DNA from: Candidatus Dojkabacteria bacterium
GTDB taxonomy: Bacteria; Patescibacteriota; Dojkabacteria; J137
DNA length: 64,000 bases
Direction: 5' to 3'
Assembly (NCBI GenBank): GCA_030950485.1
Contig: JAUZRK010000003.1
Location: forward strand, 20,228 to 84,227
Positions within the stretch are counted from its first letter, which is position 1. Each line of letters opens with the position of its first letter. The translations under genes were made by a program, and so were the position numbers. This document shows, one piece after another, positions 1 through 64,000 of the stretch. The notes below the pieces were generated by a model, which ran no database searches, was not told where the DNA came from, and saw only the letters and a program-made list of their open reading frames with translations.

Positions 1-441
1 TTTAGTGATAATAGCTGAAGTAATTCCTTTCTTGATTAATTCAGATTTAATCTTATTATCTCCACTTAAACCAAATTCTAATCTTTGTTTAATAAACCAC
101 TCTGTAAATGATTCATCATTAATGTAATTTTTTTCTTTTGATAAATGTATTGCTGTTTTTAACTCTTCTTCACTTAGATTCTGCTTATATCTCAAATAAC
201 CATGTATTTCTTTCTCACTTCTAGGTCTTCTTAAAATTAATGATTGAACCTTAAATATAATCTTGTTTAATGTTGAAGCTTTTTCTAAATCTAACTTTTC
301 TACATTATTTATTTCCTTACCTTTGAATAAAGAAAAATTGATTAGTTGGGTTTTACTTAAACTTATCCAGTATTTTTCATCTAAGAAAATATTTTCATTA
401 TCCAAGTTTCTTTTTTGCTGATTAATTTTAGTAATAATCAT
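1..441 (-). CDS. recX: RecX-like regulatory protein, partial (N-terminal part; 3' end lies beyond window start)
   Basis: Minus-strand translation from ATG at 439-441 gives MIITKINQQKRNL...YINDESFTEWFIKQRLEFGLSGDNKIKSELIKKGITSAII. This matches the RecX three-helix repeat consensus (YIND.RFAE.FIRQR..KGYGP.RI..EL..KGI). The frame runs open to position 1. Confidence 0.5.
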   Translation of the reverse strand, partial: MIITKINQQKRNLDNENIFLDEKYWISLSKTQLINFSLFKGKEINNVEKLDLEKASTLNKIIFKVQSLILRRPRSEKEIHGYLRYKQNLSEEELKTAIHLSKEKNYINDESFTEWFIKQRLEFGLSGDNKIKSELIKKGITSAIITK

Positions 442-481
442 AATAAAATACTCACTATTGTTATCATGGGTATTAAAATAT

Positions 482-1210
482 TTATATTATTGAAAAGTTT
501 TCATTCAATTTCTTCTTAAAAGTCAAAGTTAAAGCAGCAAGACTTAAGAAAGTTAATCCAAGAATTAAGTAAAAGTAGTCGCTTATACTAGAAGTACCGC
601 CTGCTGTATTTGGTAAAACTGTTGCACCACCAGCAGTGCTTCCTCCTCCTGTTGTAGTTCCTCCACTTGCAGCAATTGTAAAGGTTGCTGCTGTTCCAGT
701 AACAGTTCTAGCCTCACTTGCAGTGGCATATTCAGTAGCACCTCTATCTATAACTACAGTTCCACTAGCTCCAACTGTACCTGTAATAGTACCTAATAAT
801 TGCCCCTCAGTTATTGCCTCAGTATCTCCATATAAATGGCAAACAGAGTTTGTAGTAAATGAGACATCTCCAACACAGGTTCCTTGACTAACTAACCATC
901 CATTTGAAGCAGTAAATCCGGTTACAGTCATACCACTTATTTGAATATCAAGTTCAATTCCACTTTCACCAGTTTGAGGTGCTGCTAAAACTTGAATATC
1001 GATAGAATCTCCTGGAGTCAATTCTCTACTTGAAGGATTTGTTGTAAATGCATTAGTTTTAGATATAAAAATACTAGATATTAGTAAGAAAGCTAATACA
1101 TAAGTAAAATATTTTATTAGTTTTTTGTCCATTAATTTCATAAATAAGTAGGTAAATTTCTCTGGAATATTCTTACATATTTTCGAAGAGAGTACAAAGA
1201 AAAAGTCCAC
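482..1210 (-). CDS. LPXTG-type sortase-anchored cell-surface protein (Gly/Thr-rich); true start probably internal (MKLMDKK.. or MDKK..)
   Basis: N-terminal signal peptide (KYFTYVLAFLLISSIFISKTNA). Gly/Thr/Ala-rich low-complexity body. C-terminal sorting signal LPNTAGG followed by a hydrophobic span (YFYLILGLTFLSLAALTLTF) and a basic tail KKK. Confidence 0.6.
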   Translation of the reverse strand: MDFFFVLSSKICKNIPEKFTYLFMKLMDKKLIKYFTYVLAFLLISSIFISKTNAFTTNPSSRELTPGDSIDIQVLAAPQTGESGIELDIQISGMTVTGFTASNGWLVSQGTCVGDVSFTTNSVCHLYGDTEAITEGQLLGTITGTVGASGTVVIDRGATEYATASEARTVTGTAATFTIAASGGTTTGGGSTAGGATVLPNTAGGTSSISDYFYLILGLTFLSLAALTLTFKKKLNENFSII

Positions 1211-1286
1211 AAAATGGAAATTTACGAGATTAGTTATTTATTGTGAGCTTTAAATGAGAGGGGTTGAATATTAACTAGAATAAAAT

Positions 1287-2843
1287 CTAGTTAACGTATT
1301 TTTCATAACTTCTAGTTGCTTTAAGAGCGCTATACTGTCTAGCTGTATCAATAATCACACTTATAATAATAAGAATGCTTGATCCACCTATACCTGATAG
1401 TAAAGCAATATTTATTCCAGTAGTATACTGTATTAAGTATCTTGATACTAATGGAAGCAATGCGATAAATCCTAAAAATAATCCACCAGCAAAAGATATT
1501 TTTAATAATACATTAGAGATGAATTTTTCAGTAGATGCACCTGGTCTTATACCTGGCATAAATCCGCCTGACTTTTGTAAATTCTCTGCTGCATCTTTAG
1601 GTTTCATTATCACGAATGAATAGAACATTGAGAAAGCTACAATCAAAGTGAAGTAAACTAAAGTATAAATAGAATCTTTACCATCTACTATTCCATCTGA
1701 ATTAGAATATAGAAAACTAGCTTTAACATCGTTAGCAAAATTTATTAACCATGAATCACTATCAGCAAAATTTTCAATTAGTGGAACTATCAGCTGAGGT
1801 GCAGACAATAAAGCTGAACCAAAGATCATAGGCATTACACCAGAAACAGTTAACTTAATTGGAAAATGAGCTCCTTCACCTTCATCTCCTCTTGCTCTTC
1901 TTGCATATTGTATCTTTAATTTTCGTACAGATTCATTAATGAAAACTATAGATATAACAGTCAAAATTGCACCTACAATAATACCAACGAGTATCAATAT
2001 ATCTGAAGTTGTTAGTATAGCAAATGAGCCACTAAGAACTTCACCTATTGCATCTAGAATATTAAGACCTGAAAAGTCATTTCTAATATAACCTGGTAAA
2101 GAAGAAAGTATACCAATAGCAATAATTATTGATGAACCATTTCCTATACCTTTCTCAGTTATTAATTCAGATAACCACATTACAAATAGAGATCCAGCTG
2201 TTAAAATTAAAGCCATGAAAATAACTTTTGCTATTGATGGCCACTGACTTCCATCAGCACTAGATATTAAAAATCTTCCTACATCAGTAGCAGATGATAT
2301 TGAAGTACTTCCTGAAGTTAAATCTCTTCTACTTAGAAACAATATATAGGCTGAAGAATACATAAATGATAAAGGTAATGTAAGATACCTTGTATATTGC
2401 TGTATTCTCTGATTTCCAGTCTGACCTTCCTTTGAAAGCTCATGTAATTTAGGGATAACGGGCGTTAAAAGTTGGATAATAATTGATGCATTAATAAATG
2501 CAGCAATACCTAATCCAACAATACTAGGAGAGTCTAATTGACCTCCAGTAAATAGTGTAAATAGATAGTTTGACTCAGTAGCATTACTAGCGCCAAAAAA
2601 TTCTTGATAGACATCCATGTCAATTCCAGGTAGAGGAATTGTAGCCATAGCTCTAAAAATCATTATAATAAGAATGGTTATACCAACCTTTGCAAATAGT
2701 GATTTATTAGTAAATATTTCTTTAATTACTCGTGTTAGAGGATTTGAGTCCAAACCTTTAGAAATTATAGATAAAGATCCAGAAGACTTTACCTGTTTCT
2801 TAGATTTACTTTGTCTTTTTATCTCTTTATATTTATCAGACAT
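1287..2843 (-). CDS. secY: Preprotein translocase subunit SecY (with ~30-aa Lys/Ser-rich N-terminal extension)
   Basis: 10-TM protein with the conserved SecY N-terminal block ...IFRAMATIPLPGID. Sits immediately downstream of rplO in the spc operon. Confidence 0.9.
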   Translation of the reverse strand: MSDKYKEIKRQSKSKKQVKSSGSLSIISKGLDSNPLTRVIKEIFTNKSLFAKVGITILIIMIFRAMATIPLPGIDMDVYQEFFGASNATESNYLFTLFTGGQLDSPSIVGLGIAAFINASIIIQLLTPVIPKLHELSKEGQTGNQRIQQYTRYLTLPLSFMYSSAYILFLSRRDLTSGSTSISSATDVGRFLISSADGSQWPSIAKVIFMALILTAGSLFVMWLSELITEKGIGNGSSIIIAIGILSSLPGYIRNDFSGLNILDAIGEVLSGSFAILTTSDILILVGIIVGAILTVISIVFINESVRKLKIQYARRARGDEGEGAHFPIKLTVSGVMPMIFGSALLSAPQLIVPLIENFADSDSWLINFANDVKASFLYSNSDGIVDGKDSIYTLVYFTLIVAFSMFYSFVIMKPKDAAENLQKSGGFMPGIRPGASTEKFISNVLLKISFAGGLFLGFIALLPLVSRYLIQYTTGINIALLSGIGGSSILIIISVIIDTARQYSALKATRSYEKYVN

Positions 2844-2854
2844 TGTTTATAAAT

Positions 2855-3331
2855 TTATTCAACTTTTCCCCCAGCTTTTTCTATTGCTGTCTTAGCTCTT
2901 TGTGATGTACTAACTCCAACAAATATTAATTTCTTATCAATCTCTTTATCAAATAATACTTTAATATTGTTTGACTTATGAGACTTTAACTTTACTAACT
3001 TTAAATCTATTAGTTTATCTATATCAACTGTATCTCCTTCATTTAAAGCTACTGCTATTTTGCTTAAATTAATTGGAGTATTAAGAACCTTAGAAGTAAA
3101 ATAACCTCTTGTTGTACCTTTATTTGAGATTCCCTTTAAATATGGCACTCTTTTAGAAATTGGATTTTGTCCACCTTCAAATAGTTTACCTGCTTTAACA
3201 TAACCTGTTCTAGAACTTTGTCCCTTATGACCTCCACCAGTAGTGTGACCTCCTTTACCTGAAGATGAACCTCTTCCTCTTTGTACTTTACCGTTAATTG
3301 TTTTTGGTGATTTTAAAGTATTTAATTCCAT
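2855..3331 (-). CDS. rplO: 50S ribosomal protein L15
   Basis: Gly-rich motif GKGGHTTGGGHKGQSSRTG typical of L15; operon position between rpsE and secY. Confidence 0.9.
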   Translation of the reverse strand: MELNTLKSPKTINGKVQRGRGSSSGKGGHTTGGGHKGQSSRTGYVKAGKLFEGGQNPISKRVPYLKGISNKGTTRGYFTSKVLNTPINLSKIAVALNEGDTVDIDKLIDLKLVKLKSHKSNNIKVLFDKEIDKKLIFVGVSTSQRAKTAIEKAGGKVE

Positions 3332-3336
3332 TTTGT

Positions 3337-3951
3337 TTATAATTTCTTACCTCTTAATTCGTTTAAAGCTTCTATTGTTGCATAAGCATTGCTTATAGCA
3401 TTATTTGTACCTTGTATCTTACCTAATAAGTCATCAATACCAGCTAGTTCTGCAATAATTCTCATTGATGATCCAGCAACTACTCCAGTTCCTGGTGAAG
3501 CTGGTTTCATTAAAATTTTAGCTGCACCTTTTTTGTAGAAAATATCGTGAGGAATAGTTTTACCTTTTCTCTCTACTGAAATTAACTTTTTCTTTGCATT
3601 TGTTACAGCTTTAGATTGAGCTGATCTTACATCAGCACCTCTTCCTAATCCTATACCTACATTTCCGTTCTTATCTCCGATAGCTACAAAAACACTTAAT
3701 CTCATTCTTCTACCACCTTTAAACATTCTTGTTACTCTTCTAATTTTAATTATCTTAGTTTCAAATTTGTCTTGATTTTTATCTCCTTTATTTTTATCTT
3801 TAAACTTTCTTTGCCTAACTTTCTTTGTATTTCTTCTTTGCTGAGAATAAGAAGTAGAAGATGTAGAACTAGTAGATTTACTTTCTACACTTTCACTCTT
3901 AACCTCAGGTGTTGTTTTCTTCTCTTCTTTTTCTGTTGGTTTATCTGACAT
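3337..3951 (-). CDS. rpsE: 30S ribosomal protein S5 (with ~60-aa Lys/Ser/Glu-rich N-terminal extension)
   Basis: Core motifs RVTRMFKGGRRM...VFVAIGDKNGNVGIGLGRGADV...KAVTNAKK match S5. It overlaps rplO start, so no rpmD fits between them. Confidence 0.9.
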   Translation of the reverse strand: MSDKPTEKEEKKTTPEVKSESVESKSTSSTSSTSYSQQRRNTKKVRQRKFKDKNKGDKNQDKFETKIIKIRRVTRMFKGGRRMRLSVFVAIGDKNGNVGIGLGRGADVRSAQSKAVTNAKKKLISVERKGKTIPHDIFYKKGAAKILMKPASPGTGVVAGSSMRIIAELAGIDDLLGKIQGTNNAISNAYATIEALNELRGKKL

Positions 3952-3974
3952 TTAATAAAACTTTACTTAAATAA

Positions 3975-4325
3975 TTAGAATTTTATTCCAGCTTCTCTTA
4001 GACCATCTGCAAGAGCACTCACTCTTCCATGATATTTATAACCATTTCTATCAAATACTATTTTATCTATTTTCTTAGCTACCATATCTTTACCTAATTG
4101 CAAACCAACTGCCTTAGCTGACTCAGCTTTTGTACCTGTTTTTGTCTTAAAATCTGATGATGCAGCTAGAGTAATTCTACCACCATCATCTATAGCTTGA
4201 GCTTGTATATGTTTATTTGATCTTTTAACTGTTACTCTTGGTATTAAAGAAGATCCTTCAATATTCTTTCGAACACCTCTCTTTCTTCTTGAATATTTTT
4301 TTTGTTTGTCTATTATTTTACTCAT
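3975..4325 (-). CDS. rplR: 50S ribosomal protein L18
   Basis: Sequence RLAASSDF...GNKAESAKAVG...GYKYHGRVSALADGLREAGIKF is a typical L18 C-terminus; operon position. Confidence 0.9.
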   Translation of the reverse strand: MSKIIDKQKKYSRRKRGVRKNIEGSSLIPRVTVKRSNKHIQAQAIDDGGRITLAASSDFKTKTGTKAESAKAVGLQLGKDMVAKKIDKIVFDRNGYKYHGRVSALADGLREAGIKF

Positions 4326-4336
4326 AATTTTATTTT

Positions 4337-4897
4337 TTAACCTGCGCTTGCTGATTTAGCGGATTTTCTTCTTATTTGTTCATCAGCATATTTAATACCT
4401 TTACCTTTATATGGTTCTGGTTTTCTGTAAGCTCTTATCTTAGCTGCTATCTCACCTACCTTCTGTTTATCATATCCTTCAACTGTTACTTTAGTTTGAT
4501 CTTCTACTGTTATTGTAATTCCCTCAGGAGGTGTTAATTCAATTTTATGTGAATAACCTACTGAAAAAATAACAGTGTTACCATTTGATTCTGCTCTATA
4601 ACCAATTCCAACTATCTCTAACTTTTTCTTATAGCCTTCACTAACTCCTGTAACCATACCTTCTATAAGTGATCTATATAGTCCATGGTAAGACTTAGTT
4701 TGCTTAGCTTCGTTATCTCTTTCTAATTTAACAGTATCTCCTTCGATTAATATAGAAACTCCTCTTCTAATAGATCTTGATAAAGATCCTTTAGGACCAG
4801 TAACAAAAACTTCTTTATATTCGAAATCTCCACCGTCTTTTACTTCAACTGTTACTCCATTTGGTAATTTTATAGGACTATATCCAACTCTACTCAC
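4337..4897 (-). CDS. rplF: 50S ribosomal protein L6 (start placed at in-frame GTG giving MSRVGYSPIKLP..., 11 nt after rpsH stop; the ORF-track start at 4936 overlaps rpsH)
   Basis: SRVGYSPIKLPNGVTVEV...VTGPKG matches the L6 N-terminus SRIGKKPI.IP.GV.V...V.V.GPKG; followed by two alpha/beta L6 domains. Confidence 0.85.
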   Translation of the reverse strand: MSRVGYSPIKLPNGVTVEVKDGGDFEYKEVFVTGPKGSLSRSIRRGVSILIEGDTVKLERDNEAKQTKSYHGLYRSLIEGMVTGVSEGYKKKLEIVGIGYRAESNGNTVIFSVGYSHKIELTPPEGITITVEDQTKVTVEGYDKQKVGEIAAKIRAYRKPEPYKGKGIKYADEQIRRKSAKSASAG

Positions 4898-4907
4898 TAC
4901 AATTAGT

Positions 4908-5300
4908 TTAATAAATATAACATAAATATTCACCACCGATCTTATTCTTTAATGCTTCGTCACCTGTTACTACTCCTCTTGGTGTTGAGAAGATTGATAT
5001 TCCTTGTCCATTTTTTACTGGTGATATTTCTCTATATCCTCTATATTTTCTTACTCCTGGTTTAGATACTCTTACAAGATCTCTTATAACAGGTTTGTCA
5101 TCTACATATCTTAATTTTACTACAAGAGTACTTTGAGGCTCAGCTTCTACAACCTCTACAGACTCAATGAAATTCTCATCTTTTAAAATGTTTGAAATAG
5201 ATTCTAACATTTTTGTATGAGGAACTTCTAAATAGTCCTTTTTTCTTTGTTGTGCATTTCTTATTCTAGCTAAGAAATCTCCTATTGGGTCTGTTATCAT
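4908..5300 (-). CDS. rpsH: 30S ribosomal protein S8
   Basis: MITDPIGDFLARIRNAQQRKK...GQGISIFSTPRGVVTGDEA matches S8 (DPIAD.LTRIRNA consensus). Confidence 0.9.
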   Translation of the reverse strand: MITDPIGDFLARIRNAQQRKKDYLEVPHTKMLESISNILKDENFIESVEVVEAEPQSTLVVKLRYVDDKPVIRDLVRVSKPGVRKYRGYREISPVKNGQGISIFSTPRGVVTGDEALKNKIGGEYLCYIY

Positions 5301-5327
5301 ACTATAAAATTAAGTTTCTATTATTTA

Positions 5328-5597
5328 TTACCAACTGATCTTTCTTACTCCAGGCATTTTTCCGTCTCTTACTTTATCTCTTAGTGCAATTCTACTCATT
5401 TTAAATCTACCTATATAACCTCTTGCTCTTCCTGTAATCTCACATCTATTTCTATATCGACTAGCTGCTGAATTTCTAGGAAGTTTTAGCAATTTTTCAT
5501 AATCACCTTCAGCTATAAGTTTAGCTCTTTTCTCAGCAAACTGATTTATCAACTTTCTTCTTTTTCTATTCTTTGCAACTGCTGCTTTACTTGCCAT
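5328..5597 (-). CDS. rpsN: 30S ribosomal protein S14
   Basis: MASKAAVAKNRKRRKL...RYRNRCEITGRARGYIGRFKMSRIALRDKVRDGKMPGVRKISW is the S14 signature. Confidence 0.85.
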   Translation of the reverse strand: MASKAAVAKNRKRRKLINQFAEKRAKLIAEGDYEKLLKLPRNSAASRYRNRCEITGRARGYIGRFKMSRIALRDKVRDGKMPGVRKISW

Positions 5598-5674
5598 TTA
5601 ATCTTATTTTATATTTAATTTATTTACTAGCTTTGTATTATACAAAAAAAACACTTAATTAATCAAATAATATA

Positions 5675-6232
5675 TTAAGAATTCTTTTTACTTTTCTTAA
5701 AAGGCATTCCTAACATAGATAATAATTCAAATCCTTTTTCATCTGTATCTGCAGATGTTACTATAACTATCTGTAAAGATCTAATTTTTGCTAATTTAGT
5801 AGTATCAATTTCTGGAAAAACTGTATGTTCTCTCATTCCTAAAGTATAATTTCCTCTTTTATCAAAAGAATTTCTAGGAATACCTCTAAAATCTTTTACA
5901 CGAGGTAACGTTACATTTATAAGTTTTGATAAGAAATCCCACATCTTTTTCTTTCTCAAAGTTACTTTAATACCATTTGGCATTCCAGCTCTTAACTTGA
6001 AATTAGAAATTGCTTCTTTTGAATAGGTAACTATAGGTGCTTGACCAGTAATTTCTGATATTACATCTTTCATTTCATCTACTACAGATGAATTTGTATT
6101 AAATTCTTTACCTATACCAGCATTTACAATAATCTTTTCGACTTTTGGCACTGCCATAATATTATTAATATCAAACTTCTTTTGAAGTTCTGTTACTATT
6201 TCTTTTTTGTACTTTTGTTGTAAATCGTTCAT
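5675..6232 (-). CDS. rplE: 50S ribosomal protein L5
   Basis: Conserved L5 blocks (KYKKEIVTELQKKF...VPKVEKIIVNAGIG...GMPNGIKVTLRKKKMWDFL), operon position. Confidence 0.9.
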   Translation of the reverse strand: MNDLQQKYKKEIVTELQKKFDINNIMAVPKVEKIIVNAGIGKEFNTNSSVVDEMKDVISEITGQAPIVTYSKEAISNFKLRAGMPNGIKVTLRKKKMWDFLSKLINVTLPRVKDFRGIPRNSFDKRGNYTLGMREHTVFPEIDTTKLAKIRSLQIVIVTSADTDEKGFELLSMLGMPFKKSKKNS

Positions 6233-6258
6233 CTTATTAATATGGAACTTATTTATAT

Positions 6259-6594
6259 TTAATCAATTACTTTTCCAGTCTTTTTAGATACTCTTGTTTT
6301 TTTACCTGTCTTTAGATCTACTTTAAAACCTAATCTAATTGGAACTCCTTCTTCTAAATACATTACATTAGAAATGTCTACTGGTTTTTCAAACTCTATT
6401 ATTCCTCCAGGAATATTATAAGCCTGATTTGGCTTTTGAGCTTTTTTAACTATATTAACCCCTTCTATAATGACTTGAGTTTTTTTTACACCATTCTTCT
6501 CTACTTTTTGAACTACTTTTAATATCTTCCCTTCCTTTCCACTATCTTTACCTGACATTACTCTTACTACATCTCCAGTTTTTAATTTTCTCAT
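6259..6594 (-). CDS. rplX: 50S ribosomal protein L24
   Basis: MRKLKTGDVVRVMSGKDSGKEGKILKV... KOW-domain start typical of L24. Confidence 0.9.
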   Translation of the reverse strand: MRKLKTGDVVRVMSGKDSGKEGKILKVVQKVEKNGVKKTQVIIEGVNIVKKAQKPNQAYNIPGGIIEFEKPVDISNVMYLEEGVPIRLGFKVDLKTGKKTRVSKKTGKVID

Positions 6595-6611
6595 TTTATA
6601 AAAAATTTAAC

Positions 6612-6995
6612 TTATAATACTTCAGGTGATAACGAAATTACCTTATTGAATCCTCTATCTTTTAGTTCTCTAGCTACAGGTCCAAAAATTCTTGTTCCTT
6701 TTGGTTCATTTGTATCTTTATTTATAATTGCTACAGCATTCTCATCAAATCTTATAAGAGAACCATCTTTTCTTTTCACCTCTTTTCTAGTTCTTAATAT
6801 TACAGCATGAGCTACATCTCCCTTCTTGTAATTAGAGTTAGGAAGTACTCTTTTTACTGAACAACTAACAATATCTCCAACTGTTCCAGTCTTTTGAAAA
6901 GTTCTTCCCTTCTTGCTACCTAAAACTTGTATCACAAGTACTTCTTTAGCACCACTATTATCAGCAACTTTTACTCTTGACATTTTTTGAATCAT
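6612..6995 (-). CDS. rplN: 50S ribosomal protein L14
   Basis: [19 protein letters not shown]...[21 protein letters not shown]...[10 protein letters not shown] matches L14 nearly residue for residue. Confidence 0.92.
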
Positions 6996-7022
6996 AGTAC
7001 TTTCTTTTAACCTTACTTATAA

Positions 7023-7286
7023 TTAGTCCTTTAAAATAAATGTTTTATTCTTAGATATTGGTTTGCAACTTTCAGCAATCACTGTATCTCCAACTTTTAT
7101 ATTCTCTATCTGTTTATCTGATGCATGAACTAAAAAATTCTTATGCTTTTTTAATATCTTCTCATATAAAGGATGAGCAAACTTAATCTCAACTCTAATT
7201 TTTACAGTATTAGTTGAAGAAATTTTTACTACTTCTCCAGTAACCTCTCTTTTTATAACTTTCTTTTCAGTATTATTTTTAGTCAT
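7023..7286 (-). CDS. rpsQ: 30S ribosomal protein S17
   Basis: KREVTGEVVKISSTNTVKIRVEIKFAHPLYEKILKKHKNFLVHASD matches the S17 OB-fold consensus. Confidence 0.88.
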   Translation of the reverse strand: MTKNNTEKKVIKREVTGEVVKISSTNTVKIRVEIKFAHPLYEKILKKHKNFLVHASDKQIENIKVGDTVIAESCKPISKNKTFILKD

Positions 7287-7291
7287 ATTTA

Positions 7292-7558
7292 TTATTTCTC
7301 TAGATTTAATTTTGTTAATTTTCTAGCTATTTCTCTCTTTAATTTAGTAACTTTAGAAGTATTACTTTCTTCACCTACTACAAGTTTTAATTTAGTTCTC
7401 TGTAATTCTACTTTCAAATCTTCTAACTTCATAGAAGATATATCCTTAACTTTAGCTACCTTTTTAGCAGCTTTAACTTCCTTAACTTCTGTAGCTTTAA
7501 CTTTCTCTACTACTTTCTTATTTGTTTTTGTATTTGTCTTTTTATTAGTTTCAGCCAT
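7292..7558 (-). CDS. rpmC: 50S ribosomal protein L29 (with Lys-rich N-terminal extension)
   Basis: MKLEDLKVELQRTKLKLVVGEESNTSKVTKLKREIARKLTKL matches L29; preceded by a ~40-aa K/T/E-rich extension. Confidence 0.8.
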   Translation of the reverse strand: MAETNKKTNTKTNKKVVEKVKATEVKEVKAAKKVAKVKDISSMKLEDLKVELQRTKLKLVVGEESNTSKVTKLKREIARKLTKLNLEK

Positions 7559-7559
7559 T

Positions 7560-7964
7560 TTACTTACTAATTACTCTTAATTTTAAAGGGAATTTTTGTG
7601 CAGCTAACTTTAAAGCGTGTTTAGCTACTTCTTCAGTTAAACCTCCTAGCTCGAAAATAACTCTACCTGGCTTAATTACAGCCACATATCTGTCAATTTC
7701 TCCTTTACCTCCACCTCGCTTTACTTCTGAACTTTTTGCTGTTACAGGTTTATGTGGAAACACCTTTAGCCAAGTCTTACCTTTTCTCTTTGTATGTTTT
7801 ACTATAACCTTTCTTGCAGCTTCTAATTGTCTACTAGTTATCCAACCTCTATCGACTGCTTGCAAACCAAAATCTCCATAAGCTAAAGTAGAACCTTTTA
7901 GAGAGATTCCTCTCATTTTACCTCTAAACTCTTTTTTATGTTTTCTCTTTTTAGGCTGTAACAT
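7560..7964 (-). CDS. rplP: 50S ribosomal protein L16
   Basis: MLQPKKRKHKKEFRGKMRGI...GDFGLQA...WITSRQLEAARKV matches L16. Confidence 0.9.
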   Translation of the reverse strand: MLQPKKRKHKKEFRGKMRGISLKGSTLAYGDFGLQAVDRGWITSRQLEAARKVIVKHTKRKGKTWLKVFPHKPVTAKSSEVKRGGGKGEIDRYVAVIKPGRVIFELGGLTEEVAKHALKLAAQKFPLKLRVISK

Positions 7965-7974
7965 TTATCGATTT

Positions 7975-8631
7975 TTAATCTAAACTATATTTATTTTTTT
8001 CTCCATTATTTACCCACACTTTAATACCGTGCTTTCCTGCTCCTGGTACTTGAGCCTCAGTAAAAGCATAGTCTACATCAGCTCTTAAAGTATGTCTTGG
8101 TACTTTACCCCAAGTAACTTTTTCTCTTCTTGCCATTTCTGATCCTTTAATTCTTCCTCCAATCCAAATTGAAATACCTTTTATTTTTCCTGACTCCACT
8201 GCCGCTGCTTTTGCTTTCTCAGCTGCAACTTTAGGATTCACTCTTCTTTCGCATTGGAAAGCTATAGACTCCGCTATTAATTTAGCTACTGTTTCAGGTG
8301 ACTTAACTTCAAATATTTTTGGCTCAACTTCTTGTTTAGCAATCTTTGTTAACTTCTCCTTTAATTTTACTATTGCAGTACCTCCTTTACCTATTACTAC
8401 TCCAGGTCTTGCAACACTAATGTCTACTAGGATTTTAGACATTGATCTTTTTATAATAACAGATGCTACGCCAGCTGTTTTCAAATCTTTTTCAATTGCC
8501 TCTCGAATTTTATCATCTGATAAAAAAGTATCTGCAAATTTATGTTTGTCAGTATACCATCTTGATATCCAATTTTTATTAACACCTAATCTGAAAAGAT
8601 TTGGGTGAACTTTGTGTGCTCCTCTTGCCAT
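7975..8631 (-). CDS. rpsC: 30S ribosomal protein S3
   Basis: HPNLFRLGVNKNWISRWY...KH-domain...GAGKHGIKVWV matches S3. Confidence 0.9.
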   Translation of the reverse strand: MARGAHKVHPNLFRLGVNKNWISRWYTDKHKFADTFLSDDKIREAIEKDLKTAGVASVIIKRSMSKILVDISVARPGVVIGKGGTAIVKLKEKLTKIAKQEVEPKIFEVKSPETVAKLIAESIAFQCERRVNPKVAAEKAKAAAVESGKIKGISIWIGGRIKGSEMARREKVTWGKVPRHTLRADVDYAFTEAQVPGAGKHGIKVWVNNGEKNKYSLD

Positions 8632-8701
8632 GTTTAGATTATCTTATTTTAAATTGAGCTTTTAATTTTATCAGACAAAATGCTAATTTCCTAATAATAA
8701 A

Positions 8702-9157
8702 TTACTTTTTGTTAGTTTTCTTAGCCTTATCTGTAACTACTTTTGACTTTTTTTTAACTACTTCCTTTTTACTATGAGTTTTAGTGATCTTTTCTTCTTT
8801 TACAGTAGCATTTTCTGCTTCAGTTAAAATATCTACAATAGACACACTAACTGTTGAGAATTCTCTACTTATAGGTTTTACTCTACCTCTAGAACCTGAT
8901 TTATATCTCTTTAATCTTCTAGCTTTATCAACTCTAATCTCTTTAATGTAAAGATGATCAGGGTTTAAGTTATAATTGTTTATAGCATTTGCTCTTGCAC
9001 TAAATAATACTTTATATACATCCTTAGCTGCCTTCTTTGGCATGTACTCTAGTATTGGAAGAGCATCATCAACAGACATTCCTCTTACTACATCTACAGG
9101 AATCTTAACTTTCTGTACAGACCCTTTTATGTTTTTTGCTATTGCTCTTACTTCCAT
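8702..9157 (-). CDS. rplV: 50S ribosomal protein L22 (with Lys-rich C-terminal extension)
   Basis: MEVRAIAKNIKGSVQKVKIPVDVVRGMSVDDALPILEY...ARANAINNY...HLYIKEIRVDKARRLKRYKSGSRGR matches L22. Confidence 0.88.
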   Translation of the reverse strand: MEVRAIAKNIKGSVQKVKIPVDVVRGMSVDDALPILEYMPKKAAKDVYKVLFSARANAINNYNLNPDHLYIKEIRVDKARRLKRYKSGSRGRVKPISREFSTVSVSIVDILTEAENATVKEEKITKTHSKKEVVKKKSKVVTDKAKKTNKK

Positions 9158-9180
9158 TTTATTAATTATTTATTGTTATA

Positions 9181-9483
9181 TTATGCAGCTCTACCAGTTG
9201 AACCTGTAGCTTTTGCAATCTTTCCTTTCTTACTATGACCATTAAATTTTCTTGTTGGAGAAAATTCACCTAACTTATGACCAACCATTGATTCTGTTAC
9301 AAAAACTTTAATAAAGTATCTTCCATTATGTACCTCGAAAGTTACACCAACCATATCAGGGGATATAGTACAAGCTCTTGACCAAGTTTTTATAGCTTTA
9401 TTACTACCTTCGTCTTTTTGCTTCTTAACTTTTTTTAGCACTCTTGGGTCTATGTAAGGTCCCTTTTTTGAACTTCTTGACAT
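9181..9483 (-). CDS. rpsS: 30S ribosomal protein S19
   Basis: [19 protein letters not shown]...[38 protein letters not shown] is the S19 signature. Confidence 0.92.
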
Positions 9484-9489
9484 AATACT

Positions 9490-10353
9490 TTAAATAATTG
9501 TTTTATATTTCTTAAATTTATTCTTCGCAGGTCTTCTTTTAATGATAAACTTGCTACTTGGTTTCTTATCTTTTCTAGTTCTTGTTCCAACTTTATTACC
9601 CCATAAATCCTTTTTAGGTCCTCCAGTTCCGTGTCTACCACCTTTACCCTGTCCTCCACCATGAGGGTGTCCCCATGACATTGCTACTCCTCTTACTCCT
9701 GGTCTAATACCTTTATTTCTTCTTCTACCTGCTTTACCTAATTTTACATTCTTTTGATCTTGATTAGAAACTACACCTAATGTTGCAATACAAGTTTCTC
9801 TTACTAATCTATACTCACCACTTGGCATTTTCAATTGCACGTAACCTTTATCATTACCCATTACTTGTACATTTGTTCCAGCAGATCTTGCAATTAAAGC
9901 GCCTCTACCTGGATACATTTCTACAGCATGTACAAAAGATCCTTGTGGAATATTCTTTAATGGCATAGCATTACCTCCTTTAATTGGAGCCTCTTCACTA
10001 CTCAGTACTTCATCACCAATATTTAAACCATCTGGAGCTAAAATATATCTCCTCTCTCCATCGACATATTTTATTAGAGCTATGAAAGCTGTTCTATTTG
10101 GATCATACTCTAATGTTTCTACTACTCCTTTTATATCAGTTTTATCTCTCTTAAAGTCTATTATTCTATATAATTTCTTTACAGCTCCACCTCTATGTCT
10201 TATTGTAATTTTACCTTTATGATTTCTTCCTCCTGAATTTTTTATAACAGAAGTTAAGGCCTTTGGAGGTCTTGTTTTACTTAGGTGTGACTTATCAACT
10301 AATGTTGTATGTCTAAGCGTTGGTGTTGTTGGTTTGAATTTCTTTAAAGCCAT
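9490..10353 (-). CDS. rplB: 50S ribosomal protein L2
   Basis: MALKKFKPTTPTLRHTTLVDKS... and GHPHGGGQGKGGRHGTGGPKKDLWGNKVGTRTR match the conserved L2 C-terminus. Confidence 0.92.
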   Translation of the reverse strand: MALKKFKPTTPTLRHTTLVDKSHLSKTRPPKALTSVIKNSGGRNHKGKITIRHRGGAVKKLYRIIDFKRDKTDIKGVVETLEYDPNRTAFIALIKYVDGERRYILAPDGLNIGDEVLSSEEAPIKGGNAMPLKNIPQGSFVHAVEMYPGRGALIARSAGTNVQVMGNDKGYVQLKMPSGEYRLVRETCIATLGVVSNQDQKNVKLGKAGRRRNKGIRPGVRGVAMSWGHPHGGGQGKGGRHGTGGPKKDLWGNKVGTRTRKDKKPSSKFIIKRRPAKNKFKKYKTII

Positions 10354-10358
10354 TATTT

Positions 10359-10640
10359 CTATTGTTCAAAAATTGAAATTTTATTTCCTGATTTTAATTT
10401 AAAAAGCATTATTTTCATGTCAGCACTTTTTCTAATTTGCTTTCTTACATTCCAGTCAGTTTTCTTTTTACCTAGTCTATTTATTACCCAAGCTTTCTCT
10501 ACTTCAACTTGATATATTTCCTCTAAAGCTTTACTAGCTGTGATCTTATTTGCATCAAAAGAAACTTCGAAAGTAACTTTATTTTGATTCTTATATAAGC
10601 TTAGAGTTTTTTCAGTTACTATAGGTTTTTTAATAGTCAT
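10359..10640 (-). CDS. rplW: 50S ribosomal protein L23
   Basis: IKKPIVTEKTLSLYKNQNKVTFEV..KAWVINRLGKKK matches L23; operon position. Confidence 0.88.
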   Translation of the reverse strand: MTIKKPIVTEKTLSLYKNQNKVTFEVSFDANKITASKALEEIYQVEVEKAWVINRLGKKKTDWNVRKQIRKSADMKIMLFKLKSGNKISIFEQ

Positions 10641-10641
10641 T

Positions 10642-11271
10642 TTATTTACTTAGTTTCTTATTTAAAAGTTCTACTGCTTCTTTCTCAATTACTATTAAAC
10701 CTCCGTTTAAAATATCATAAGCGTTTAACTCACCGATAAACCTAACATGAGATTTTTGAATATTTGAGAATGAATTTATCAATGTTTTATTAACTTCAGC
10801 AGTTATTATAGTCATCTTATTTGGATTCTCAAAAGCAGACTTAACTTCCAATGCTTGTTTTGTCATTGGACTTTTCTCGTCTATAACTATTGAATCAACA
10901 ACTTTCATATCAGTTGCTAATTTTGAACTCAATGCATTTCTCATTGCTGATTTTAAAAATGATTTATTCATTTTCTTCTTCCAATTTCTTTCATTTGTAG
11001 GTCCAAATGCAACACCTCCTTTTCTCCAAATAGGATTTCTAGAAGAACCAAATCTAGCTCTACCAGTACCTTTTTGTCTCCAAGGTTTTGCTCCACCTCC
11101 CCTTACTTCAGATCTATCTTTTGTATGAGCATTTGACTGCCTTTGATTGGATAAATATGAATATACGTACTGTGAAATAACTTTATCATTTACTTCAACA
11201 CCAAATACTGAATCATCAATATCCATTTTTTCTAATTCTACTCCTTTTTGATTATAAACAGCTACTTTCAT
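10642..11271 (-). CDS. rplD: 50S ribosomal protein L4
   Basis: RQSNAHTKDRSEVRGGGAKPWRQKGTGRARFGSSRNPIWRKGGVAFGP matches the L4 core. Confidence 0.9.
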   Translation of the reverse strand: MKVAVYNQKGVELEKMDIDDSVFGVEVNDKVISQYVYSYLSNQRQSNAHTKDRSEVRGGGAKPWRQKGTGRARFGSSRNPIWRKGGVAFGPTNERNWKKKMNKSFLKSAMRNALSSKLATDMKVVDSIVIDEKSPMTKQALEVKSAFENPNKMTIITAEVNKTLINSFSNIQKSHVRFIGELNAYDILNGGLIVIEKEAVELLNKKLSK

Positions 11272-11286
11272 ATTAATTTCTTAACT

Positions 11287-11919
11287 CTATTTCTTATTAA
11301 AAAAAGATTCTTTTATAATTACATATGTACCATTAGCTCCTGGTATTGAACCAGATACTGCTATCAATCCATTATCTACATCTACATCTTCAATTCTTAG
11401 TTTCTTTATTGTCCTTTGTACAGCTCCCATTCTTCCAGCCATTTTTTTACCTTTATAAACTCTACCAGGTGTTGTACCTGAACCAATAGAACCTGGTGCT
11501 CTGTCTCTATCAGATTGTCCATGAGTTCTCTTACCTCCTTTAAAACCCCATCTTTTCATTACTCCTTGAAAACCTTTTCCTTTTGTCTTTGCAGTAACAT
11601 CAACTATATCTCCTACTACAAAAATTTCAGGCTTAATTTCATCTCCTACTTTAATCTCACCTCCAACTCCTAAATCTTTTTTAAATGCAACTTTATATTT
11701 AGGAACGAATCCTAATTCTTTATAGTTACCTTCATCAGATTTTCTAGTATTTTTAACTTTACTACTAAAACCTAATTCGATGTGTGTAATATTATCACCA
11801 TCAGTTAGTAATTTAGAGATGACATTATTAGATACATCGATTACTGTAACTGCTGACTGGGTACCATCTTCTTTGAAGATTTGTGTCATACCTATTTTTT
11901 TACCAAGAATCCTTTTCAT
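11287..11919 (-). CDS. rplC: 50S ribosomal protein L3
   Basis: MKRILGKKIGMTQIF...GKGFQGVMKRWGFKGGKRTHGQSDRDRAPGSIG matches L3. Confidence 0.92.
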   Translation of the reverse strand: MKRILGKKIGMTQIFKEDGTQSAVTVIDVSNNVISKLLTDGDNITHIELGFSSKVKNTRKSDEGNYKELGFVPKYKVAFKKDLGVGGEIKVGDEIKPEIFVVGDIVDVTAKTKGKGFQGVMKRWGFKGGKRTHGQSDRDRAPGSIGSGTTPGRVYKGKKMAGRMGAVQRTIKKLRIEDVDVDNGLIAVSGSIPGANGTYVIIKESFFNKK

Positions 11920-11968
11920 ATTTTTTTTAAAGGTTTACTTATCTTTCTTATATAAACAAGTTATATAT

Positions 11969-12268
11969 TTAGTTAATTTTAATACCAACACCTGCAGGTA
12001 ATTGCATATGTGTTAGTGTTTCTATTGTTTTTGCGTTAGGCTCCAGTATATCTACTAATCTAGTATGTACTGTTTGACCATAGTGTTCTTTAGATTGAGC
12101 ATCGATATGTGGTCCTTTGTGAACTGCTACCATCCATTTACTGTTAGGTAGTGGAACAGGGCCTTTTATCTTAGCACCAGTTTCTAAAACTGCATCACAA
12201 ATTTGTTCTGTAGCTTTATCTACTACTCTATGATCGTATCCTTTTATTTTAACTCTTATCTTTTGCAT
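11969..12268 (-). CDS. rpsJ: 30S ribosomal protein S10
   Basis: IRVKIKGYDHRVVDKATEQICDAVLETGAKIKGPVPLP...HKGPHIDAQSKEHYGQTVHTRLVDI matches S10; first gene of the operon. Confidence 0.92.
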   Translation of the reverse strand: MQKIRVKIKGYDHRVVDKATEQICDAVLETGAKIKGPVPLPNSKWMVAVHKGPHIDAQSKEHYGQTVHTRLVDILEPNAKTIETLTHMQLPAGVGIKIN

Positions 12269-12315
12269 ATTATTTAGAATTAAAACTCATTTAAAGAGCG
12301 TTTATTTATAACTTA

Positions 12316-12340
12316 CCCCCAAGCATAAAGCTTGGGGGGG
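12316..12340 (-). terminator. GC-rich stem-loop (cccccaagc-ataaa-gcttggggg) between tuf and rpsJ: putative terminator or attenuator
   Basis: Perfect 9-bp GC-rich inverted repeat in an otherwise AT-rich spacer, 15 nt after the tuf stop; flanks are only moderately U-rich. Confidence 0.45.
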
Positions 12341-12355
12341 ATAATTTTATCAAGA

Positions 12356-13549
12356 TTATTCAACAATTTCAATTACTACACCTGCACCTACTGTTCTACC
12401 ACCTTCTCTAATAGCGAATGTCATTTGTTCTTCAATTGCTGTCTTACTCATTAGTTCAACAGTAACTGTAACATTATCACCAGGCATTACTAATTGAGCA
12501 TCACCTTCTAGATAGATTGAACCAGTTACATCAGCAGTTCTTATATAGAACTGTGGTTTATAACCAGAACCAAATCCAGTAGCTCTACCTCCTTCTTCTT
12601 TAGAAAGAACATATAATTCTGCTTTAAACTTTGTATGAGGTTTAATAGAACCCTTAGCAGATAATACTTGTCCTCTTTTAATTTCATCTCTCTTAATTCC
12701 TCTTAGTAAGATACCTACATTATCACCAGCTTGACCTTGCCCTAGTGATTTCTTAAACATCTCAACTCCAGTAACTGTTACATTTTTAATATCTTCTGCG
12801 TCACCAACTTGATCTAATATATCATTAACTTTTACAACTCCTCTCTCTATTCTTCCTGTAGCAACTGTACCTCTTCCTTCGATAGAGAATACATCTTCAA
12901 CAGGCATTAAGAATGGTTTATCTAATTCTCTAGCTGGCTCTGGAATTGTCTCATCCATTGTTGCTAGTAATTTAGCCATACCTTCATCTCCATCTTTTTC
13001 ACCAGTTGCTCCATAAAGAGCACTTGCTACTACAAATGGAACTTTTTCTGCGTCGTATCCGTATTTTGTAAGGATATCTTTTACTTCTTCTTTAATCAAC
13101 TCTAATAGATCTTCATCTTGATCATCATCAAATCTGTTTATAAATACCACTAAGTGCTCAACTCCAACTTGCTTAGCTAGTAGAACGTGTTCTCTAGTTT
13201 GTGGCATTGGTCCGTCAGCAGCTGATACAACTAATATAGCACCATCCATCTGAGCTGCTCCAGTAATCATATTCTTAATATAATCCTTGTGTCCTGGACA
13301 GTCAATATGAGCGTAGTGTCTGTTTTCTGATTCGTATTCAACATGAGAAGAAGCAACTGTTACAATTTTATTTGAACCAGCTCTTGCAATTCCTCCTTTA
13401 GCAATATCTTCGTAATTCTTTCCACTTTCTGTCCACCCTTTTCTTCCTGAGTATGCAACTAATGCTGCAGTTAATGTTGTCTTTCCGTGGTCAATGTGAC
13501 CTAAAGTGCCTACGTTAACGTGAGGCTTTGTTCTTTGAAAATCTGCCAT
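12356..13549 (-). CDS. tuf: Translation elongation factor Tu
   Basis: G1 [11 protein letters not shown]2/G3 DCPGHKDY, G4 region FINRFD (NKxD with K to R), [14 protein letters not shown]-terminal beta-barrels. 397 aa. Confidence 0.93.
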
Positions 13550-13811
13550 GTTGAATTTAAATAATAAATTAAAGTTATATATTTCCTGTTGGTAACAAAG
13601 AGTATAGCAATTTTTTTTTATAATTTAAAACCCTATAATCTTTTCTATTTGGTGAATTCCAACTTCAAATCTAAAATTGGTTCTTCGGATTATCCCAGCT
13701 TTACTCTAGAAAATCAACCCCTAAAGCATAAAAAAAATATTTAACGGGCTTTTATATATATAAATAAGATATACAATAGAAACAACTTAATCCTATCTAT
13801 AGATAATAATT

Positions 13812-14666
13812 TCAAGAATTAACATATTCTCCCTTCACATAGCTGCCTAATATTTTTAGCTTCTCGACATAACTAGACAACTCTTTTAATGCATTATTAA
13901 GTGCTTCATCAGCCATACCTGCTGCAACATCCACATAAAACCTATACTCCCAGTCTGTTCCTATAACAGGCCTACTTTCTATTTTAGTTAGAGATAAATC
14001 TCTATCAGCAAAAGCTCTAAGAGTCTTATATAATGAACCCGCTTCTGACCCTAGAGTAAATTGAAAAGTAGTCTTGTAACCATTATCTTCATTATTGACT
14101 ATTCTTTTTATTTCTCCTTCATCTTCTGGTCTACTAATCACATAAAATCGAGTATAATTTTTTGGGTTCTCATGAATGTTGTCTTCAAGTATCTCAAGAT
14201 TGTAAACTTTTGCCGCCATCTTACTAGCGCAGCCTGCTGATGTAATCATATTATTTTCAGCTACCATCTTTACTGAGCCTGCAGTATCTTCATGCTCATG
14301 AAATTTGATTTCTGGATGAGCCAGTTCAAATGGTTTTATTTGACCTCTTGCTACAGGGTGTACATAAATATCAGTTATGTCTTTAAGAAGTTTCCCTTTA
14401 TGGCCAATCAAATGAAAGTTAACTTTAACGTAAACTTCTCCAACCAATGAAACTGAGTAATTAGTAATATTGTCATAATTTTGATAAATAGATCCATATG
14501 TTGAGTTTTCAATTGGCACAACAGTAACGTCAGCAAGCCCTGATTTCAAATCTTCAAATACCTCTCTAAACGAACCTCGTTGAAGAAGATCAATTTCAGA
14601 TCCAAAGACTTGATCCGCAGCAATGTGCGAATAAGATGCTAAATTCCCTTGTATAGATACTTTCAT
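13812..14666 (-). CDS. pheA: Prephenate dehydratase (PDT + ACT domains), paralog 1; TGA stop
   Basis: PDT catalytic domain (VVPIENSTYGSI...) plus a C-terminal ACT domain with ESRP motif (LTKIESRPVIGTDWEYRFYVDV). Confidence 0.8.
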   Translation of the reverse strand: MKVSIQGNLASYSHIAADQVFGSEIDLLQRGSFREVFEDLKSGLADVTVVPIENSTYGSIYQNYDNITNYSVSLVGEVYVKVNFHLIGHKGKLLKDITDIYVHPVARGQIKPFELAHPEIKFHEHEDTAGSVKMVAENNMITSAGCASKMAAKVYNLEILEDNIHENPKNYTRFYVISRPEDEGEIKRIVNNEDNGYKTTFQFTLGSEAGSLYKTLRAFADRDLSLTKIESRPVIGTDWEYRFYVDVAAGMADEALNNALKELSSYVEKLKILGSYVKGEYVNS

Positions 14667-15838
14667 AATATTTCTGATAATTTTTTAATACCTTCATCTA
14701 TGCTCTTTAAATCAGGACTAGAAAAATTTAGTCTTAATTTATTCTTCCCATCTAATTTATTGGGAGTAAATAAAGTTCCTGGCACAAATGATACACCATT
14801 ATTAATTGCTTTTTTATAAATTAGATCAGAATCTATATCGTTCTCTCCTTGTAACCAAATAAACATACCCCCTTCAGGTTCTGCGTAACTATAACTCTCA
14901 GGTAAGTATTTATTCAAAGCTTCGACCATTATATCCTTTCTCACTTTATATATTGAGCTCATCTTTTTAACATTAGTATAGAATCTTTCATTGTCTAATA
15001 TTTCTACAACCACATTTTGAGCTAATACATTTGCATGAACATCAACTGAAAATCTCATTGCGTTTATTTGATCTATCAATTCAAACGGACCTGTATAAAA
15101 CCCTACCCTTAGTCCTGGCCCTATAGATTTAGAAAATGTTCCTAAATAAATTACGTTCTCAGCAGCTAAAGAGTATATGCTATTTATCTGCTTATCATTA
15201 AAGTTAATGTGTCCATACGGATCATCTTCAAGTACAATTAAATCATTGTATTTAATGATCTTTGCTAAAGCAGTCCTTCTTTGCTCAGACAAGGTATAAC
15301 CAGATGGATTTTGAAAAGTAGGAATCAAGTAAGTTAACTTAACATCATACTTCTCTATAAGTCTCTCATACTCACTAATTATTATCCCTTCAGAGTCCAT
15401 AGGTATAGGTACTATCTGTGCTTTACAACTTTGCATTGACTGTAAGGCTGCAAGAAAAGTACACTCTTCTACAAGCACAACATCCCCTTCATCTAAAAAA
15501 GCTTTACAAACTGTATCGATAGTTACTTGACTACCTGAAGAAATGCCTACACTTCTAGAATCAATCTCCAAATTTTGTGTTCTCTTTAAAAACCTTGCAA
15601 CGGCTTCTCTAAGTTGTGGAATCCCATTACTAAAACTATAGTTCATTAGTGATAAATCATTTTTTCCTAGAACCTTATCTACTGACTCTTTAAATAGTTC
15701 ATAATCAAGAGACTCTGCCGCTGGATGACCAGCTGCTAGTGAAATAAGATTGTCTACACCAAAGGTGCTTAAGCTATCACGAACAATCTTAGAGTCCATC
15801 AACCTATTTCTTTCTGATAACTTTTTAATATAATTCAT
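14663..15838 (-). CDS. Class I/II PLP-dependent aminotransferase (likely aromatic/prephenate aminotransferase from context)
   Basis: Fold-type I aminotransferase with the PLP-lysine block TFSKSIGPGLRVGF; start/stop overlap with the flanking pheA-like genes. Confidence 0.7.
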   Translation of the reverse strand: MNYIKKLSERNRLMDSKIVRDSLSTFGVDNLISLAAGHPAAESLDYELFKESVDKVLGKNDLSLMNYSFSNGIPQLREAVARFLKRTQNLEIDSRSVGISSGSQVTIDTVCKAFLDEGDVVLVEECTFLAALQSMQSCKAQIVPIPMDSEGIIISEYERLIEKYDVKLTYLIPTFQNPSGYTLSEQRRTALAKIIKYNDLIVLEDDPYGHINFNDKQINSIYSLAAENVIYLGTFSKSIGPGLRVGFYTGPFELIDQINAMRFSVDVHANVLAQNVVVEILDNERFYTNVKKMSSIYKVRKDIMVEALNKYLPESYSYAEPEGGMFIWLQGENDIDSDLIYKKAINNGVSFVPGTLFTPNKLDGKNKLRLNFSSPDLKSIDEGIKKLSEIL

Positions 15839-15847
15839 ATGTATTTT

Positions 15848-16678
15848 CTACTTATTTAATTTATTTCTATATCTTCCTATAATTGAATATTCTATTGTAC
15901 ATTTATCTAATATTGTTTTCAAACCTATCTCAGTTGATGAATCTACAAGCATGTCTATCCAAAAAGCATATTCCCAATTTGTATCTGGGATTGGCCTTGA
16001 TTCAATCTTTGTTAGCGATATGCCTATACCTCCGATACTAGTCAAAAGATTCGCTAGTGATCCAGCAGAGTGCGATACTCTATATATAACGGATATTTTC
16101 TTATAGTCTTTAGCTGACTCCTCAACTTCAAATACATTATTACTAACAAATATAAATCTTGTAACATTATTAGAGTAGTTGCCTATATTTTCTATAAGAA
16201 TTTTTAAGCCTTTTTTCTTTGCAAGCTCAGCTGAACCAATACAAGCTTTAGTCTTATCTTTTAACTTCAGAATATCCTCAGCACCCGCAGCAGTACTTTT
16301 AGATTCGTTAACTCCATACCCTCTTTCATTAATCATTTCAGAACACTGAGCTATAGCTTTGGGATGAGAATATACTTCTTTAATATCTTTGATCTCGGCG
16401 CCTTCTAAAACTATGAGATTTAAAACTATATCCATATTTGCTTCGCCTACTATCCTAAGCTCTTTCTTGAACATAAAATCTATATTTACATGTACTGTAG
16501 AAGTAATTGAATTCTCGATCGGTAAAACTCCAATGGTATTAGAATTAGTTATACACCTCTTTACAATTTCGTTAAAATTGTCTGATGGTTCTAAATTATA
16601 ATCGTTAGAATCAAAACATTTAGAAGAAATAATTCCAGAATAACTTTGTTTTGGTCCTAAATAATATACTGTTTTCAT
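15848..16678 (-). CDS. Prephenate (or arogenate) dehydratase, paralog 2 (PDT + ACT)
   Basis: PDT domain (IGVLPIENSITSTV) and ACT domain (LTKIESRPIPDTNWEYAFWIDM); clearly a paralog of the 13812-14666 gene. Confidence 0.75.
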   Translation of the reverse strand: MKTVYYLGPKQSYSGIISSKCFDSNDYNLEPSDNFNEIVKRCITNSNTIGVLPIENSITSTVHVNIDFMFKKELRIVGEANMDIVLNLIVLEGAEIKDIKEVYSHPKAIAQCSEMINERGYGVNESKSTAAGAEDILKLKDKTKACIGSAELAKKKGLKILIENIGNYSNNVTRFIFVSNNVFEVEESAKDYKKISVIYRVSHSAGSLANLLTSIGGIGISLTKIESRPIPDTNWEYAFWIDMLVDSSTEIGLKTILDKCTIEYSIIGRYRNKLNK

Positions 16679-17439
16679 TCTTCTTTAAGTCTTAATTGTT
16701 TGTTAGATATTTGAGACATAGTCTCTTCTATTGACATCTTTATTTTGTCAAACTGTTTACTACAGAATGGATTAAAGTTATACATATCCTCAGTAATCTC
16801 CATATCAGCACCGATCCTTTCTACAAAATCGTGCATTCTTGATGCTGATACTGTGTCAATTTCAGTCCTCTTCATACTCAATGTTTTAAGCACATGAGAA
16901 ATAGTTAGAGTAGTAAAGTGAAATTCTGAGGCTAGTTCATCATGTCTTTCTGCTGAGATTTCTACAATTTTGTTTTTTAGCTTAATAAATATATCCTTTA
17001 CTATATTGTAAATCTCCTCACTTGCGTTAATATTTTCAATCACAATATTAAAACCCTCTACAGAATTATTATTATGTTTATAAGACTCTGGCCCATACAT
17101 TGGATGGGTACAAATTTTCATTACTTCTACCGGAAGCTCTTTAATCATAATTTTTTTGGGATAAGATTTAATAGAACAAACATCTATAAATATTGAATCA
17201 TTATCTATATACTTTGCTACTTCCCTAGTAACTTTTTCAAATGCTTTTATTGGCACTGATGGAATGACAATGTCGCATTTACAAGCATCTTCAAAATCAA
17301 AAAAGTCTTTGTTATCAATTTTCTTTGACCTTGAAGAAAATTTAATTTGGACATCTACAATTACATCTTCAAACATTGTTTTTAATAGTTTCGAAAACTT
17401 TCCATATCCTATTATCCCTATTGTTTTAATTTCCTTCAT
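16675..17439 (-). CDS. tyrA: Prephenate/arogenate dehydrogenase
   Basis: N-terminal Rossmann GxGxxG (IGIIGYGKFS) and the TyrA catalytic block (CTHPMYGPES). Confidence 0.7.
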   Translation of the reverse strand: MKEIKTIGIIGYGKFSKLLKTMFEDVIVDVQIKFSSRSKKIDNKDFFDFEDACKCDIVIPSVPIKAFEKVTREVAKYIDNDSIFIDVCSIKSYPKKIMIKELPVEVMKICTHPMYGPESYKHNNNSVEGFNIVIENINASEEIYNIVKDIFIKLKNKIVEISAERHDELASEFHFTTLTISHVLKTLSMKRTEIDTVSASRMHDFVERIGADMEITEDMYNFNPFCSKQFDKIKMSIEETMSQISNKQLRLKEE

Positions 17440-17707
17440 CTTCTCTAGTTTTTAAAATAAAGTCATGAATTGTGTTCATTAAATCTGAGATTAACTCTTT
17501 GTCAACTCCAACTTTTGCAGCTAGATCTTTTTTCGACTTCAAAACCTCTTCCCATCTTCCTGGAGCATGAGATGGCATACCAGCATCCTGCTTTGTATCC
17601 CAAGCTCTAGAAGCCGCATTTAATCTTTCTGCAACCCAACAAACGGACATATTATCTAATAGATCTATTGAGTCTCTTAATTGTTTTAGTTTTTCTTCTT
17701 GTGTCAT
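17426..17707 (-). CDS. Chorismate mutase, AroQ class (monofunctional)
   Basis: 93-aa helical protein with the AroQ pattern LKQLRDSIDLLDNMSVCWVAERLNAASRAW... Confidence 0.7.
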   Translation of the reverse strand: MTQEEKLKQLRDSIDLLDNMSVCWVAERLNAASRAWDTKQDAGMPSHAPGRWEEVLKSKKDLAAKVGVDKELISDLMNTIHDFILKTREDEGN

Positions 17708-17735
17708 ATTATTTAATAATTAATAAGTTATATAA

Positions 17736-18092
17736 TTAAAATTCTATTCCCCCTTTTATATTCTCAGTGTTATTTCTTATTAGGAAGAGTCTCTTTAAAA
17801 ACTCAACTATCCCTAAATCTTCATTACTCCAATAATAAATCATTGCCCACAGATTGCCCTTATTTGCTGCTATTTCTGCTGAATCCCACTCTCGACCTTT
17901 TGTATCCATATTAAATTTTGCTTTCAGACTTCCAACTATCCTATTCAACATACCTCTCAAACCTTCTACAGCTGGTCTCTCAGAGGAAGCAATAGCATAT
18001 GTTGCCATATTAGCGTTTGGTATATCAGTTCTTGATTCCTCTAAGTCTGTCAAAGGATCTTTACCCGTATATCTTATATTTGGGTCATTCAT
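17736..18092 (-). CDS. Hypothetical protein (118 aa) inside the aromatic-branch operon
   Basis: ORF tightly packed between chorismate mutase and the upstream micro-ORF (3-nt spacing); no recognisable motif. Confidence 0.5.
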   Translation of the reverse strand: MNDPNIRYTGKDPLTDLEESRTDIPNANMATYAIASSERPAVEGLRGMLNRIVGSLKAKFNMDTKGREWDSAEIAANKGNLWAMIYYWSNEDLGIVEFLKRLFLIRNNTENIKGGIEF

Positions 18093-18094
18093 AA

Positions 18095-18229
18095 TTACTC
18101 TTCTCTCCCATACGTCTTTTCTGCTAAATAAGTAGCTCCATCTTCACCTTGCTTAAGCCTTCTACCTGTACCCATTATTAGGTCAACTCCACCCCTACAA
18201 ATATCGGGGAGTGATGATAGTGATGTCAT
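18095..18229 (-). CDS. Micro-ORF, 44 codons (MTSLSSLPDICRGGVDLIMGTGRRLKQGEDGATYLAEKTYGREE); coding status uncertain
   Basis: ATG 21 nt after the stop of the 450-aa gene; its TAA stop lies 2 nt before the ATG of the 118-aa gene. The packing suggests translational coupling. Confidence 0.25.
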   Translation of the reverse strand: MTSLSSLPDICRGGVDLIMGTGRRLKQGEDGATYLAEKTYGREE

Positions 18230-18250
18230 ATTTTTTATTATTGAGTCATA

Positions 18251-19603
18251 TTAATTAACAAGCATTTGGATCAATTCATTGTCTTTATCTAAATCTAGAT
18301 TATGAGCCATTGTAGCCAGTTCCAAAAGTTGATCTGCAGTTAATCTTAAATTTCCTACCCATGCTCTGCCATTTACAAACTGAGTCGAAACAGTTCTAAT
18401 AACTCCCCCCATTCTAATATGAGCTGATAGAAGACCGTATCTGAGCTTTTCAATTTCGCCATTATCCATTTTTATATATATTTCATCTGGTATTACAGCT
18501 TCTTCAATTACGAATCCTCTAAAGTCGGGGTTTTTACTATATTCATCTATAATCAGTTTACTAATTGCTTCAACCTTAGAATTAATATCACCGAACTCCC
18601 ACATAAAAACCTCTACACCATCTCCGTCTGTCCCAAGCCTTCTTTTTAAAACTACATCTGCAACATTATGCTTTTTATGCATTATTCTCAATGTTCCTCT
18701 AATATATAGATTTAATTCCTCAATAGTCATATCACTATCTAGTTCAAGGCAAAACCCTAAACCAAGAGCAAGATCTTCAGGGTTACCACCTGCCGCAGAA
18801 ACTCTTTGATATATTTCGGACTTAGTTTTATCTGGCAGGTTATTTGAATACATTATTTCTTCAGCAGTTTTACTAGATATATCATTTATCTCTTCCCTGA
18901 GGAGTTTAGGATATAAATTTCCCTTATCTATTAATTTAGCCGACTCTGGACCATTAGCCATTACAAACAGTGGAACTCCAACTTCTTGACTTAAGTAAGA
19001 TATAATTATTTTCATTTCAAGATCAAGGTGATACAGATCAATAGCAATATTTTCCTTTCCAAGCTCTTCTATTAAAGTGGCTATCACTTGAGAACCTTGA
19101 GTTTTTAAATTATCTTTATGATCTCTCATAGCCAGTAAAATACTGTGAGAAGTGTAATACATTTCTTCATTACCTATTTTTAATTGTATTCCCTTGTATT
19201 GATCTCCATCTGCTCTAGGGTACCCTTCTCTCCCAGAAAGAACGGTAATGTCACCCTCAGCCTTAGACATGTAGGTTCTCTGAGTACAGACTGAATTAAT
19301 ATCTATTCCCATTTTAGTTGCAACATCGATTTCATGATGATTCATGTCCCTTGTCCCTGAGGCTATAGATAAAGTCCTCCTAGGTGAAATACCAGCTAAA
19401 TGACTATCTATATTTCTTCTACTTAAAGGTATCATTGCTTGCTGACTTAAATGTATATCTAAACTATTCATTAATTCTTCTCCAAGTAATTCCTCACCTA
19501 TTGCCTCTACTCCGCTGTTTGTCAAAACTATTAAGCTACCTCCTTCTTCGCCAAAGGAGAGTCTATCGTATTCTTCTCCAATTTGTAAATTTTCTATAGC
19601 CAT
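18251..19603 (-). CDS. Hypothetical protein (450 aa), GC-richer than its surroundings; function unknown
   Basis: Long ORF with GGG/CCC-rich codons unlike the neighbouring genes; no motif I can assign with confidence (an ATP-grasp ligase is a loose guess only). Confidence 0.55.
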   Translation of the reverse strand: MAIENLQIGEEYDRLSFGEEGGSLIVLTNSGVEAIGEELLGEELMNSLDIHLSQQAMIPLSRRNIDSHLAGISPRRTLSIASGTRDMNHHEIDVATKMGIDINSVCTQRTYMSKAEGDITVLSGREGYPRADGDQYKGIQLKIGNEEMYYTSHSILLAMRDHKDNLKTQGSQVIATLIEELGKENIAIDLYHLDLEMKIIISYLSQEVGVPLFVMANGPESAKLIDKGNLYPKLLREEINDISSKTAEEIMYSNNLPDKTKSEIYQRVSAAGGNPEDLALGLGFCLELDSDMTIEELNLYIRGTLRIMHKKHNVADVVLKRRLGTDGDGVEVFMWEFGDINSKVEAISKLIIDEYSKNPDFRGFVIEEAVIPDEIYIKMDNGEIEKLRYGLLSAHIRMGGVIRTVSTQFVNGRAWVGNLRLTADQLLELATMAHNLDLDKDNELIQMLVN

Positions 19604-19623
19604 AAAAATATATATTATAAAGA

Positions 19624-19660
19624 TAAAAAAAATCCCCTTTCGGGGATTTATATGTTTTTC
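19624..19660 (-). terminator. Rho-independent terminator (bidirectional shape) after the DAHP synthase gene
   Basis: aaaaaaaa-aatcccc-tttc-ggggatt-tatatgttttt; on the minus-strand RNA the hairpin is followed by a U8 tract. Confidence 0.7.
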
Positions 19661-19837
19661 TACTAGATATGCAAAAACAACCCCTAATTAGGATTTCCAA
19701 AAAAGTAAAAGAAAAAATAGTTTTGGTTTGTTTTTGTTTTATTATTCACGAACTGATGATAACAGAAAGTTTAAATATTTAAAATATTTTTCACTAATAT
19801 TTACAGATAGTCTTATGTACTGCCTTATAGATATAGC

Positions 19838-20742
19838 TTATAAGTCTCTATTCTTCGATATATCAACGACTAGTTTTTTAAGCTCACTGATAGAAATATG
19901 CTGCCCAGTATCTGTTTTAGATGTACCAACTTCTATTAAAATCCCATCATATAAAAATCCGCTTTCATTCAACTTCATATTAGCTGCATCAATCGTAGCA
20001 TCTAAAATACTGTCTCTCATTCTTGGACCATAGGCATGGCTTGGGTCAAAGTACAACTTACAACCGGTTCTCTTTTTTACTCTAGCTGCATGATTATGCA
20101 TAGGATAATTTCTATAGTCAGCTTTTTCTGGAATATCAAATCCTCTATGAATCAATACCGTGTGATTCTTATTATCAGAGTAACTAAGCCTTCCCAAGCA
20201 CTCTCAATAGGAGTTTTTAACTCAGAATTTTTATAATTATCTGCAACTTCAATATGTTCACCAACCCATTTCCCATTTTTTAATCCAACTACCCATTCAT
20301 TTTCTTTTGCAACAGCACTCATTTGCATTACTTGCCAGCCTAGTTGATTTACAGAAGGGTTCCAAATCATAACTTTTTGCTTTGGTAATTCTCTTGAGAG
20401 AACAGGTAACTGTACTATTGGCATCATTATTTCTGTAGCAATATTCAAACCTGTCTTTTTAATTATTTCTTTTGCAATTTCTATACTTGGTGGAATTTGA
20501 AAATCTTTAATATTCCCTCCCTTTGGTAGAAGTTGGAAATTGTACATTAAAGTTTCGTAATCCATTCCCATTCCCTCTCCTGACTTATCTAAAACTGTTC
20601 TAGATTTAAGACCTACAATTCTTGTTCCTGTAATTGCCATTTTGCCATTAATCTCTATCTTTGCAATTTCTAAAATCTCCTTTTTATTATTATCTATAGA
20701 ACATGGTCCCGCATAAATTGAGAACTTTTTATTTTTAATCAT
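19838..20742 (-). pseudogene. 3-deoxy-7-phosphoheptulonate (DAHP) synthase, class I-beta/KDO8PS-like, split by a frameshift near 20165-20175
   Basis: Two overlapping ORFs (196 aa + 119 aa). Together they carry GPCSI, KSRT...GxG, EIM, GLKNG, ...LIHRG and CKLYFDPSHAYG (DPSH) motifs in DAHPS order. The junction ..ESAWEG/LSYSDNK is explained by a 1-nt deletion in a G-rich run. A sequencing error cannot be excluded. Confidence 0.6.
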
Positions 20743-20931
20743 AAATACTATTTAAAAACTATAATTGATTATTCAACCTTTTTTAATGACTAAATCTTCA
20801 TAGTAACATTCTATTAGAAATGTTAAACGATAGAAAGGTACATTTAGAATGTCTTTGAAATGTGACAGAAAAAATATTAATCTATATTTGGAAAAAAACC
20901 CACTCTATACTTTATATATTAATTTTCAAAT

Positions 20932-21171
20932 ATGGATCATTCAGTAATAAAAGATCTCCTTTGGAGAGCTCTAACAGATACATCTTTTAGAGAAATTTTA
21001 GTTAGTGATTTTGAATCAGCAGTTAAGGATCATGAGTTATCTGATGAGGATAAAGCTTTACTAAAAAAAGTAGTTAACGATAAACCAGGTCAAATCGACG
21101 ATCTTGGAAGTTATCTTTCTCAAGTTCTAAGCGAAAGAGATAACAAAGGGTTCATTATGGCTGGTGGGTGA
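20932..21171 (+). CDS. Nif11/NHLP-leader-like small protein (79 aa) ending in Gly-Gly immediately before a TGA stop
   Basis: MDHSVIKDLLWRALTDTSFREILVSDFESAVKDHELSDEDKALLKKV resembles the helical Nif11/NHLP leader (LIAKAW.D..F...LL..P..AL...GV.LS.EE). The ORF terminates ...GFIMAGG-TGA with no core peptide. Confidence 0.5.
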   Translation: MDHSVIKDLLWRALTDTSFREILVSDFESAVKDHELSDEDKALLKKVVNDKPGQIDDLGSYLSQVLSERDNKGFIMAGG

Positions 21172-21179
21172 TTAATCTA

Positions 21180-24100
21180 CTATAATTCCAAGAAATCCTC
21201 AGTTTTTGGTCGTATTAATTTATTAAATACAATCTTAAAAAGCTGAGGATTTTCTATCTTTATTCCGTCTATATCTTTTATAGAATCTATAAATTCATCG
21301 TATGATGATATATTAGCTTTAATTTTTATCTTTTCTTCCCCCATATTTATTTCGAATACAGCAAATGTTTTGTCACCTTCATTTATATCTACTATTCCAT
21401 TATTTATATCTATAAACTCACCCAAGATAAATCTTACTTTTGACATGTCATACCTATGAAACGCCGAAGTAACAGCGAGCTGTGGAGAAAGCGCAAATAC
21501 TCTATCAAGCTGATCTAATAGCCTGTCGATATCTCCAGGAACCATTTCTAATGGTAAAGACTTTATTAAATTCATATATAAATTAGCTTTGGTCTCCTTA
21601 TTTCCTGGAATTCTATGAATAAATTCAGGGTAAAGAAAAAGCATACTTGCTAAGTTTGATGAAACATTAGCAACTCTCTGTCTCATAGATTCATCTTCTG
21701 ATTGACCTAGCATTGATAAGACTTGTAATAAGTTAGTAAGGGCATTTAACCTTACTTTAGAAAATTCCATGACGATAACTTCAGGCAAAAGTCTAATCAT
21801 GTCAGAATAGATATCCGAGATTTCAACTCCCGCATAAAATGCTACTACTGGTTGATTAGTAATCAGTTGAGCTTTAGATCTTGCTGGTATCAAAGTACTC
21901 TTAATCAATATATCTAATTTCTCAGGTGCTGTTTTAGCTTCTACCAGTTGTTGTAAAAGATCAACATTCTTAGGCCTTTTAAACATAGGTTCGTATTTTT
22001 GTTTAATTAAATCTATAACCCTACCTTCTTGTTCAACATCTCCATACATAGTGTAAAGAGAAGCTAATGTAATGCCAAAAGCTCTTAGGTCCTTAGCGTT
22101 AATTATTTCGTCTACAGATTGCTCTAAAAACTGAAGCGCTGTTGCATCTTTTTCTCCCTCTTCTTTTAATGCTTTATATGAATCATATAATAATATAGCC
22201 TTAATCCTTGGATTAGTTTTGCATAACTCATAAAACTTTTCTTCAGACTCACTCATTGATTGCTTAAGTCTCAAAGGCATTAGCTTATATTGGTAGCTTA
22301 CTGCTAATCGACCTATAACTTCAGCAGAATTCTCGTCAATTTCACCAGCATAATTGGCAATAGTATTAATTAATTTAATTAGCCTTTGACTATTAGAGAC
22401 TTCAATCCAAGATCCATCAACAGTTTCATTTAATTCTTTCCATTCAGTGTACAAACTAGCCTTAAATACCAAATCTGGGTTATCCAAAGCATTTAAATCA
22501 ACTCTATCTATAAAATTGAATGTAGATTCACCATTTACAAATGCCTTTTCTGCAAGATCTAAAAAAATCATTGAACTTTCAGCTTTTAGGTTAATATATT
22601 CTTCATTCGCCTCTAGGCGTCTAAACTGATCAGCCGTATTATCTAGAAATTGTGCATACACTAAATTATCACCATTAAAAAGAGAAACGTCATTTTCTTT
22701 TACATCTATTGGTGAAACTTCTAGTGTCCCTTGATAAAATTCGTTAGGAAGAATTCTTATACTCCCATCTGCTTCTTCAAATCTTCTAATCGCCTCGATA
22801 CTTTCCAAATAATCTAATTGAGCTCCTAATGTTTCATTTGAATCTACTTCTAAAATCCTACTAAGTGTGTTTAACTTTATACCTAATTGAAAACCTCCGT
22901 AAGCAGCTTCTAGTACTTTTACTCTTATTTCATCCTGTTTCGTAAATTGTTTGTCTCTAAGTTGATTATAAAGAATCTGAATATAGGTAGAATTGCCATC
23001 TCTAATAGAAGCATTATTATATCCGTATTCCTGTCTTCCATGCATTGCTTCTAATTTTGCGAGATATATACTAGCCTCCGACCATCTTTCATTTTCAATA
23101 AAAAGCGTAAGAGTTCTATCAAAATACATTCTAGGTAAGTGATGTATGTGTGATTCAAGAAACTCTTGTGCATTTATAAATTCTCGTTTAGCTTCAAAAT
23201 CAACATCAACTAAGAAAATGTGATAATTTCCTTCTGTTCTGAAGTGAGACACATCACCATCAATTCCTAAATTGTCATTAATGCTACAAGCTATTCTAAT
23301 TCCTGGTTCTCCTCCAGCCTTGATCATATGTCCTGCGGCTCCCCCTAAAGCATTTACATGAATATTAAATTGTGGCGAATTATAGAATCGAAAAGGTATA
23401 GCATTATCAACTGCTGCGGTTATTCTATAGTTTTCATCTAGACGATTATCATGGAGAACCCTAAGTACTTTAGAGATCTCTGCAGTTTGAGCCTCCAGAA
23501 TAATAAAACCATCTGCTCTAACTTTAACATCGTAGCCTAGTAATCTTGCTTTAGACACAGCCTCTAAAATACTCTGCCTGAATTCTTCATCATAATCATC
23601 TCCATTAACATTTCCAATAAAAATAATACTCTGTCCCGCATCTACCTTATCAGCTATTACAATTTCCTGAGTAGCAGTTTTTATATTTTGAACTATCGTA
23701 GTTTTCCAGCTATCTTCAATACTACCTGCTCGAACTTTTAATTCCTGCTTATTTTGCCATATGGATTTAGCACCTACTTTTAAGTGCACATGTGTATCAT
23801 TATGTGCTTTTAATGATTTCAAATTCTTATCTACTTCTTTACTTCTAGTTTCACAGATAATCCCTACTTTATCAGGAGTATTTACATTTCCTATAGCATT
23901 AAAAGTTGTAGTTAATGAATCGCCCTCGGTTGTCCATCTTAGGTCATCTAATATACCAGGATTTAAAGCTATAAGAATGTCATCTAGATGTTCTACGTAG
24001 CCTAAAATCTCTTCCTCACTTCCATAGAAATGAATCCAAGGACTATCTCCCATTACGTCTACTATTACTGCTTTAGCAGCGCATACTTGCCCAGATCTAT

Positions 24101-24527
24101 TTAATTTATCTATAACCATTCCCAAATTACCAAAAGAGCTTCGATATAAGTTTATACCTCTCTCTACTTGTTTCTTACTAAAACCAACTCCATCAATTTC
24201 CCTCATAGCTTGAGGTCTAACATTTTCAGCTAGACTTCTCGCAGCATGTAGATCCCCATCGCTTTGATAATATACGAGAGTTAAATATATTCTTTCTGGA
24301 GAATAACCGTTGCTAGAACAAAAAGCTAATAAGTTATCAATGTCTAGTATAGCCACTTCAGAACCTTCACCAAATGCTCTAGAAAACAAATCAGGATTTT
24401 GCTCATGTATTTCATTAATTGCAGCTAGTGGATCTAACCTAAAATTGTCTAATACCTCTGTCTCAAACTTCCCATTTTCAGACGTTTCACTATAAAGCAG
24501 ATCTTCAGCATCTCTTTTATCTGACAT
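21180..24527 (-). CDS. Large hypothetical protein (1115 aa), no recognisable domain
   Basis: Uninterrupted ORF; no Walker motif, no HExxH, no Cys clusters. Convergent with the NHLP-like gene (8-bp gap) and divergent from the M50 protease gene. Confidence 0.6.
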   Translation of the reverse strand: MSDKRDAEDLLYSETSENGKFETEVLDNFRLDPLAAINEIHEQNPDLFSRAFGEGSEVAILDIDNLLAFCSSNGYSPERIYLTLVYYQSDGDLHAARSLAENVRPQAMREIDGVGFSKKQVERGINLYRSSFGNLGMVIDKLNRSGQVCAAKAVIVDVMGDSPWIHFYGSEEEILGYVEHLDDILIALNPGILDDLRWTTEGDSLTTTFNAIGNVNTPDKVGIICETRSKEVDKNLKSLKAHNDTHVHLKVGAKSIWQNKQELKVRAGSIEDSWKTTIVQNIKTATQEIVIADKVDAGQSIIFIGNVNGDDYDEEFRQSILEAVSKARLLGYDVKVRADGFIILEAQTAEISKVLRVLHDNRLDENYRITAAVDNAIPFRFYNSPQFNIHVNALGGAAGHMIKAGGEPGIRIACSINDNLGIDGDVSHFRTEGNYHIFLVDVDFEAKREFINAQEFLESHIHHLPRMYFDRTLTLFIENERWSEASIYLAKLEAMHGRQEYGYNNASIRDGNSTYIQILYNQLRDKQFTKQDEIRVKVLEAAYGGFQLGIKLNTLSRILEVDSNETLGAQLDYLESIEAIRRFEEADGSIRILPNEFYQGTLEVSPIDVKENDVSLFNGDNLVYAQFLDNTADQFRRLEANEEYINLKAESSMIFLDLAEKAFVNGESTFNFIDRVDLNALDNPDLVFKASLYTEWKELNETVDGSWIEVSNSQRLIKLINTIANYAGEIDENSAEVIGRLAVSYQYKLMPLRLKQSMSESEEKFYELCKTNPRIKAILLYDSYKALKEEGEKDATALQFLEQSVDEIINAKDLRAFGITLASLYTMYGDVEQEGRVIDLIKQKYEPMFKRPKNVDLLQQLVEAKTAPEKLDILIKSTLIPARSKAQLITNQPVVAFYAGVEISDIYSDMIRLLPEVIVMEFSKVRLNALTNLLQVLSMLGQSEDESMRQRVANVSSNLASMLFLYPEFIHRIPGNKETKANLYMNLIKSLPLEMVPGDIDRLLDQLDRVFALSPQLAVTSAFHRYDMSKVRFILGEFIDINNGIVDINEGDKTFAVFEINMGEEKIKIKANISSYDEFIDSIKDIDGIKIENPQLFKIVFNKLIRPKTEDFLEL

Positions 24528-24599
24528 ATAGTTGAAAGATTCAATAAATAGTATATTATATGGCTAGGATAAGTCCCAAACTCAACGAATTATAGCAAG

Positions 24600-25739
24600 A
24601 TGTTCCGTCATCTCCAAATAACAATGACAAAGAGAAATTACAACTGGCAGAGCAATATAACAATAAACGAAAATTTTTATCTAGACAGGGGTGACAGACT
24701 TGGAAAAGATAAAAACTCGTCACATTATTTCCTTATAGATTCTAATAGCTCTAAAAGAGTTTTGATTTCACCTAACGAAGCTTTTATATGGTTAGAGTTA
24801 AAGGAGAACGGTGATGTGAAAGAGGTTCTATTAAACTATCTTAAAACATTTAATAAGATTGATTATGAACTCTTTGAGAATATTTTAGATAAATGGGCAG
24901 ACGAGGGTATTATCTCAGGAAAAAGCTTAAATATTCATGTTAAGGAAAAAAAGATTGTAGCTAAAAATTTTATACACTATATCTATCTGGTATCAAACTT
25001 AAGTATAAATATAAGCCTATTATCAAAGTTAATAAATAATACATATAAACTCATACCAAAGTTTATGTTTTCCAAATTCGTATCTTTGGGCAGTATTCTT
25101 ATAGCTACAATAATAAACTTTTTCTATCTATCAACATTTATAATACAAGGAGAAGACACTTTCAAATCAGATAACGTTGCATCTTCGTCTTCGCTATTAA
25201 GTCTTCTACTCATTCCTATGATAACAATCATAGTGCATGAACTTGGACATGGGCTTGCTCTTAGCCATATTGGGCTTAAAGTTAAACGAAGCGGATTTAG
25301 GCTTGTTTTCGGTATTCCAGTATTCTTTGTCGATACGTCTGATTCTTGGATGAAGAAGGCATATAAAAGAATATTTGTAACTGCTGCGGGGCTTATAGTT
25401 AATTATTTATTAGCTGCAATTAGTTTATTCATTGTAATTTTAAATACTAATTCCTCTATAGATTTATTTTTCATGGCGTTAGCTATTACGAATCTTCTAA
25501 CATTAGCCATCAACCTGATTCCTTTCCTTGATTTTGATGGATACTACCTTTTAATAGACTCTTTTAATTTACCAAATCTAAAAAATGAATCATTTAGAAT
25601 TCTTCTAAGATTTATAGGGGATCATAAAATATCTAGGAATGAAATTCTGTTTTTATTTTTCAGCTTATTTTGGACAATCTTTCTTGCGGCGTTCATTACC
25701 TTTATGTTCTTACAAATATCAGGCCTAATTTTAAATTAA
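24600..25739 (+). CDS. Site-2-protease-like (peptidase M50) integral membrane zinc metalloprotease
   Basis: HELGHGLALSH (HExxH in a TM helix) plus the downstream NLIPFLDFDGYYLL block (S2P NxxPxxxLDG motif); multiple TM helices. Confidence 0.65.
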   Translation: MFRHLQITMTKRNYNWQSNITINENFYLDRGDRLGKDKNSSHYFLIDSNSSKRVLISPNEAFIWLELKENGDVKEVLLNYLKTFNKIDYELFENILDKWADEGIISGKSLNIHVKEKKIVAKNFIHYIYLVSNLSINISLLSKLINNTYKLIPKFMFSKFVSLGSILIATIINFFYLSTFIIQGEDTFKSDNVASSSSLLSLLLIPMITIIVHELGHGLALSHIGLKVKRSGFRLVFGIPVFFVDTSDSWMKKAYKRIFVTAAGLIVNYLLAAISLFIVILNTNSSIDLFFMALAITNLLTLAINLIPFLDFDGYYLLIDSFNLPNLKNESFRILLRFIGDHKISRNEILFLFFSLFWTIFLAAFITFMFLQISGLILN

Positions 25740-25781
25740 TTCCTATTCCTGATAAACTAAATTATATTTATATAATAATTA

Positions 25782-26228
25782 ATGAATAGATCGAATAGCC
25801 AACTTGTTTTTGTGATAGGTGGCTTGCTACTTATAGCAGCTGCTCTTCTTTTTTTAACTTTTGACAGTGTCGATTCTACTGTAAGCAAAGATGATAGTAA
25901 AAATACAGCTGATCTTAATAAAAGTGCTCCTACAAGAGAAGGAGATATAGTCTCTCATATCGTAGATGGTTTTTATCTAGAAGCTGAGTTTAAAGGAGGT
26001 AATTCATGGGACTTTGTAATTAATGGAAGTGTGCCTAATCCCTGTTATACATATGATACTGAAGTTATTATTGCTGAAAGCTTTCCAGAACAAGTCACTG
26101 TAAATTTAGATGTAAATAAACCAGCAGAAGGTCTTATATGTACTCAAGTAATTGAAGAAGTAACTATAAATGGAAGTTACCAAGCAGATGAAAACTCAAC
26201 AGTTAGACTTAAAGTAAATAGAAAGTAA
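25782..26228 (+). CDS. Hypothetical membrane-anchored exported protein (148 aa)
   Basis: N-terminal TM/signal anchor (LVFVIGGLLLIAAALLFLTF), two Cys; immediately downstream of the M50 gene. Confidence 0.5.
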   Translation: MNRSNSQLVFVIGGLLLIAAALLFLTFDSVDSTVSKDDSKNTADLNKSAPTREGDIVSHIVDGFYLEAEFKGGNSWDFVINGSVPNPCYTYDTEVIIAESFPEQVTVNLDVNKPAEGLICTQVIEEVTINGSYQADENSTVRLKVNRK

Positions 26229-26294
26229 CTAACGTATTTCAATAGTACTTTTGAATTTAAGACTTGTAAATTTTTACAGTTCTTTTTTATAACA

Positions 26295-27929
26295 TTACTC
26301 TTTCAATAAATTTCTCAGACTCCAAACTATTGAAATTATAAATATTATAAAAAGAAGTGATGCTATATCTATTCCTAGCAATAATCTCGTTTTCTCAGTT
26401 ATAACCATCATCATGAAACCTAAGAAACTCAGTGTAGATGTAAATAGAACAGCTTCGATTTTTAATTTATATTTATCCTGTTTATTCTTTTCATTGTCAG
26501 TTTGATTGACGTTTATTTTTATACCATCTTCTGTTAATCCTTTAAGCATTTTAGCTGAATCTTTTGGAATACTTGTTATATTCTCTTTCCAATCAAGTAA
26601 ACCTCTATATGCCTTTGCCATGTCTTTCTTAAAGTTATCGGTATTAAGGTAGTTCAACGGCATATTCATTTGTTCCTTTTCAAATAATGGTTTCATCATT
26701 TCTAAAATATTAGAAGTCGGAGCTACTATTTGAAGCATCCCATCATATATTGCTAATACTTTACCTAATAGAACAAGATACATTGGAAACTGAATCCCTA
26801 GTTTTGTCGAAACAAACATAGCTTCAGTAAAAGCTGCAGTAGGGCTATAACTTTCTGCAATTGATGTTTCTAATTTATCAACAATCTTCTTCAGCTCTTT
26901 TGCTATTACATCTTTAGGCTCAGCACCTTCTTCTTGGTCGAATTTTAGTACAGCTTCTGTAAGGCCTAAATAATCACCTGAAATTAACGCAAATGCTATA
27001 TTTTTAAATTCTTCTACTTGAGTTTTAGTTATCATAGTCACTATCCCAAAATCTATGTATGAAATTTTATTAGGTTCATTCAAAATAATATTTGATGGGT
27101 GTGGGTCTGCATGAACTAATCCATAGGTAAATATTTGACGATATATATTTGTCGTGAATAAATCCAAAATCATTTTCCTACTATAAATTTTACCTTTATA
27201 AGGCTGTTCATCACTACCTGTGTATTTAAATAAGTCTAGAAGCTCTTTTATTGATGGACCTTCAATAAACTCAGTAACCAGGATTTTATCAGTAGAGTAT
27301 TCTCTATATACCTTTGGTGTATGGGTATTTGTATCATTTTGAAAATTTTCTCTAAATTTCTCCATACTAGAAGCTTCTATACTATAGTCAAGTTCGTTTA
27401 ACGTCCAATTTTCGAACTCCTTTATTAATTCACCTAGTTGGAGTTGCTTTATCTGGGGAATGAATGCACTTAATTTAACGATATTTTTTAGTATACCTAC
27501 ATCCTCCCTAATGAGCTTTTCCATTCCAGGTTTCTGTATCTTAATTGCTACTTTCTCATTCTCGCTTAGATAACCTATATGGACTTGTCCTAACGAAGCC
27601 ACAGCTATCGCAGTATCATCAATTGCCTCAAGAATATGACTTGCATTCTCCCCAAGTTCCTCAGAAATTAAATTCTCTACTATTTCAAATTCAATCGGTT
27701 CTCCTGAATCTAGTAAGACCTGTAGTTCTTTACACGTAATCTTATGTAGTAGATCATACCTTACACTTAACATTTGACCAAACTTAATATAAGTTGGTCC
27801 TAGTTCAGTGATTATTTGCCTTAACTCTATACTTTTAGCCTTTATTTCAGGATTACCTAGCTTGTGACCTTGGCTGAGTAAAGGGTATAGCGCTCTTAGA
27901 AATTTTGTTATTTTAAATACAGAGTTCAT
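26295..27929 (-). CDS. UbiB/ABC1-family atypical protein kinase with C-terminal TM anchor
   Basis: ABC1 signature GPTYIKFGQMLSVRYDLL, kinase-like catalytic region (HADPHPSNIIL), C-terminal hydrophobic helices. Confidence 0.75.
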   Translation of the reverse strand: MNSVFKITKFLRALYPLLSQGHKLGNPEIKAKSIELRQIITELGPTYIKFGQMLSVRYDLLHKITCKELQVLLDSGEPIEFEIVENLISEELGENASHILEAIDDTAIAVASLGQVHIGYLSENEKVAIKIQKPGMEKLIREDVGILKNIVKLSAFIPQIKQLQLGELIKEFENWTLNELDYSIEASSMEKFRENFQNDTNTHTPKVYREYSTDKILVTEFIEGPSIKELLDLFKYTGSDEQPYKGKIYSRKMILDLFTTNIYRQIFTYGLVHADPHPSNIILNEPNKISYIDFGIVTMITKTQVEEFKNIAFALISGDYLGLTEAVLKFDQEEGAEPKDVIAKELKKIVDKLETSIAESYSPTAAFTEAMFVSTKLGIQFPMYLVLLGKVLAIYDGMLQIVAPTSNILEMMKPLFEKEQMNMPLNYLNTDNFKKDMAKAYRGLLDWKENITSIPKDSAKMLKGLTEDGIKINVNQTDNEKNKQDKYKLKIEAVLFTSTLSFLGFMMMVITEKTRLLLGIDIASLLFIIFIISIVWSLRNLLKE

Positions 27930-27978
27930 CTGATTACATAATACAGTTTTGTCTTCGTTATAGAAAGACTTCTAACTA

Positions 27979-28008
27979 CAAAGGCGGCAATTATAATTGC
28001 CGCCTCTT
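27979..28008 (-). terminator. Stem-loop (ggcggcaa...ttgccgcc) after the ABC-F genes
   Basis: GC-rich palindrome in an AT-rich spacer just 3' of the 28013 stop on the minus strand, followed by a U-rich stretch. Confidence 0.5.
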
Positions 28009-28012
28009 TAAA

Positions 28013-28735
28013 TTAGACTTCGACTAATTCACCTTCTTCTAGTGTTACCACTCTGTCCGGTCCTATATTCTCAGAAAAATATCTATCGTGTGAAATTAAA
28101 ATCATAGCGCCTTTAAATTCTCTAAGTGCTTCTTCAATTACCTCTTTTGTTTTAATATCTAAATGATTAGTTGGCTCATCAAGAATTAAACAATCGTACT
28201 CATGGTAAGTAAAGATTGCGAATGAAAGCCTTGCTCTCTGTCCAGGACTTAATTTACCAATTTTTTGAGACCTTAAATCTTTATCAAAAAGAAATTTTTC
28301 TAATTGTCCGAAAGAACTACTGAAAGAAACATTAGCTTCTCTCATAAAATACTCATCAACTCTCATTTCCATCGGAAGATGTTCTTGATTTTGAGAAAAG
28401 TATTTCCATTTAAGGTTTTCTCCCCATTTTATAGCTCCCTCTACTGGCTTTAGTTCATTAACTAAAAGCTTTATAAAAGTAGATTTACCAGTACCATTAG
28501 GTCCGACTAACCAAATTTTCTCATTTCCATAAATCTCTAGATCTACACCATTAATCAATGGTGTCTTCTCCTCCCCTTGAGGGAAGGCTGGGAGGGGTGA
28601 TGCTCCCCAATCAAAGACTAAGTCATTAACTTCTAAAACTCTCTTAGTTCTACGAACTTCACCTTCAACAGAAATACTTCCTATAAGCTCTTCTTTATAT
28701 GTGCCAATTTCATTTCTACTTACTTCTCTTTTCAT
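28013..28735 (-). CDS. ABC-F family ATPase, C-terminal half (ABC2 domain)
   Basis: Walker A GPNGTGKST, signature LSPGQRARLSFA, Walker B LILDEPTNHLD, H-loop ISHDRYF; ATGA start/stop overlap with the N-terminal half. Confidence 0.75.
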   Translation of the reverse strand: MKREVSRNEIGTYKEELIGSISVEGEVRRTKRVLEVNDLVFDWGASPLPAFPQGEEKTPLINGVDLEIYGNEKIWLVGPNGTGKSTFIKLLVNELKPVEGAIKWGENLKWKYFSQNQEHLPMEMRVDEYFMREANVSFSSSFGQLEKFLFDKDLRSQKIGKLSPGQRARLSFAIFTYHEYDCLILDEPTNHLDIKTKEVIEEALREFKGAMILISHDRYFSENIGPDRVVTLEEGELVEV

Positions 28736-29499
28736 TCTTGTTTTGCAGCTCTTACAGCCTTACCTCTTTGCTTAGCATCTTTAAGTTTTCTACTATTTTC
28801 TAAAAGTTTTTCTAACTGCTCTCTCTTTTTTTCTTGAGCTTTAAATAATCTTGCTCTCTCTTCAATATAATAATCTTTCGCTTCAAGAAACTTATCATAG
28901 TTTCCATCCCAGATTCTTAATGTCTGCTCGTCAATTTCAAAAATTTTATTTGTAAGTGAATTTAAAAACATCCTATCGTGTGAGATCATAATAATGATTC
29001 CATCGAAGTCCTTTAGAAAGCCTTCAAGCCAAATGATTCCATTAATATCTAAGTGATTAGTTGGTTCATCAATTAGTAAAACTGTCGGTTCTTTTATTAA
29101 AACTTTTGCAAGATATAATTTCATTTTCTGCCCCGGACTAAGTGTTTTTACTTCATCAAACTCATCCACATCAAGTTCAAGTTTTGCCAATAATCGATCG
29201 ACTTTCCACATATCGGTATAGTGATTCGCTACTAGTGATTCTAAAAACTCTCCTACAAATGTAAGCTTCTCAAAACTTAGGTCTAACTCTTGAGGTAAAT
29301 ATCCAATTTTCTCTTCTTTAGTCAGGCTTACATGCCCTTTATCTGGATCTTCTAACCCTGCTAAAATTTTCATCAAGCTAGTTTTACCGCATCCATTCAG
29401 ACCAACAAGACCTACTCTTTCTTTATTTCCAAGTATGAAATTAACGCCAGTAAAAAGTAGTTTTTTATATTCAATTTGTAAATTCTCAGCTTTTATCAT
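28732..29499 (-). CDS. ABC-F family ATPase, N-terminal half (ABC1 domain + linker)
   Basis: Walker A GLNGCGKTS, signature LSPGQKMKLYLAK, Walker B LLIDEPTNHLD, H-loop ISHDR, then a charged helical linker (ARLFKAQEKKREQLEKLL..). Ends ..CAAGAATGA, overlapping the next ATG. Confidence 0.75.
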   Translation of the reverse strand: MIKAENLQIEYKKLLFTGVNFILGNKERVGLVGLNGCGKTSLMKILAGLEDPDKGHVSLTKEEKIGYLPQELDLSFEKLTFVGEFLESLVANHYTDMWKVDRLLAKLELDVDEFDEVKTLSPGQKMKLYLAKVLIKEPTVLLIDEPTNHLDINGIIWLEGFLKDFDGIIIMISHDRMFLNSLTNKIFEIDEQTLRIWDGNYDKFLEAKDYYIEERARLFKAQEKKREQLEKLLENSRKLKDAKQRGKAVRAAKQE

Positions 29500-29777
29500 T
29501 GTTTATATTATAAAGTATTAAGTGCAGTATATACATGCACGCTTTATTGAACTTTGTATTACATTATTACTGTTAAGTTATAACTAGAATAAATGAATGT
29601 TGTTTAAGATTTATTAGGCGTGCAGATTGGACTAAGAAGTTTGTACGTAAATTCTCCCAGAGCATAATGATAAATGCTCTAGAAGTTCTCGACTTTTTGT
29701 TTCGAGTAAAATTATCATAAAAAATATTGCCTATATTAACTATAACGGTTAATATAAAAATATATTACACATAGTAA

Positions 29778-30618
29778 ATGAAATATAAAATTACTGCTTT
29801 AGCTGAAAATACAACTTTTAGACATAATGCTCTAGCTCAGCATGGTCAATCTATATTAATTGAAGCTGGAGATGAATATAAAATGCTATTTGATGTCGGA
29901 GAGATTCCGGGTGCTATTGAACATAATATGAAACAATTAAAAGTAGAATTAAATGATATTAATGACGTAGTAATTTCTCATAGACATATTGGTGCACTTA
30001 CAAACATGGTAAGTAATTTAAATGATCAGAGAGTATATTTACCGACGCAGCTTGGTGAAGAAGATATTAGAAATCATCCTGAAAAATATAATTTCCTACC
30101 TAAGAATCCAGACGGAGGATATGACTTAGCAAATATCTAAGGAGGATGCTTTACTTTTAAATGAGAAGCTTAATACTGTAGCTGTAGATAAAGAAGGTTT
30201 TGAAATTTCTCATAATATATATACTTCTGAAATTGCAGGTGATTGGATGGAAGAGCAAGCTATTGTTATCGATCAAAAAGAATTAGGAATAATTGTCATA
30301 GTAGGTTGCTCACATCCAACCTTAGAAGTTATGGTTGAAAAAGCAAAGATTACTACTGGAAATAATAAGGTAAGAGGAATAATAGGAGGTTTTCATCTTG
30401 CAGATAAAACAGAAGACGAGATCATTGAGTCTGCTAATAAATTCAAATCCTTTGGAATTGAGTTTATGGCTCCAGGTCACTGTACAACAGTTGGAGGATG
30501 TCAGATTTTAGAGAAAACCCTAGGAAGTGAAATCGTAAGATTATCTAAAACTGGAACATTTGCTACTGGTAATAATATAGAAATTAATGGCAGTGAGATT
30601 TTATTTAATTTTGTTTAA
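29778..30618 (+). pseudogene. COG1237-type MBL-fold metallo-hydrolase, split by a frameshift (ORFs 29778-30140 and 30247-30618 in different frames)
   Basis: N-terminal part has the beta-lactamase-fold His block (VISHRHIG). C-terminal part has GCSHP...GGFHL...PGHCT motifs typical of this family. Together they reconstitute one ~280-aa protein. Confidence 0.5.
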
Positions 30619-30629
30619 ACAGTAATTTT

Positions 30630-31247
30630 ATGAGAGATGATATCAAATTAGTATCTTTTGATATGTCAGGTACATTAGTTCTCGGATCAGGTTCAAACTC
30701 TGGAGCTAAATTAGTAGGCAGAGGAGATTTCTATGATAAAAATAAAAGTCTATACCAAGATGGAAGTATAACTATGCAAGAATTTCTTACAGGAACATTT
30801 GCTGAATGGGAAGGTTTAAGTATCTCTAAGTTGCCTGAAATAATTGAATCATTTACTTTTAGAGAGAATGCAGAAGAAACTGTTAAAGCTGTTAAAAAGA
30901 AAGGCTATAAAACAGCATTCTTAACAAACGTACCTATTCAATTAAGTATGCTGCTGAAAGAAATGTTTGAGTTTGATTTTGTAGCTGGTACTAATTTAGA
31001 AGTGATAGATAATAAATTTACAGGAAAAATTTTAGAGTATGCAGGTGATAAAGTTGCTTCTTTAGGTAAGATATTAAATACTGCTGGATTAGATTATAAA
31101 GATGTTGTTCATATCGGTGACAGAAGAGATGATGCAGAGGTATTTGAAAAAGTGTCTTTCGGAATTGCAATTAGTGATGATGATTATGTTAATTCTGTAG
31201 CTGATTACCAAATAGAGAAAATAGAAGAGGTTCTAGAAATTCTTTAG
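30630..31247 (+). CDS. HAD-superfamily hydrolase
   Basis: Motif I-like FDMSGTL at the N-terminus and motif IV HIGDRRDDAEVF. Confidence 0.55.
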   Translation: MRDDIKLVSFDMSGTLVLGSGSNSGAKLVGRGDFYDKNKSLYQDGSITMQEFLTGTFAEWEGLSISKLPEIIESFTFRENAEETVKAVKKKGYKTAFLTNVPIQLSMLLKEMFEFDFVAGTNLEVIDNKFTGKILEYAGDKVASLGKILNTAGLDYKDVVHIGDRRDDAEVFEKVSFGIAISDDDYVNSVADYQIEKIEEVLEIL

Positions 31248-31259
31248 AAATTAATAACG

Positions 31260-31292
31260 AAGCTAATTAAGTAAGCATTACTTAATTAGCTT
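31260..31292 (+). terminator. Perfect 15-bp stem / 3-nt loop hairpin after the HAD gene: putative bidirectional terminator
   Basis: aagctaattaagtaa-gca-ttacttaattagctt, followed by a T-rich run; AT-rich stem. Confidence 0.4.
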
Positions 31293-31485
31293 TGATTAAA
31301 TTTATCCATAAATTTTTATTCAACTTTACTACTTTTCTCCTCACCATTATTTACTTCAGAAATTAACTTTCTCTTACCCAAGTAATATCCAGAAGCAAAA
31401 ACTCCTCCAATAAAAATAAAATGTAGTAAAAAAACTATAATACTCATAGGTTATAATAATAAAACTTTAAACATGATACAAGAAT

Positions 31486-32436
31486 ATGGGTTTACTTAGA
31501 AGTTACTTACGAAAAAAAGCTTATAGTGTAAAAGAAAGCCCTGTTAAATCTAGTACTCAGTTTTATCTAAATAAGGTAGAAAGTGTTATTAGTATAGAGA
31601 ATCTCGAGGAAGCTGAAGAAGATATGAATAAATATTATCTTAATAGTAAGTGGGCATACTCATTGTTTCACACACATGATAACTTTCATCACTTTGCTTT
31701 ATGTAACGGAAAAGTTGTAAAACGAGAAGATTACGAAACGCAACCTAAACTAATATCTGAATATATAGAAAAAATTAAAGCTAAAAATGTTCTTGAACTA
31801 TCAAGTGGTCAAGGAGCGAATAGCTATTATCTTGCTAACAAGTTTCCTGACACCCATTTTAAAGCAATTGATTTAATACAAACTCCTGAAGAAAAAGTTC
31901 TCAAATTGAAAAACTTTCAGTTCCAAAATGGAGATTATCACGATTTGTCTAAGTACAGGGAAAATAGTTTGGATTTAGTTTTTATAATTGAAGCACTTTG
32001 TCATTCTAGCACTCCCAAAATAGTTATCGATCAAGTTTATAGTGTATTGAAGCCTGGAGGATATTTTATTATTTTTGATGGATATAGAAGAAGAGAAATT
32101 AGTGAGTTAAATAACTTAGATAAGAAAATACTGACCTTAAGTGAACACGCTATGGCTTTGAATGAGATGTTTAATATTGTTAAATTTAATACTTTATTAA
32201 AATCATCAAATTTTGAAGTTTCAAAAAGCACAGACTATTCAGATAAGGTAATACCTAACTTAATTAAGTTAGAGTATTTGGCAAGAATGTATTATAAGTT
32301 TCCAAAGATCGCAAAACTTGTTAATAGATTCATTTCTAAAGAAGTTGTTCAGAATTCTATAACTGGATTATTTTTAAGAACTTTGGTTGAGAAAGAGATC
32401 ACTGGTTATTATGGTCATATTCTTAGGAAATTTTAA
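31486..32436 (+). CDS. Class I SAM-dependent methyltransferase
   Basis: Motif I VLELSSGQGANS, motif post-I AIDL, motif II/III region (LDLVFIIEAL...LKPGGYFII). Confidence 0.65.
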   Translation: MGLLRSYLRKKAYSVKESPVKSSTQFYLNKVESVISIENLEEAEEDMNKYYLNSKWAYSLFHTHDNFHHFALCNGKVVKREDYETQPKLISEYIEKIKAKNVLELSSGQGANSYYLANKFPDTHFKAIDLIQTPEEKVLKLKNFQFQNGDYHDLSKYRENSLDLVFIIEALCHSSTPKIVIDQVYSVLKPGGYFIIFDGYRRREISELNNLDKKILTLSEHAMALNEMFNIVKFNTLLKSSNFEVSKSTDYSDKVIPNLIKLEYLARMYYKFPKIAKLVNRFISKEVVQNSITGLFLRTLVEKEITGYYGHILRKF

Positions 32437-32440
32437 TCTA

Positions 32441-34123
32441 TTACTGTATTTTCATTCCCCAGACCATCTGCCTTGAAACAATAAGTGTAGGTACGACTTT
32501 TTCAAATTGTCTATCATACAGACCTACTCTATCTTCAAGAGAAGTTCTATAATTTGGATCTGCACTATAGCCACCAGTATAATGAAGTCCAACACCATAA
32601 CCCTGACCATGAATATAACTTTCAGATAACCCTCTATTTCCATCCTCAAGTTGAATGAATGAAATTTCTTCTCCAAGATAGTCCTGAATATAGTATATAA
32701 GTTTGTTGTAAACCATTCCTAAAGTTTGAGGTCCATCATATGTAGTTGCCATAAACTTTCTACCAGATTTGGTCTGAACCTTAATATTCCAAGTACCTGG
32801 CATTTCGCCTGCTGCGAATCTCGCATCTTCCTGACTTATACCTAGATCTGCAACATAATCAACTAACCATTGTGGCCATTCACTACTATTATATCTGAAT
32901 ATTTGTCGATTTAAATGAGCTATATGTTCGGAATTATTAGGATTGAAAGTTTTCTCACTTCGAACTATATCAATTTGAGTAAATGAAGTAGCATCTCCCT
33001 TGTTAAATTGTCTGTCTAATCTATTTATTAATTCATTTACAATTCTTAATGTAGTACCATCAACAAACTCAAGTCTTTCATCTATAATTATTGATCCGCC
33101 AGAAAAAAACATTCCCATCCTCTCTCGATCAACTACAAGACGCTCTCCCTCGCTATTTAAAAACAGAGAAATATTTATATTAGATCTGATAATCTCTCCT
33201 AATTCGGTGCTATTAGTTAAATGAATTACATTAATAAACTTTGATACTGCAGATATTGATTCTGAATAGTCATTTGCAATATAGTAAGGACTTTCTAAAT
33301 TTAGGAGTAAGCTATTATATTCGCTCTCAGTAAAACCATCTAAGTTGTTAAATATTAAAACTCTATTCAAAAGATCAATATTTATATGATATTCGTTTAT
33401 ACTTAGATTCATACTACCTGCAAAATCCTGTCTTTGGTCTTCAGGTGAATAATTTGATGTTAAATTTGATATTCCTACTCCTGGAAAATCAGCATTTTCA
33501 TAAACCGGAACTGATCCAACTAGTGTACTTTCTTCAGCCCCATAATATCTCGTCTTACTAAAGTTCTTTGGTACAAATAAAGTTGGAACATCATTTTCTC
33601 CGTTCATTTGGCTCCAATTACTTGGAACGTATGTATAGCTCTGGGGATACGGCAAAGTCATTATTTGAGAAAAGCCTGAGTATTCATATAAAATATGCTG
33701 TCCTTGATTTAGGAATAATTGAGATATTTGTTCAATTTCGTTAACGAAAAAGCAAAAAGCTTCTACACCTGGTTTAATCTCAAAAACACCTAGACTACCA
33801 TCAGGATTCACGACAAGACCTTCATTAAAAGTTCGCGGATAAGGGCCTGTGATCTTAACTTCCTTAAATTCACCAAAAGGATCTATTGAAGGATGTGAAT
33901 CAGCTACTGCAATAACCTCTATTCCATCACTAGCTTCAACCTTAGCCCCGCCTAATGATAAATAAGTCGCAAGACCTCCTATAGCTGCGCCAGTCCCTAA
34001 AGCAAGACACCCACGCCTATTCATCATGTATAAATCAGGATATATTGGCTTCCCAGTATCGGTAAGTAGACTCTCTCCTACAATGACTTTATGGCCAGTT
34101 TGATTATCAGTAAATTCATCCAT
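32441..34123 (-). CDS. Hypothetical secreted protein with Tat-like signal (true start probably MMNRRGCLALG...)
   Basis: Twin-arginine-like NRRGCLALGTGAAIGGLATYLS ~34 codons into the ORF; the remainder has no recognisable motif. Confidence 0.5.
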   Translation of the reverse strand: MDEFTDNQTGHKVIVGESLLTDTGKPIYPDLYMMNRRGCLALGTGAAIGGLATYLSLGGAKVEASDGIEVIAVADSHPSIDPFGEFKEVKITGPYPRTFNEGLVVNPDGSLGVFEIKPGVEAFCFFVNEIEQISQLFLNQGQHILYEYSGFSQIMTLPYPQSYTYVPSNWSQMNGENDVPTLFVPKNFSKTRYYGAEESTLVGSVPVYENADFPGVGISNLTSNYSPEDQRQDFAGSMNLSINEYHINIDLLNRVLIFNNLDGFTESEYNSLLLNLESPYYIANDYSESISAVSKFINVIHLTNSTELGEIIRSNINISLFLNSEGERLVVDRERMGMFFSGGSIIIDERLEFVDGTTLRIVNELINRLDRQFNKGDATSFTQIDIVRSEKTFNPNNSEHIAHLNRQIFRYNSSEWPQWLVDYVADLGISQEDARFAAGEMPGTWNIKVQTKSGRKFMATTYDGPQTLGMVYNKLIYYIQDYLGEEISFIQLEDGNRGLSESYIHGQGYGVGLHYTGGYSADPNYRTSLEDRVGLYDRQFEKVVPTLIVSRQMVWGMKIQ

Positions 34124-34159
34124 ATATAATTATATCATAAGCTGCCATTTTAAGGCACC

Positions 34160-34993
34160 TTATATAGCAATATCTCCGACTCGAGTTCTTCTCAAATTCA
34201 ACAAAGTAGCAGCAACGCCTAATTTATCTCCAATATCTACAGCTAACTGTCTAATATATATCCCTTTTGAAGCGAAAATTCGAACTTTTGCAGTTTTAAA
34301 TGAAGATATATTAATATCTTGAAGGTTTTCATCTTTAAGCTCTTTTTTTAGATCTTCTTTAGTAATTTCATTAATTTCAAGCAACTCCATCTCATAAACT
34401 TTCAAATGCTTTAAAGGTAACTCAACCTCTTTTTTTAAATCATCTCCATTAAAAAATTTAACGATCTTTGAATTTTGATTTTTGCCTTTTGACTTATCTC
34501 CCATTATTTCAAACTTTTCATACTTTCTAGCTAAAACTCTCAATTTATCACCTTTAACTTTTACAGAACTATATACTGGGACAAACTGATTATATTTTCC
34601 TATGAAGCTTTCAAGCACAATTTTGATTTTTTCATTTTCAATATTCTTTGTAATTTTGAATTTGTCATTTGTGATTTCTCCTTCTATATCTCCCGTATCT
34701 GTTCCAATTTCAAATAATATCTCTGCTTCATATTCTTTATCCATATTTAGAAATTGATCGCTCAGCTTTGTTGCCTTACCAACTAGTACTATAAGTAGTC
34801 CTGTTGCAAATGGATCTAGAGTTCCTGCATGACCTACCTGCCTCGTTCCATACTTTATTCTTGATTCATCAACAATGTCGTGTGATGTCTTCCATTTAGG
34901 CTTATCTATAATTTCTACTCCACTCCATCTCCCAAATTCGTCTTGTTTTAGTTTGTGATTTACAATTAGGTTATTCATTGTCCGATTATACAC
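34160..34993 (-). CDS. truB: tRNA pseudouridine(55) synthase TruB
   Basis: Catalytic block GHAGTLDPFATGLL preceded by GVEIIDKPKWKTSHD; C-terminal PUA-like region. Confidence 0.8.
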   Translation of the reverse strand: MYNRTMNNLIVNHKLKQDEFGRWSGVEIIDKPKWKTSHDIVDESRIKYGTRQVGHAGTLDPFATGLLIVLVGKATKLSDQFLNMDKEYEAEILFEIGTDTGDIEGEITNDKFKITKNIENEKIKIVLESFIGKYNQFVPVYSSVKVKGDKLRVLARKYEKFEIMGDKSKGKNQNSKIVKFFNGDDLKKEVELPLKHLKVYEMELLEINEITKEDLKKELKDENLQDINISSFKTAKVRIFASKGIYIRQLAVDIGDKLGVAATLLNLRRTRVGDIAI

Positions 34994-35095
34994 TGTATTA
35001 AAGATAAACTCAGTAAACCTATGGTAATACTATAGTTAAAGCAATAGTATATACAATTGTATTACCTCTTATTTCTCCATTTCATACTTTATGAA

Positions 35096-35830
35096 CTAGA
35101 AAAAACACTCAAACTTAAACATATCCTCACCCGCTACAGGACATACTCCATTTGTCCTTCTTTGAAGAAAATCCGTTTCTTGTATTTTTGTTTTTGAGTC
35201 TAAAAAGTTCGTTGGTTTATACTCATGACTCGATATAGACCAGGCCTGAATTAAAAATATATAGGTAATTAAAAGAATACTTAACAAACTAGCTAAGTTT
35301 TTAAAACTAGATTTATTTGATCTTTCATTTTTATCACCCTCGATATTTTTCTCTGTCGAAGCTTTTATATAGAAAGCAAACATAGATCCTATTCCAAAAC
35401 CAAATAGTCCACCAGTTATAAATCTCATTAGGTTATTACTAATGTAAAAACTTGTACTCGAAAGATCTCCGTTAGTACCTATATTTTGTAAAGTTCCAAA
35501 TGTTTGAATCCCTCCATCTATAACTATAGGTATTAGTAGTAGAAAATAATATTTGAATTTTATATTATTCAATACTGATAGCCTTATTGAAATAGCAGCT
35601 AATAGCCAGCCAAACCAAATACCAGTGTCTCTTGCGCACCATGCGTATTGGTTGTCAAAAAGATGTAGTGATCTTGTATGAAATTGATGACAAAAGAAAC
35701 TGTAAAAGAAATAGATTGGCTTTGCTACACCGTCTAATCCAAAGTGTGAAAATATAGGAGCAAGTAGCGGTAATGCAAAGAGAATCGTGAGAAATATTAT
35801 ATAGTAATCAAAAATATTTATTTTTTTCAT
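35096..35830 (-). CDS. Polytopic membrane protein with Cys/His clusters (DUF2085-like)
   Basis: Multiple TM helices; FCHQFHTRSLH and C-terminal GVCPVAGEDMFKFECFF cysteine motifs. Confidence 0.45.
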   Translation of the reverse strand: MKKINIFDYYIIFLTILFALPLLAPIFSHFGLDGVAKPIYFFYSFFCHQFHTRSLHLFDNQYAWCARDTGIWFGWLLAAISIRLSVLNNIKFKYYFLLLIPIVIDGGIQTFGTLQNIGTNGDLSSTSFYISNNLMRFITGGLFGFGIGSMFAFYIKASTEKNIEGDKNERSNKSSFKNLASLLSILLITYIFLIQAWSISSHEYKPTNFLDSKTKIQETDFLQRRTNGVCPVAGEDMFKFECFF

Positions 35831-35971
35831 TTAAACAGAGAAAACTGTAGTTAATACGACAGTATAAACGATTGTATTACGATTGTCTTAATTATTGACT
35901 TGCCTTTGATTTTATTCGCAATTATTCTGCTCATATTTTTCATTCTTTATCTCTTCTAACCAATGTTTTTT

Positions 35972-36006
35972 TGTTATTTGTTATTTGTTATTTGTTATTT
36001 GCCATT
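35972..36006. repeat. Heptanucleotide tandem repeat (TGTTATT)x4 plus one degenerate unit
   Basis: ttgttatttgttatttgttatttgttatttgccatt, read directly; lies between the 3' end of msrB and the 5' end of the DUF2085-like gene. Confidence 0.9.
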
Positions 36007-36032
36007 TTTACTTTGGACTTTCTACTTTTTAC

Positions 36033-36425
36033 TTATCCCCCTGTGCCTTCTGCTTCTTCTTCAAAATCTAATGCTACTGAATTTATACAATAATACATTC
36101 CTCCCTTTTTTGGATAATCAGGAAATACATGGCCAAGGTGAGCCTTGCAATTAGAACACTGTACTTCAATTCTATCTAAGCCATGACTTAAGTCTTTAGT
36201 TAATATAAGCTTAGATTTGTCAGCTACATCGCTAAAACTTGGCCAACCAGATCCTGAATCAAATTTATCATCTGATTTAAAAAGTACTTCTCCACATGCC
36301 TTACATTTATAAACACCTTCGTCCTTATTATCAAGATATTTACCAGTAAAAGGTATCTCAGTCCCCTTTTCAACTAAGACTCTATATTCCTCATCTGTTA
36401 ACTTCTTCTTTAAATCTTCGTCCAT
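36033..36425 (-). CDS. msrB: Peptide-methionine (R)-S-oxide reductase MsrB
   Basis: Zn site CKACGEV...CSNCKAHLGHVF and the GWPSF motif. Confidence 0.9.
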   Translation of the reverse strand: MDEDLKKKLTDEEYRVLVEKGTEIPFTGKYLDNKDEGVYKCKACGEVLFKSDDKFDSGSGWPSFSDVADKSKLILTKDLSHGLDRIEVQCSNCKAHLGHVFPDYPKKGGMYYCINSVALDFEEEAEGTGG

Positions 36426-36434
36426 GGATATAGT

Positions 36435-37043
36435 TTACGTTTGAATTATAATAATTTCATCATCGTTCATTATTACTACTTTATTTGAAGTATTTCTCTT
36501 ATACTCTTCTAAAATTTGTTTATATTCATCTATGTAGTGAGGAAATAATTCAAAACTTAATACATTTAAAGCATCAAAACTAGTTATTCCTACACCCTCA
36601 TTTTCTTGAAATGGAGGATAATCAGCACGTTTCATTGATGGTGTCAGAACCATTGCTCCAGCTGAAAAGCCTGCAAATATATTACCCTCTTCTCTAATAA
36701 AGTTTTTTATTGAGTTAAAGTAATTATTTTCTCGAAGATTTTTTAAAAGTCTACAACCATTCCCTCCAGTAATTAAGATTAAGTTGCATGACTGTATTTT
36801 TTTTCTTTCAGAATCTAAATCTTTATCTATTTCTATAAAGATAAATTCAGAATTGTTTCTCTCACACATCACTTCCCAGTCTTTCATATATTTCTTAACT
36901 TTCTCAGGCATTAATGATCCGTCAGGGTTAATATATGCCAATCTCTTATTCTCTAAAGACTCTGGAAAAAGATGTTTTTCTACTTTATCTATTGTTGCCG
37001 AATTAGGCATTGAAAATAAAATCAGTTTCATATTTGATTTCAT
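36435..37043 (-). CDS. Peptidase S51 family (dipeptidase E / cyanophycinase-like)
   Basis: LILITGGNGCRLL and catalytic Ser block IFAGFSAGAMV. Confidence 0.6.
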   Translation of the reverse strand: MKSNMKLILFSMPNSATIDKVEKHLFPESLENKRLAYINPDGSLMPEKVKKYMKDWEVMCERNNSEFIFIEIDKDLDSERKKIQSCNLILITGGNGCRLLKNLRENNYFNSIKNFIREEGNIFAGFSAGAMVLTPSMKRADYPPFQENEGVGITSFDALNVLSFELFPHYIDEYKQILEEYKRNTSNKVVIMNDDEIIIIQT

Positions 37044-37127
37044 TACTAAAATTTGTAACTGTATTACTATCGCGTTCTACTATATTACTACTGTCTTACC
37101 ATTCTTTCTCATTGCCTTTTCTCCTTC

Positions 37128-37502
37128 CTACTCTTCCAAATACTCCTTAATTGCGCCGAGATAATAATCACTCCACCCATCTTCAAATTCCTCTTCCTCA
37201 TCCTCCGGGACGTTCTCATGAGTAAGTTCAACAATTGTCAGATCCCCTTCTTCAATAAGCGCAAAAGTAACATACGAAGGCTCTTCCCAATCTCCGCCAT
37301 ACCACTCTTGTACTAACTTTTTATTAGCCTCAACTTCAATATTCTTCCCCCATATATCCCCTCCCCAAAGACTAAACTCTCCATCTTCTGAATCATCCAT
37401 TTCGGCAGGTCCAGCTCCCCAGTCTTCCATTGTTTCAGGATTAGTCAATGCATCCCAAACTTCATCAATAGTTGCATTTATTCTATATGTTTGTTTTATC
37501 AT
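37128..37502 (-). CDS. SRPBCC/AHSA1-like small protein, acidic
   Basis: YRINATIDEVWDALTNPETMEDWG start typical of Aha1/SRPBCC-domain proteins. Confidence 0.5.
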   Translation of the reverse strand: MIKQTYRINATIDEVWDALTNPETMEDWGAGPAEMDDSEDGEFSLWGGDIWGKNIEVEANKKLVQEWYGGDWEEPSYVTFALIEEGDLTIVELTHENVPEDEEEEFEDGWSDYYLGAIKEYLEE

Positions 37503-37554
37503 ATTAAAAAAGTTAAGAGTTTTATATTTAGTGTTCTGTTTTAAAAGTCGCTAA

Positions 37555-38298
37555 CTATCCTATAATACTTCCTTCAAATGGTAAATTATTTAAAGCTTTA
37601 TTAATATCCTCGAAATCATAACCATGAAGTATAAAAATCTTAATTCCTGACTCTTTAGCATCTTTAGCTGCAATTGGATCTAATGGATAGTGTGCACCAG
37701 GTTTATGTTCATTAGTCCCAATAATATTAAAGTATTCTTCCCAACTTAATTTATCTATTCTTTCTGCTTCAAAGTCAATATTAGGATCTGCGGTATAAAC
37801 TCCATCTACGTCCTTTAAATCAAAAACAATACCTGTCTTTAAAATTTTCGCCATCTGAACAGCATTCCAGTCATTGCTCAAACCTGGTCTTGATGGAGCA
37901 GTTAAAATTACTTTTGTATCATTAAAATAAGTTGAAAGTTTTGCGTTCAAGATATTAGTCCCGCTATTAATTAAATCATCAAATTCCTGATACCGAATCA
38001 CTTGTTTATAAACCAAGTTATCTAATCTAGCATGTAGTAGTTCAGCATTTAAATTTGTAGTTGAAACACCAATTTTATGTAGATCATTAGTATCTTTCTC
38101 CCCTTTTTCACGGGCATAGTTCATATACTTTCTTGTAATAAAACCACCGCCTACATTTAGAGCTACGTTATACCCATTTGATGTTAATTCTTTTAAAAAG
38201 TTTTTTAATTTATCAGCGTATTCGTAATCGAAGAGTGTTTCTTCTGACCTAGATAGAAGTGAGCCGCCAACTTTTATTACTATATATTTATTATTCAT
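37555..38298 (-). CDS. Amino-acid-kinase-family protein, likely UMP kinase (archaeal-type PyrH)
   Basis: IVIKVGGSLL N-terminal P-loop-like block and ALNVGGGFITRKY (VVGGG..R motif). Confidence 0.5.
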   Translation of the reverse strand: MNNKYIVIKVGGSLLSRSEETLFDYEYADKLKNFLKELTSNGYNVALNVGGGFITRKYMNYAREKGEKDTNDLHKIGVSTTNLNAELLHARLDNLVYKQVIRYQEFDDLINSGTNILNAKLSTYFNDTKVILTAPSRPGLSNDWNAVQMAKILKTGIVFDLKDVDGVYTADPNIDFEAERIDKLSWEEYFNIIGTNEHKPGAHYPLDPIAAKDAKESGIKIFILHGYDFEDINKALNNLPFEGSIIG

Positions 38299-38346
38299 AA
38301 AAAAATAATACAGTTAAAAGAATAATTAATCTACAGAAATAGAAAA

Positions 38347-40136
38347 TTAAATTATTGATTTCGCAGCTGAGAAAATTGCATAAGGTACTCTAGCTGGAGA
38401 AATGCTTATGCTGTCGACTTTAGCTTTATTTACTAAAAAGTCTATAGAATCATTCTCTGAAGTCTGTTCTCCACAAACACTAATATGGATACTAGGATTT
38501 GCTTTTCTCGCCTTTTTGACTACATCTAATATTAATTGCCTACTCCCTCAATATCTAATGATACAAATGGATTCTTAGAAATTATTCTTTTTTCTTTATA
38601 AAAGTCTAAGAAGTTAGCAGTATCATCTCTAGATAACCCAAAGGTTGTCTATGTAAGATCATTAGTACCAAAACTAATAAAATCAACCTCTTTTGCTATT
38701 TCACTCGCTAATATTGCAGCACGTGGAGTTTCAACCATTGCTCCAAATCTAAATTTATCAAGCTCAATGTACTTATTTACTTCAACTTTAAATAATCTAA
38801 GTTCAGCAGTATCTGAAATTAATGGTGCCTCTATTACAATCTTAGGAGTTTTAATTTTATTCTTTTGTAATTTTGATATGGCCTTATTTATAGCTTTAGT
38901 TTGAATCTCTATAATTTCTGGTCTTTTTAATAACATTCTTATTCCTCTAAATCCTAACATAGGATTTTGCTCGTGCATGAATTCAATCTTAGATTTAAGA
39001 GAATTTACAGAAATACCTAATTTTTTTGATAATAATTTAACCTCGCTTTCGCCTTTTGGTATGAATTCATGTAAAGGTGCGTCTAAGAATCTTACTACAA
39101 CATCTTTACCCTCAAGCAGTTTAAAGATTGAATAGAAGTCCTTAGATTGACTACTTATTATTCGCTCCTTTAGTTCTTTAGAAGTTTCTTCACTAAAGAT
39201 AAGTTCCCTAATTAAATTTGCATTATCTCCCGTAAACATATGCTCCGTTCTTAACAAACCTATTCCTTCAGCCCTATATTGCAGTGCTGTTTTAATTTGA
39301 TCGCTTGTATCTGAATTTGATAAGACTTTAATAGTTTTATTTTTAACGGAAATATCAATAAATCTAGAAATAAATTTCTTATCTATTGCACTTGTTAATT
39401 TTGCCTTTCCTAAATATATTGTAGAAAGAGAGGTATCTATTGTTATAGTTTCTCCCTCGTATTTTTTAATAGATTCAAAATCTACATTTGTAAGAGTAGG
39501 TACTCCGAGTCCTTTAGCAACTACGGCAGCGTGTGATGTTATTCCTGCGGAGTTTAGTAGTAATCCCTTAACTTTACCAAAAACTTTAAGATCTTCAGCG
39601 GATACTTCCTTTAAAAACCAAATTGCATCTTGTTTCTGCTTTAATAAGCTAAGTGTATTTTCTTTACTTGTTGATAGAATCCCACTTACTGCACCTGTTG
39701 ATATTTCATCTGCTGTAGTTATTTTTTTAAGTTCTTTTGCATTAGAAATTTTTTTAACAAAGAAATCTTTATATATATCTAGTGTTGTTAGGTTTAATAA
39801 GTCTGTTTCAGTTATTAGCTTACTATCTAAATATTCAAAATATGTATTTCCGAATTCTTTCGTAGATAATTTTGCTTTCTTCTTGATTATTATTTTATAT
39901 TCTAAATTCTTGAAATTTATTAATATTAAAAATTCAATAAGAGATTTTTCTTTATACTCTTCTTCCTTTAGTAGTCCAACAATTATATTTTTAAGCTCAG
40001 TAGGAATAGAATTAAAGCTATATACTTTATCATCATTAAACGACAGTAGATTTGCTCTAGGTTCAACTTTACCCGTAAGTGTATCTCGAGAGAAAACTGA
40101 TCCGAAGTGTGTATAATCTATGTTATTTTTCGTCAT
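38347..40136 (-). pseudogene. PEP-utilising enzyme (pyruvate phosphate dikinase-like His + TIM-barrel domains) lacking the N-terminal nucleotide-binding domain; in-frame TAG plus a 1-nt frameshift in the C-terminal region
   Basis: Phospho-His domain GITSHAAVVAKGLGVPTLTNV, PEP-binding GLLRTEHMF and FISFGTNDLT-TAG-TTFGLSRDD (Gln codon replaced by amber). The reading frame shifts after ..DIEGVG, then continues ..SVCGEQTSE...ISPARVPYAIFSAAKSII. The N-terminal ~180 aa are unrelated to the PPDK ATP-grasp domain. Confidence 0.6.
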
Positions 40137-40197
40137 TAACTATGTTATGATTGAGTGATTTTATCACGATAGTATTTATCTTGAAATCTAAAAATAA

Positions 40198-40953
40198 ATG
40201 ATCAAACCAACAGAAAAAAAAGGGACTTTTATGAGCTTTCTTGATCAAAGAGGGCTAACTGAAAAAGGAGGTAGAGAACAAAGACTTTCAGAGATAACTG
40301 AAAAAATTAGAAATACATCAAAACTAGTACTAAAGGAGTTAAATGCTTATTTCTTAAATGATCCCTCAACTGTAGTTAGTAGTAATAATTTTAATAAGAT
40401 TGATGAGATATTAGATCAGACAATAGATATATGGGAGAAATTTAACTTTCCATTCCAAGATATGGTCTATATAAGAACTGCTTGGTTTAATAAAACTATA
40501 CAATTCAATTTCCCTTTCCAGACTTTCAAAAGAGATAAAAATGTACTAAAAGAAATAAAATCTTTTTTAGATGAAAATAATCCAGATCAAATAATAATTC
40601 ATCCAAGAGTATCGGATGAATATGCTTTAGGTAATTTAACTGGTATAAGAGCGCAAAGTGAAATAGAAGAAATCAACGTTGAAATCGCAAAAGATGGAAT
40701 TACTCACATTAGAGAAATGGAAAATAAAGCAAAGTATTATACATCTGGAAAAGTATCGGAATTATTAGACTCTACTGACAAATACCTTCATAGCTTCTTA
40801 AAGATATTGAGTTTCACTACAAAAGCAGGTGACTATTACTTACGAGATATCACAAAAGATGCACATCTTTCTCCTATTTATGAAATAAAAGGATTTAAAA
40901 TAAATGGAGAAACATTTCTAATCCTATTTGATTACGAGACAGAGCTAAGTTAG
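40198..40953 (+). CDS. Hypothetical protein (251 aa)
   Basis: ORF only; no recognisable motif. Confidence 0.45.
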   Translation: MIKPTEKKGTFMSFLDQRGLTEKGGREQRLSEITEKIRNTSKLVLKELNAYFLNDPSTVVSSNNFNKIDEILDQTIDIWEKFNFPFQDMVYIRTAWFNKTIQFNFPFQTFKRDKNVLKEIKSFLDENNPDQIIIHPRVSDEYALGNLTGIRAQSEIEEINVEIAKDGITHIREMENKAKYYTSGKVSELLDSTDKYLHSFLKILSFTTKAGDYYLRDITKDAHLSPIYEIKGFKINGETFLILFDYETELS

Positions 40954-41012
40954 ATTTGAAAATCAATTGATTCTAGCTTATCATTTACCTACTAAATATT
41001 AGATCTAACACT

Positions 41013-42335
41013 ATGTCTACTTACGATAAATATCTAAACTTACTTAAACAAATTATTCAGCTTAAAAGTGTGTCTACAGATCACTCTTTTAAAGACGAAT
41101 GTGCACTAACAGCTAAATGGTTAAACGAGTTATTTAATGATAATGGATTTGAAACTAAGATTCACGAGGGATATGGAAACCCAATAGTTGTTGCAAGCTA
41201 TGTTGCAGATGAATCTTTTGAGACTTGCTTAATCTACGGTCACTATGACGTTCAGCCAGCAGAAAAAGAGGATGGATGGAATCATGATCCATTTGATGTT
41301 TATGAAGAAAATGGAAGACTATATGCAAGAGGAGTTGTAGATAATAAAGGACAAGTTCTTATTCATATCGCAAATATAATAGACTTAATTAAAGATGGTA
41401 AGTTAGCTTACAATGTAAAATTTATGATCGAAGGTGATGAAGAAACTGGATCTCCAAAGCTACCTGATTTTATAAAGGAACATAAAGCTGATCTAGCTTG
41501 TGATTTCTTCTTAATTTCGGATGGTGAGATTATTAGTGATAATCCAGTAATTGATGCAGGGTTTCGTGGAGGTGCTAATACAAAGCTTGTAATTAAAACA
41601 GCTAGTACTGATCTTCATTCTGGATTATTCGGAGGAGTTGCTCCAAGTGCTGCACATGAAGCAGCTAAATTTGTTGCAAATCTTAAAGATTCAAACAATC
41701 AAGTTACTATTCCTGGGTTTTACGATGATGTTGATTCAATCTCTGATGAGATTCTTGAAAACAATAAAAATATTCCATTTGATATGGATGAAATAACTAA
41801 TATCACAGGTATAAAAGCTCTCAAGAATGAAGAAGGAGTAGATTACTATTCTCAAGTAGGTCTTAGACCAACAATTGAAGTAACCGGATTAGATTCTGGT
41901 TTTACTGATGAAGGTTATAGAAATAGTATTCCAGCACTTGCAACTGTTAAAGTTAATTTCAGGCTAGTTAAAAATCAGAATCCAAATGAAGTAATTGAAA
42001 AGTATAAGCAATATATTGCTTCAGTTATGCCAGAATATGTAGAATGGGATTTACAAGTTACAGATCCTTATGAAGCTTCAAAAATGAATTTAGATAATAA
42101 ATATGTACAAATAGTTAAAGATAAACTTACTAAATCATTTGGTAAGGCTCCTTACCTAGCATTTTCTGGAGGTGGATTACCAATTGTAATTCTATATCAA
42201 AAGTATTTAGGGACTGATGGAGTTTTAGCTGGTCTTGGAAATGCAGATTGTAATATGCACGGAACTAATGAGAATTATAATATCGATATTCTTAAAAAAG
42301 GATTGGAGTTTAGTAGATTGTTTTTTAGTAAATAA
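41013..42335 (+). CDS. Peptidase M20 family dipeptidase (ArgE/DapE/PepV-like)
   Basis: LIYGHYDVQPA..DGWNHDPF...RGVVDNKG, MIEGDEETGS and the dimerisation domain. Confidence 0.75.
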   Translation: MSTYDKYLNLLKQIIQLKSVSTDHSFKDECALTAKWLNELFNDNGFETKIHEGYGNPIVVASYVADESFETCLIYGHYDVQPAEKEDGWNHDPFDVYEENGRLYARGVVDNKGQVLIHIANIIDLIKDGKLAYNVKFMIEGDEETGSPKLPDFIKEHKADLACDFFLISDGEIISDNPVIDAGFRGGANTKLVIKTASTDLHSGLFGGVAPSAAHEAAKFVANLKDSNNQVTIPGFYDDVDSISDEILENNKNIPFDMDEITNITGIKALKNEEGVDYYSQVGLRPTIEVTGLDSGFTDEGYRNSIPALATVKVNFRLVKNQNPNEVIEKYKQYIASVMPEYVEWDLQVTDPYEASKMNLDNKYVQIVKDKLTKSFGKAPYLAFSGGGLPIVILYQKYLGTDGVLAGLGNADCNMHGTNENYNIDILKKGLEFSRLFFSK

Positions 42336-42343
42336 TAATAAAT

Positions 42344-42380
42344 AAGGGCTGGTTTTCAAAACCAGCCCTTTAAAATTTTT
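42344..42380 (+). terminator. Rho-independent terminator after the M20 peptidase gene
   Basis: aagggctgg-ttttcaaaa-ccagccctt followed by taaaatttttgttt. Confidence 0.75.
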
Positions 42381-42397
42381 GTTTAAACCAAACAAAT

Positions 42398-42652
42398 TTA
42401 ATACCCTACCCCCTTATCTCTCATCCATTTCAACCCTAAATAAATAGGAACTACTAAGAAAAAACCTATAATCAAAGTATTAAATATTCGAAGCATAAAT
42501 TCTCCAAATCCAGAACTATCTCCTAAATCAAATGGATAACCATATCCATAAGAACCTTTGAACATATTTACAACTAGAAAATTCCAAAACACAGAAAATA
42601 AAAATGAAATAATTGCTGCAAAACTACCGTATTGTTTTTTCTCTGGATCCAT
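42398..42652 (-). CDS. Small two-TM membrane protein (84 aa)
   Basis: Two hydrophobic helices; no motif. Confidence 0.4.
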   Translation of the reverse strand: MDPEKKQYGSFAAIISFLFSVFWNFLVVNMFKGSYGYGYPFDLGDSSGFGEFMLRIFNTLIIGFFLVVPIYLGLKWMRDKGVGY

Positions 42653-42703
42653 AAAATATCATTAATCAATTTAATTATCTGTACTAAATCTTACACTATT
42701 TAT

Positions 42704-44077
42704 TTATTCATTATCAAGATTATCATTACATAATTCTTTTATCTCATTCCAAGTTTTCTTTGTTGTAATATCCCAATCATACTTTTTAGAAACAATTTCT
42801 CCTTTCTTAATTACTTCATTCTTAGCATCTTCATCAGTCAAAAATTTAATTATTGCCTTCGATGTCTTTTCAATTTTAGTTGTATCAACTAAAAACGCCC
42901 CTCCATCTGTAATTTCTGGCAAACAAGATCTATTAGCAACAATTGATGGAATTCCAGCCTTCATAGCTTGAATAGGTCCAAATCCAAATCCTTCATAGTC
43001 AGATAGATAAATATATCCATCTGCTTTCATTAATGCAGTTACCAATTCTTCATCTGAAATAAATCCAGCTGCAACAATATTGTCTAAAACTCCTAATTTC
43101 TTAGCTTTACGAATAAATGATTTACCTAAATTATTTCTTCCTGTTATTTCTTTTCCTACACCAGGAGTTAAAGAACTTCCTGTAACGACTAAAAACTCAG
43201 GCAATTCTTTTTTCGATGAGTCAGAGATATTCTTAAAGATAGATAAAAGTCCATCTATTCCTTTATTCACTTCTAGACCAGAATCATAAAGAAGATAAGT
43301 CCTATGTCTTAAATTATATCTTTCAAGAGTTGCATTTATCATTGAAAGTTCTTCATCATACTTATCTTTTTCAAAAATTTCGTCTACTCCTAGATATATT
43401 GTTCTAATTCTATTATTTGGAACTTTTCCGTATGTAATTAAGTCATTCTTTGAAAAATTAGATGCAGTTAGAACTAGATCAGCTTTTTGTACACCTTCAA
43501 ACATAAAGTTATAAAACTTCTTCTTAATATAGTTTTGAATAAATCCCTTTTCTGAATATTTATCAAAAACTAATGGAATTACATCATGAGCTACAACTAC
43601 AGTTTTTGGCACTGTAACCAAGTTCTTTCTGAACCTTGGAACGCTTGGAAGTCCTCTTTCAAAATGAACAGCATAATAAATCTCTGGACTAATTGCATCA
43701 ATTATCTTATCGTAAGTTTTATCCCATCTAAAAATATTCTTTATATTTGATGGATATGCTTTTCCTAAGGAGTGGAAGATCAGTTTTTCGGAAATTTCAT
43801 TGATTGAAAGTTTAGAGTACTTTAGCTCATATAAATTTTTTTCTAAATCATCAAACCCAATTAAATGTATTTCCCATCCTCCTTCATTTAAAATCATTCT
43901 AAGCAGTCTTCTTATAATTTCTTTCCCATATCTACCAATACCTCTACCACTATACTGATCAAGTAAAAATGTTAAATCAATTAATATTTTACGCAAGGGC
44001 ACATCTGAATCTGACATTTTATATTTATAACTACTGGAATTATACTTCAAAAGTACTAATATTGATAATTTGAACAA
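42704..44077 (-). CDS. GT4-family glycosyltransferase (true start probably the internal MSDSDVPLRK...)
   Basis: C-terminal GT-B block EGFGFGPIQAMKAGIPSIVANRSCLPEIT (E-x7-E-like motif). Confidence 0.7.
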   Translation of the reverse strand: MFKLSILVLLKYNSSSYKYKMSDSDVPLRKILIDLTFLLDQYSGRGIGRYGKEIIRRLLRMILNEGGWEIHLIGFDDLEKNLYELKYSKLSINEISEKLIFHSLGKAYPSNIKNIFRWDKTYDKIIDAISPEIYYAVHFERGLPSVPRFRKNLVTVPKTVVVAHDVIPLVFDKYSEKGFIQNYIKKKFYNFMFEGVQKADLVLTASNFSKNDLITYGKVPNNRIRTIYLGVDEIFEKDKYDEELSMINATLERYNLRHRTYLLYDSGLEVNKGIDGLLSIFKNISDSSKKELPEFLVVTGSSLTPGVGKEITGRNNLGKSFIRKAKKLGVLDNIVAAGFISDEELVTALMKADGYIYLSDYEGFGFGPIQAMKAGIPSIVANRSCLPEITDGGAFLVDTTKIEKTSKAIIKFLTDEDAKNEVIKKGEIVSKKYDWDITTKKTWNEIKELCNDNLDNE

Positions 44078-44090
44078 TAGATAGAATCTA

Positions 44091-46478
44091 TTAAAATGGA
44101 GATTTATTTATTAAATCAAGAATGAAATCTAACTCAGTATTAAAATTTTCCACTGTAATACTACCGTTATTATATGTAAGAACCTTATCTCTATCTAAAG
44201 TAAATGAAGTTGAATGGGTTTTCCCATTGTCATTTATATTAATAAAATATTCTTCGCCCCATGATTTACCTGGATGTTTTTGAATTAACATTCTATAAAC
44301 TCTACCATTATCAATATAATTTAACTCATCTGGAAGGTCATAACTTACCTCTAGTGATTTTTCAATAATTGGATCATCTTCAGTTAATCTTCGATGGTCA
44401 AACCTAACTACATTCTCGCTAATCTGTTTATTTACAACTTCATCAAAGTAATCATATGGTTCATAGTAATGAGCCCCAGAAGCTTTATAACCTGTTGAGT
44501 CAAAATTCTCTGATCCATCAGGTGTAAAAAATCTAACCCAGGCTCTATATACGAACTTACCAGTTTTATCATATTGTAATTCTAATTCATCTTCGTAAAC
44601 TTTATCTTGTACCCAATCAACCTCAATATCCTTTGATATGTTACCTGATGAATCAATATTTATATTTTGAGTTACAGAGTCTCTTAAGTACTTATTTATC
44701 TTCAAAGAACAGTTTTGTGCCTCACTGAAATGGAAATAATCACCGTTAAATATTTGCTCTATTCTCCCATCCATTCCGTATGTATCGAAATAGTTTTGTA
44801 AAGCTACGTCGTCAGAAATTAATGCTAAATCCTTTGCATAAAAGCTTTGGATTAGTATTTCAACTAAATCTAGCCCTTCATCCACTTCTAATTCAGCTGC
44901 TCTATTACCTATAGCACTAGCAATATCTTCAATGATTTGCTTTCTCTCGCTGCTAAAGGCTTTCTCAGGATCATCTGTATCTTGTTTAATAAAATCAAAT
45001 AGTGTCTCGGCGTTAACTGTACCAAATCCTTCAACTTCAAGTGGTTGTAAAACTTCTAATAGGTTTTCTGCAAAAGAAAAGTTACCAACAATTATATGAT
45101 CGTATGGAGGAAATTCTTCTGGATAATATAAATTTGCAAGATCATAATAATCTGAAAATATTTGTGCTGTTAGATTTAGATCCGGATAAAGTCCTACGTC
45201 CTGAGCTCTTAAAATAGTTGCCCCACAACTATTATTAAAACTATTCATAAGATATGACTGTCCGTAAATATTTTGATAGTATCCAGAGTAAGGACTCACG
45301 TAAGGTGGGATTTCCTCTAATTCATAAAAATTATCAGGACCAGTATCAACTCCAACACTAAATCTATTAAAATTTTCTAAGTTCCAAGTATCTGTTAGAG
45401 ACACGTTATCAACTTCACCATCTGTTATTGAAAGTGTTCCATAAACCGTAATTAACCCTCCTGATGACCTCATCTCTGCTTCATTTTGAAGAATTAATAA
45501 ATAAGTGACTGTCTCTTTAGAACCAATAAGGTTAGGTACCTCTCTTAAGAATTCAGCAGTTTCTCTAGATGTATTTGGGAAATCTCTAGCAATGTCTTGT
45601 AAGTCTATTAACATACCTTTTGCTTTTATGTTTCTTATGTTTGGTACATAAGTCGGATCTACAAGCTCAAGTTCTTTTACTATATCAAGTATGTCAGGCT
45701 CTAATCTTTCATATAAATCGATGTATTCATCTAGATCAGACATTATTAGGTTTATTGAATTTTCTTCTTTATTTTCAGCTAATAAAGAATCATCTGTACC
45801 TCCTGTAAATGTAGTGAATTCTGGCTCGCTATTAATTATCAATGGTTGAGAAGGATCTGTTCTAAAGCCAGATGCAGCAAGTAAATCAATAAGCTGTGGC
45901 ATTGCATCATCTATAAGTAAATTTGATTTAATTATAATGCTATTAGCTACTTCTAAATTATTGTAATAGCCTTCTGTAAAGGAAAGTGTCTTTAAAAAGC
46001 TAAAATTTTCCAATTCACCATTAATAGTATCCATTTCCGATTGGATTATATCTATCTGTTCATTTAATCGACTTACATCTTTATTTGCAAAATCAGTCTG
46101 AATTTGATTTAAAGTAACTTTAATATTACTTGCTGATGCTTTTATCCTTAATAAAGGTGAAATGATATTAATGTAAGAAAATATACCTACTACAACTAAA
46201 ACAAGTCCTAGGATTGTAAATATTTTTTTAAAGTTTCGTTTATTCTTTGTTTTTAATGTCTTTTTGGGTGTTTTTTTAGATCTCTGATTAACAGATTTTT
46301 TTTCTTCTTTCTGACTATTCTGAAATGAAAGTCTATCAATTTTCTTTTTTTTTGAAGCTTTAGTTTTATCTCCTATCTTTATCTTACGATCACTTTCAGA
46401 CGTAACCCTTTCCATAGAGACATCATTTCCTTTAGCTATATTTTTCTTTTCTTCCTTTGTTAGAAACATAATACTCAC
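44091..46478 (-). CDS. Large membrane-anchored protein (795 aa): Lys-rich cytoplasmic N-terminus, single TM, large extracytoplasmic domain
   Basis: N-terminus extremely K-rich (KKKKIDRLSFQNSQKEEKK...KTKNKRNFKK), then TM FTILGLVLVVVGIFSYINIISPL; start codon 14 nt downstream of the GT4 gene stop. Confidence 0.5.
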   Translation of the reverse strand: MSIMFLTKEEKKNIAKGNDVSMERVTSESDRKIKIGDKTKASKKKKIDRLSFQNSQKEEKKSVNQRSKKTPKKTLKTKNKRNFKKIFTILGLVLVVVGIFSYINIISPLLRIKASASNIKVTLNQIQTDFANKDVSRLNEQIDIIQSEMDTINGELENFSFLKTLSFTEGYYNNLEVANSIIIKSNLLIDDAMPQLIDLLAASGFRTDPSQPLIINSEPEFTTFTGGTDDSLLAENKEENSINLIMSDLDEYIDLYERLEPDILDIVKELELVDPTYVPNIRNIKAKGMLIDLQDIARDFPNTSRETAEFLREVPNLIGSKETVTYLLILQNEAEMRSSGGLITVYGTLSITDGEVDNVSLTDTWNLENFNRFSVGVDTGPDNFYELEEIPPYVSPYSGYYQNIYGQSYLMNSFNNSCGATILRAQDVGLYPDLNLTAQIFSDYYDLANLYYPEEFPPYDHIIVGNFSFAENLLEVLQPLEVEGFGTVNAETLFDFIKQDTDDPEKAFSSERKQIIEDIASAIGNRAAELEVDEGLDLVEILIQSFYAKDLALISDDVALQNYFDTYGMDGRIEQIFNGDYFHFSEAQNCSLKINKYLRDSVTQNINIDSSGNISKDIEVDWVQDKVYEDELELQYDKTGKFVYRAWVRFFTPDGSENFDSTGYKASGAHYYEPYDYFDEVVNKQISENVVRFDHRRLTEDDPIIEKSLEVSYDLPDELNYIDNGRVYRMLIQKHPGKSWGEEYFININDNGKTHSTSFTLDRDKVLTYNNGSITVENFNTELDFILDLINKSPF

Positions 46479-46525
46479 AGAGCCTTAATAGTATATCAGA
46501 AATTTATTTCTTTAAAATGATATAT

Positions 46526-46975
46526 TTAATCTCTAAAATTAATCCCCTCTATTTCTTTAATTTTATTGAATCTTCTACCGTGTCTAGAGTCCATTCCTGT
46601 AAATTCTGTATTTAAAAAAGAATTTACAATTTTTAGTGGATCCTCTCCTTCATAATCAGCATCAAGACAAAGTATATTGGCATTATCATCTCTTCTAGCC
46701 ATCTCTGAATGATGTGATGTAAAACACAATGCTGCGTAACAACCTTTAAATTTATTTGCAGTCATTACCATTCCATTCCCAGATCTACAAATTAAAATTC
46801 CGAGTGCATCACTTTCATTCATTACTTTTTCAGCAACTAACTTAGCAAAGTCTGGATAATCATCTTTAGTATCCAGCTCATATGGACCTAAATCTACAAT
46901 ATTTTGTTCTATAGCTTCTACCAATTCATTTTTCAACGAAAATCCACCATGATCAGAAGCGATATAAATAGTCAT
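46526..46975 (-). CDS. rpiB: Ribose-5-phosphate isomerase B (RpiB/LacAB family)
   Basis: MTIYIASDHGG...ICRSGNGMVMTANKFKGCYAALC matches the RpiB fold motifs. Confidence 0.8.
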   Translation of the reverse strand: MTIYIASDHGGFSLKNELVEAIEQNIVDLGPYELDTKDDYPDFAKLVAEKVMNESDALGILICRSGNGMVMTANKFKGCYAALCFTSHHSEMARRDDNANILCLDADYEGEDPLKIVNSFLNTEFTGMDSRHGRRFNKIKEIEGINFRD

Positions 46976-47140
46976 ACTCTTTATATTAAATTTTATTTAA
47001 ATCATTCTAATGTTAGATGTAGCAATTTGCAATTTACTAGTAAAGAAAGAAAATTAAAAGCAGTTTTAACTAACCTTGAAATTAACTTAATAACGTAGAT
47101 ATTCTCGATTTATGCTTCTATTTTAAACTTTCTTTTTTCA

Positions 47141-48895
47141 GTGGATGCTAAAATAAATATAAGATTAAAGCTTAAATTGTTTATGTCAGATATTGAGGTT
47201 ATAAAATCAAGGCTTGATATAGTAGAGGTTATATCTAAATACGTAGAGCTAAAACCATCTGGTAGTAACTATAAGGGACTCAGTCCATTTAAAACTGAAA
47301 AGACTCCATCTTTTATGGTTAGTCCGCAGCTTCAAATATTTAAAGATTTTAGTAGTGGAATTGGTGGTGATGCCATTAAATTTCTAATGGAATTTGAAAA
47401 ACTTAGTTTTAGAGAAGCACTCGAAAAGGCTGCCGAAATGGCAGGGGTAGAATTAACAAATAACTATAACAGTAAGGATACTGAAAAAGAAAAACTGAAA
47501 AAGCGAATAATTGAAGCTAATGCACTTACAACTCAATTTTATCAATACATTCTTAAACAACATAAATCTGGAAAGCCAGGCCGTGATTATGCATCTGAAA
47601 GAAATATTGGAAGTAGCGAAATTGAGAAGTTCTTATTTGGATATGCACCATCAAGTTACTATAATCTTAAAACTTTTTTAAAAAAGAAAGGATATGAAGA
47701 AAAAGAGTTAATTGAGTTTGGTTTACTTGTAGAACGAAATAATGATGTAATTGATAAGTTTAGAAATAGGTTAATGCAACCGATTAGAGATTTAAACGGT
47801 CATATTCTAGGTTTTAGTGGTAGATATATTGGTGACTATGAAAATGCGCCGAAATATTTAAACTCACCTGCAACTGAGGTCTATGATAAAAAATCTATTT
47901 TATACGGAATGTATGAAGGTAGTAGTGCAATTAGAAAAAGTGATTTTGCAATTATAGTTGAAGGAAATATAGATCCAGTTTCATCTCATAGAGTTGGTAT
48001 AGAAAATATAGTAGCTCCATTTGGAACTTCATTTACCCCTGGTCAAGCAAAACTATTGAAAAGATTTACTGATATGGTTTACTTTTCATTTGATACCGAT
48101 GAGGCTGGAGTAAATGGATTAATAAGAGCAATAAAAATCGCCGAAGATTTTGAATTTAAACATAAAGTTTTAGATCTAGGAAAATATAAAGATGCTGATG
48201 ATCTAATAAATTCAGAACCTGAACTTTGGGAGAAGACTATTAGCAATGCAATCAATTCAGTTGAATATTTAGTTAAACTTTTTTCAGAAAAAGAAGATTT
48301 GGGAAGTATAGACGGGAAAAGACAGTTACAATCTAGAATATTACCTGTTTTGAAACTAATAAAAAAAAGATTAGATATTAAACATTATATTAAGCAAGTA
48401 GCTCTATTATTAGAATTATCTACTGATGATGTAGAAAAACTGATTTCAAATGAAAAGACTTATATCCCAAGACCTAAGGAATTACATGATGATGAGATAA
48501 TAAAAAAAGAAAAGGAAGAATTTATGTTATATAAACATTTTCTAGCATTAATAGTTCAGTCAGAAAATGTCGATACTACACAGTTTAATCCGGATATTTT
48601 TCAAGACGAAACACAAAAAGAGCTTTTTGAAATAATTCAACAAACTGATAATAAAATAACTAATGAAATTCTAGGAAGTTTAAGCGACGAAGTTATAAAG
48701 TTATACAGCGATGTAAGCTTAATAGATACTTCTACTAATGCAGATGCAAATACTATAGAAAATTTATATAAGCGTCTATATAAGGAATATTTAAATAAAA
48801 AACTTTTGAAGTTACGAATAGAGCTTTCTGTTAGTTCAGATGAATCTCTTTTGGAAAAAATTACTGAGATAACTAATGAATTAAAAAAGATTTAG
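47141..48895 (+). CDS. dnaG: DNA primase DnaG with a degenerate (zinc-ligand-less) N-terminal zinc-binding domain
   Basis: ZBD block GLSPFKTEKTPSFMVSPQLQIFKDFSSGIGGDAIKFL aligns to CPFH.EKTPSF.V....FHCFGCG..GD.I.F with C/H/C/C replaced by S/K/D/S. TOPRIM motifs EGNIDPVSSH...APFGTS and FSFDTDEAG are intact. Confidence 0.85.
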   Translation: MDAKINIRLKLKLFMSDIEVIKSRLDIVEVISKYVELKPSGSNYKGLSPFKTEKTPSFMVSPQLQIFKDFSSGIGGDAIKFLMEFEKLSFREALEKAAEMAGVELTNNYNSKDTEKEKLKKRIIEANALTTQFYQYILKQHKSGKPGRDYASERNIGSSEIEKFLFGYAPSSYYNLKTFLKKKGYEEKELIEFGLLVERNNDVIDKFRNRLMQPIRDLNGHILGFSGRYIGDYENAPKYLNSPATEVYDKKSILYGMYEGSSAIRKSDFAIIVEGNIDPVSSHRVGIENIVAPFGTSFTPGQAKLLKRFTDMVYFSFDTDEAGVNGLIRAIKIAEDFEFKHKVLDLGKYKDADDLINSEPELWEKTISNAINSVEYLVKLFSEKEDLGSIDGKRQLQSRILPVLKLIKKRLDIKHYIKQVALLLELSTDDVEKLISNEKTYIPRPKELHDDEIIKKEKEEFMLYKHFLALIVQSENVDTTQFNPDIFQDETQKELFEIIQQTDNKITNEILGSLSDEVIKLYSDVSLIDTSTNADANTIENLYKRLYKEYLNKKLLKLRIELSVSSDESLLEKITEITNELKKI

Positions 48896-48902
48896 TAGAA
48901 GA

Positions 48903-49103
48903 TTATTTTCTTCTACTAAATTTTTTATTCTTCTCCATTTTAGAACCAAACTCAACAGAAGCTGTTAATTTAGCTCTCTTTTTAAGTCTTTTTCTCTTTA
49001 AGATGTTTCTTCCAGTCCAAGTTTTCATTCTTTTCATGAAACCGAACTTTCTGATTCTCTTTGTTTTACTTGGTCTATATGTTAATCCTTGTGTCTTTTT
49101 CAT
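48903..49103 (-). CDS. rpmH: 50S ribosomal protein L34 with N- and C-terminal extensions
   Basis: [41 protein letters not shown] matches L34 (TFQPS.LKR.R.HGFRARM.T..GR.VL.RRR.KGRK.LT). Confidence 0.75.
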
Positions 49104-49257
49104 ATCTTTTCTTTAAGCAGTCAATTATAGTATGTAATCTATTTAAAATCAATATAGATATATTTATCATTTGGTACACTTTATATTAACATAGGTTATG
49201 TTTATTCAGTAGTATTGGTGGGCTTACTTTTAATTTCTTCTAAGCTATAATTATCTA

Positions 49258-50424
49258 GTGAAGAAGAAAACATACAAGAAAAAAAGATTAAAAATAATCA
49301 TTAGTATAGCTACTATTTCTCTAGCTGTTGGTGCATTTTCAGTTTTTAGCTTAGGACTAATTGAAAGCAACCCAATAACCTTCAGCAATAATGTAAACAA
49401 TTCCCCTGATAGCAAAAGGAATAAAATAACAGCTGATGAAAAAAATGGAAATATAGAAGGGTTGTTTGATAGTAAAGTAAGTAATCATACTTTAATAGAG
49501 CAAGAAGTCGCTAGCGATGATAACAAAATTTATTTAGAGATTAGTAGAATAGATGGTACATATATTGGATATATTAATAATCAGTATGCGTACGAAGAAA
49601 AATTAAGAATCTTAGATAATGATATTTATAATATATTACTATATGGAGATTTAAATGCTTCATTTATTAAATCTGAAAATTTAAAAGATAAAATTATATA
49701 TCGTAGTTCTGATGAGTATCTTGAACTAGTTTCTTTAGATAGTCTTAATTTTAAAATAAGAGATTATTATTTTAATACAGCTAACCAAAAAATTACTTAT
49801 CTAGTTACTAATTCATCTGGAAGTGAAATTTATCAGGCTGATCTTAATGAAAAGACTTTAGACGCAAAGCAAGTTTTTAAAAGTAGTGAGGAGTTCTATA
49901 ATTTTTTAGATCATAGTGATAGTTATATTATATTAAGTAAGGGTGAGAAATGTTCGAAATTAAACTTATCTAATAAAAAATTAAGTAGTGTTAGTTGTTC
50001 TGAAGAACCAATTGTTAGTGTTGATAGAAATGGTGTAAAAAAACTAGATAGTGATTTAAATGAATACACTTATTTAATCAAATTTGATAATAAAACTATA
50101 GTTTCTCAAATCAAATATATTAATGAGAAAATATATTACATCAAATCTAATTCGGACAATTTAACAACAAAAAGTCTCATCGAATTTGATATAGAGGAAA
50201 GTACTGAATCAGTTATTTTAAATGATATTGATGTTGATAGAATAATAGACTATACAGTATTTAACAATGTAGCATTCTTAAATACGTTAGTTGATAATCA
50301 GCCAAGAATTCTATTTAAAGATACAACCCCTACTTCTTATACAGGAATATGTACTAGCTTTGATTGCAATGCTATTAGCAGTATAAATCTAGGAAGTGGA
50401 ATAGTAAGTATTCGGTTTCTGTAA
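49258..50424 (+). CDS. Hypothetical membrane-anchored/secreted protein (388 aa, Asn/Ser/Ile/Lys-rich)
   Basis: N-terminal TM (IIISIATISLAVGAFSVFSLGLI); no motif. Confidence 0.45.
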   Translation: MKKKTYKKKRLKIIISIATISLAVGAFSVFSLGLIESNPITFSNNVNNSPDSKRNKITADEKNGNIEGLFDSKVSNHTLIEQEVASDDNKIYLEISRIDGTYIGYINNQYAYEEKLRILDNDIYNILLYGDLNASFIKSENLKDKIIYRSSDEYLELVSLDSLNFKIRDYYFNTANQKITYLVTNSSGSEIYQADLNEKTLDAKQVFKSSEEFYNFLDHSDSYIILSKGEKCSKLNLSNKKLSSVSCSEEPIVSVDRNGVKKLDSDLNEYTYLIKFDNKTIVSQIKYINEKIYYIKSNSDNLTTKSLIEFDIEESTESVILNDIDVDRIIDYTVFNNVAFLNTLVDNQPRILFKDTTPTSYTGICTSFDCNAISSINLGSGIVSIRFL

Positions 50425-50432
50425 TTTTTAGT

Positions 50433-50879
50433 CTAACTTAGAAAGCTATCGATTAATAACTTCTTTGAATATGATTCATTTAAACCTCTAGACTTTATAT
50501 AATCTAGTAGTTCACGATCTAGATATCCAATAGTTGCCCCATGTCCAGCTTTAACCTCATCCTCAGTTATCTCTAAACTTGGAATAACTCTTGCTCTTGA
50601 TGTTTCATCGATAAGAAGACACCTTATAGTTAAGTATGAATCGACATTCTTAGCTCCTTTTTCTATTTTCAACATTCCATTCATATTAAAATACCCTCCT
50701 CTATATACAATTGCTTTTATTAAAATATCTGACTTTACGTCCCTATTTCTATGTATAAATACTGCATTTAAATTTAGGACTTCACCCTCATTCACTACAA
50801 AAGTACCTCTTATCTCTGAATCGACATTTACATTAATTGTAATATCTTCTTCTTTTGAATTTAGATTAATTTGCTTCAT
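50433..50879 (-). CDS. Orphan SufB/SufD C-terminal-domain protein (148 aa)
   Basis: SRARVIPSLEITEDEVKAGHGATIGYLDRELLDYIKSRGL matches the conserved SufBD C-terminal block; the N-terminal beta-helix region is absent. Confidence 0.55.
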   Translation of the reverse strand: MKQINLNSKEEDITINVNVDSEIRGTFVVNEGEVLNLNAVFIHRNRDVKSDILIKAIVYRGGYFNMNGMLKIEKGAKNVDSYLTIRCLLIDETSRARVIPSLEITEDEVKAGHGATIGYLDRELLDYIKSRGLNESYSKKLLIDSFLS

Positions 50880-51489
50880 TTAAGAAATTCTTTATTGGTT
50901 TATAGCTTTTTCTATGTATTTCAGTTACACCTAAAGATTTTAACGCATCTATATGCTTTTTTGTACCGTAACCTTTATGTGCTTCAAGTCCATAACCAGG
51001 AAATTTAAGAGAGAGCTCATTCATTAGTCTATCTCTCTCAACCTTGGCTATTATTGAAGCTGCTGCGATTGAGTAATATTTAAGGTCTCCTTTTATTACT
51101 TGTATAGTATTCTTACCAAAGTCTTCACTAAATCTACCGTCAATTAAAAAAAGTGTGTCAGGCGTATTTAAAAGTTTACATAAATCTTCAATTAGCTTTA
51201 TAACTGACTTGCCAATACCTACACTATCTATTAGATCAATATCTCCATATAAAGTCTGATAGTTATTTAAAGAAAGTTTCTCATAAACTTCTTCCCTTTT
51301 TTTAAGTGAGATTTTTTTCGAATCTGTTACATTGTCAACATGTCCTGAATCTGAACTATATATAAATGCAGTAACAGTAACAGGTCCTGCCCAACAACCT
51401 CTTCCAACCTCATCTATTCCTATAATTCTTTTGTATTTGCCTTCTGCTAATATACGAGTTTCGAAATCATCTTTTAAGAATTCAGTCAT
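50866..51489 (-). CDS. rnhB: Ribonuclease HII
   Basis: IIGIDEVGRGCWAGPVTVTAF (DE.GRG..aGPvv motif) and downstream ...DSKK... Confidence 0.85.
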   Translation of the reverse strand: MTEFLKDDFETRILAEGKYKRIIGIDEVGRGCWAGPVTVTAFIYSSDSGHVDNVTDSKKISLKKREEVYEKLSLNNYQTLYGDIDLIDSVGIGKSVIKLIEDLCKLLNTPDTLFLIDGRFSEDFGKNTIQVIKGDLKYYSIAAASIIAKVERDRLMNELSLKFPGYGLEAHKGYGTKKHIDALKSLGVTEIHRKSYKPIKNFLNEAN

Positions 51490-51491
51490 AG

Positions 51492-54407
51492 TTATAAATT
51501 GCTTTCTCTTATTGAAAATTTCTTCAATGATAAAACATTTTGAAAGTTGAAATATATATTAGGATCGAATTCGATTAATAAGGTTGGCTGTAAAGAATTT
51601 GCGAATCTATTTACATCTCTATCTAAGTTAATATTGTAACCAAATAATACCCCTTTTATATATAATCCATCTCCCTTTCTATTGATATCTGGATAATCTC
51701 TAGTTGTTATTATATCCCCATCTGATATTAAACTTGCTTCTATTATATCGTAGCTTGCTAGTGTTGGATCCAATACATCTAAGTCTGTTTTTAAATCACC
51801 GTTTAATATTTCTATGTTTCCCTTTACTATAAACATGCAGGCATCTTTTTGATTCAATGTCGTAAAGTCTGGTTCAATTGTTAAATTTCCCGTTATTAAT
51901 ACTATTGCTGGTTCATTACATATACTGTCTTTCTGTATTCGCATATTTCCATTTACTCTATATAATCCTTCATTATTTGGCAATCCCGGTAACTCTGTTG
52001 CTGCTGTTCCTAAGACGTTTCCTTCCACGTCATTAATACCAAGAACCTTAGAACAGTCTCTAAAACATGTAAAGCTTGTTTCATTTGCATCACATTTCCC
52101 ATCTCCACATATACCTGTAGTTTGACAATCATTAGGACAAGTTAATGTATTCTCTCCAAATATTGACTCACAAATACCATCATTATCACATGTGTCTTGA
52201 TTTCCTGTAATACAATCTCCCGGACAACTACTTGTATCTTCTCCACTCTCACATGTTCCATTATTATTACATCCTAAATCCTGACAATCATTAGGACATG
52301 TTATAAAGTCTTCTCCTAATGGACCTTCACAAACACTATTATTATTACATACCTCTACTCTACAAAATGTATCGCATCCATCTCCATCTACTAGATTTCC
52401 ATCATCACATTCTTCTGTATTTTGTCTTATTGCATCTCCACAAACTCCATTCTTATTATTATTTCCTGGGGTTCCAATTAATCTTCCATTTATTTCTACA
52501 TCACTATTTACCTCTATTACACTATCTGATTTACTTGAAAAGATTAGATATTCAATTTGTTTATAGAAGCTTCCTTTGTCTAAGATTAGTTCTGTTAATG
52601 TGTTATCTGAATAACTTCCTAATACTTGATTATATTTTGAGAATCTTGTTCTATCTGAACTTACTCCTCCATCTACAGTTATGTATTCTGATAGAAATGA
52701 TTGTTCATCTATATCAAACTCTGGTATTGTAATTCTTGCATCTGGTACTGATATTCCACTAAATCCACTATTTGCTAGTGTTGAGTTTCCAACAACCATT
52801 ATCCATGGTTTCTTTAAAAATGGTGAGGTTATTGTTCTTTTTATTGTTGATGGATTACATGCATTATCTTCTCCATTTATTTCGAATGCATAATTTGATT
52901 CTAGTCTATATTCTATATCTGCATAGTTATGCGTTCCTAGATTACCTAGATTAATTAGTGCATCTTGTTGTGTATTTGCTGTTGGAAAGTTAAAGATTGT
53001 AGGGATTGTATTATCTCTTAGTTGACTTCCGTCTTTATTTGATTCTACTAGACTACTGAAAGCTTTCATTCCTGAGTATGTATCATTTGCTCCGAATGTT
53101 ACCTCAAATGAATTATCTGAAAGATAATTAGCTGCACTTACACTTAGTGCTGGTGATGCTGTGTCTACTCCCCATACTACTGCTGTTGCTGTTAATGGAT
53201 TTATTCTTGAATATCTTAATCTTTCATTTCCTGTTGCATTTGATGAAAACAATACGCCATCTCCTGCTTCTGTTGCTACCATTGAGTAGACATCATATTC
53301 TTTATTTACAAAGTTATCTTTGAATTCTATTGCTATTGTACTTTCTCCACCTGTTAGATTTCTATTCCAATTTGTATTTACTCCAACTGACTTTAGAGCT
53401 GAGTTATTTGCAAAGTTATTTATATCTCCTCCATTTGCTACTGGAGTTTGTAATACTAGTTTTCCTGAATTATCTAACATGAATATTTCTCCTGTTATTA
53501 CATTTATATTTACTAGTATTGAATTATTATTTGCTACTGATGATCTTAGACTTGCTTCATCTATTACATCTGTAAATGTATTTCTTGGTACTAGTGCTAC
53601 TGATGTATATATGTTTGATCCTGGGTTTTCTACATTGTAGCTAAGCTTAAATGTTATTGGATTGCTTGTCCCTACATTATTTATGCTTCCTGAGATTCCC
53701 ACTCCGCAAACATCATTCCATGCCGCTCCTGCGTCTATCCCAAACTCTGTTATCTCTGGCCTCTTTGCTGTTGTGAAACTCCAAGTAGCTGAGTTAGCAG
53801 ATCTACTTCCGTTTTCTGTCCTAACAAACCATTGATAAGTAGTTTCCCAGTTTAAGCCTGCTAGATTTCTAGCAGTAGTTGAAGGAGGTAAATTGGCAGC
53901 CGCTGTAAGCCATGAAGCACTTCCTTGTACTCTGTAAAAAACATCATAATTATTATTATTTCCTGGGCAACCTTTTCCCCAACTAGATGTAGGATTCCAA
54001 TCTAATAATACTGAAGTTAAAAGACCACTAGAACCATTTGATGGGGAGGCTAAACTTACAGCGGCAGGGTTAGTAGAATTACAAGAAGGTATACAGCTTC
54101 CACTTGAACAAGCTGTCCCTGTATTACTGCAGTCTCCCTTATCCCAAGTATATTGGTTTATTTGCCCACCTACACTACAAGTAGCATCACAGTTAGAAGT
54201 GCCATTTGCATAACAATAATTAGAACAAGCAGCCTGACCAGGACAACTTACACATTCTCTAGGTCTACTACCTTCACACCACTTAGCTCCAACTCCTCTA
54301 CCTCCGCATGAATCGCAAGCATTAACAGTATTAAGCGATACCGCACCAAATAGTGTAAGACCAAAAGCTATGATTAAAAAAGAAATAATTATTTTAAAAT
54401 TTTTCAT
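51492..54407 (-). CDS. Large secreted cysteine-rich surface protein (971 aa) with Myxococcus-type cysteine-rich repeats
   Basis: Signal peptide MKNFKIIISFLIIAFGLTLFGAVS. Numerous Cys pairs at the N-terminus. Repeat CGDAIRQNTEECDDGNLVDGDGCDTFC followed by iterated ...C.NDG.CE.....E....TCPNDCQ units. Confidence 0.65.
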   Translation of the reverse strand: MKNFKIIISFLIIAFGLTLFGAVSLNTVNACDSCGGRGVGAKWCEGSRPRECVSCPGQAACSNYCYANGTSNCDATCSVGGQINQYTWDKGDCSNTGTACSSGSCIPSCNSTNPAAVSLASPSNGSSGLLTSVLLDWNPTSSWGKGCPGNNNNYDVFYRVQGSASWLTAAANLPPSTTARNLAGLNWETTYQWFVRTENGSRSANSATWSFTTAKRPEITEFGIDAGAAWNDVCGVGISGSINNVGTSNPITFKLSYNVENPGSNIYTSVALVPRNTFTDVIDEASLRSSVANNNSILVNINVITGEIFMLDNSGKLVLQTPVANGGDINNFANNSALKSVGVNTNWNRNLTGGESTIAIEFKDNFVNKEYDVYSMVATEAGDGVLFSSNATGNERLRYSRINPLTATAVVWGVDTASPALSVSAANYLSDNSFEVTFGANDTYSGMKAFSSLVESNKDGSQLRDNTIPTIFNFPTANTQQDALINLGNLGTHNYADIEYRLESNYAFEINGEDNACNPSTIKRTITSPFLKKPWIMVVGNSTLANSGFSGISVPDARITIPEFDIDEQSFLSEYITVDGGVSSDRTRFSKYNQVLGSYSDNTLTELILDKGSFYKQIEYLIFSSKSDSVIEVNSDVEINGRLIGTPGNNNKNGVCGDAIRQNTEECDDGNLVDGDGCDTFCRVEVCNNNSVCEGPLGEDFITCPNDCQDLGCNNNGTCESGEDTSSCPGDCITGNQDTCDNDGICESIFGENTLTCPNDCQTTGICGDGKCDANETSFTCFRDCSKVLGINDVEGNVLGTAATELPGLPNNEGLYRVNGNMRIQKDSICNEPAIVLITGNLTIEPDFTTLNQKDACMFIVKGNIEILNGDLKTDLDVLDPTLASYDIIEASLISDGDIITTRDYPDINRKGDGLYIKGVLFGYNINLDRDVNRFANSLQPTLLIEFDPNIYFNFQNVLSLKKFSIRESNL

Positions 54408-54466
54408 CTCTATAAAAGTTATTAATTACATAACTAGTATAGAGTATTTAGTTATTGAGATAAAAT

Positions 54467-54898
54467 TTATTTTTTCCTTAGTATTTTTGAAGATGCCGCT
54501 AATATAGTTATTAAACTAAATGCAGCAAAGGCCATAAACGGAATAGTTATAAAACCTAAAAAATTTACGTATATATTATCGCAAGGATTAGCTAATTCAC
54601 AAGTAGAGCTTTCAAATAGATCCGTCTTCTGAAGTAGATACTGATAACCATTTATAAACATACCTGGAATAGCTAGAGCTAAAATATATGCCTCAAAAGA
54701 TTTTTCCTTTTTTGCAATTGCTATCAAACCAATTATAGCCATTGGATATAGAAAGATTCTCCCATACCAACAAAGCTGACAAGGATAAATTTGTTCTACT
54801 TCGCTATAGTATAAGCTACCAAGAACGCCAGAAAAAGCTATTAGAGTAACTAGATGTAACCAATAATTAATTATGAATTCTTTTATCTTTAAAGTCAT
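54467..54898 (-). CDS. Disulfide bond formation protein B (DsbB/BdbC family)
   Basis: Four TM helices; first periplasmic loop Cys pair YPCQLCW and second loop Cys pair (STCELANPC). Confidence 0.65.
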   Translation of the reverse strand: MTLKIKEFIINYWLHLVTLIAFSGVLGSLYYSEVEQIYPCQLCWYGRIFLYPMAIIGLIAIAKKEKSFEAYILALAIPGMFINGYQYLLQKTDLFESSTCELANPCDNIYVNFLGFITIPFMAFAAFSLITILAASSKILRKK

Positions 54899-54953
54899 TT
54901 TATTTTAGTAATGTTTAAGTTGAATTAATAATACGCCCTCTTAGTAAATTTGT

Positions 54954-54986
54954 AAAAAAAAATACGCAATAAATTGCGTATTTTTC
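54954..54986 (-). terminator. Rho-independent terminator after rplS
   Basis: aaaaaaaa-atacgcaat-aa-attgcgtat-tttt; on the minus-strand RNA the hairpin is followed by U9. Confidence 0.75.
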
Positions 54987-55004
54987 TATATTTCTATTAT
55001 TCTT

Positions 55005-55475
55005 TTATTCAGATTTGTCTTCTTTCTTCTCTTCAACAATTTCTTCTTGAGCTTCAAGAGAAGCTTCTTCAACTACAACTTCTTCTTCTACTGGTTCTTC
55101 AACTTCTATTTCTTCTTCTATTACTGCTGCTCCAGGTTTCAATTTCATTGCAGCTTTTCCTATTCTATCTCTCATATAGTATAATTTTGATCTTCTAACA
55201 CTAGCGTGTTTTTCAACCTCAATTTTCTCTATATTTGTAGAATAAAGTGGTAGTATTTTTTCTACCCCTACTCCCTTTGTAATTTTTCTTACAGTAAACA
55301 TTTTGTCTGTACCTGAACCATTAGTAGACATTACCATTCCTTTGAACTTCTGAATTCTTCTCTTATCTCCATCTCTAATTATCGTATGTACTGTAACAGT
55401 ATCACCTGTCTTAACCTCAGGCCTTTTCACTCCCATATACTTACTTTGGATTTGTTTTATTTGTTCTTGGCTCAT
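55005..55475 (-). CDS. rplS: 50S ribosomal protein L19 (with acidic C-terminal extension)
   Basis: KRPEVKTGDTVTVHTIIRDGDKRRIQKFKGMVMS...FTVRKITKGVGVEKILPLYS...ASVRRSKLYYMRDR matches L19; extra Glu/Val-rich tail. Confidence 0.88.
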   Translation of the reverse strand: MSQEQIKQIQSKYMGVKRPEVKTGDTVTVHTIIRDGDKRRIQKFKGMVMSTNGSGTDKMFTVRKITKGVGVEKILPLYSTNIEKIEVEKHASVRRSKLYYMRDRIGKAAMKLKPGAAVIEEEIEVEEPVEEEVVVEEASLEAQEEIVEEKKEDKSE

Positions 55476-55622
55476 AGCTAAATATTTAATACTTTAGAAT
55501 ATCTATATCTTAATAACGTTTGAAATTTTAACAGAAAACGTCGCTATTTGCGAGGTGTTTTTTTATTGGTGATATAATTTAGTAATAATGTAACATGATT
55601 TGATTTATTATTGTAAAAAATA

Positions 55623-56276
55623 TTGGATGTTACAAAACTTAAAATTAAAAAGCTAGTTAGAGATTATATAAAAACCAGATCTAATATATATTTTGGAGAA
55701 ATATATAAAAGAAGTGTTGACGATGTATATAGGTTTGTGTACAGCAGAACCGGCGATAAGTCTGTTTCGGAAGATATTACATCAGAAGTGTTTATAACTT
55801 TAATAGATGTTATTGATAAATATAACTTTAAAGTAAAATTTACAACTTTTGTATATGGAATAGCTTTCAATAAAATTAGACAGCATTGGCAAAAAAATAA
55901 AAAAACATTTGAAATCTTTGAAGAGACTAATGAGAGCGATGACATAATAAATAATGAATATGCAATTGATTCAGATGTTTTAGAAAATATTGAAAAGAAA
56001 GAAGTTCAGATTGATGAAGTAATAAGCCAGTTAAGCGAAATTCTAGACATGCTATCTAAAAAATATCGTAATGTTTTAGTTGAAAGATTTATAAATTCTA
56101 AAAATATTAAGCAAACTGCTTTAACTTTAAATTTAAGTGAGGGAAATGTCAGAGTAATTCAAAATAGAGCCTTGAATAAAGCAAGACAGTTATCTTCAGA
56201 AATGTACGATACAGATGCTATTAATTTTTTAGAATCAAAGAAAATTTCAAGTAATAATTTAGTAAAAAGTTTTTAA
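55623..56276 (+). CDS. Sigma-70 family (ECF-like) RNA polymerase sigma factor
   Basis: Region 2 (DVYRFVYSRTGDKSVSEDITSEVFITL) and region 4 HTH (LSKKYRNVLVERFINSKNIKQTALTLNLSEGNVRVIQNRALNKARQ). Confidence 0.65.
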   Translation: MDVTKLKIKKLVRDYIKTRSNIYFGEIYKRSVDDVYRFVYSRTGDKSVSEDITSEVFITLIDVIDKYNFKVKFTTFVYGIAFNKIRQHWQKNKKTFEIFEETNESDDIINNEYAIDSDVLENIEKKEVQIDEVISQLSEILDMLSKKYRNVLVERFINSKNIKQTALTLNLSEGNVRVIQNRALNKARQLSSEMYDTDAINFLESKKISSNNLVKSF

Positions 56277-57164
56277 ATGAGAGGTAAAGAAATTATAAAA
56301 CAAAATGACTTAGTATATGCTCTTAGAGCAACTTCAAAAGATGCTAATGCCTCAGATGAATTTAAGTCTAGTTTACTAAACAAACTAAACCTAGAACTTA
56401 ATAGTAAGGGTGCAGTAAAGGTAAATGAACTTGAAATATCTTTAGAAGGATTTAAAAAAGTTAAATATTATAAAGCAGGAAACTCTGAGGAAGTATTATT
56501 ATTTATTCATGGAATCGGCACAATTGATAAGTTATATACTAAATTTATAAATTACTTTTCTAAAAAATATACTGTAATAGCACCTGCTTTACCTGGCTAT
56601 GGAACTTCTTTAGAAGATTGGTTCAAAACTAATAACTACAGTAAGGCTTTAGATAGCTATGCACTATTTGTAGAAAAATTTGTCAAATCTTTAAATTTAG
56701 ATAAACCAATTACACTTGTTGGTCACTCTTTTGGCGGTGCTGTTGCTATTAGATATGCTAAGAAAAACGAAAATCAAAAGCTTATAAAAAAGCTAGTTTT
56801 AGCAGATACTGAAAAAATACCTGTGGATATGAGTCTAAAAAGTTTCATTTATGGAAGTTTTAAGGCTCAGCTTTCTTACTTAAGAAGACTTAAAGTTAAA
56901 AACATAAGCATACTTAATTTCTTTATTAAAAATATAAGGAATTTAGTAGATACTTATAAGATTGCTTTTAATATTAATCTAGAAAAAGAGATAGAAGGAC
57001 TTAGATCTGATACAAAATTCTATCTTAACGATGAAAATGAAATCACACCTCTTAAGAAAATTAAAGAAGTTAAAGATATTATTAAAAATGTATCTGTAAG
57101 TGTAGTGAACTATCCAGAAGAAAGCTGGTTCTATGATTCACCAGAAAAAATCAAACTGTCTTAG
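56277..57164 (+). CDS. Alpha/beta-fold hydrolase
   Basis: Nucleophile elbow LVGHSFGGAVA (GxSxG) and N-terminal HGIG oxyanion region; start overlaps the sigma factor stop (TAAATGA). Confidence 0.6.
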   Translation: MRGKEIIKQNDLVYALRATSKDANASDEFKSSLLNKLNLELNSKGAVKVNELEISLEGFKKVKYYKAGNSEEVLLFIHGIGTIDKLYTKFINYFSKKYTVIAPALPGYGTSLEDWFKTNNYSKALDSYALFVEKFVKSLNLDKPITLVGHSFGGAVAIRYAKKNENQKLIKKLVLADTEKIPVDMSLKSFIYGSFKAQLSYLRRLKVKNISILNFFIKNIRNLVDTYKIAFNINLEKEIEGLRSDTKFYLNDENEITPLKKIKEVKDIIKNVSVSVVNYPEESWFYDSPEKIKLS

Positions 57165-57538
57165 CTGTCTAAATTCTTGTTTTGAGAAAGCAATTTTATT
57201 TCTTGTAGTTGCTTTCTAATTTCTCTTAAAGCTACTTCAACTGCTCTTAATCTAGAAGATACTTTATAATCTCTAGGATCTGAACCTAGAAAAAAAGTAA
57301 TTGGTTTTTTGAACAAGTCTGCTAGCTGAATTAATTTGTCGATTGGTGGCGCAATTCTACCTGCTTCGTAACCACTTATTGTTTTATCTGAAACACCTAG
57401 TGAAACTCCAACTTTTAACTGCGACATTCTTGCTTCATCTCTAGCCATTTTAATCCTAATACCTAACTCTCTCGTTATATCTTTCTTTCTCTGCTCCTCT
57501 TGCCTAAAAATTAGATCATTTATTCCGTTTGGTCTCAT
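57161..57538 (-). CDS. XRE-family helix-turn-helix transcriptional regulator
   Basis: SQLKVGVSLGVSDKTISGYEAGRIAPPIDKLIQLADLFKKPITFF is a classic Cro/C1-type HTH. Confidence 0.65.
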   Translation of the reverse strand: MRPNGINDLIFRQEEQRKKDITRELGIRIKMARDEARMSQLKVGVSLGVSDKTISGYEAGRIAPPIDKLIQLADLFKKPITFFLGSDPRDYKVSSRLRAVEVALREIRKQLQEIKLLSQNKNLDS

Positions 57539-57606
57539 CTATATTATTTAATTATTTGGATTTTACCAAAGGTTTAATAAATTACAAAACAAAAAACTTG
57601 TTCTTT

Positions 57607-57636
57607 AAAAAACCTGCCTATAATTAGACAGGTTTT
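57607..57636 (-). terminator. Rho-independent terminator after nrdB
   Basis: aaaaaacctg-cctataattaga-caggtttt; on the minus-strand RNA the hairpin is followed by UUUUUU. Confidence 0.65.
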
Positions 57637-57661
57637 CTACATAATTCAAAAAATTCTTTAC

Positions 57662-58663
57662 TTATTTCGCTTTCTTCTGACTTTTTATACCTCCTGCATT
57701 AACTTCATAAGAGGTATTTACTGCTTCAAAAAAATTCACTAATTGGAATGTATCATTTGCAGTACTCATCCATTTAGCTGGATTTGAAACTTTAAATTCT
57801 GGTTCAAATCCAAGTTCTTCTAATCTTCTATCCGCAACGTATTGAACATACTGATTTATAAAATTTGTATTTAATCCAAGTATTCCCTTTGGAAGTAGCG
57901 CCTTATTGTAATTCATCTCAAGCTCAACAGCCTCAACAATTATATTTCTAATTTCATCTGCAAAATCATTTGTAACAATATCTGGATTCTCCTCCAAAAC
58001 TGTCAATATCATATTAATACCTACTTTTAAGTGAAGAGCTTCGTCTCTAGAAATCCAGTCAGTAATTGTTGCAAAATTTCTAAGTAATTTTCTTTGTCTA
58101 AAATTCAAAGCAAACATAAATCCTGAATAAAACCAAACACCTTCAGTTACAATATTGGTTTTTACAATATTTCTAACAAAATCTTTTTTTCCTTCCTCAG
58201 TCTCAACATCTATTCCTTCTATCATTTTCTCTATTGAACTCATTAGAAATTCCTCCTTTACTCTTACTTCAGGAACATCAATATGAGTATTGAAAGCTTT
58301 CTTTCTATCAATTTCAAGAGTGTTTATAACATAGTCAAATGCTAATGCATGATTCACCTCTTCCCACATCTGCCTTACTAAATACATTTTTACTTCCGGT
58401 GCTGCAATGTGATTAAGCATACCGTATGTAATTGATTCATTTACATCATATTCCATTGGATTAGAAAACCCAATATACATAATAACGGCATTTTTTTCTT
58501 CTTCACTCATTCCCATCCAGTCTTGAATATCTTCTGCCATAGGAGCCTCATGCGGAAACCAGGTATTTGCTATAGCTTGATCTAGAAGTTCTTGTGCCCA
58601 TTCATATTCTATTTCATTTAGTTGAAGCTCATCTCCTTGATTTCTTTTTTTTAATAATGCCAT
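57662..58663 (-). CDS. nrdB: Ribonucleotide reductase small subunit, class Ic-like (R2c; Phe at radical-Tyr position, Glu at first metal ligand)
   Basis: Ferritin-like diiron motifs ..WEEVNHALAF.. (ExxH) and ..SRDEALHL.. (ExxH). Aligned to E. coli R2 ETIHSRSY the residue at H+4 is Phe, not Tyr. The first ligand block FSNPMEYDVNESI aligns to FISNLKYQTLLDSI, giving Glu in place of Asp84. Confidence 0.8.
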   Translation of the reverse strand: MALLKKRNQGDELQLNEIEYEWAQELLDQAIANTWFPHEAPMAEDIQDWMGMSEEEKNAVIMYIGFSNPMEYDVNESITYGMLNHIAAPEVKMYLVRQMWEEVNHALAFDYVINTLEIDRKKAFNTHIDVPEVRVKEEFLMSSIEKMIEGIDVETEEGKKDFVRNIVKTNIVTEGVWFYSGFMFALNFRQRKLLRNFATITDWISRDEALHLKVGINMILTVLEENPDIVTNDFADEIRNIIVEAVELEMNYNKALLPKGILGLNTNFINQYVQYVADRRLEELGFEPEFKVSNPAKWMSTANDTFQLVNFFEAVNTSYEVNAGGIKSQKKAK

Positions 58664-58720
58664 TTGAATAATTTAATGATTTAATCTACTTATGTTTATG
58701 CTGTCATATTAAGTTTAACA

Positions 58721-58748
58721 TAGACTTATCATTCATAAGATAAGTCTA
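58721..58748 (-). other. Intercistronic 10-bp stem-loop between nrdA and nrdB
   Basis: tagacttatc-attcataa-gataagtcta, a perfect inverted repeat in the 106-bp nrdA-nrdB spacer. Confidence 0.5.
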
Positions 58749-58769
58749 TAATATTAAGTTCTAAAAGAA

Positions 58770-61760
58770 TTATTGGCATGACTCGCAGTCAGCCCTTTCT
58801 GCAGGGTCTACTGGACAAGCTGTACCAAATACAAGAGTATCACTCTTACTATCTATTTTACTAGTCTGCTTTGCATTAATTCTTTCGTTTTCTGGCTTAT
58901 ATTTTGGCCTAGAAACATTTCCAAATCCTACTCTTGCACCTCCACCTGGAGTTACAGTCGGAGCTTTAACTTCGATCTCTTCTTTATTATCGGGTTTCGC
59001 AAAACCAAATCCTTTTACAGTTTTTGAATTATCTAAAGTTGGTTGTTCATATCTCTTAATGCCACCAAAACCTTTTTTATCAATCTTCTTTGCTTTGTTA
59101 ACCTTGATTGTACTCTGTTCTGCTGTATGTCTTGGCTTTGAGTGTAGATAATAAGTTGTCTTTACTCCTCTTCTCCACGCATCAACATAAATTTCAACCA
59201 TTTCATCAATATCTCTAGTTTCAAGATACATATTTCTACTCATTGCCTGATCCACCCATTTCTGAGCTCTAGAAGCAACCTCTATATAAGCATATGGGGA
59301 AATCTGAAAAGATGTTTTATAAATATCTTTAAGATGCTGTGGAATTTCATCTATATTAGAAATATCTCCATAGTTTTCTAAAACTTTATCTTTCAATTCA
59401 TCCCAAAGACCTAATTCTTTAAGATCTTTTACTAGGTTATGGTTAATATCCAAGAACTTACCATTAGAAGTTGATCTACTGAAAATTTGTGAGAATCTTG
59501 GGTCAATTCCTGGGGAAGTACCAAGCACTAGTCCAGTAGAAGCATTAGGCGCAATTGCCATAGTAGTTGCATTTCTAATACCTCTTTTAACTCTCTCTCT
59601 TAGTTTATTCCAGTCTAATCTTATAGTTCTATCTTGTGTTAATTCAATACCTTCTCCTGGTTTTAAATACTCAGTAGTTTCAGAATTTTTCAGGGCAGAA
59701 ACTTTAGTTGCTGTAATTTCACCAGTTTCAGTTTTCTTACTTTGATCATTTTGATCAATTACGCTGGCCAACATTCCAAAAATTTCATATAAGTCTTTAC
59801 TTTCTTTTGAAGATGCTCCATTAATTCCATCTTCAATTTTATTTCTTATTTGCTCTAGAATTGTCTTTTCTTTAGATACATTTTCATCGTTCTCTGGTTT
59901 TATTTCTGAATAGTTTTTATTAATTTTTTCTATTTCTGTACCTTCTTTAAAAGAGATTCCTAATCTATCAAGAGAAACCTTTTCAACTGTATCAACAGGA
60001 ACATATCCCTTTGACCACATTGATCCTTCAAAATTATTATACGCTCCTCTTTCATCAGCTAAATTACAGCTTTCATCTATTGAAATATAGCTTACAAATT
60101 CAAATACTCTATCTGTAAGTTCAAAAGCCTCGTCTGAATCATATGAAACTCCTAATTTCTCAAATGCCTCTGATAGTCCAGATAAACCCATTCCTACAGC
60201 TCTATTATTATAATCAGAGTTATAAGTTTCTTTTAACGGAGATTTATTTACATCTCCCAAGTTATCCAAATGTCTCATTGTGACTCTTACAGTTTCCTCT
60301 AATAAATCCCAGTCAACTTTATTCTCTATACCTCCATCAGCCTCAAGAGTTAAGTGATTTGTTAGATTTACATATGCAAGATTACATACGGCAATATTAT
60401 CTCTATCTGTTGGTAAAGTAATTTCTGTACATAGATTAGAACAATGTATAGTTCCAGTGTTATTGTTTAATGCCCTTAAATTTATTGTATCTTTCCATGT
60501 TAACCAAGGATGAGCTGTACTTAATAAAGCTGTCAATATCTGTTTCATTTGTTCTCTCGCAGGAACAACTTTGAAATTATTGATTTCGCCAGACTTTGCC
60601 ATTTCTATATACTCTGAGTACCTATTGCTAAATTCATATCCATATAACTCAGTCAGATCTCTACAGTCATCTGGATTAAACATATACCATTCTTCATTAT
60701 TTATTACTCTTTTCATGAACTCATCAGAAATATAAACTGCAGTATTTGCAGTTCTTAATCTTCTATAATCATCTCCAGCATTTTGTCTTAAATCAACAAA
60801 TTCTGGAAAATTTATATGCCAATTCTCCATATAGATAGCCATCGCCCCTGTTTTCTTCCCAGCCCTAGACATTGATTTTAAAGCAGTATCCATTACTTTT
60901 ATAAAAGGAATAGGCCCAGTAGACATAGTATTATTAGACCTTACCTGAGAACCTGCTGATCTTAATTTACTTACTGAAATACCAATTCCTCCAGTTGCCT
61001 TTGAAATCAAAGCTACATTCTTTACATTATCAAATATATGGTTTGTATCATCTTCAGTATCTAAAAGGTAACAGTTACTTAATACTGAAAAAGTAGTACC
61101 AGCTCCAATATTTGTAGATCCTCCAGGAATATATAGTTGTTTTGATAACTTGTCGTAAAAGATTTTTGCTTGCTTTGTTGGCTCACTTTCTTCTAAAGAC
61201 ATTCCCATAGCTATTCTCATCCAAAGGTATTGAGGAGTCTCAAGAAGCTTTTGCTCTCTATTTCTCAACATATACCGATTCGTAGCTGTAGTAAGTCCTA
61301 CAAACTTAAATATGTCATCATTATTTAACATTAAAGCATTAGCAAGTTGGTTCAAATCAAATTTTTCCACTAGCTCTCTATTTAGAAGTTTTAATTCAAC
61401 TCCTTGGTGTATATTTTCTTTAAAACTTTCTCTATATGCAGTAACAAAATTATCATGATCCTTTATATTTAGTATCTCTTTATAATTCTTTAAGTTTAAA
61501 AAACGAGTAGCCAATCTGTCATACTCAACATCGTGTTGGATATTTTGTGTAGTTACTAATATTGCAGTTTCTAAAAGCTGATCAATGTCCATGTCTTCAA
61601 ACACTGTAAGCTCTAGCTCCTCTAATATAGTTTCAACTTTTTCTGCTCTATTAGATAAATCAGCAGTTAACTCATTAAGAATATTTGAAAAAGAATCCCT
61701 ATTAAACGGTACTAGATTTCTCAAATTTCTAAGAGTTTTTATATTAATTAGGCTATTCAT
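58770..61760 (-). CDS. nrdA: Ribonucleotide reductase large (alpha) subunit, class I
   Basis: Active-site block HCSNLCTEITLPT, GGIGISVSKLRSAG finger-loop region, C-terminal Cys pair ...DCESCQ; directly upstream of nrdB. Confidence 0.85.
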   Translation of the reverse strand: MNSLINIKTLRNLRNLVPFNRDSFSNILNELTADLSNRAEKVETILEELELTVFEDMDIDQLLETAILVTTQNIQHDVEYDRLATRFLNLKNYKEILNIKDHDNFVTAYRESFKENIHQGVELKLLNRELVEKFDLNQLANALMLNNDDIFKFVGLTTATNRYMLRNREQKLLETPQYLWMRIAMGMSLEESEPTKQAKIFYDKLSKQLYIPGGSTNIGAGTTFSVLSNCYLLDTEDDTNHIFDNVKNVALISKATGGIGISVSKLRSAGSQVRSNNTMSTGPIPFIKVMDTALKSMSRAGKKTGAMAIYMENWHINFPEFVDLRQNAGDDYRRLRTANTAVYISDEFMKRVINNEEWYMFNPDDCRDLTELYGYEFSNRYSEYIEMAKSGEINNFKVVPAREQMKQILTALLSTAHPWLTWKDTINLRALNNNTGTIHCSNLCTEITLPTDRDNIAVCNLAYVNLTNHLTLEADGGIENKVDWDLLEETVRVTMRHLDNLGDVNKSPLKETYNSDYNNRAVGMGLSGLSEAFEKLGVSYDSDEAFELTDRVFEFVSYISIDESCNLADERGAYNNFEGSMWSKGYVPVDTVEKVSLDRLGISFKEGTEIEKINKNYSEIKPENDENVSKEKTILEQIRNKIEDGINGASSKESKDLYEIFGMLASVIDQNDQSKKTETGEITATKVSALKNSETTEYLKPGEGIELTQDRTIRLDWNKLRERVKRGIRNATTMAIAPNASTGLVLGTSPGIDPRFSQIFSRSTSNGKFLDINHNLVKDLKELGLWDELKDKVLENYGDISNIDEIPQHLKDIYKTSFQISPYAYIEVASRAQKWVDQAMSRNMYLETRDIDEMVEIYVDAWRRGVKTTYYLHSKPRHTAEQSTIKVNKAKKIDKKGFGGIKRYEQPTLDNSKTVKGFGFAKPDNKEEIEVKAPTVTPGGGARVGFGNVSRPKYKPENERINAKQTSKIDSKSDTLVFGTACPVDPAERADCESCQ

Positions 61761-61809
61761 AAATTAAATACGTAAAAAAACAAAAATAAAATCAGTATTA
61801 TGCAAATAA

Positions 61810-61857
61810 ATACTATATGTTGTGTCAGTAAACTAGTCTAAACACAAAATATTGTAC
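61810..61857. promoter_or_regulatory. Two NrdR-box-like 16-bp palindromes, ~32 bp centre to centre, in the nrdA promoter region
   Basis: atactatatgttgtgt (61810-61825; 14/16 to acaCwAtATaTwGtgt) and acacaaaatattgtac (61842-61857; 13/16), 50-100 bp upstream of the nrdA start. Confidence 0.5.
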
Positions 61858-62391
61858 TGTCAACTTCATAAAAATAATTCTCAAATAGTTTTACTGCAAA
61901 AAAAATCGAAGGTATAAATACAAGTTAGCTAACTTTTAGTTAGTCAAGCATTACATTTTCTGTAGATGATTTCACAAGTATTTAACTTGGAAATTTTTAT
62001 AATAAATATTTGTACATTAGTATATATTCCCAAAACTAGTAACCCTATCTCAAGTCATTTTTTCTTGACATGTCTTCTGAAAAGTGGTTTTCTGTATACA
62101 GAAGAAATTCTTCTATTTCTAATAGAATGATTAGAAATTATATTAATTATTATTAATTTAGCCTATTGAACTTACTTTTTTCCCGGTTCGCTTCGAACCA
62201 GACTCTGGACACATAACTGAAAACTGCTTTTAGTTTTCTAGAATTAAGTTTAGTTGTGTGGTGTGTTAATAGTCTTTATTTCTTAACTTTCTAGACTTTA
62301 AAAATTAAGAAAGTAATTTTTAGGTCATTTTTGGCCTGAAATTAAAAATTTTTAATTTCAATACTTAAGATTTATATTTAATAAATAAAAA

Positions 62392-63435
62392 ATGAATTTA
62401 CTTAAAATAAAAAATACCGTATCAGTAGTAGGTGCACTTGCTATTGCTTTCGGAGGATTTGTAGCTTTTTCTGCTAATTCTAATAGAGTTAACGCTGCAG
62501 CTGTTGCAGTAACAGCATCTCCTATTGAGTTTGCTGCTACAACAGCAACAGATGTTACTGTTTCTTTCACTTCAGGTGCTGAATATGCTATCGGTGAAAC
62601 TATTGTTTTAGATGTTGTTTCATCTTCAGCAGCTACACTAGGTGGTGCTTTAACTGACTGTGGTACTGCTACAACAACTGTAGGAGGTGGAGCAGGATCT
62701 TTTGGATTCTCATCTGGAACAGCAACTTATACATTCTCAGCTGCTTCAACAACAGCAACAACAACTGCATCACTATGTATTAGGTTCCCAGCTACAACAG
62801 CTCAAGGTTCTTACTCAATTTCACTAACAGACTCTGTTGGAAACTTCGGAGCTGAATTAGTATACGTAGGAAATGATAACGATGTATTCGTTTCTGCTAT
62901 CGTACGACCAACTTTATCTTTCAATATTAGAAATATAACTGACACTGCAGATACAAATGTTTGTGCTATGGGTGCTGTTGATACATCTTCTCTTCCAACT
63001 GCTGACGCAACAGTTACAGCTGGAGAAGGAGAGTGTGGTTATTCATTAGCTATTGCTACAAATGCAGCTAATGGATTCCAAGCTACTATTCAAGCTGATC
63101 AAGTTTTCCAAAATGGAGCTGCTGATACTATTGCTAACGTTACAAATGGTGCTGCATTCTCAGCAGGTACTGAGGCTTACGGTTTAGCTTGGGTTAACCC
63201 TGGAACAGCTGCTGCTGGTGAAGGTATTACTGAGAACGGAAATTTCTCTACTAACTCTACACCTGTACCACTTTCAGCTACTAATTTCATCTCTGGAACT
63301 GGACCTGTAACTTATACAGCAGGTACTGATGCTACAGATGTAACAGAAGTTGTTCACGGTTTCGCAGTAAGTTCAGCTACTAATACTGGACTATACTCTC
63401 ATACTATTACTTACTATGTAGACGCTACATTCTAA
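62392..63435 (+). CDS. Secreted Thr/Ala/Gly-rich surface protein (347 aa) with codon usage typical of a highly expressed gene
   Basis: Signal peptide (VSVVGALAIAFGGFVAFSANSNRVNAAA). Body dominated by A/T/G/S with GCT/GGT/ACT codons. No LPXTG or C-terminal TM. Confidence 0.6.
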   Translation: MNLLKIKNTVSVVGALAIAFGGFVAFSANSNRVNAAAVAVTASPIEFAATTATDVTVSFTSGAEYAIGETIVLDVVSSSAATLGGALTDCGTATTTVGGGAGSFGFSSGTATYTFSAASTTATTTASLCIRFPATTAQGSYSISLTDSVGNFGAELVYVGNDNDVFVSAIVRPTLSFNIRNITDTADTNVCAMGAVDTSSLPTADATVTAGEGECGYSLAIATNAANGFQATIQADQVFQNGAADTIANVTNGAAFSAGTEAYGLAWVNPGTAAAGEGITENGNFSTNSTPVPLSATNFISGTGPVTYTAGTDATDVTEVVHGFAVSSATNTGLYSHTITYYVDATF

Positions 63436-63463
63436 GTCCTAGATAAGAGTTACTAAGAATTTA

Positions 63464-63497
63464 AAAGAGTCCCGTTTTACGGGACTCTTTTCTTTTT
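63464..63497 (+). terminator. Strong rho-independent terminator after the surface protein gene
   Basis: aaagagtcccg-tttta-cgggactcttt followed by tctttttcc. Confidence 0.85.
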
Positions 63498-63572
63498 CCA
63501 TATTTTTTGATTGATCTCAACTTTGTATTCTAATAAGATATAAAAGCTTATCTTATTTTTTTAATTATTTTG

Positions 63573-64000
63573 ATGAAAGTTAAGAGATTTATAACAATAC
63601 TATTCAGTGCGATAGTATTAACACTACCACTACTTACTGGAAAAGCAGATGCTCAGCAAGAGTCAGCCTTTAGAGGGATTATTCTAGATGAATTTAGATA
63701 TGATCTTGGATTAGTTCAACCTGGAGAAGTAATTCAAAAGTCATTTACTATAAAACATGACTTTCAACCTAGAGAAGATGGATCTGTTAGAGATATAACA
63801 GTTTACCCTGAACCTAGAGATATAGGGCAAGATGGTGATACAAGAACTTTTATCTACGATTTACCTTATGAAACGAGCTTAGCGTCTTGGATAGAACTTG
63901 GACAAACTTCATTCTATTTTGATCAACAAGAGGAAGAAGGTGAAGTAACTTTCACTATAATAGTTCCTCAAAACGCAGAACCAGGCTCTAGGGCTGCAGG
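63573..64000 (+). CDS. Hypothetical secreted protein, partial (runs off window end)
   Basis: ATG at 63573; signal peptide MKVKRFITILFSAIVLTLPLLTGKADAQQ; frame open to 64000. Confidence 0.5.
   Translation, partial: MKVKRFITILFSAIVLTLPLLTGKADAQQESAFRGIILDEFRYDLGLVQPGEVIQKSFTIKHDFQPREDGSVRDITVYPEPRDIGQDGDTRTFIYDLPYETSLASWIELGQTSFYFDQQEEEGEVTFTIIVPQNAEPGSRAA

Follow-up and report, generated by a model that had tools for sequence, protein, structure and literature searches.

The window, which is the whole 64-kb stretch of DNA analysed, comes from a Candidatus Dojkabacteria MAG (CPR) and carries nine co-directional ORFs on the minus strand between positions 13812 and 20742. The original prediction described these as nine tightly packed genes of one operon. 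All nine ORFs were recovered on this strand, and six of the gene calls hold, namely a frameshifted DAHP synthase (DAHPS), an AroQ chorismate mutase (CM), TyrA, a prephenate dehydratase (PDT1), a class-I aminotransferase and a second dehydratase (PDT2). The packing is indeed tight from the 450-aa ORF to PDT2, with gaps of -14 to +28 nt, but not at DAHPS, which is divided from the next gene by a spacer of 234 nt with a terminator-like hairpin (19630..19649, minus strand; 8-bp stem, GAAA loop and T-run). The nine ORFs are therefore probably not one operon. The shikimate core is missing locally, as had been proposed: homologues of aroB, aroA, aroK, aroE, aroD and aroC are absent from the whole 64-kb window. 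The aromatic locus abuts the tuf-S10 ribosomal cluster.

Downstream of the interrupted region lie five genes of the terminal Phe/Tyr branch, all on the minus strand. The CM (17426..17707, 93 aa) is of the AroQ type and apparently intact (Pfam CM_2, 44.1 bits; cutoff 27), and has the same length as the CM following DAHPS in the CPR loci L004, L008 and L009. The compact dehydrogenase of 254 aa (16675..17439) belongs to the TyrA family, since it scores 51.9 bits with Pfam PDH_N against a cutoff of 26.5; it shares 31% identity with the TyrA of L009, and in the PDB it matches soybean PDH1 entries best (E 3.5e-20). The protein is plant-like, and the Asp of its 'IGAD' aligns to soybean PDH1 residue 222, a position at which an acidic residue reportedly marks arogenate enzymes. 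A preference of this TyrA for arogenate is thus predicted from the alignment. PDT1 (15848..16678, 276 aa; Pfam PDT 161.5 bits), a prephenate/arogenate dehydratase, shares 39-41% identity with its counterparts in L008 and L009 and is the orthologue of the CPR aro-operon PDT. It is followed by the aminotransferase (14663..15838, 391 aa; Pfam Aminotran_1_2 129.9 bits), which falls in the archaeal aromatic / KAT-II / LysN subgroup, with PH0207 / 'aminotransferase II homologue' (E 1e-73) and also the multiple-substrate aminotransferase, LysN, KAT-II and Aro8 as best PDB matches. The paralogue PDT2 (13812..14666, 284 aa; Pfam PDT 165.5 and ACT 27.8 bits) shares 30% identity with PDT1 and 36% with the L010 PDT. 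Both dehydratases carry the TRF and ESRP motifs, and both fall just under the NCBIfam equivalog cutoff of 219, with 213 bits for PDT2 and 185 bits for PDT1. Together with the Asp of TyrA and the aromatic/KAT-II-like aminotransferase, the two PDTs make the earlier suggestion of an arogenate route plausible, and with CM the set would lead from chorismate via prephenate, and possibly arogenate, to Phe and Tyr.

The DAHPS gene (19838..20742, minus strand) encodes a member of a divergent, CPR-specific type Iβ-like DAH7P synthase family. As written it falls into two ORFs, one of 196 aa (20152-20742) and one of 119 aa (19838-20197), because a 1-nt deletion shifts the frame at about 20185-20190, where the protein reads 'WEG|LSYS'. 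When merged, the two give a product of 301 aa that matches intact homologues (about 300 aa) over its whole length, which bears out the frameshift call; it scores 26.2 bits with Pfam DAHP_synth_1 (PF00793; cutoff 25.5) and 15-18 bits on NCBIfam PRK08673 (cutoff 335). The family has 647 homologues, with 50-58% identity in the best 120, and those listed are all intact at about 300 aa, except the MAG's own 196-aa fragment. In an alignment of 11 sequences including the window protein, C14, K46/R48, H236, E271 and D278 are invariant, and apart from the deletion the window protein retains every invariant family residue. The GPCS and (E/H)RG...DPSH blocks align to the Thermotoga maritima DAH7PS, and E271 and D278 are presumably the downstream metal/PEP-site Glu and Asp of the type Iβ motif.

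The model of the homologue P0009 has a pLDDT of 95.5, and its top 14 Foldseek PDB matches are type Iβ DAH7PS (E 1e-12 to 8e-11), while KDO8PS matches rank below these, at 14-18% identity. The predicted fold is a DAHP_synth_1 TIM-barrel closer to DAH7PS than to KDO8PS. The barrel is shared with the enzymes of T. maritima (1rzm/1vr6), Pyrococcus furiosus (1zco), Listeria (3nvt) and Geobacillus (5j6f) at TM 0.66-0.77 and the motifs with the downstream Glu and Asp are kept, but the CPR family is only 19-22% identical to them, is barely detectable by sequence (its profile gives E 0.006 against T. maritima chain 3pg8), has KSR for KPR and HRG for ERG, and does not have the N-terminal regulatory domain. 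DAH7PS activity is a prediction. The family heads the aro operons of L008, L009 and L010, but not the window, L002 or L006, and in some Dojkabacteria-like contigs its linked genes are those of PfkB and a class-II aldolase rather than aro genes.

Between DAHPS and CM (17736..19603, minus strand) lies a disrupted gene of about 620 codons, which belongs to a rare ATP-grasp ligase family without a Pfam model. An in-frame TAA nonsense codon (18251..18253) and a frameshift have split it into ORFs of 450 aa (18251-19603), 44 aa (18095-18229) and 118 aa (17736-18092), which the original prediction had taken for three separate genes, possibly novel pathway enzymes or regulators. No Pfam or NCBIfam model matches any of the three and they are packed together with pathway genes, as separate novel genes might be, but their matches to the family HMM are colinear (38-417, 442-453 and 464-558), and over 40 further genomes and contigs have single proteins of 550-620 aa with which the three are colinear. 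The relatives recovered at full length are single ORFs, mostly of 550-660 aa. The 44-aa ORF shares the frame of the 450-aa ORF, starting TAA plus six codons downstream, and has the family motif GGxDxxxG at the colinear position. The frame changes before 18092, in a zone (18095..18143) between the frames of the 44-aa and 118-aa ORFs that holds about 13 residues more than the homologues. When all 718 stop-to-stop fragments of the window are ranked by their match to the family, the 118-aa fragment comes second, after the 450-aa ORF. Taken alone it gives modest support (E 3.6e-4 and 0.16 with two HMMs), and the 44-aa piece alone has no significant match to the family HMM, but the rebuilt C-terminus aligns to profile positions 421-558 (hhalign, E 3.2e-5). 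The two pieces keep the near-invariant C-terminal G, D, D-x-N, G, P and W; the near-invariant Glu is an Asp in the window copy. As the Asp-x-Asn motif sits in the 118-aa piece, the 450-aa piece alone would be without the presumed Mg-binding site. The reading as three distinct genes is thus largely refuted already, and we consider it very improbable. With these ORFs recognised as pieces of one interrupted gene, the region becomes mostly ordinary.

It could also be imagined that the 44-codon ORF encodes a ribosomal precursor peptide for the ligase. PGM1, which is among the best structural matches of the family, couples a non-proteinogenic amino acid to a ribosomally made peptide according to PMC8939145 (citing Noike et al. 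2015), and a 42-aa ORF trails a ligase homologue in locus L011. The latter ORF is, however, overlapping and of another kind, with no similarity seen to the 44-aa ORF, which moreover continues the frame of the upstream gene and carries a motif of the ligase family itself. A precursor peptide is therefore hardly to be expected here.

The ligase family folds as an ATP-grasp amide ligase, in a three-domain alpha/beta arrangement with the nucleotide-binding domains, and its best structural matches are BesA (L-propargylglycine--L-glutamate ligase, 8yi6), PGM1 (pheganomycin, 3wvq/3wvr) and a Streptomyces 'ATP-grasp peptide ligase' (8ynd/8ynq), with BacD and RizA also among the best. Identity to the first three is 9-14%, and the window-family proteins are about 150 residues longer; at the sequence level the family profile has no match among PDB sequences, and Pfam/NCBIfam give none for the ligase ORFs of the window (E<=10) or for 10 homologues (E<=0.1). 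The window copy further differs from these enzymes in being interrupted and in lying inside an aromatic amino-acid operon. K245, K339 and E386 are invariant in the family and D529-x-N531 near-invariant (P0122 numbering); in the window they correspond to K227, K320 and E367 of the 450-aa ORF and to the 'NDPN' of the 118-aa ORF. These are putative ATP/Mg-binding residues, assigned by order and motif. ATP-dependent amide bond formation of the BesA/PGM1 type is the putative function, suggested by fold similarity and gene neighbourhoods. In other genomes the neighbours include an FAD oxidoreductase, a C26 gamma-glutamyl-hydrolase-like protein, M20 peptidases, a racemase, SbnA/SbnB-like genes, a haem-oxygenase-like di-iron oxidase (Pfam Haem_oxygenas_2), TauD and a formyltransferase, and the family sits there within small amino-acid-derived biosynthetic clusters.

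It had been speculated that the locus supplies an aromatic precursor for a specialised product. The contexts of the ligase family elsewhere lend this some support, but the idea is weakened by the disruption of both ligase and DAHPS here and by the absence of aromatic-pathway genes beside the ligase in all 33 other loci. A comparison can be made with bacilysin-type logic, in which a prephenate-derived amino acid is joined by BacD/YwfE. BacA is of the short type, unlike the PDTs of the window, both of which are full-length with TRF, ESRP and an ACT-like C-terminus; the window also has no BacB/C/G-like genes, and its ligase is disrupted. The proposed horizontal acquisition of the 450-aa gene on grounds of GC fails, since its composition is not unusual: GC is 0.347 against 0.314 +/- 0.027 in 31 background genes (+1.2 SD; range 0.259-0.399), and GC3 is 0.233 against 0.181 +/- 0.038, resembling the rest of the cluster. 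A foreign origin of the ligase gene is nevertheless suggested by its position, since it separates DAHPS from CM while the other CPR loci with both genes have them side by side (3-18 nt apart in L004, L008 and L009, compared with 2.1 kb here), and by the fact that no other CPR member of the family was detected. We infer that the gene was acquired horizontally.

The locus is best compared with the aro operons of other CPR (L008, L009, of Roizmanbacteria type, and L010), which have the order DAHPS-CM-(TyrA)-PDT-aroB-aroA-aroK-aroE-aroD-aroC. Order and orthology of DAHPS-CM-TyrA-PDT are alike, whereas the window locus is without aroB-aroC, adds the aminotransferase and PDT2, contains the inserted ligase gene and adjoins the tuf-S10 cluster. 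The claim that the first and last steps are encoded together while the middle is missing thus describes a gap that is real locally, but is better read as the remnant of a CPR aro supraoperon. With moderate confidence we regard the locus as a remnant, specific to this lineage and in part decayed, of the operon for aromatic amino acids that sampled Microgenomates-type CPR possess. The ancestral order would have been DAH7P synthase, CM, TyrA, PDT, aroB, aroA, aroK, aroE, aroD and aroC, from which the aroB-to-aroC block would have been lost at this locus; the aminotransferase and PDT2 would have come to follow PDT1, and the ligase gene to lie behind the hairpin-bearing spacer. If the lesions are real, the ligase gene, with its TAA and frameshift, and the DAHPS gene, with its 1-nt deletion, are pseudogenes, as we think they are. 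The five intact genes may still produce Phe and Tyr, drawing on chorismate or prephenate that is scavenged or synthesised elsewhere.

This reading depends on the lesions, which are probably real. All five lesions lie within three accessory genes, whereas the housekeeping genes, which make up about 35 kb, are undamaged; with random placement, confinement to three genes or fewer has P = 0.016 and two doubly hit genes P = 0.008, and such clustering in accessory genes favours real pseudogenes. Two of the five are substitutions to stop, namely the ligase TAA and a TAG at a conserved Gln of a PEP-utilising enzyme. All three stop codons serve as terminators in the window, which makes recoding unlikely. 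The DAHPS frameshift and the ligase TAA recur in NCBI contig JAUZSD010000001.1. On the other hand, over 26 kb some 20 indels or substitutions separate the window from the NCBI assembly of this MAG, among them an EF-Tu frameshift of the NCBI contigs at window position 12449 and homopolymer differences, which points to noisy data or consensus, and the window may keep residual errors as well. The retention of conserved residues in both DAHPS and ligase means that the inactivation is either very recent or an artefact. It is accordingly conceivable, though we judge it rather unlikely, that all lesions are assembly or polishing errors and that the cell expresses an intact DAHPS and an intact ATP-grasp ligase of 620 aa, the latter joining a product of the CM-TyrA-PDT-aminotransferase-PDT set (Phe, Tyr, arogenate or a derivative) into a dipeptide-like or gamma-glutamyl conjugate. 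This would mean a specialised metabolite in a CPR bacterium, and would suit both the amino-acid/dipeptide-type clusters of the relatives, with M20 peptidases, racemase and SbnA/B-like genes, and the amino-acid and peptide ligases among the structural matches. Errors of this kind do not, however, readily account for two nonsense substitutions in place of indels, for the concentration in accessory genes or for the unusual extra stretch of about 13 residues near the frameshift in the ligase C-terminus, and the terminator-like hairpin upstream of the ligase gene and its lack of aromatic linkage in the 33 other loci also speak against a joint product. A chimeric join or mis-binning, with the DAHPS-ligase part and the CM-to-tuf part coming from different organisms, would explain why the NCBI assembly splits the locus over two contigs, ending at window positions 17284 and 18024, but is highly improbable. 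The contigs have 741 bp in common and are in agreement there, including at the variant site 17828-17838, the window itself spans the junction, and neither GC nor GC3 changes across it. The best-matching named DAHPS homologues, finally, come from Dojkabacteria and other CPR and have the same DAHPS-CM linkage.

The original prediction counted the 450-aa (18251-19603), 44-aa (18095-18229) and 118-aa (17736-18092) ORFs of the minus strand as three unknown genes. This did not hold: frame and colinear profile matches indicate that the three apparent orphans are one broken gene (17736..19603), and they come off the list of unknowns. Single-sequence searches with the 450-aa ORF (Pfam, NCBIfam, phmmer against the PDB, and a word-indexed database of 5.8 billion proteins) matched only the query itself, and a profile search of the word-indexed database gave only P0130, an intact homologue, and the query. 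Its relatives emerged only when 1.84 billion representatives were scanned in full with HMMER: ten genuine distant homologues of 546-887 aa and 27-33% identity, none of the ten carrying a Pfam domain. The 44-aa ORF shares the frame of the 450-aa ORF, with a TAA (18251-18253) and six codons between them, and the 118-aa ORF comes after it in a different frame, the frameshift falling near 18095-18143. On a profile of nine intact homologues the three match colinearly, the 450-aa ORF at positions 38-417 (E 1e-43), the 44-aa ORF at 442-453, which is the 'GGvDlimGt' motif, and the 118-aa ORF with its upstream codons at 464-558 (E 3.6e-4), while the rebuilt 172-aa C-terminus aligned with the family (hhalign) over profile positions 421-558 of 574 (E 3.2e-5). 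Linking the small pieces to the family took this narrower HMM and hhalign, since BLAST of both pieces against the ligase loci gave no significant match and a broader 36-sequence profile ranked the 118-aa fragment second among 718 six-frame fragments of the window at an E of only 0.16. The near-invariant C-terminal residues G, D, D-x-N, G, P and W are kept in the 44-aa and 118-aa ORFs, and a near-invariant Glu is replaced by Asp. A further 31 genome and metagenome loci show the homologue as one ORF, mostly of 550-660 aa, wherever the contig spans the entire gene.

P0122, the closest intact homologue, is predicted by its AlphaFold model (pLDDT 78.9, pTM 0.83) to be an ATP-grasp enzyme. Its best Foldseek matches in the PDB are a Streptomyces 'ATP-grasp peptide ligase' (8ynd/8ynq), BesA (8yi6) and PGM1 (3wvq/3wvr), followed by PurD, PurK, PurT and BacD. 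PGM1 is described, in a passage of PMC8939145 citing Noike et al. 2015, as joining a non-proteinogenic amino acid to a ribosomal peptide. The family has about 50 members (10 cluster representatives, 18 genome loci and 13 metagenome loci, with possible overlap) and is sporadically distributed in Actinomycetota, Cyanobacteria, Bacteroidota and others, including Streptomyces, Mycobacterium, Pseudonocardia, Allorhizocola, Stigonema, Microscilla, Saprospiraceae, Deltaproteobacteria and Deferribacteres. As annotated, its neighbours are typical for small amino-acid-derived pathways: DAO-type FAD oxidoreductases (seven loci), Peptidase_C26 proteins resembling gamma-glutamyl hydrolase, M20 peptidases, an Asp/Glu racemase, an SbnA/SbnB-like pair, haem-oxygenase-like di-iron oxidases (Pfam Haem_oxygenas_2), TauD/2OG oxygenases, formyltransferase, SDR, methyltransferase and an EamA exporter. 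Two such clusters with an intact member resemble uncharacterised pathways for non-proteinogenic amino acids or dipeptides: L032 (1136-6436), with an SbnA-like PALP enzyme, an SbnB-like ornithine cyclodeaminase and a haem-oxygenase-like di-iron oxidase, and L011 (5944-13151), with an aminotransferase, a flavin N-monooxygenase, TauD and a haem-oxygenase-like di-iron oxidase. None of the 33 ligase-family loci contains a homologue of the CM, TyrA, PDT, AT or DAHPS of the window, and only this genome therefore has the ligase within an aromatic operon. Flanking repeats that might mark mobile-element boundaries at the ligase insertion were sought and none was convincing; a 38-nt match of 79% between the CM start and ligase stop regions was rejected as an insertion repeat, being by our estimate at chance level in AT-rich DNA. 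A family that has no Pfam model and occurs in small amino-acid-derived clusters may outweigh the locus itself in value.

The same may be said of the DAHP synthase family. The gene is indeed frameshifted, as had been predicted, and the ORFs of 19838-20742 (minus strand) join as a 301-aa protein after one base is restored near 20185-20190. The merged protein barely exceeds the threshold of Pfam DAHP_synth_1, and 647 homologues were detected; the best 120 of these have 50-58% identity, are about 300 aa long and intact, except for a 196-aa fragment from the same MAG, and the named ones among them are mostly from CPR (Dojkabacteria, Roizmanbacteria, Woesebacteria, 'Patescibacteria group'). Every family-invariant residue is retained in the window copy. 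The family is scarcely recognisable from sequence (E 0.006 for its profile against T. maritima DAH7PS, chain 3pg8), and the model of one homologue (P0009, pLDDT 95.5) matches type Iβ DAH7PS best, with KDO8PS behind. The activity of this CPR-wide, highly divergent type Iβ family is a prediction, and our literature search on shikimate genes or DAHP synthase in CPR and Dojkabacteria found nothing useful.

In three loci from other CPR (L008, L009 and L010) the gene stands first in the order DAHPS-CM-(TyrA)-PDT-aroB-aroA-aroK-aroE-aroD-aroC, and in contig L004, which has one of the closest DAHPS homologues, the order is PfkB - class-II aldolase - DAHPS - CM - AT - TyrA::PDT. The distance from DAHPS to CM is 3-18 nt in L004, L008 and L009, compared with 2.1 kb in the window. 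The shikimate core was correctly described as missing locally, with no homologue of aroB, A, K, E, D or C in the 64-kb window, where trpE/B, PfkB and aldolase homologues were also not found. DAH7PS comes directly after a PfkB sugar kinase in three Dojkabacteria-like contigs (L002, 8235-11527; L004, 8246-13697; L006, 3732-5571), and after a class-II FBP-type aldolase as well in L002 (Dojkabacteria) and L004. Shikimate genes are absent within 10 kb of DAH7PS in L002 and L006, and the single aro-type neighbour in these two is a short PDT in L002. The conserved PfkB/aldolase linkage might point to a non-canonical role or substrate of this divergent family.

The whole cluster is encoded on the minus strand, with the tuf-S10 ribosomal cluster directly downstream. 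ORF coordinates and intergenic gaps agree with nine co-directional, tightly packed ORFs, and Pfam confirmed the Phe/Tyr-branch identities of five: PDT2 (13812-14666; PDT and ACT), the class I/II aminotransferase AT (14663-15838), PDT1 (15848-16678; PDT), TyrA (16675-17439; PDH_N) and CM (17426-17707; CM_2). The description as a single compact operon stands as regards packing and strand; DAHPS is probably a transcription unit of its own, because the 234-nt spacer between it and the ligase gene holds the best terminator-like hairpin of the region (19649-19630). The 450-aa ORF is not GC-richer than its surroundings, as had been proposed, with a GC of 0.347 against 0.314 +/- 0.027 for 31 other genes (range up to 0.399; window ~31%), and its GC3 is similar to that of the adjoining pathway genes. 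Horizontal transfer argued from GC was rejected, since the composition is within the background spread. GC3 is 0.22-0.27 across all genes of 13812-20742 and exceeds the window mean (0.18 +/- 0.04) by about 1-2 SD, a mild and cluster-wide shift without specificity for the 450-aa ORF.

CM, TyrA, PDT1, AT and PDT2 cover their respective families end to end. PDT1 has 39-41% identity to the operon PDT of other CPR and is, on this similarity, its orthologue; PDT2 has only 30% identity to PDT1, and AT only 23% to the AT of L004. Both PDTs retain the TRF and ESRP motifs, and AT groups with archaeal aromatic, KAT-II, LysN and Aro8 enzymes. TyrA is compact and most similar to soybean PDH1, with an Asp aligned to residue 222. 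Schenck et al. 2017 reportedly found that an acidic residue at this position marks arogenate-specific enzymes, which would suggest an arogenate preference for the window TyrA. The encoded route would lead from chorismate through prephenate to Phe and Tyr, possibly via arogenate.

The lesions could be artefacts of the data or real. The window derives from a Candidatus Dojkabacteria (CPR/Patescibacteria) MAG, and the 450-aa protein is identical to NCBI Q9M91_00605 of GCA_030949735.1, which splits the locus: contig JAUZSD010000001.1 stops at window position 17284 and contig JAUZSD010000013.1 at 18024, with a mutually consistent overlap of 741 bp, and the window, which crosses the junction, is 99.85-99.9% identical to both. 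That assembly breaks exactly within the operon. About 20 sites in 26 kb differ between these contigs and the window, homopolymer indels and an EF-Tu frameshift included, so the data or the consensus are noisy; this favours an artefact, as does the otherwise well conserved appearance of DAHPS and the ligase gene. Variant sites include 12449, 21803, 28267, 28426 and 17828-17838, the last a 10-nt patch in the 118-aa ORF that is common to both NCBI contigs. Together with the break inside the operon, these differences point to a noisy consensus, to strain heterogeneity at the ligase C-terminus, or to both. We nevertheless regard real pseudogenes as the likelier explanation. The five clear lesions are confined to accessory genes, three in all, and leave the ribosomal proteins, EF-Tu, SecY, primase and ribonucleotide reductase of the window intact; lesions placed at random would touch no more than three genes with P = 0.016 and would strike two genes at least twice each with P = 0.008. 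Two nonsense substitutions, a TAA in the ligase gene and a TAG (38649-38651) in a gene for a PEP-utilising enzyme (38300-40136, minus strand), also count for decay. Stop-codon recoding was rejected as unlikely because TAA, TAG and TGA all terminate genes in the window.

It would take consensus errors throughout for an intact ligase of this uncharacterised, BesA/PGM1-like family to make, with the Phe/Tyr enzymes of the locus, a dipeptide or gamma-glutamyl conjugate containing an aromatic amino acid, and we hold this to be quite improbable; if true, it would be one of few cases in which a reduced CPR genome supports specialised metabolite biosynthesis. The favoured reading of the locus is a remnant of the CPR aromatic operon, rearranged and probably eroding, with an ATP-grasp ligase gene that was inserted incidentally and is interrupted. 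It shows how such an operon has been rearranged, and has probably decayed, within a single Dojkabacteria lineage.

The broken PEP-utilising gene is PPDK-like (Pfam PEP-utilizers and PEP-utilizers_C). Its in-frame TAG falls at the conserved PPDK Gln of 'GTNDLTQ', reading 'FGTNDLT*TTFGLSRDD', and is followed by a frameshift, with 'DIEGVG' and then 'QLILDVVKKARKANP...CGEQ' in a different frame, a pattern that resembles that of the ligase gene. An ABC-F-type ATPase gene (28013-29499, minus strand) is split into two ORFs (255 and 240 aa) that overlap at an ATGA, and adjacent ORFs of 120 and 123 aa (29778-30618, plus strand), without a Pfam match, may be halves of one gene, metallo-beta-lactamase-like at a guess from motifs; both are possibly further disrupted genes. 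Scans of the whole window for tRNA and Rfam families gave no matches, and three large ORFs are without a Pfam domain (21180-24527, minus strand, 1115 aa; 32441-34123, minus strand, 560 aa; 40198-40953, plus strand, 251 aa). Between the 1115-aa gene and DAHPS lies a 79-aa ORF (20932-21171, plus strand) whose C-terminus is '...MAGG', immediately followed by a TGA stop, and which has a weak Pfam match below threshold (E 5e-4; 20.7 bits, cutoff 48) to Frankia_peptide (PF14407), a family of ribosomally synthesised peptides.

Follow-up and report, generated by a model that had tools for sequence, protein, structure and literature searches.

A candidate RiPP-type precursor and RRE-fused M50 peptidase beside a 1115-aa ORFan in a Dojkabacteria genome

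A small protein with a leader-like N-terminus, a very large protein without recognizable domains and a membrane metallopeptidase are encoded next to each other in a Candidatus Dojkabacteria genome (the stretch analyzed, hereafter the window, is 64,000 nucleotides long). The first-pass annotation compared this trio to the architecture of RiPP-type maturation systems. The question is whether the three genes work together, whether only two of them do, or whether they are neighbors by accident. To our knowledge, reports of RiPP pathways are rare for bacteria of the Candidate Phyla Radiation (CPR), whose genomes are small and carry few biosynthetic clusters.

Organization of the locus

The three ORFs had been correctly placed, with strands and lengths of 79, 1115 and 379 aa (Table 1), and the peptide and large genes converge across the 8-bp gap described for them (21172-21179). 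A promoter region shared by the divergent large and protease genes had also been proposed. The gap is indeed short (72 bp; with the publicly annotated protease start at Met9 it widens to 96 bp) and has two promoter-like sites, one on each strand, but such sites are not in excess in the region (33 versus 27.4 ± 4.3 in shuffled sequences). Peptide, large protein and protease are encoded in three transcription units (+, −, +), and 3.4 kb separate the peptide gene from the protease gene. The three proteins, including this particular protease, were found in one Dojkabacteria MAG only. Lack of conservation, which the first-pass annotation had named as a refutation, formally applies, yet with a single MAG it carries no weight either way.

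Table 1. Features of the locus in window coordinates.
Feature	Position	Strand	Basis
Gene of the 79-aa NHLP-clan-like small protein (candidate precursor or carrier peptide)	20932..21171	+	ORF; also in public annotation
Leader-homology segment, residues 8-47, NHase-alpha/LigA-like helices	20953..21072	+	hmmscan envelopes
C-terminal tail DDLGSYLSQVLSERDNKGFIMAGG, residues 56-79, possible core region or carrier C-terminus	21097..21168	+	outside all leader-family envelopes
Gene of the 1115-aa ORFan	21180..24527	-	ORF
Divergent intergenic region, large gene/protease gene	24528..24599	.	sequence
Gene of the 379-aa RRE-fused M50 (site-2-protease type) intramembrane metallopeptidase	24600..25739	+	ORF, family matches, AF2 model
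Predicted N-terminal RiPP recognition element, residues 20-101, three strands then three helices	24657..24902	+	
M50 catalytic membrane core (HExxH 25236-25250; NxxPxxxxDG 25512-25541)	25185..25619	+	
Gene of the 148-aa protein with N-terminal membrane anchor or signal	25782..26228	+	ORF, sequence

Housekeeping genes surround the trio: an aromatic amino-acid operon and the genes of EF-Tu, an ABC1 kinase and ABC-F. The peptide gene, the sole small gene of the neighborhood, is divergent from the amino-acid (Phe/Tyr branch) operon. Genes for a modifying enzyme, a transporter or immunity are not recognizable at the locus. Tailoring enzymes (DUF692/MNIO, rSAM, methyltransferase) do not adjoin it, no ORF of at least 150 aa in the window carries CxxxCxxC, and there is no radical-SAM epimerase neighbor. 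None of the neighbors matches an ATP-grasp ligase family, the graspetide criterion (family PF14407, see below, was defined in a graspetide context). There is no C39/PCAT transporter near the peptide: nearby ABC genes code only for ABC-F-type ATPases lacking a membrane or C39 domain. A 450-aa ORFan at 18251-19603 has no family match. The gene of the 148-aa protein lies on the same strand 42 bp 3′ of the protease gene and is possibly co-transcribed with it; its product, with only ~8 cytoplasmic residues, has no family match in profile searches and a weak precomputed match to PF27154.

The peptidase and its candidate substrate

The prediction of an HExxH membrane metalloprotease is borne out. The protein matches PF02163 above the cut-off (28.6 bits), and the motifs H213-E214-x-x-H217 and N305-x-x-P308-x-x-x-x-D313-G314, both located in membrane helices, are invariant across 100 relatives (138 relatives were gathered in total). 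The best family match is NF041824 (daptide_HExxH; E 7.8e-32, 110.8 bits); NF058609 (YydH/LiaK) is also matched (E 1.6e-17, 64 bits). Judged by these profiles, its closest families are the RiPP-specific intramembrane peptidases of the daptide MpaP and YydH/LiaK types. Membership in either equivalog was rejected: a daptide protease needs at least 300 bits and there are no MpaB/C/D/M neighbors, the peptide moreover ending in Gly and not in Thr, while a YydH/LiaK epipeptide protease needs at least 225 bits and an epimerase gene of the kind missing here. An AF2 model built on a 100-sequence alignment (pLDDT 80.2), for which fold matches were obtained, gives the N-domain a bbb-aaa topology, and Pfam PqqD is found in relatives at a collinear position. 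According to this model the N-domain is an RRE (PqqD-like winged helix); the sequence profile alone scores 0.5 bits, the assignment resting on the alignment-driven model. We read the protein as an RRE-fused M50 leader or carrier peptidase.

Its counterparts in known systems differ in their partners. MpaP, the RRE-dependent leader peptidase of daptide clusters, has the same length (379 aa) and likewise places an N-terminal RRE before an M50 membrane core that carries the HExxH and NxxPxxxxDG motifs, but only core residues 171-341 of the window protease align to NF041824. The DUF-RRE protein MpaB, alcohol dehydrogenase MpaC, aminotransferase and methyltransferase of daptide clusters do not adjoin the window protease, and daptide precursors have an invariant C-terminal Thr and an ELExMEAP leader, whereas the candidate substrate ends in Gly and lacks ELExMEAP. 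In Kallotenue papyrolyticum (locus L052), the 371-aa stand-alone protein P0100 has an N-domain and M50 core collinear with those of the window protease (about 30% identity over aligned residues ~173-372). Its gene directly follows three precursor genes in a thiopeptide-like cluster with YcaO, dehydrogenase and LanB; the window has none of these enzymes, and the Kallotenue precursors (61-65 aa, Cys/Ser-rich) are not NHLP-like. RRE-M50-HlyD fusions of ~710 aa (“putative peptide zinc metalloprotease”) come closest in sequence to the M50 core, with identities of up to 39% (E 1e-20). They carry PqqD/RRE at the same N-terminal position and a C-terminal HlyD-type adaptor that the window protease lacks; in diderm bacteria they are encoded alongside outer-membrane factors, giant proteins and additional adaptors, partners that the window protease does not have. 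None of the sampled RRE-M50 relatives adjoins an NHLP-type precursor.

The 79-aa gene has a gene-like codon-position GC (0.54/0.31/0.19). Its Cys-free product ends in ...GFIMAGG followed by TGA, a genuine stop codon here, so that nothing comes after the Gly-Gly. By hmmscan it matches NF038399 (Os1348 family, NHLP clan) with E 2.3e-7 and 30.8 bits (cut-off 40), residues 8-47 aligning to positions 5-46 of the 63 in the profile. Residues 9-55 match PF14407 (Frankia_peptide; E 5e-4, 20.7 bits, cut-off 48) and residues 8-51 match NHase_alpha (E about 0.09 in both Pfam and NCBIfam). ECOD groups the three families as LigA-like 3-helix domains, which are also known in non-precursor proteins; for the Os1348/PosA and Frankia_peptide families, a role as RiPP precursors is either predicted or backed by experiment. 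At the sequence level the similarity to NHLP-clan leaders thus appears real but sub-threshold. The first-pass annotation had named a Nif11/NHLP leader and proposed TIGR03793 and TIGR03798 as the check: neither gives a match at E≤1, nor does Pfam Nif11 (PF07862) at E≤10. The leader-like character consequently survives as an affinity to the NHLP clan and not as membership of the NHLP or Nif11 families proper. The PDB has no sequence match, the window no paralogue, and no homologue was detectable anywhere searched.

The terminal Gly-Gly had been taken as a cleavage motif deprived of its core peptide. The doublet is real; its reading as a cleavage site is unsupported. Such an end is expected by chance in ~0.45% of proteins, occurs also on the window ORF at 36033-36425, and there is no C39 transporter nearby, so the absence of a core is not a forced conclusion. 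The nearest family, PosA/PflA of Pseudomonas (Os1348, NF038399), has neither a double-glycine site nor a C39 transporter and is modified in its short C-terminal tail. These 85-aa proteins are all-helical, with an NHase-alpha-like N-terminal leader; in the window peptide, residues 8-47 are the part that matches the family profile. By analogy with them, the last ~24 residues of the window peptide could be a core. There are differences too: the window peptide has no poly-Gln/ARMD tail, the GNAT, alpha-KG-HExxH and MNIO-nitroreductase genes of pos/pfl are missing from the window, and a protease, present at the window locus, is missing from the pos and pfl clusters.

Taken together, the locus may well encode a RiPP-type peptide-processing pair of the 79-aa precursor and the RRE-M50 peptidase, a proposition that we hold to be evenly poised; that the peptide is the substrate of this protease stands likewise in the balance. 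The gene structures, catalytic motifs and family affinities of peptide and protease are established, as are the orphan status of the large protein and, at the level of the model, the RRE fold. The 79-aa product would be a cytoplasmic protein with a helical leader domain of the NHLP clan (nitrile-hydratase-like) and a 24-residue C-terminal tail. The cytoplasmic N-terminal RRE of the protease, an enzyme that would share the architecture of the daptide leader peptidase MpaP, would dock the leader and present it to the M50 zinc site in the membrane. The most likely order of events would be binding of the leader by the RRE, cleavage by the M50 core, and release of a C-terminal fragment, either at the membrane or across it. 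The housekeeping genes surrounding peptide and protease offer no further candidate substrate family. Against the pair count the separate transcription units, the peptide scores below every curated cut-off, the absence of NHLP-type precursors beside the sampled protease relatives and the missing modifying, transport and immunity genes. NHLP leaders, moreover, are usually recognized without an RRE. The proposed RiPP-type architecture is retained in part: it is backed by the stand-alone protease relative of the Kallotenue thiopeptide-like cluster and by the leader similarity, but no relation of the large protein to LanM, LanB, LanC or another maturase was detectable.

The 1115-aa protein and the competing explanations

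Motif scan and hydropathy agree with the initial view that the large protein has no P-loop, metal-binding signature or transmembrane segment: HExxH, CxxC, GxGxxG and CxxxCxxC are also absent, and the maximal 19-residue Kyte-Doolittle value is 1.16, which excludes a membrane helix. The noted lack of LanC Zn/Cys-His motifs is likewise confirmed (5 Cys only, no motif, no LANC_like match). No internal repeat, adhesin-type repeat, signal peptide or DUF4347 was found. The protein has no match in Pfam, NCBIfam, PADLOC, PHROG, the PDB, or phage, plasmid, viral and metagenome sequences; it retrieves only itself from 1.84e9 representative proteins and from a 5.8e9 word index, in keeping with the earlier failure to link it to a maturase family. 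The ORF is not a chance product: with 31% GC, stop codons turn up often, and the GC content at its codon positions (0.47/0.32/0.21) resembles that of real genes. In the public record of the MAG, a 1-bp difference at window position 21803 breaks it into pieces of 909 and 196 aa; the window version is intact. The AlphaFold modelling suggested at first pass gave no usable structure (AF2 pLDDT 39). Low-confidence secondary structure is helical at 1-145, alpha/beta at ~150-420, long helical at ~450-1020, with a small beta unit at ~1045-1072. On the sequence searches it appears to be a true ORFan: lineage-specific, soluble, acidic and multidomain. That it is functionally linked is conceivable but doubtful, and a role as modifying enzyme unlikely; if involved, it is more likely a peptide-binding or -modifying partner than a known catalyst.

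The explanation that best competes with the processing pair is a fortuitous grouping, which we consider rather improbable though it deserves serious weight. The large protein would be an unrelated fast-evolving CPR-specific protein (e.g., an alpha-solenoid scaffold or regulator), the peptide a non-RiPP small helical protein, and the protease substrate would be encoded elsewhere or be the 148-aa protein. The three separate transcription units, the housekeeping flanks and the absence of maturase, transporter and immunity genes agree with this, as do a peptide below the cut-off of every family, the occurrence of LigA-like domains outside precursors and a GG terminus that is not rare. The ORFan status and missing catalytic motifs of the large protein also argue against a conserved enzyme. 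However, an RRE implies a leader-bearing substrate, and the sole NHLP-clan-like small gene is two genes off; a roughly estimated chance of such proximity, if each of the two genes is single-copy in a genome of roughly 1000 genes, is below 1%. The 148-aa protein, because of its few cytoplasmic residues, could not reach a cytoplasmic RRE.

It is improbable that the protease processes or exports the adjacent 1115-aa protein, an idea drawn by analogy from the giant secreted proteins beside its RRE-M50-HlyD relatives. Such proteins flank three of five sampled loci, two of them with DUF4347 (>2909 and >1448 aa), the third (8202 aa) with no Pfam match on record; OEP and HlyD-type adaptor genes accompany two of the three (L051, L061), the genes flanking the other (L057) having no domains on record. 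In the window, large and protease genes are divergent neighbors. Yet neither an HlyD module nor an OEP, MFP or ABC partner exists at this locus, and the acidic, helical large protein lacks DUF4347, adhesin-type repeats and a signal peptide and resembles nothing in the RRE-M50-HlyD loci.

We give a similarly small chance to a RiPP pathway of a new kind, pearlin-like or other, in which the large protein of this CPR bacterium would be a new enzyme modifying, or ligating onto, the tail or Gly-Gly of an NHLP-like scaffold from which the RRE-M50 protease releases the product. Pearlin clusters (TglA/TglB/TglG; TmoA/TmoB/TmoG) pair a core-less carrier peptide with a large LanB-like PEARL and also encode a membrane-bound M50 protease, which trims the C-terminal residue. 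In the strict carrier version, slightly less probable still, the large ORFan would append or build a residue on the Gly-Gly of a core-less scaffold, and the protease, as a carboxypeptidase like TglG/TmoG, would release the product and recycle the scaffold. In size and order the trio corresponds to these three roles, the peptide stops right after its leader-like part and a short tail, and the peptide gene diverges from an amino-acid operon. On the other hand, the GG end counts for nothing statistically, no Lant_dehydr_N/PEARL signal (LanB-type glutamylation domain) is detectable in the large protein, whole or in fragments, nor any PF04738 match, and it is not similar to the Kallotenue LanB. Tailoring enzymes of the DUF692/MNIO, rSAM or methyltransferase kind are missing, pearlin carriers are not described as NHLP-like, and the protease is nearer to leader peptidases of the daptide type than to any protein annotated as TglG.

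A classical NHLP/Nif11 lanthipeptide-type system with a divergent LanM, LanB or LanKC, suggested by gene sizes and a leader-like peptide only, is extremely improbable given a Cys-free peptide with nothing after GG, the absent C39 transporter and a large protein without Zn-ligand motif or LANC_like, DUF4135, Lant_dehydr_N/C or kinase match (Pfam and NCBIfam; full length and five fragments); its LanM/LanB/LanC-type identity is effectively refuted.

Implications for RiPP biology in the CPR

The RRE-fused intramembrane peptidase is a class-independent RiPP marker, and the daptide class was discovered from one. In this genome a precursor and peptidase pair of RiPP type is plausible, with the large protein as a conceivable but doubtful participant. 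An RRE-M50 peptidase and an NHLP-clan-like small protein with no recognizable maturase would mean either a minimal “cleave-only” system or chemistry performed by an unrecognized protein. If the large ORFan is a true maturase, it would be the first member of a new maturase family; otherwise the locus would consist of a two-gene peptide-processing module with an unremarkable orphan gene next to it.

Organization of the locus and of its sequence record

The coordinates and features of the three ORFs in the first-pass annotation were confirmed by an ORF and spacing check (see table). The genes coding for the 79-aa peptide, the 1115-aa ORFan (the large protein) and the 379-aa protease are split over three transcription units. 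At the locus, promoter- and terminator-like sites show no excess over the shuffle expectation. The GC content is 27–35% across the window and the composition is unbroken at the trio. Upstream, on the minus strand, this CPR genome has a gene for EF-Tu and a post-chorismate Phe/Tyr operon that is divergent from the peptide gene (189 bp spacer) and near which no shikimate-pathway genes were found. The DAHP synthase at the head of this operon is split, a situation common to the window and to its public counterpart L001 (contig JAUZSD010000001.1 of MAG GCA_030949735.1), and is either a frameshifted pseudogene or the result of an uncorrected sequencing error. Farther downstream of the trio are found an ABC1 kinase, ABC-F-type ATPases, a HAD hydrolase and a methyltransferase. 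The pair of neighbouring ABC ATPase ORFs has the appearance of a single ABC-F-type protein encoded in two parts. Radical-SAM-type ORFs and paralogues of the peptide, the large protein or the protease are absent from the window.

Features of the trio locus, its surroundings and the Kallotenue papyrolyticum locus (L052) used for comparison
Feature	Coordinates	Strand	Remarks
Peptide, 79 aa	20932-21171	+	ORF; ends ...GFIMAGG, then TGA
Large protein, 1115 aa	21180-24527	-	ORF; its end 8 bp from the peptide ORF, on the opposite strand
Protease, 379 aa	24600-25739	+	ORF; begins 72 bp upstream of the large-gene start
Membrane-anchored protein, 148 aa	42 bp past protease	+	Same strand as protease
Phe/Tyr operon	13812-20742	-	Chorismate mutase, prephenate dehydrogenase, two prephenate dehydratases, aminotransferase; DAHP synthase at head
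DAHP synthase, two overlapping ORFs (196 aa, 119 aa)	19838-20742	-	PRK08673 N- and C-terminal parts, respectively
ORFan, 450 aa, inside Phe/Tyr set	18251-19603	-	No family or PDB match
ORFan, 118 aa, inside Phe/Tyr set	17736-18092	-	No family or PDB match
Adjacent ABC ATPase ORFs, 255 aa (with ABC_tran_Xtn linker) and 240 aa	28013-29499	-	ATGA overlap
ORFan, 560 aa	32441-34123	-	No Pfam match here or in precomputed annotation
Thiopeptide-like BGC, K. papyrolyticum JAGA01000003.1	L052 7140-17116		Precursors 61-65 aa; stand-alone RRE-M50 peptidase

Window positions 17284-35738 differ from L001 by 9 single-base indels and 5 substitutions over 18.4 kb, and the window reaches 17.3 kb beyond the end of that contig; it would thus derive from a different, perhaps better polished, assembly. 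Wherever an indel is genic, the window version has the longer ORF. A base at window position 21803 is absent from L001, where the large gene is consequently annotated as two products of 909 aa and 196 aa; in the window it is a single unbroken ORF. The 240-aa ABC ATPase has 108 aa in L001 and the 118-aa ORFan is represented there by ORFs of 88 and 44 aa. A single MAG accounts for all records of the exact peptide and protease sequences and of the two halves of the large protein. One scan of genome contigs with the flanking ABC1 kinase found no Dojkabacteria relatives.

A leader-like peptide and an RRE-bearing M50 protease

Residues 8-47 of the peptide match NF038399 (Os1348 family, NHLP clan; E 2.3e-7, 30.8 bits for a cut-off of 40), residues 9-55 match Pfam Frankia_peptide (PF14407; E 5e-4), and a weak match to nitrile hydratase alpha (residues 8-51) was obtained with two libraries. 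On account of these matches the peptide is probably NHLP-clan-like over its N-terminal 50 residues, and would belong, below threshold, to a known clan. The leader-like N-terminus proposed by the first-pass annotation is supported by two NHLP-clan matches, both with scores below the curated cut-offs, while the HMMs TIGR03793, TIGR03798 and Pfam Nif11 do not match the peptide. Frankia_peptide, Nif11 and NHase_alpha are grouped in ECOD as a LigA-like three-helix domain, and PF14407 is among the RiPP precursor families predicted by a 2009 ATP-grasp survey. Os1348 (PosA) is a precursor protein of 85 aa and six helices; its C-terminal tail carries the modifications, being hydroxylated at Gln and oxidatively cleaved at an ARMD motif. 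Relatives of the peptide were found neither in the word index (fused query, in which the protease sequence follows the peptide) nor in PDB or a metagenome scan, methods of low sensitivity when a peptide is short and divergent.

The peptide ends with Gly-Gly, which had been read as a cleavage site lacking its core. This reading is unwarranted: such a C-terminus is expected by chance in ~0.45% of proteins, no C39 transporter is encoded near the peptide gene, and the 24 residues past the leader homology (DDLGSYLSQVLSERDNKGFIMAGG) could themselves be the core. The double-glycine site is absent from the Os1348 family. A 130-aa ORF at 36033-36425 (minus strand) is likewise Gly-Gly-ended and provides a chance baseline within the window. 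Among the 45 ORFs of the window with 150 aa or more, 5 stop at TGA, and in four of these TAA or TAG follows within the next 3-7 codons; TGA is a genuine stop in the host genome. Neither tRNA genes nor Rfam matches were found in the window. Read-through or UGA recoding adding a core after the Gly-Gly was therefore rejected.

The protease scores slightly over the Pfam M50 gathering cut-off. Its only NCBIfam matches are RiPP maturation proteases, namely NF041824 (daptide intramembrane metalloprotease; E 7.8e-32, 110.8 bits for a cut-off of 300) and NF058609 (YydH/LiaK; E 1.6e-17). Its assignment as a daptide or epipeptide equivalog was ruled out. A relaxed word-index search with the fused query yielded 138 protease relatives (E down to 1e-20), which were checked by local phmmer. 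The protease alone retrieved only itself from the same index, a result taken as a miss in candidate collection; a single negative from this index is therefore not to be read as absence. Most relatives, ~710 aa long, have the M50 core between an N-terminal domain and a HlyD-type adaptor. At least seven of them give a Pfam match to PqqD, the fold of the RiPP recognition element (RRE). In six of these it occupies residues ~29-101 and the M50 core begins near residue 200, collinear with the protease; the remaining one (P0081) has a shorter N-terminus. Positions H213, E214, H217, N305, P308, D313 and G314 (protease numbering) are invariant across the alignment of the relatives.

Pfam PqqD gave no significant match on the protease itself, and a home-made profile of the N-terminal domains of the relatives aligned with it in register but not significantly. 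The protease was therefore modelled from a 100-sequence alignment (pLDDT 80.2, pTM 0.75). In the model, residues 20-101 are arranged as three strands and, after them, three helices. Its fold matches include, at lower ranks, the RRE-bearing RiPP enzymes TglHI, TbtB, MibB, LynD, NisB, MccB and SuiB, and Foldseek is in agreement. We conclude that the protease is an RRE-M50 RiPP-type peptidase, new and divergent but with an already known architecture. The RiPP flavour ascribed to the two flanking genes is thus real and, owing to the RRE, stronger than could be seen on first reading. The initial interpretation is partly supported, but not where it takes the Gly-Gly ending for a cleavage site without a core.

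The large protein

The length of its ORF at 31% GC and a gene-like codon-position GC indicate that the large protein is encoded by a real gene. It is acidic (176 Asp+Glu versus 120 Lys+Arg) and has 5 Cys only. HMM libraries, sequence searches and a motif scan bore out the initial view of a protein with no motif, transmembrane segment or placeable family: the catalytic and nucleotide-binding motifs searched for are all absent, and so are internal repeats. Pfam, NCBIfam, PADLOC and PHROGs gave no match to the whole sequence or to five fragments of it. Exhaustive HMMER against 1.84e9 representatives recovered nothing but the gene's own two halves as recorded in the public MAG, and the 5.8e9 word index only self-matches. 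PDB sequences gave only a chance-level RRM match (E 0.5-2) with the whole protein and its alpha/beta region. Nothing similar was detected in phages and plasmids (tblastn), or in viral and metagenome contigs (pattern scans), and no product of the loci of the protease relatives resembles it. Single-sequence AF2 was unusable (pLDDT 39), and the structure-based Foldseek search that had been proposed returned for this model generic ARM/HEAT solenoid noise (TM ~0.1). This model suggests no more than an order of helical region, alpha/beta region, long helical stretch and small beta unit. By eye, residues ~150-420 had resembled a class III cyclase or palm domain, an idea dropped because no search supports it, and identity with LanM, LanB, LanC, LanKC or PEARL was negative in all tests run.

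It is conceivable, though doubtful, that the large protein takes part in the peptide system, as its position and only its position would indicate. It is even less likely to be catalytic, since an enzyme is seldom a singleton and catalytic signatures are absent; that it would be a maturase is on balance unlikely.

Comparison with known systems and possible mechanism

The most likely account, at about even odds, is that the peptide and the protease form a RiPP-type precursor/peptidase pair. The cytoplasmic RRE of the protease would dock the NHLP-like leader of the peptide and the M50 site would then cleave the docked peptide, releasing a C-terminal fragment; the pair would have no recognisable maturase. 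The daptide leader peptidase MpaP has been described as an RRE-dependent intramembrane enzyme. In K. papyrolyticum a stand-alone 371-aa relative of the protease follows three genes for Cys/Ser-rich precursors and is itself followed by YcaO, two nitroreductase-type dehydrogenases and the N- and C-domains of a LanB dehydratase. This cluster also encodes a 183-aa protein, with ABC-2 transporter genes upstream.

That the three genes are grouped by coincidence is unlikely, yet it is the strongest of the rival explanations. Considerably less probable is that the large protein is cargo. Giant proteins adjoin the RRE-M50-HlyD genes in three of five sampled loci (L051, L057, L061): two, of >2909 aa and >1448 aa, carry DUF4347 and the third, of 8202 aa, has no domain on record. 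Two of these three loci (L051 and L061) also encode outer-membrane factors and extra HlyD-type adaptors, while the neighbours in L057 have no domains on record. This arrangement suggests that very large substrates are handled there by an RRE-bearing intramembrane protease, as part of an uncharacterised secretion or processing system. However, every other part of such systems is missing from the window. Slightly less probable again is a carrier-peptide pathway resembling that of the pearlins, where the M50 carboxypeptidases TglG and TmoG recycle a core-less scaffold. Its logic is the best-fitting known one for a leader without core, a large protein and a membrane M50 protease, but the defining LanB-type PEARL domain is undetectable at the locus. 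A lanthipeptide system of the classical type is effectively excluded.

If functional, such a pairing would be a new form of a known system: a precursor and an RRE-M50 peptidase in a CPR genome, separated by an ORFan and lacking any known maturase.

Follow-up and report, generated by a model that had tools for sequence, protein, structure and literature searches.

An Os1348-like small-protein gene and a three-gene cassette in a Candidatus Dojkabacteria genome

The peptide gene and its stop codon

The window analysed here, i.e., the whole 64-kb stretch of Dojkabacteria DNA, carries a complete Os1348-like (NHLP-clan) small-protein gene on its forward strand (20932..21171, TGA stop codon included). 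The deduced protein of 79 aa, MDHSV...ERDNKGFIMAGG, terminates in ...KGFIMAGG with its stop codon at 21169..21171, and the initial annotation was right in reading GFIMAGG followed by TGA. It is followed by a convergent gene coding for 1115 aa on the reverse strand (21180..24527) and, divergent from the latter, by a gene for a 379-aa protease on the forward strand (24600..25739). The stop codon of the convergent gene (21180..21182) lies 8 nt from that of the peptide gene. Beyond the TGA, 24 sense codons (LIYYNSKKSSVFGRINLLNTILKS) remain open before the next in-frame TGA, as had also been pointed out initially; this open stretch runs antisense to the final codons of the convergent gene. Directly 3' of the peptide stop, and within the 3' part of the convergent coding sequence, lies a hairpin followed by a U-rich stretch (21192..21253, forward strand). 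Its RNA fold reaches -24 kcal/mol (z=-3.8), and none of 200 shuffled sequences folded equally well. This hairpin is a possible terminator, left uncalled by a simple terminator scan because of its long loop. Scanning the window for Rfam families and tRNAs gave no hits.

TGA is an ordinary stop in the window. It terminates 6 of the 49 long ORFs, and genes of 971-1115 codons run uninterrupted under table 11, in agreement with the earlier judgement that a TGA=Gly recoding is unlikely. The argument then drawn from pheA has to be corrected, since the prephenate dehydratase ORF (15848..16678, reverse strand) ends in TAG; it is the neighbouring aminotransferase and prephenate dehydrogenase genes that end in TGA. 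No Shine-Dalgarno-like motif precedes the peptide gene, which is normal here since only one of 42 long ORFs of the window has such a motif upstream. The Chloroflexota homologues described below have a strong AAGGAGGG (Shine-Dalgarno-like) upstream.

The apparent ending might be suspected of stemming from an indel introduced by assembly into the GGG run ahead of the stop codon, the more so as homopolymer indels distinguish the window from a public record elsewhere. Contig JAUZSD010000001.1 of GCA_030949735.1, a Candidatus Dojkabacteria MAG, is 99.9% identical to the window; over 17284..31170 (13.9 kb) the two are separated by 4 mismatches and 8 indels of one base, for the most part in homopolymers. 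Both versions nevertheless agree over the whole peptide gene, and the homologues considered below end at the same position. Hand translation of a +1 or -1 slip in the GGG run yields ...AGGD* or ...AGGVINLL*; the short ending is robust to such an indel since either frameshift adds just 1 or 5 residues. Consequently, an assembly origin of the ending is extremely unlikely. A protein identical to the window peptide is present in NCBI.

Other genes of the window are interrupted. A frameshift divides the DAHP synthase gene (19838..20742, reverse strand) into two ORFs, one of 196 aa (20152..20742) and one of 119 aa (19838..20197), and GCA_030949735.1 has a similar split (196 aa and 105 aa) at the corresponding position; either a pseudogene or an assembly error common to both versions could explain this. 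An ABC-F-type ATPase (ABC_tran, ABC_tran_Xtn, ABC_tran; 28013..29499, reverse strand) is encoded by two ORFs overlapping by ATGA, and JAUZSD010000001.1 shows further homopolymer indels in this region. Within the aromatic amino acid operon, between chorismate mutase and DAHP synthase, three ORFs of 118, 44 and 450 aa (17736..19603, reverse strand) have no family match.

Homologues of the peptide and their C-terminal tails

The peptide was initially described as NHLP-like, a description that held for part of its sequence. A nitrile-hydratase-alpha-like, NHLP-clan segment (aa 8-47; 20953..21072, forward strand) matches the NCBIfam model NF038399 (Os1348 family NHLP clan) with an E-value of 2.3e-7 and a score of 30.8 bits, under the cut-off of 40, and the peptide also matches the Pfam models Frankia_peptide (5e-4) and NHase_alpha (0.09). 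Neither the canonical NHLP leader model TIGR03793 nor the Nif11 models (TIGR03798, PF07862) matched it at E<=1. The option of a stand-alone Nif11-domain protein, the closest of those proposed initially, was apt for a complete small domain protein but named the wrong domain. A profile of the peptide family reaches nitrile hydratase alpha chains (1.7e-6 to 1e-3) and the crystal structure of Os1348 (6lk7; 3.7e-4), in both cases through its N-terminal half only (aa 8-52). The three closest homologues also score under the 40-bit cut-off of NF038399 (26.9-35.7 bits); P0008 (60 bits) and P0006 (72.2 bits) exceed it. We consider the NHLP-like character of the window peptide real but weak, and confined to aa 8-47.

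Two longer proteins carry repeats of this kind. P0006 (188 aa) contains two NHLP-like repeats. P0004 (769 aa), found in the representative search, contains four in tandem, each ending in ELLCA[NH]GGPCG, with hydrophobic stretches near the N-terminus and before the repeats as well as weak Ig-like and carboxypeptidase-regulatory-like matches; it may represent a surface protein to which a multi-core precursor of the NHLP type is fused.

When queried with the peptide, a word index of 5.8 billion proteins returned only the organism's own protein. By contrast with this single hit, phmmer against 1.84 billion protein representatives retrieved three full-length homologues of 78, 77 and 79 aa (32-46% identical), and a profile search added 13 others, all from Chloroflexota (12 of 73 aa and one of 60 aa). 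One of the latter, P0015, is named Os1348 family NHLP clan protein in its NCBI record. The three close homologues and the 13 from Chloroflexota all terminate at one aligned position, by a TAA or TAG codon, and their endings include ...KGWSIGSM, ...KGFANIG, ...KGFVNIGV, ...KGFFRVGP and ...KGMFRIGT. A C-terminal GG is found only in the window peptide and in two Chloroflexota cluster representatives (...KGMFRIGG), the remaining homologues ending in SM, IG, GV, GP, GL or GT. The 0-18 codons 3' of the homologue stops are unrelated and reveal no common extension. Homologues of similar length ending there with a stop were the refuting observation named initially, and all of those found proved to be of similar length and to stop at the same place.

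Since the homologues end differently at the same aligned position, the terminal GG of the window peptide is incidental. Its initial interpretation as the leader/core junction of a leader without core consequently fails, as most homologues reach the same stop position without GG. Furthermore, since the homologues share length and stop position, the peptide gene is complete and neither truncation nor read-through is needed to account for it. That the gene is the remnant of a truncated NHLP precursor whose core was lost, an idea prompted by its ending in GG like the canonical NHLP leaders, is highly improbable: homologues from independent contigs and two phyla (three of 77-79 aa and 13 of 60-73 aa) share its length and end, few parts of the protein are as conserved as the C-terminal motif, and gene order is conserved. 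Also proposed initially, a programmed read-through or recoding of the TGA, by which the 24 open codons would add 24 residues, can, on the sequence evidence, practically be disregarded. The homologues stop there with TAA or TAG and without a comparable extension, the added codons would lie antisense to the end of the convergent gene and enter the stable hairpin, and TGA ends other genes of the window. A false lead is thereby removed, in that there is no recoding, read-through or pseudogene at the peptide gene. Additional NHLP-type precursors, a search for which the initial annotation had suggested, were not found either, the 64-kb window containing no further NHLP-like ORFs. The window peptide is a complete, Os1348-like member of a rare family of small proteins in the nitrile-hydratase-leader clan. 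NHLP-clan small proteins can be conserved though nearly devoid of a core.

The last helix of the peptide ends in an L-x-x-R-x-x-K-G motif (LSERDNKG, aa 66-73; 21127..21150, forward strand), in which L66, R69, K72 and G73 are invariant in 16 aligned sequences. This helix, together with R69/K72/G73, ranks with the best-conserved columns of the alignment, and no C-terminal element is more conserved than the motif. They are followed by a variable C-terminal tail, FIMAGG in the window peptide (aa 74-79; 21151..21168, forward strand), which is a candidate mini-core with GG as its end. Across the homologues the tail counts 4-6 residues (e.g., WSIGSM, FANIG, FVNIGV, FFRVGP, MFRIGG). An alignment of 12 diverse members likewise contained a short C-terminal stretch behind the Arg/Lys motif and no double-Gly junction. 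AF2 run on the 16-sequence alignment predicted helices over aa 3-72 and a disordered tail (aa 73-79) with a mean pLDDT of 74.7; the pLDDT is about 80 over aa 11-50, averages about 70 over aa 51-70 and falls below 50 in the tail. The window peptide has no transmembrane helix, and a TMcin-type membrane RiPP was dropped as a candidate on this ground.

The convergent orphan gene, the protease gene and related loci

The peptide, the convergent large gene and the divergent protease gene occur in the same order and orientation on every contig bearing one of the three close homologues. These loci represent three independent metagenomic contig sets, L002, L003 and L004-L009. L003 encodes the peptide, a large protein of 1067 aa and a protease of 382 aa, and L004-L006 encode the peptide, a large protein of 933 aa and a protease of 361 aa. 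Contigs L002 and L007-L009 end inside the large gene, and the L002 set thus ends before any protease gene. A further contig of 24% GC, L015, carries the protease and the divergent large gene. The outer flanking genes differ at each of these loci. L002 comes from a relative of the window organism, their EF-Tu proteins being 85% identical. Judging from gene order, the peptide, the orphan of about 1000 aa and the intramembrane protease form a previously undescribed three-gene cassette. Since the peptide lies in a conserved cassette with a RiPP-type leader peptidase, a role as precursor stays plausible.

The tuf gene lies about 7 kb upstream of the cassette both in the window (12356..13549) and in L002 (10..1203). 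The intervening genes are wholly different: the window has the aromatic amino acid operon there, whereas L002 has AbiEii, hydrolases, M32 and VanY.

The middle gene is the most unusual part of the cassette. The 1115-aa protein has no match in Pfam, NCBIfam, PADLOC or PHROGs, and four large proteins taken together gave nothing usable in these libraries. A word-indexed search of 5.8 billion proteins with the 1115-aa sequence returned only the organism's own proteins, and BLASTP against all long ORFs of 43 metagenomic loci returned nothing. It lacks a Walker A motif, and AF2 on the single sequence gave an unusable model (pLDDT 39). Yet a gene of 933-1067 aa, or one cut by the contig end, matches it in position and orientation in L002, L003, L004-L009 and L015. 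No whole-length similarity among the large proteins was detected by BLASTP, hhalign or shuffle-controlled alignment, unlike for the flanking peptides and proteases, which are 29-46% identical. The 1115-aa ORF is intact in the window and split into 196 aa and 909 aa in JAUZSD010000001.1.

The only part weakly common to the large proteins is a region of about 60 residues near the N-terminus (aa 150-212; 23892..24080, reverse strand), in which two Asp-containing motifs, VIVDVMGDS and EGDSLTTTF in the window protein, are separated by 46 aa. By eye, the four large proteins share the motifs h-x-h-D-[VA]-[IM]-[GN]-[SD]-x and [DGE]-G-D-[GS] with a spacing of 41-46 residues. Compared with shuffled sequences, four of the six pairs were significant over this region (window-L003, z=4.2; L003-L004, z=6.3; L015-L003, z=4.4; L015-L004, z=4.2); window-L004 and window-L015 were not. 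The region also resembles, by eye, the signature of class III cyclases. However, hhalign gave an E-value of 0.5, PDB searches with single sequences and with a profile returned nothing, an HMM built from four real cyclase domains and the Pfam models matched no cyclase in the large proteins, and alignments with real cyclase domains stayed at chance level. A class III cyclase identity of this N-terminus is thus unsupported by HMM, PDB and hhalign searches.

The large protein appears to be very fast-evolving, with positional orthologues that have no detectable whole-length similarity although EF-Tu is 85% identical. Such a pattern of divergence is expected under strong diversifying pressure. In a further reading, the peptide would serve as scaffold for a C-terminal, amino-acid-derived product, with the protein of about 1000 aa as ligase and the protease releasing the product. 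In pearlin biosynthesis (3-thiaglutamate, ammosamide), the product is built on the C-terminus of a peptide and then cut off, and a conserved leader nearly without core, a large neighbour and a protease would fit this logic. However, the four large proteins match no LanB/PEARL domain or other family and have no common conserved catalytic region, and the peptide tails vary in length and in their final residue. We therefore regard a pearlin-like scaffold as very unlikely.

The 379-aa protein encoded at the far end of the cassette is an intramembrane HExxH metalloprotease of the M50/site-2-protease type. It matches the daptide_HExxH model NF041824 (7.8e-32, 110.8 bits, cut-off 300), the YydH/LiaK model NF058609 (1.6e-17, 64 bits, cut-off 225) and Pfam Peptidase_M50 (1.1e-6), and its homologues at the equivalent position in L003 and L004 are 29-32% identical. 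The zinc-binding motif HELGH (aa 213-217; 25236..25250, forward strand) is invariant in the three aligned proteases, and so are N305, L306, P308, D313, G314, Y315 and Y316 of the second site-2-protease motif NLIPFLDFDGYY (N..P..LDG type; aa 305-316; 25512..25547, forward strand). Both motifs, HExxH and N..P..LDG, lie in the membrane domain, as in site-2-type leader peptidases. The N-terminal soluble domain (aa 1-115; 24600..24944, forward strand) is a candidate RiPP recognition element (RRE). It contains a conserved EAF[IL]W stretch that resembles PqqD by eye; neither a PDB profile search nor Pfam on the isolated domain detected PqqD or an RRE in the window protease. The L004 protease aligns to positions 15-326 of the daptide protease profile, which means that its N-terminus is covered by this profile, and in the relative from L025 a Pfam PqqD domain precedes M50 (24.0 bits, cut-off 23.4). 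Daptide MpaP is an RRE fused N-terminally to an intramembrane site-2 protease and removes the leader (PMC10028931). Based on its sequence similarities, the window protease probably belongs with the RRE-fused leader peptidases of the daptide MpaP and YydH family.

A metagenome scan with the protease alignment yielded 43 loci. An Os1348-like peptide is encoded directly beside the protease gene in seven of them (L019/L020, L021/L022, L024, L025, L029), representing five distinct arrangements. Each of these protease-adjacent distant peptides combines the N-terminal domain with an Arg-containing [DE]xRxxK motif, behind which 3-25 residues form the tail. L021/L022 contain two peptide copies, each followed by a B12-binding radical SAM enzyme, which is a typical RiPP arrangement. 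The proteases of L018, L025 and L029 are fused to two cyclic-nucleotide-binding domains, N-terminal with PqqD in L025 and C-terminal in L018 and L029, and L029 additionally encodes an adjoining Guanylate_cyc-Pkinase-nSTAND1-WD40 protein of 1352 aa.

The Chloroflexota peptide copies are nearly invariant, tail included, and no protease gene lies within 8-10 kb of them. In L010 to L014 the 73-aa homologue always adjoins a convergent gene for a DUF87 (HerA-like) ATPase and a gene for a 227-aa protein, and it lies downstream of a gene for a Guanylate_cyc-AAA_16-TPR protein of 1220-1266 aa. The genes between the cyclase protein and the peptide are variable and include a HEPN/ParA-like pair, an NMN transporter and a NadR-like protein. 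Two copies of the 73-aa peptide occur in L010.

More speculatively, the three genes of the window could constitute a module of candidate-phyla-radiation bacteria, RiPP-like or serving in signalling, that has not been described before. The peptide would be a folded NHLP-type carrier from which the protease, guided by an RRE, releases a pheromone-like C-terminal peptide of 4-6 residues, the large protein would act as control and its two-Asp domain would maybe be a divergent cyclase. This proposal fits the loci just described because cyclic-nucleotide-binding domains are fused to the protease in L018, L025 and L029 and because cyclase-STAND proteins adjoin the peptide in L029 and in Chloroflexota; we nevertheless deem it unlikely.

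Proposed role of the peptide and comparison with known systems

The window peptide is probably a complete mini-core precursor of the Os1348/PosA type, processed by the neighbouring intramembrane protease. Its length and stop shared with the homologues, its motif followed by a disordered tail, the conserved cassette, the family of the protease, the distant peptide-protease pairs and the precedent of PosA and PflA all speak for a precursor. PosA (=Os1348) and PflA, two precursors of the NHLP type, have no double-Gly site and receive their modification at a short conserved stretch of the C-terminus (PMC12636437, a 2025 preprint). The combination of a folded NHLP-like leader and a tiny C-terminal core thus has a precedent. 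According to this hypothesis, the window peptide would be the substrate of the neighbouring HExxH/LDG protease, the N-terminal domain of which would bind the folded, leader-like part of the peptide. The membrane-embedded active site would then cut near the R-x-x-K-G motif (R69-G73), so that the short tail, perhaps modified beforehand, would be released or exposed. The large protein would act as a modifying or regulating partner. The terminal Gly-Gly is just the end of the tail FIMAGG and not a leader/core junction.

Several observations argue against a precursor. For a core, 4-6 residues would be uncommonly few, conservation extends over the whole peptide as in a folded protein and unlike in a leader with a hypervariable core, the Chloroflexota copies are near-invariant and lack a protease, and the score on the Os1348 model is under the cut-off. 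Furthermore, no recognisable modifying enzyme was found in the cassette, the large proteins show no detectable relationship over their length, which would be odd for an enzyme, and no RRE was detected in the window protease. The main rival is a stand-alone regulatory or adaptor protein acting uncleaved, as partner of the large protein or modulator of the protease, in which the nitrile-hydratase-like fold might be a protein-binding module only. Such a role would agree with a sequence that is conserved throughout and predicted to be folded, and with Chloroflexota homologues that stand without a protease by a DUF87 ATPase and near a cyclase-AAA-TPR protein. Os1348 itself was seen full-length in cell lysates (PMC12636437), and its crystals contained a dimer (PMC7726476). 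On the other hand, the protease family is otherwise known for the removal of RiPP leaders (PMC10028931), distant relatives of the peptide adjoin radical SAM enzymes and RRE-containing proteases, and a conserved motif followed by a variable, flexible tail resembles a processing site. We thus hold an uncleaved stand-alone protein to be possible but doubtful, and retain the mini-core precursor as the probable function of the peptide.

The three genes represent a compact cassette of one Dojkabacteria genome and close relatives which current family libraries do not recognise, and which would tie the Os1348-like family to RRE-fused intramembrane proteases.

Like the canonical NHLP/Nif11 precursors (e.g., proteusins, prochlorosins), the window peptide is distantly nitrile-hydratase-alpha-like over its first ~45 residues, and its leader-like domain is predicted to be folded. 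Unlike them, it has no core after Gly-Gly, and GG is not conserved in its family. No LanM, cyclodehydratase or radical SAM partner was found among the window neighbour genes scanned. The window protease matches the models of both the daptide protease MpaP and the epipeptide protease YydH/LiaK and shares their HExxH and LDG motifs, but it scores far under the equivalog cut-offs (110.8 vs 300 and 64 vs 225 bits, respectively). In addition, the window peptide ends in Gly and lacks the invariant C-terminal Thr of daptides, and neither daptide MpaB/C/D/M nor YydG-type genes lie near the cassette. The 73-aa Chloroflexota proteins (P0010-P0022) share the architecture of the window peptide, with LEKRDSKGF followed by a tail of 4-5 residues, while their last helix is 8 residues shorter and their genes lack both the protease and the convergent orphan gene.

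The closest comparison is with Os1348/PosA and with PflA of Pseudomonas (6lk7). The hosts differ, Os1348 coming from Pseudomonas and the window from a Dojkabacteria genome of the candidate phyla radiation. The window peptide scores below the cut-off of the Os1348 family (30.8 vs 40 bits). In Os1348/PosA the stretch matching the conserved motif reads ...IRDK and is followed by 17 residues (IGVAAIFDTQQQQARMD), whereas the tails of the window family count 4-6 residues and lack the poly-Gln/ARMD. Os1348 neighbours a GNAT, a soluble alpha-KG HExxH enzyme and an MNIO-nitroreductase, whereas the window peptide neighbours an intramembrane protease and a 1115-aa orphan; no GNAT, alpha-KG HExxH hydroxylase or MNIO/SagB-like nitroreductase was found among the genes from 14663 to 30618. 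The resemblances concern the peptides themselves, which are about 80 aa long, nitrile-hydratase-alpha-like at the N-terminus and devoid of a double-Gly cleavage site. In both, an Arg-containing motif precedes a short C-terminal stretch, and it is there that the chemistry occurs in Os1348/PosA (PMC12636437, PMC7726476). The window peptide would therefore extend this recently described type of precursor, in which chemistry takes place at the extreme C-terminus.

Follow-up and report, generated by a model that had tools for sequence, protein, structure and literature searches.

The DNA that we analysed is a 64-kb stretch of the genome of a very small, uncultivated Candidatus Dojkabacteria bacterium; we refer to this stretch as the window. 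On its minus strand lie a gene for a 143-residue membrane protein, dsbB, and a gene for a 971-residue cysteine-rich protein that we call BIG, followed by rnhB and a gene for a protein resembling the C-terminal core of SufD (Table 1). The initial annotation had placed the oxidase gene downstream of BIG, but on the coding strand dsbB is upstream (5') of it, with a gap of 59 nt that contains no hairpin. The same-strand run ends with the sufD-like gene, which has a 14-nt overlap with rnhB and adjoins BIG in relatives too; its product scores 124 bits against the sufD model TIGR01981, which is under the cut-off. The hairpin and T-run after rplS look, from their sequence, like the rplS terminator. 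Because of this hairpin, the promoter-like site ahead of dsbB, the spacing of the genes (59 nt from dsbB to BIG, 2 nt from BIG to rnhB, then an overlap) and the hairpin-free first gap, we think that dsbB, BIG, rnhB and the sufD-like gene are probably co-transcribed. Promoter-like sites in the window are pattern matches only and are not enriched over shuffled sequences. The neighbourhood as a whole is a conserved housekeeping block, with rplS, rnhB, sufBD-like, rpmH and dnaG genes. We rejected two plus-strand ORFs inside BIG (52319-52732 and 53320-53640) as genes, as they are low-complexity antisense of a conserved coding region, and an Rfam scan of the 64-kb window gave no matches.

Table 1. 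Features of the dsbB-BIG locus (nucleotide positions in the window).
Feature	Position	Strand	Description
SufD-like C-terminal core gene	50433..50879	-	148 aa; Pfam SUFBD_core, 108.8 bits
rnhB	50866..51489	-	RNase HII; Pfam RNase_HII, 117 bits; start 2 nt past the BIG stop codon
BIG	51492-54407	-	971-aa cysteine-rich protein, putatively exported
BIG aa 797-971	51495..52019	-	Predicted C-terminal right-handed beta-helix, ice-binding-protein (DUF3494) fold type
BIG aa 687-786	52050..52349	-	Four short 4-Cys units, C-x5-C-x8-10-C-x3-C (regular expression and direct reading)
BIG aa 655-686	52350..52445	-	Single TIGR02232 (myxo_disulf_rpt / DUF4215-type) acidic cysteine-rich repeat
BIG aa 216-645	52473..53762	-	Predicted stalk: chain of Ig/FN3-like beta-sandwich domains; conserved C234 and C517
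BIG aa 110-215	53763..54080	-	Predicted FN3-like beta-sandwich domain; conserved WGxGC147P motif
BIG aa 31-109	54081..54317	-	N-terminal cysteine-rich head; 13 Cys, including CDSC and CVSC
BIG aa 1-30	54318..54407	-	Signal-peptide-like N-terminus, MKNFKIIISFLIIAFGLTLFGAVSLNTVNA followed by C
dsbB	54467..54898	-	143 aa; BdbC-type disulfide bond formation protein B
Promoter-like site TTTACA-17-TATTAT	54928..54956	-	Just 5' of dsbB; consensus scan, 10/12 matches
Palindromic hairpin and T-run AAAAATACGCAATTTATTGCGTATTTTTTTTT	54958..54985	-	Between rplS and dsbB; same reading on the minus strand

On its sequence, the 143-residue protein is a genuine BdbC-type DsbB. It matches the Pfam family DsbB (PF02600) with a score of 54.8 bits (cut-off 22.1) over profile positions 4-146 of 148, and hydropathy predicts four hydrophobic stretches at approximately residues 7-32, 42-65, 66-89 and 108-141. 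Its cysteines form a CxxC motif (C40-Q-L-C43) and a second pair (C100/C106), so the initial description of a four-helix protein with two cysteine pairs, as in DsbB/BdbC, holds up. In an alignment of 11 sequences that included homologs from Bacillales, Chloroflexi and other Candidate Phyla Radiation (CPR) bacteria, all sequences share C40, C43, R47 and C106, and at least 90% have C100. The window's PCQLCWYGR47 aligns with PCVLCIYER48 of Escherichia coli DsbB (pattern PCxLCxYxR), and the invariant R47 thereby corresponds to R48, the quinone-site arginine that follows the CxxC. The top-scoring NCBIfam model is the BdbC-type PRK03113, with near full-length coverage and a score of 117.6 bits; because this narrowly misses the cut-off of 124, we term the protein BdbC-like. 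It resembles Bacillus subtilis BdbC in length (~140 residues) and in its four membrane helices; in both, W/Y-x-R comes after the CxxC of the first outer loop, and a close second cysteine pair, in the second outer loop, precedes the last helix (LGFITIPF). Its identity to Bacillales homologs is 41-48%. It differs from BdbC in that no bdbD-like gene is adjacent or present within the 64-kb window, and in that its host is a CPR bacterium.

BIG contains 38 cysteines, which is 3.9% of its residues as compared to 0.52% in the other proteins of the window (binomial P = 3.7e-21), and which makes up 38 of the 134 cysteines in all proteins of the window. They fall into two clusters, at residues 31-147 (14 cysteines) and 656-785 (20 cysteines), with four others scattered. 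Since 38 cysteines can form at most 19 pairs, the initial annotation was right about the richness of the protein in cysteine, but its "dozens of paired cysteines" was too high. As had also been proposed, the N-terminus looks like a signal peptide: hydropathy gives a hydrophobic stretch at residues 6-24 and then VNA followed by C, where cleavage would occur, and residues 2-19 are a helix in the structural model. Within the cysteine-rich head, C34, C65, C73 and C109 are invariant in a 13-sequence family alignment, and the region is variable across the wider family, with 6-35 cysteines in most full-length members. The head has no match in Pfam or NCBIfam, even at E <= 10. Its pLDDT is below 50 at residues 23-93 and approximately 60 at residues 101-110, and because the cysteine-rich regions are modeled at pLDDT <50 no disulfide pairing can be read from the model.

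The remainder of the AlphaFold2 model is much better defined, with 533 residues at pLDDT >90, and most of the stalk (residues 216-645) is above this value. The model contains FN3 beta-sandwich folds. For the stalk, Foldseek retrieved tandem FN3/Ig arrays, the C123 domain of SspB and the Ig-like domains of PrgB, with E-values of ~1e-6 to 1e-8. BIG resembles these Gram-positive adhesins (SspB C123 and PrgB, Foldseek E ~3e-6 to 4e-6) in that a signal peptide is followed by a series of beta-sandwich domains, but it has neither an LPXTG motif nor another recognizable anchor and no sequence homology to them, and it appears to rely on disulfides for stabilization, unlike the adhesin stalks. The predicted beta-helix at the C-terminus has a conserved cysteine pair, C830/C857, and ends in a family-wide FSIRE. 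Searches of Pfam and NCBIfam with this domain were empty at E <= 10, so that it is not a member of DUF3494 by sequence. It differs from the DUF3494/ice-binding beta-helices in its low identity to them (14-17%, with no sequence-level Pfam match) in its place at the C-terminus of a protein with several other domains and in its conserved cysteine pair, and its fold does not imply ice binding. From the model, BIG would be an exported, cysteine-rich protein of the disulfide type with a surface- or adhesin-like fold, probably located at the cell surface. The predicted FN3/Ig stalk and the Foldseek matches to adhesin domains thus agree with the disulfide-dense surface or adhesin protein that was first suggested. 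With these properties (export, cysteine-richness and a surface- or adhesin-like fold), BIG is a plausible client of DsbB.

The second cysteine cluster lies in an inserted block, residues 641-800; only 4 of 73 family members have this insertion at length. The block contains a single cysteine-rich repeat, CGDAIRQNTEECDDGNLVDGDGCDTFC (residues 656-682), with an NCBIfam TIGR02232 score of 38.7 bits (cut-off 20.8), in keeping with the Myxococcus-type unit recognized in the initial annotation. The same repeat scores 22.8 bits against Pfam DUF4215, below the gathering cut-off of 27, and a phmmer search of PDB matched it to a repeat of pappalysin-1 (E = 0.0012). It is followed by four 4-Cys units at residues 687-708, 713-732, 740-761 and 767-785, which are the iterated C..DG.CE......TCPNDCQ units noted previously. 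These are shorter than TIGR02232 and have no library model, matching no Pfam or NCBIfam family even at E <= 10. BIG thus shares an above-threshold repeat (residues 655-686) with the TIGR02232/DUF4215 proteins, but it has one copy, set in a rare linker insertion, whereas the giant proteins that were also returned by our exhaustive search have 9-45 copies of TIGR02232-type repeats.

BIG is not an orphan; by sequence it is a member of an unannotated family of cysteine-rich proteins of ~800 residues. An exhaustive phmmer search yielded 84 proteins with E <= 1e-30, and many of these relatives are ~800 residues long and match residues 5-645 and 790-970 of BIG. Word-indexed protein searches were less informative: with BIG as query, only BIG itself was returned and the candidate list was swamped by cysteine-repeat proteins, and with a repeat-free profile of the family there were only three marginal FN3-type matches. 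Among 73 aligned relatives the median number of cysteines is 20, and the total is even in 84% of them. The C-terminal domain has exactly two cysteines in nearly all of the 73, and at least 90% of relatives share C147, C234, C517, C830 and C857. The model suggests for the family a signal peptide and a cysteine-rich head, then a stalk of FN3/Ig-like domains and a beta-helix resembling that of ice-binding proteins. So far the family seems to be confined to Dojkabacteria-like CPR bacteria. In related loci BIG has two small membrane proteins as constant neighbors, usually encoded ahead of it, which are possible anchors for the family; tblastn and profile HMM searches did not find them in the 64-kb window (all E >0.1).

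To see how often the two genes occur together, we compared 8 loci reached through BIG relatives (by single look-ups) and 48 loci reached through DsbB. A dsbB gene is present at 2 of the 8 BIG-sampled loci, and it never immediately adjoins BIG: at both, rnhB and two small genes lie in between. The other six have no dsbB within 6-10 kb, and their BIG relatives are equally cysteine-rich, with 18-22 cysteines. Conversely, the BIG family is represented at only one of the 48 DsbB-sampled loci (L016), and at two other Dojkabacteria loci, L024 and L026, dsbB stands in an unrelated context and without BIG. The initial annotation had suggested that DsbB is a dedicated oxidative-folding partner of BIG. 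With dsbB at 2 of 8 BIG loci and BIG at 1 of 48 DsbB loci, the adjacency of the pair is not conserved and the dedicated partnership is not borne out.

It is nevertheless worth considering whether the oxidase was recruited beside a single substrate with high demands, BIG, and acts chiefly or exclusively on it, an arrangement that we consider unlikely. In the window the genes are co-oriented immediate neighbors, and the gap between them has no terminator-like hairpin; loci L002, L005 and L016 also have dsbB upstream of the BIG module, so that in four related genomes including the window it is within 3 kb of BIG and always on the same strand; BIG accounts for a large share of the window's cysteines; and the dsbA gene that usually adjoins dsbB is missing from all six Dojkabacteria-type dsbB loci. 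Such exclusivity is hard to reconcile with the six BIG loci that lack dsbB but whose proteins are still cysteine-rich, with the rnhB and two other genes that intervene wherever a BIG-sampled locus has dsbB, with the two Dojkabacteria loci that have dsbB and no BIG, and with surroundings that consist of housekeeping genes in conserved order. Paired cysteines are, moreover, also seen in the other exported-looking proteins of the window, which have 2, 4, 4 and 4 cysteines; an even number of cysteines in exported proteins is a signature that has been used to infer disulfide systems (PMC2823432). The recurrence in four genomes may still reflect some functional coupling between dsbB and BIG. The main precedent for a dedicated arrangement is in B. 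subtilis, where Dorenbos et al. (2002, cited in PMC2765640) reportedly described bdbA and bdbB in the sublancin 168 (sunA) gene cluster. That case is similar in that a DsbB-family gene is co-oriented with the gene for an exported cysteine-rich product. The sublancin bdbB is, however, an extra paralog that travels with its substrate on a mobile element, whereas the linkage of dsbB to BIG is not conserved (2 of 8 BIG loci) and has housekeeping genes interleaved, and no second dsbB is known beside that of the window in the 64 kb of genome seen.

Neither CxxC scanning nor tblastn revealed a thioredoxin-fold gene of the DsbA/BdbD type in the window or at loci L001-L007, and the Dojkabacteria-type loci had none either. 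The CxxC scan of all ORFs in the window returned only MsrB, BIG, DsbB, the C-terminus of RNR and one probably spurious antisense ORF, and Curtissbacteria DsbA as a tblastn query had no match in the window or those seven loci. A dsbA-like gene is adjacent to dsbB at 31 of the 48 DsbB-sampled loci and at none of the six Dojkabacteria-type loci (the window, L002, L005, L016, L024 and L026). This says little, because the dsbA and dsbB genes of E. coli, among other well-studied organisms, are not linked either. DsbB homologs occur in records labeled Curtissbacteria, Microgenomates, WWE3, Komeilibacteria, Saccharibacteria and Dojkabacteria, several of them with an adjacent dsbA, and the initial description of a lineage with sparse disulfide machinery is not supported in that wording.

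We see a slim chance that DsbB of Dojkabacteria oxidizes its substrates without DsbA, either directly or via a CxxC segment of BIG's own head. The absence of dsbA beside dsbB at all six Dojkabacteria-type loci, as against its presence at 31 of 48 overall, and the CDSC and CVSC motifs of the head fit such a route, but only C34 among the four cysteines of these motifs is invariant in the 13-sequence alignment, the genome was inspected for dsbA over 64 kb only, and characterized BdbC/DsbB enzymes work through BdbD/DsbA (PMC2765640). There are no men or ubi quinone-biosynthesis genes in the 64-kb window, and quinone scavenging has been proposed for at least one CPR bacterium (PMC6031116). An even bolder scheme, to which we assign a slimmer chance again, is that BIG and the two small membrane proteins of its relatives form the main envelope or host-attachment structure, whose folding would need a DsbA-less DsbB driven by quinone from the host membrane. 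If so, surface assembly in an episymbiont would be tied to a host-derived cofactor. It is very improbable that most cysteines of BIG are metal-binding, or reduced in an anoxic habitat, rather than disulfide-bonded, and that the proximity of dsbB is a coincidence. Many CPR bacteria do live in anoxic groundwater or sediment, and the cysteine-rich segments are modeled at low confidence with no pairing geometry seen. Against this, the cysteine count is even in most of the family, strictly conserved pairs such as C830/C857 are inside well-folded domains predicted to be extracytoplasmic, the TIGR02232-type repeat has a fixed four-cysteine spacing as in the extracellular pappalysin-1, and the genome has kept an intact DsbB with all its catalytic residues.

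The reading that we favor, and think reasonably probable, is that this is a general BdbC-type DsbB with BIG as its client, the two genes having come to be adjacent by local rearrangement within the conserved housekeeping block and not as a dedicated module. DsbB would be a four-helix membrane enzyme that takes electrons from thiols outside the cytoplasm and hands them to a quinone in the membrane. BIG would be exported by the Sec pathway, lose its signal peptide and be located on the cell surface, where the model predicts a variable cysteine-knotted head, an FN3 and Ig-like stalk and a C-terminal beta-helix; in this genome the protein also has the 140-residue insert with a single TIGR02232 repeat and the four short 4-Cys units. 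The DsbB-driven pathway would then make up to 19 disulfides in the exported protein, presumably via a DsbA/BdbD-like intermediary encoded elsewhere in the genome. By cysteine count, BIG would be the largest client of DsbB visible in the window.

The idea of an enzyme encoded beside its substrate is thus not supported as a dedicated system, and the pairing is only mildly interesting because related genomes show that DsbB is probably general. If the general-oxidase explanation is right, at least one large surface protein of Dojkabacteria depends on disulfides, for which an intact DsbB is kept; this is useful background on envelope assembly in small host-dependent bacteria. Of more use is that the analysis has defined a widespread and so far unannotated family of cysteine-rich proteins of ~800 residues with an FN3/Ig-like stalk and a beta-helix; these proteins can reasonably be put forward as candidates for a major component of the cell surface in the Dojkabacteria lineage.

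By sampling through relatives of BIG, the 971-aa cysteine-rich exported protein of the window, we obtained eight independent loci, all of which have the gene order smallA, smallB, BIG. SmallA (154-216 aa) has an N-terminal membrane helix, and smallB (130-160 aa) has two conserved cysteines and, in most loci, a membrane helix. The shared context of these loci is rplS-(HIT)-rnhB-A-B-BIG-sufBD-like-...-rpmH-dnaG, where A and B are smallA and smallB. The main gain of the analysis is to have defined this A-B-BIG module, a candidate for a surface structure of Dojkabacteria. The initial annotation had suggested DsbB as a dedicated partner of BIG, which the distribution of the two genes does not support: of the eight BIG-sampled loci only L002 and L005 have dsbB, and there it lies between rplS and rnhB with rnhB-A-B before BIG (tblastn agrees), and among 48 loci sampled through DsbB from species-representative genomes, the BIG family appears in one (L016, with the order rplS-dsbB-rnhB-A-B-BIG). 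L024 and L026, both labelled Dojkabacteria, have dsbB in unrelated contexts without BIG. In the window, rnhB lies after BIG, and smallA and smallB were not found by tblastn or profile HMMs; dsbB and BIG have thus come to be direct neighbours through a local rearrangement within a block of housekeeping genes that is otherwise conserved. Counted over all related loci, smallA and smallB precede BIG in 9/9, with an N-terminal membrane helix in nearly all.

Coordinates of the minus-strand genes around dsbB in the window, in gene order, and of the A-B-BIG module in related loci
Feature	Coordinates	Strand	Remarks
rplS	55475-55005	-	first in gene order
hairpin with T-run	54985-54958	-	between rplS and dsbB
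promoter-like site		-	between hairpin/T-run and dsbB
dsbB	54898-54467	-	after promoter-like site; 59-nt gap to BIG
BIG (971 aa)	54407-51492	-	2-nt gap to rnhB
rnhB	51489-50866	-	14-nt overlap with SufD-like gene
SufD-like gene (148 aa)	50879-50433	-	last in listed order
smallA-smallB-BIG	L002:5057-8697
smallA-smallB-BIG	L004:5087-8415
smallA-smallB-BIG	L005:1834-5244
smallA-smallB-BIG	L006:9121-12421
smallA-smallB-BIG	L007:5457-8909 and 9862-13986		two complete copies
smallA-smallB-BIG	L012:9043-12481
smallA-smallB-BIG	L013:9056-12517
smallA-smallB-BIG	L015:9065-12508
smallA-smallB-BIG	L016:11084-16191

On the minus strand of the window (G+C ~30%), dsbB is upstream of BIG, not downstream as had been stated, and dsbB, BIG, rnhB and the SufD-like gene look like one transcription unit. 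Both BIG and DsbB are identical to entries in a Candidatus Dojkabacteria metagenome-assembled genome (GCA_030949735.1). The SufD-like protein consists of the C-terminal SufB/SufD core alone (Pfam, 108.8 bits; TIGR01981, 124 bits, under that model's cut-off). Its gene also directly follows BIG in L002-L004, L006, L013 and L014, and is elsewhere within the locus in L007 and L015; the half-size protein may be a lineage feature. A 388-aa exported-looking protein (49258-50424, plus strand; 4 Cys, no Pfam match) has counterparts of 407-416 aa that occupy the equivalent place in L002, L013 and L016 and are encoded on the opposite strand. It is likely another disulfide-containing envelope protein conserved in the block. 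Two ORFs antisense to BIG (52319-52732, 137 aa, and 53320-53640, 106 aa, both plus strand) have low-complexity translations, rich in His/Leu/Tyr or Phe/Ser/Thr, and are most likely not genes. Across 19.5 kb, comparison of the window with the GenBank record (L001) shows single-base indels, with zero substitutions, at 44526, 45153, 46152, 48883-48884, 49270, 49279 and 56023, most within homopolymer runs and none inside dsbB or BIG. The sigma-factor gene at 55623-56276 is a single 217-aa ORF in the window and two fragments (75 + 145 aa) in the L001 record; the DUF4012 gene (44091-46478) is likewise intact in the window.

BIG had been described as cysteine-rich, with a Myxococcus-type repeat unit and iterated cysteine units, all of which was borne out. 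It has 38 Cys in 971 residues, against 0.52% Cys across the window's remaining proteins (P = 3.7e-21). Residues 655-686 match TIGR02232 above threshold (Pfam DUF4215 scores below threshold) and are followed by four 4-Cys units (aa 687-708, 713-732, 740-761 and 767-785) that match no model in Pfam or NCBIfam. A word-indexed protein search returned only BIG itself. Exhaustive phmmer found 2955 proteins at E <= 0.001, 84 of them at E <= 1e-30, in two classes: proteins of ~800 aa aligned over aa 5-645 and 790-970 with 27-35% identity, and very large multi-repeat proteins aligned over aa 650-790 only. We defined the family by aligning 13, then 73, members of the ~800-aa class. Its members begin with a signal-peptide-like segment, followed by a Cys-rich head that varies (6-35 Cys in most full-length proteins), a conserved body with C147, C234 and C517, and a likewise conserved C-terminal domain that ends in ...YSIRE and, in nearly every member, has just two Cys, C830 and C857. 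The block at aa 641-800 is ~7 residues in most relatives; 4/73 members have a long insertion there, the window's being the most Cys-rich (20 Cys). Some relatives have insertions of several hundred residues within the C-terminal beta-helix domain (L016:12037-16191, L007:10891-13986), and others have Laminin_G_3 domains (P0130); there seem to be a few fixed positions at which the family accepts large inserted modules.

We used the 73-sequence alignment to build an AlphaFold2 model, which is confident at aa 110-640 and 805-965 (pLDDT >90 for 533 residues), with low confidence in both Cys-rich segments. Foldseek aligned ~430-500 columns of it to tandem FN3/Ig arrays, including SspB C123 and PrgB Ig-like domains. 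BIG has the predicted architecture of an exported surface protein with a stalk and a head, in agreement with the surface or adhesin role suggested earlier; no anchor motif is visible in BIG. The family is unannotated, widespread and assembled from known folds.

The assignment of the 143-aa protein as DsbB/BdbC-type also held. It matches Pfam DsbB over nearly its full length (54.8 bits, cut-off 22.1), the NCBIfam model that scores best against it is PRK03113, of the BdbC type (117.6 bits, below the cut-off of 124), and it has four hydrophobic stretches. Its PCxLCxYxR segment aligns with C41-C44-R48 of E. coli DsbB. Among homologues from Bacillales, Chloroflexi, Curtissbacteria and two Dojkabacteria-type sequences, there is no variation at C40, C43 (C40-Q-L-C43), R47 or C106, and C100 shows conservation of 90% or more. 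Since the alignment retains the quinone-site architecture, the protein is, judged by its sequence, a genuine BdbC-like DsbB, and an ordinary member of an already known family. Disulfide machinery had been called sparse in this lineage, a statement unsupported as worded: we recovered DsbB homologues in records carrying the labels Curtissbacteria, Microgenomates, WWE3, Komeilibacteria, Saccharibacteria and Dojkabacteria. Directly upstream of dsbB, and in the same orientation, a gene for a small exported-looking protein (112-122 aa, 6 Cys) lies at L025:9660-9998 (labelled Microgenomates) and L055:9512-9880 (labelled Saccharibacteria); such a protein could be a recurring DsbB neighbour in other CPR lineages.

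The evidence best supports a general BdbC-like DsbB with BIG as its largest visible client, their adjacency probably arising from conserved gene order plus rearrangement; the two do not make up a system of a new kind. That dsbB and BIG form a dedicated pair is unlikely: in four related genomes dsbB does recur upstream of the A-B-BIG module, a few genes away, which leaves some room for functional coupling, but BIG relatives without a nearby dsbB are equally Cys-rich (18-22 Cys), and the other exported-looking proteins of the window, a small sample, also have even numbers of cysteines (2, 4, 4 and 4). Even-number bias is a signature for inferring a working disulfide system (PMC2823432); BIG-family proteins have a median of 20 Cys, with an even total in 84% of the 73-sequence alignment, and we consider it very improbable that the cysteines of BIG are not mainly disulfide-bonded.

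A DsbA-like gene adjoins dsbB in 31 of the 48 DsbB-sampled loci, likewise in a Curtissbacteria locus, where dsbB overlaps a Thioredoxin_4/DSBA gene, and in 0/6 Dojkabacteria-type dsbB loci. The extracytoplasmic oxidase of B. subtilis, BdbD, is kept oxidised by two quinone reductases, BdbC and BdbB (PMC2765640). The analogy leads us to expect a carrier of the BdbD/DsbA type here, which would act between DsbB and its clients; none was found within the 64-kb window, so we infer this step. DsbA-independent oxidation appears distinctly improbable. It has been proposed that one Saccharibacterium obtains quinones by scavenging (PMC6031116). No quinone-biosynthesis genes were found within the 64-kb window, which is part of the genome only. 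An ABC1/UbiB-type atypical kinase (26295-27929, minus strand; Pfam, 204.9 bits; two membrane-like segments) belongs to a family usually linked to quinone biology, and is of interest as regards what reoxidises DsbB here. Elsewhere in the window (13812-17439, minus strand), two prephenate dehydratase paralogues, a class I/II aminotransferase and a prephenate dehydrogenase lie in a run, a compact aromatic amino-acid block that is unexpected for a reduced CPR genome.
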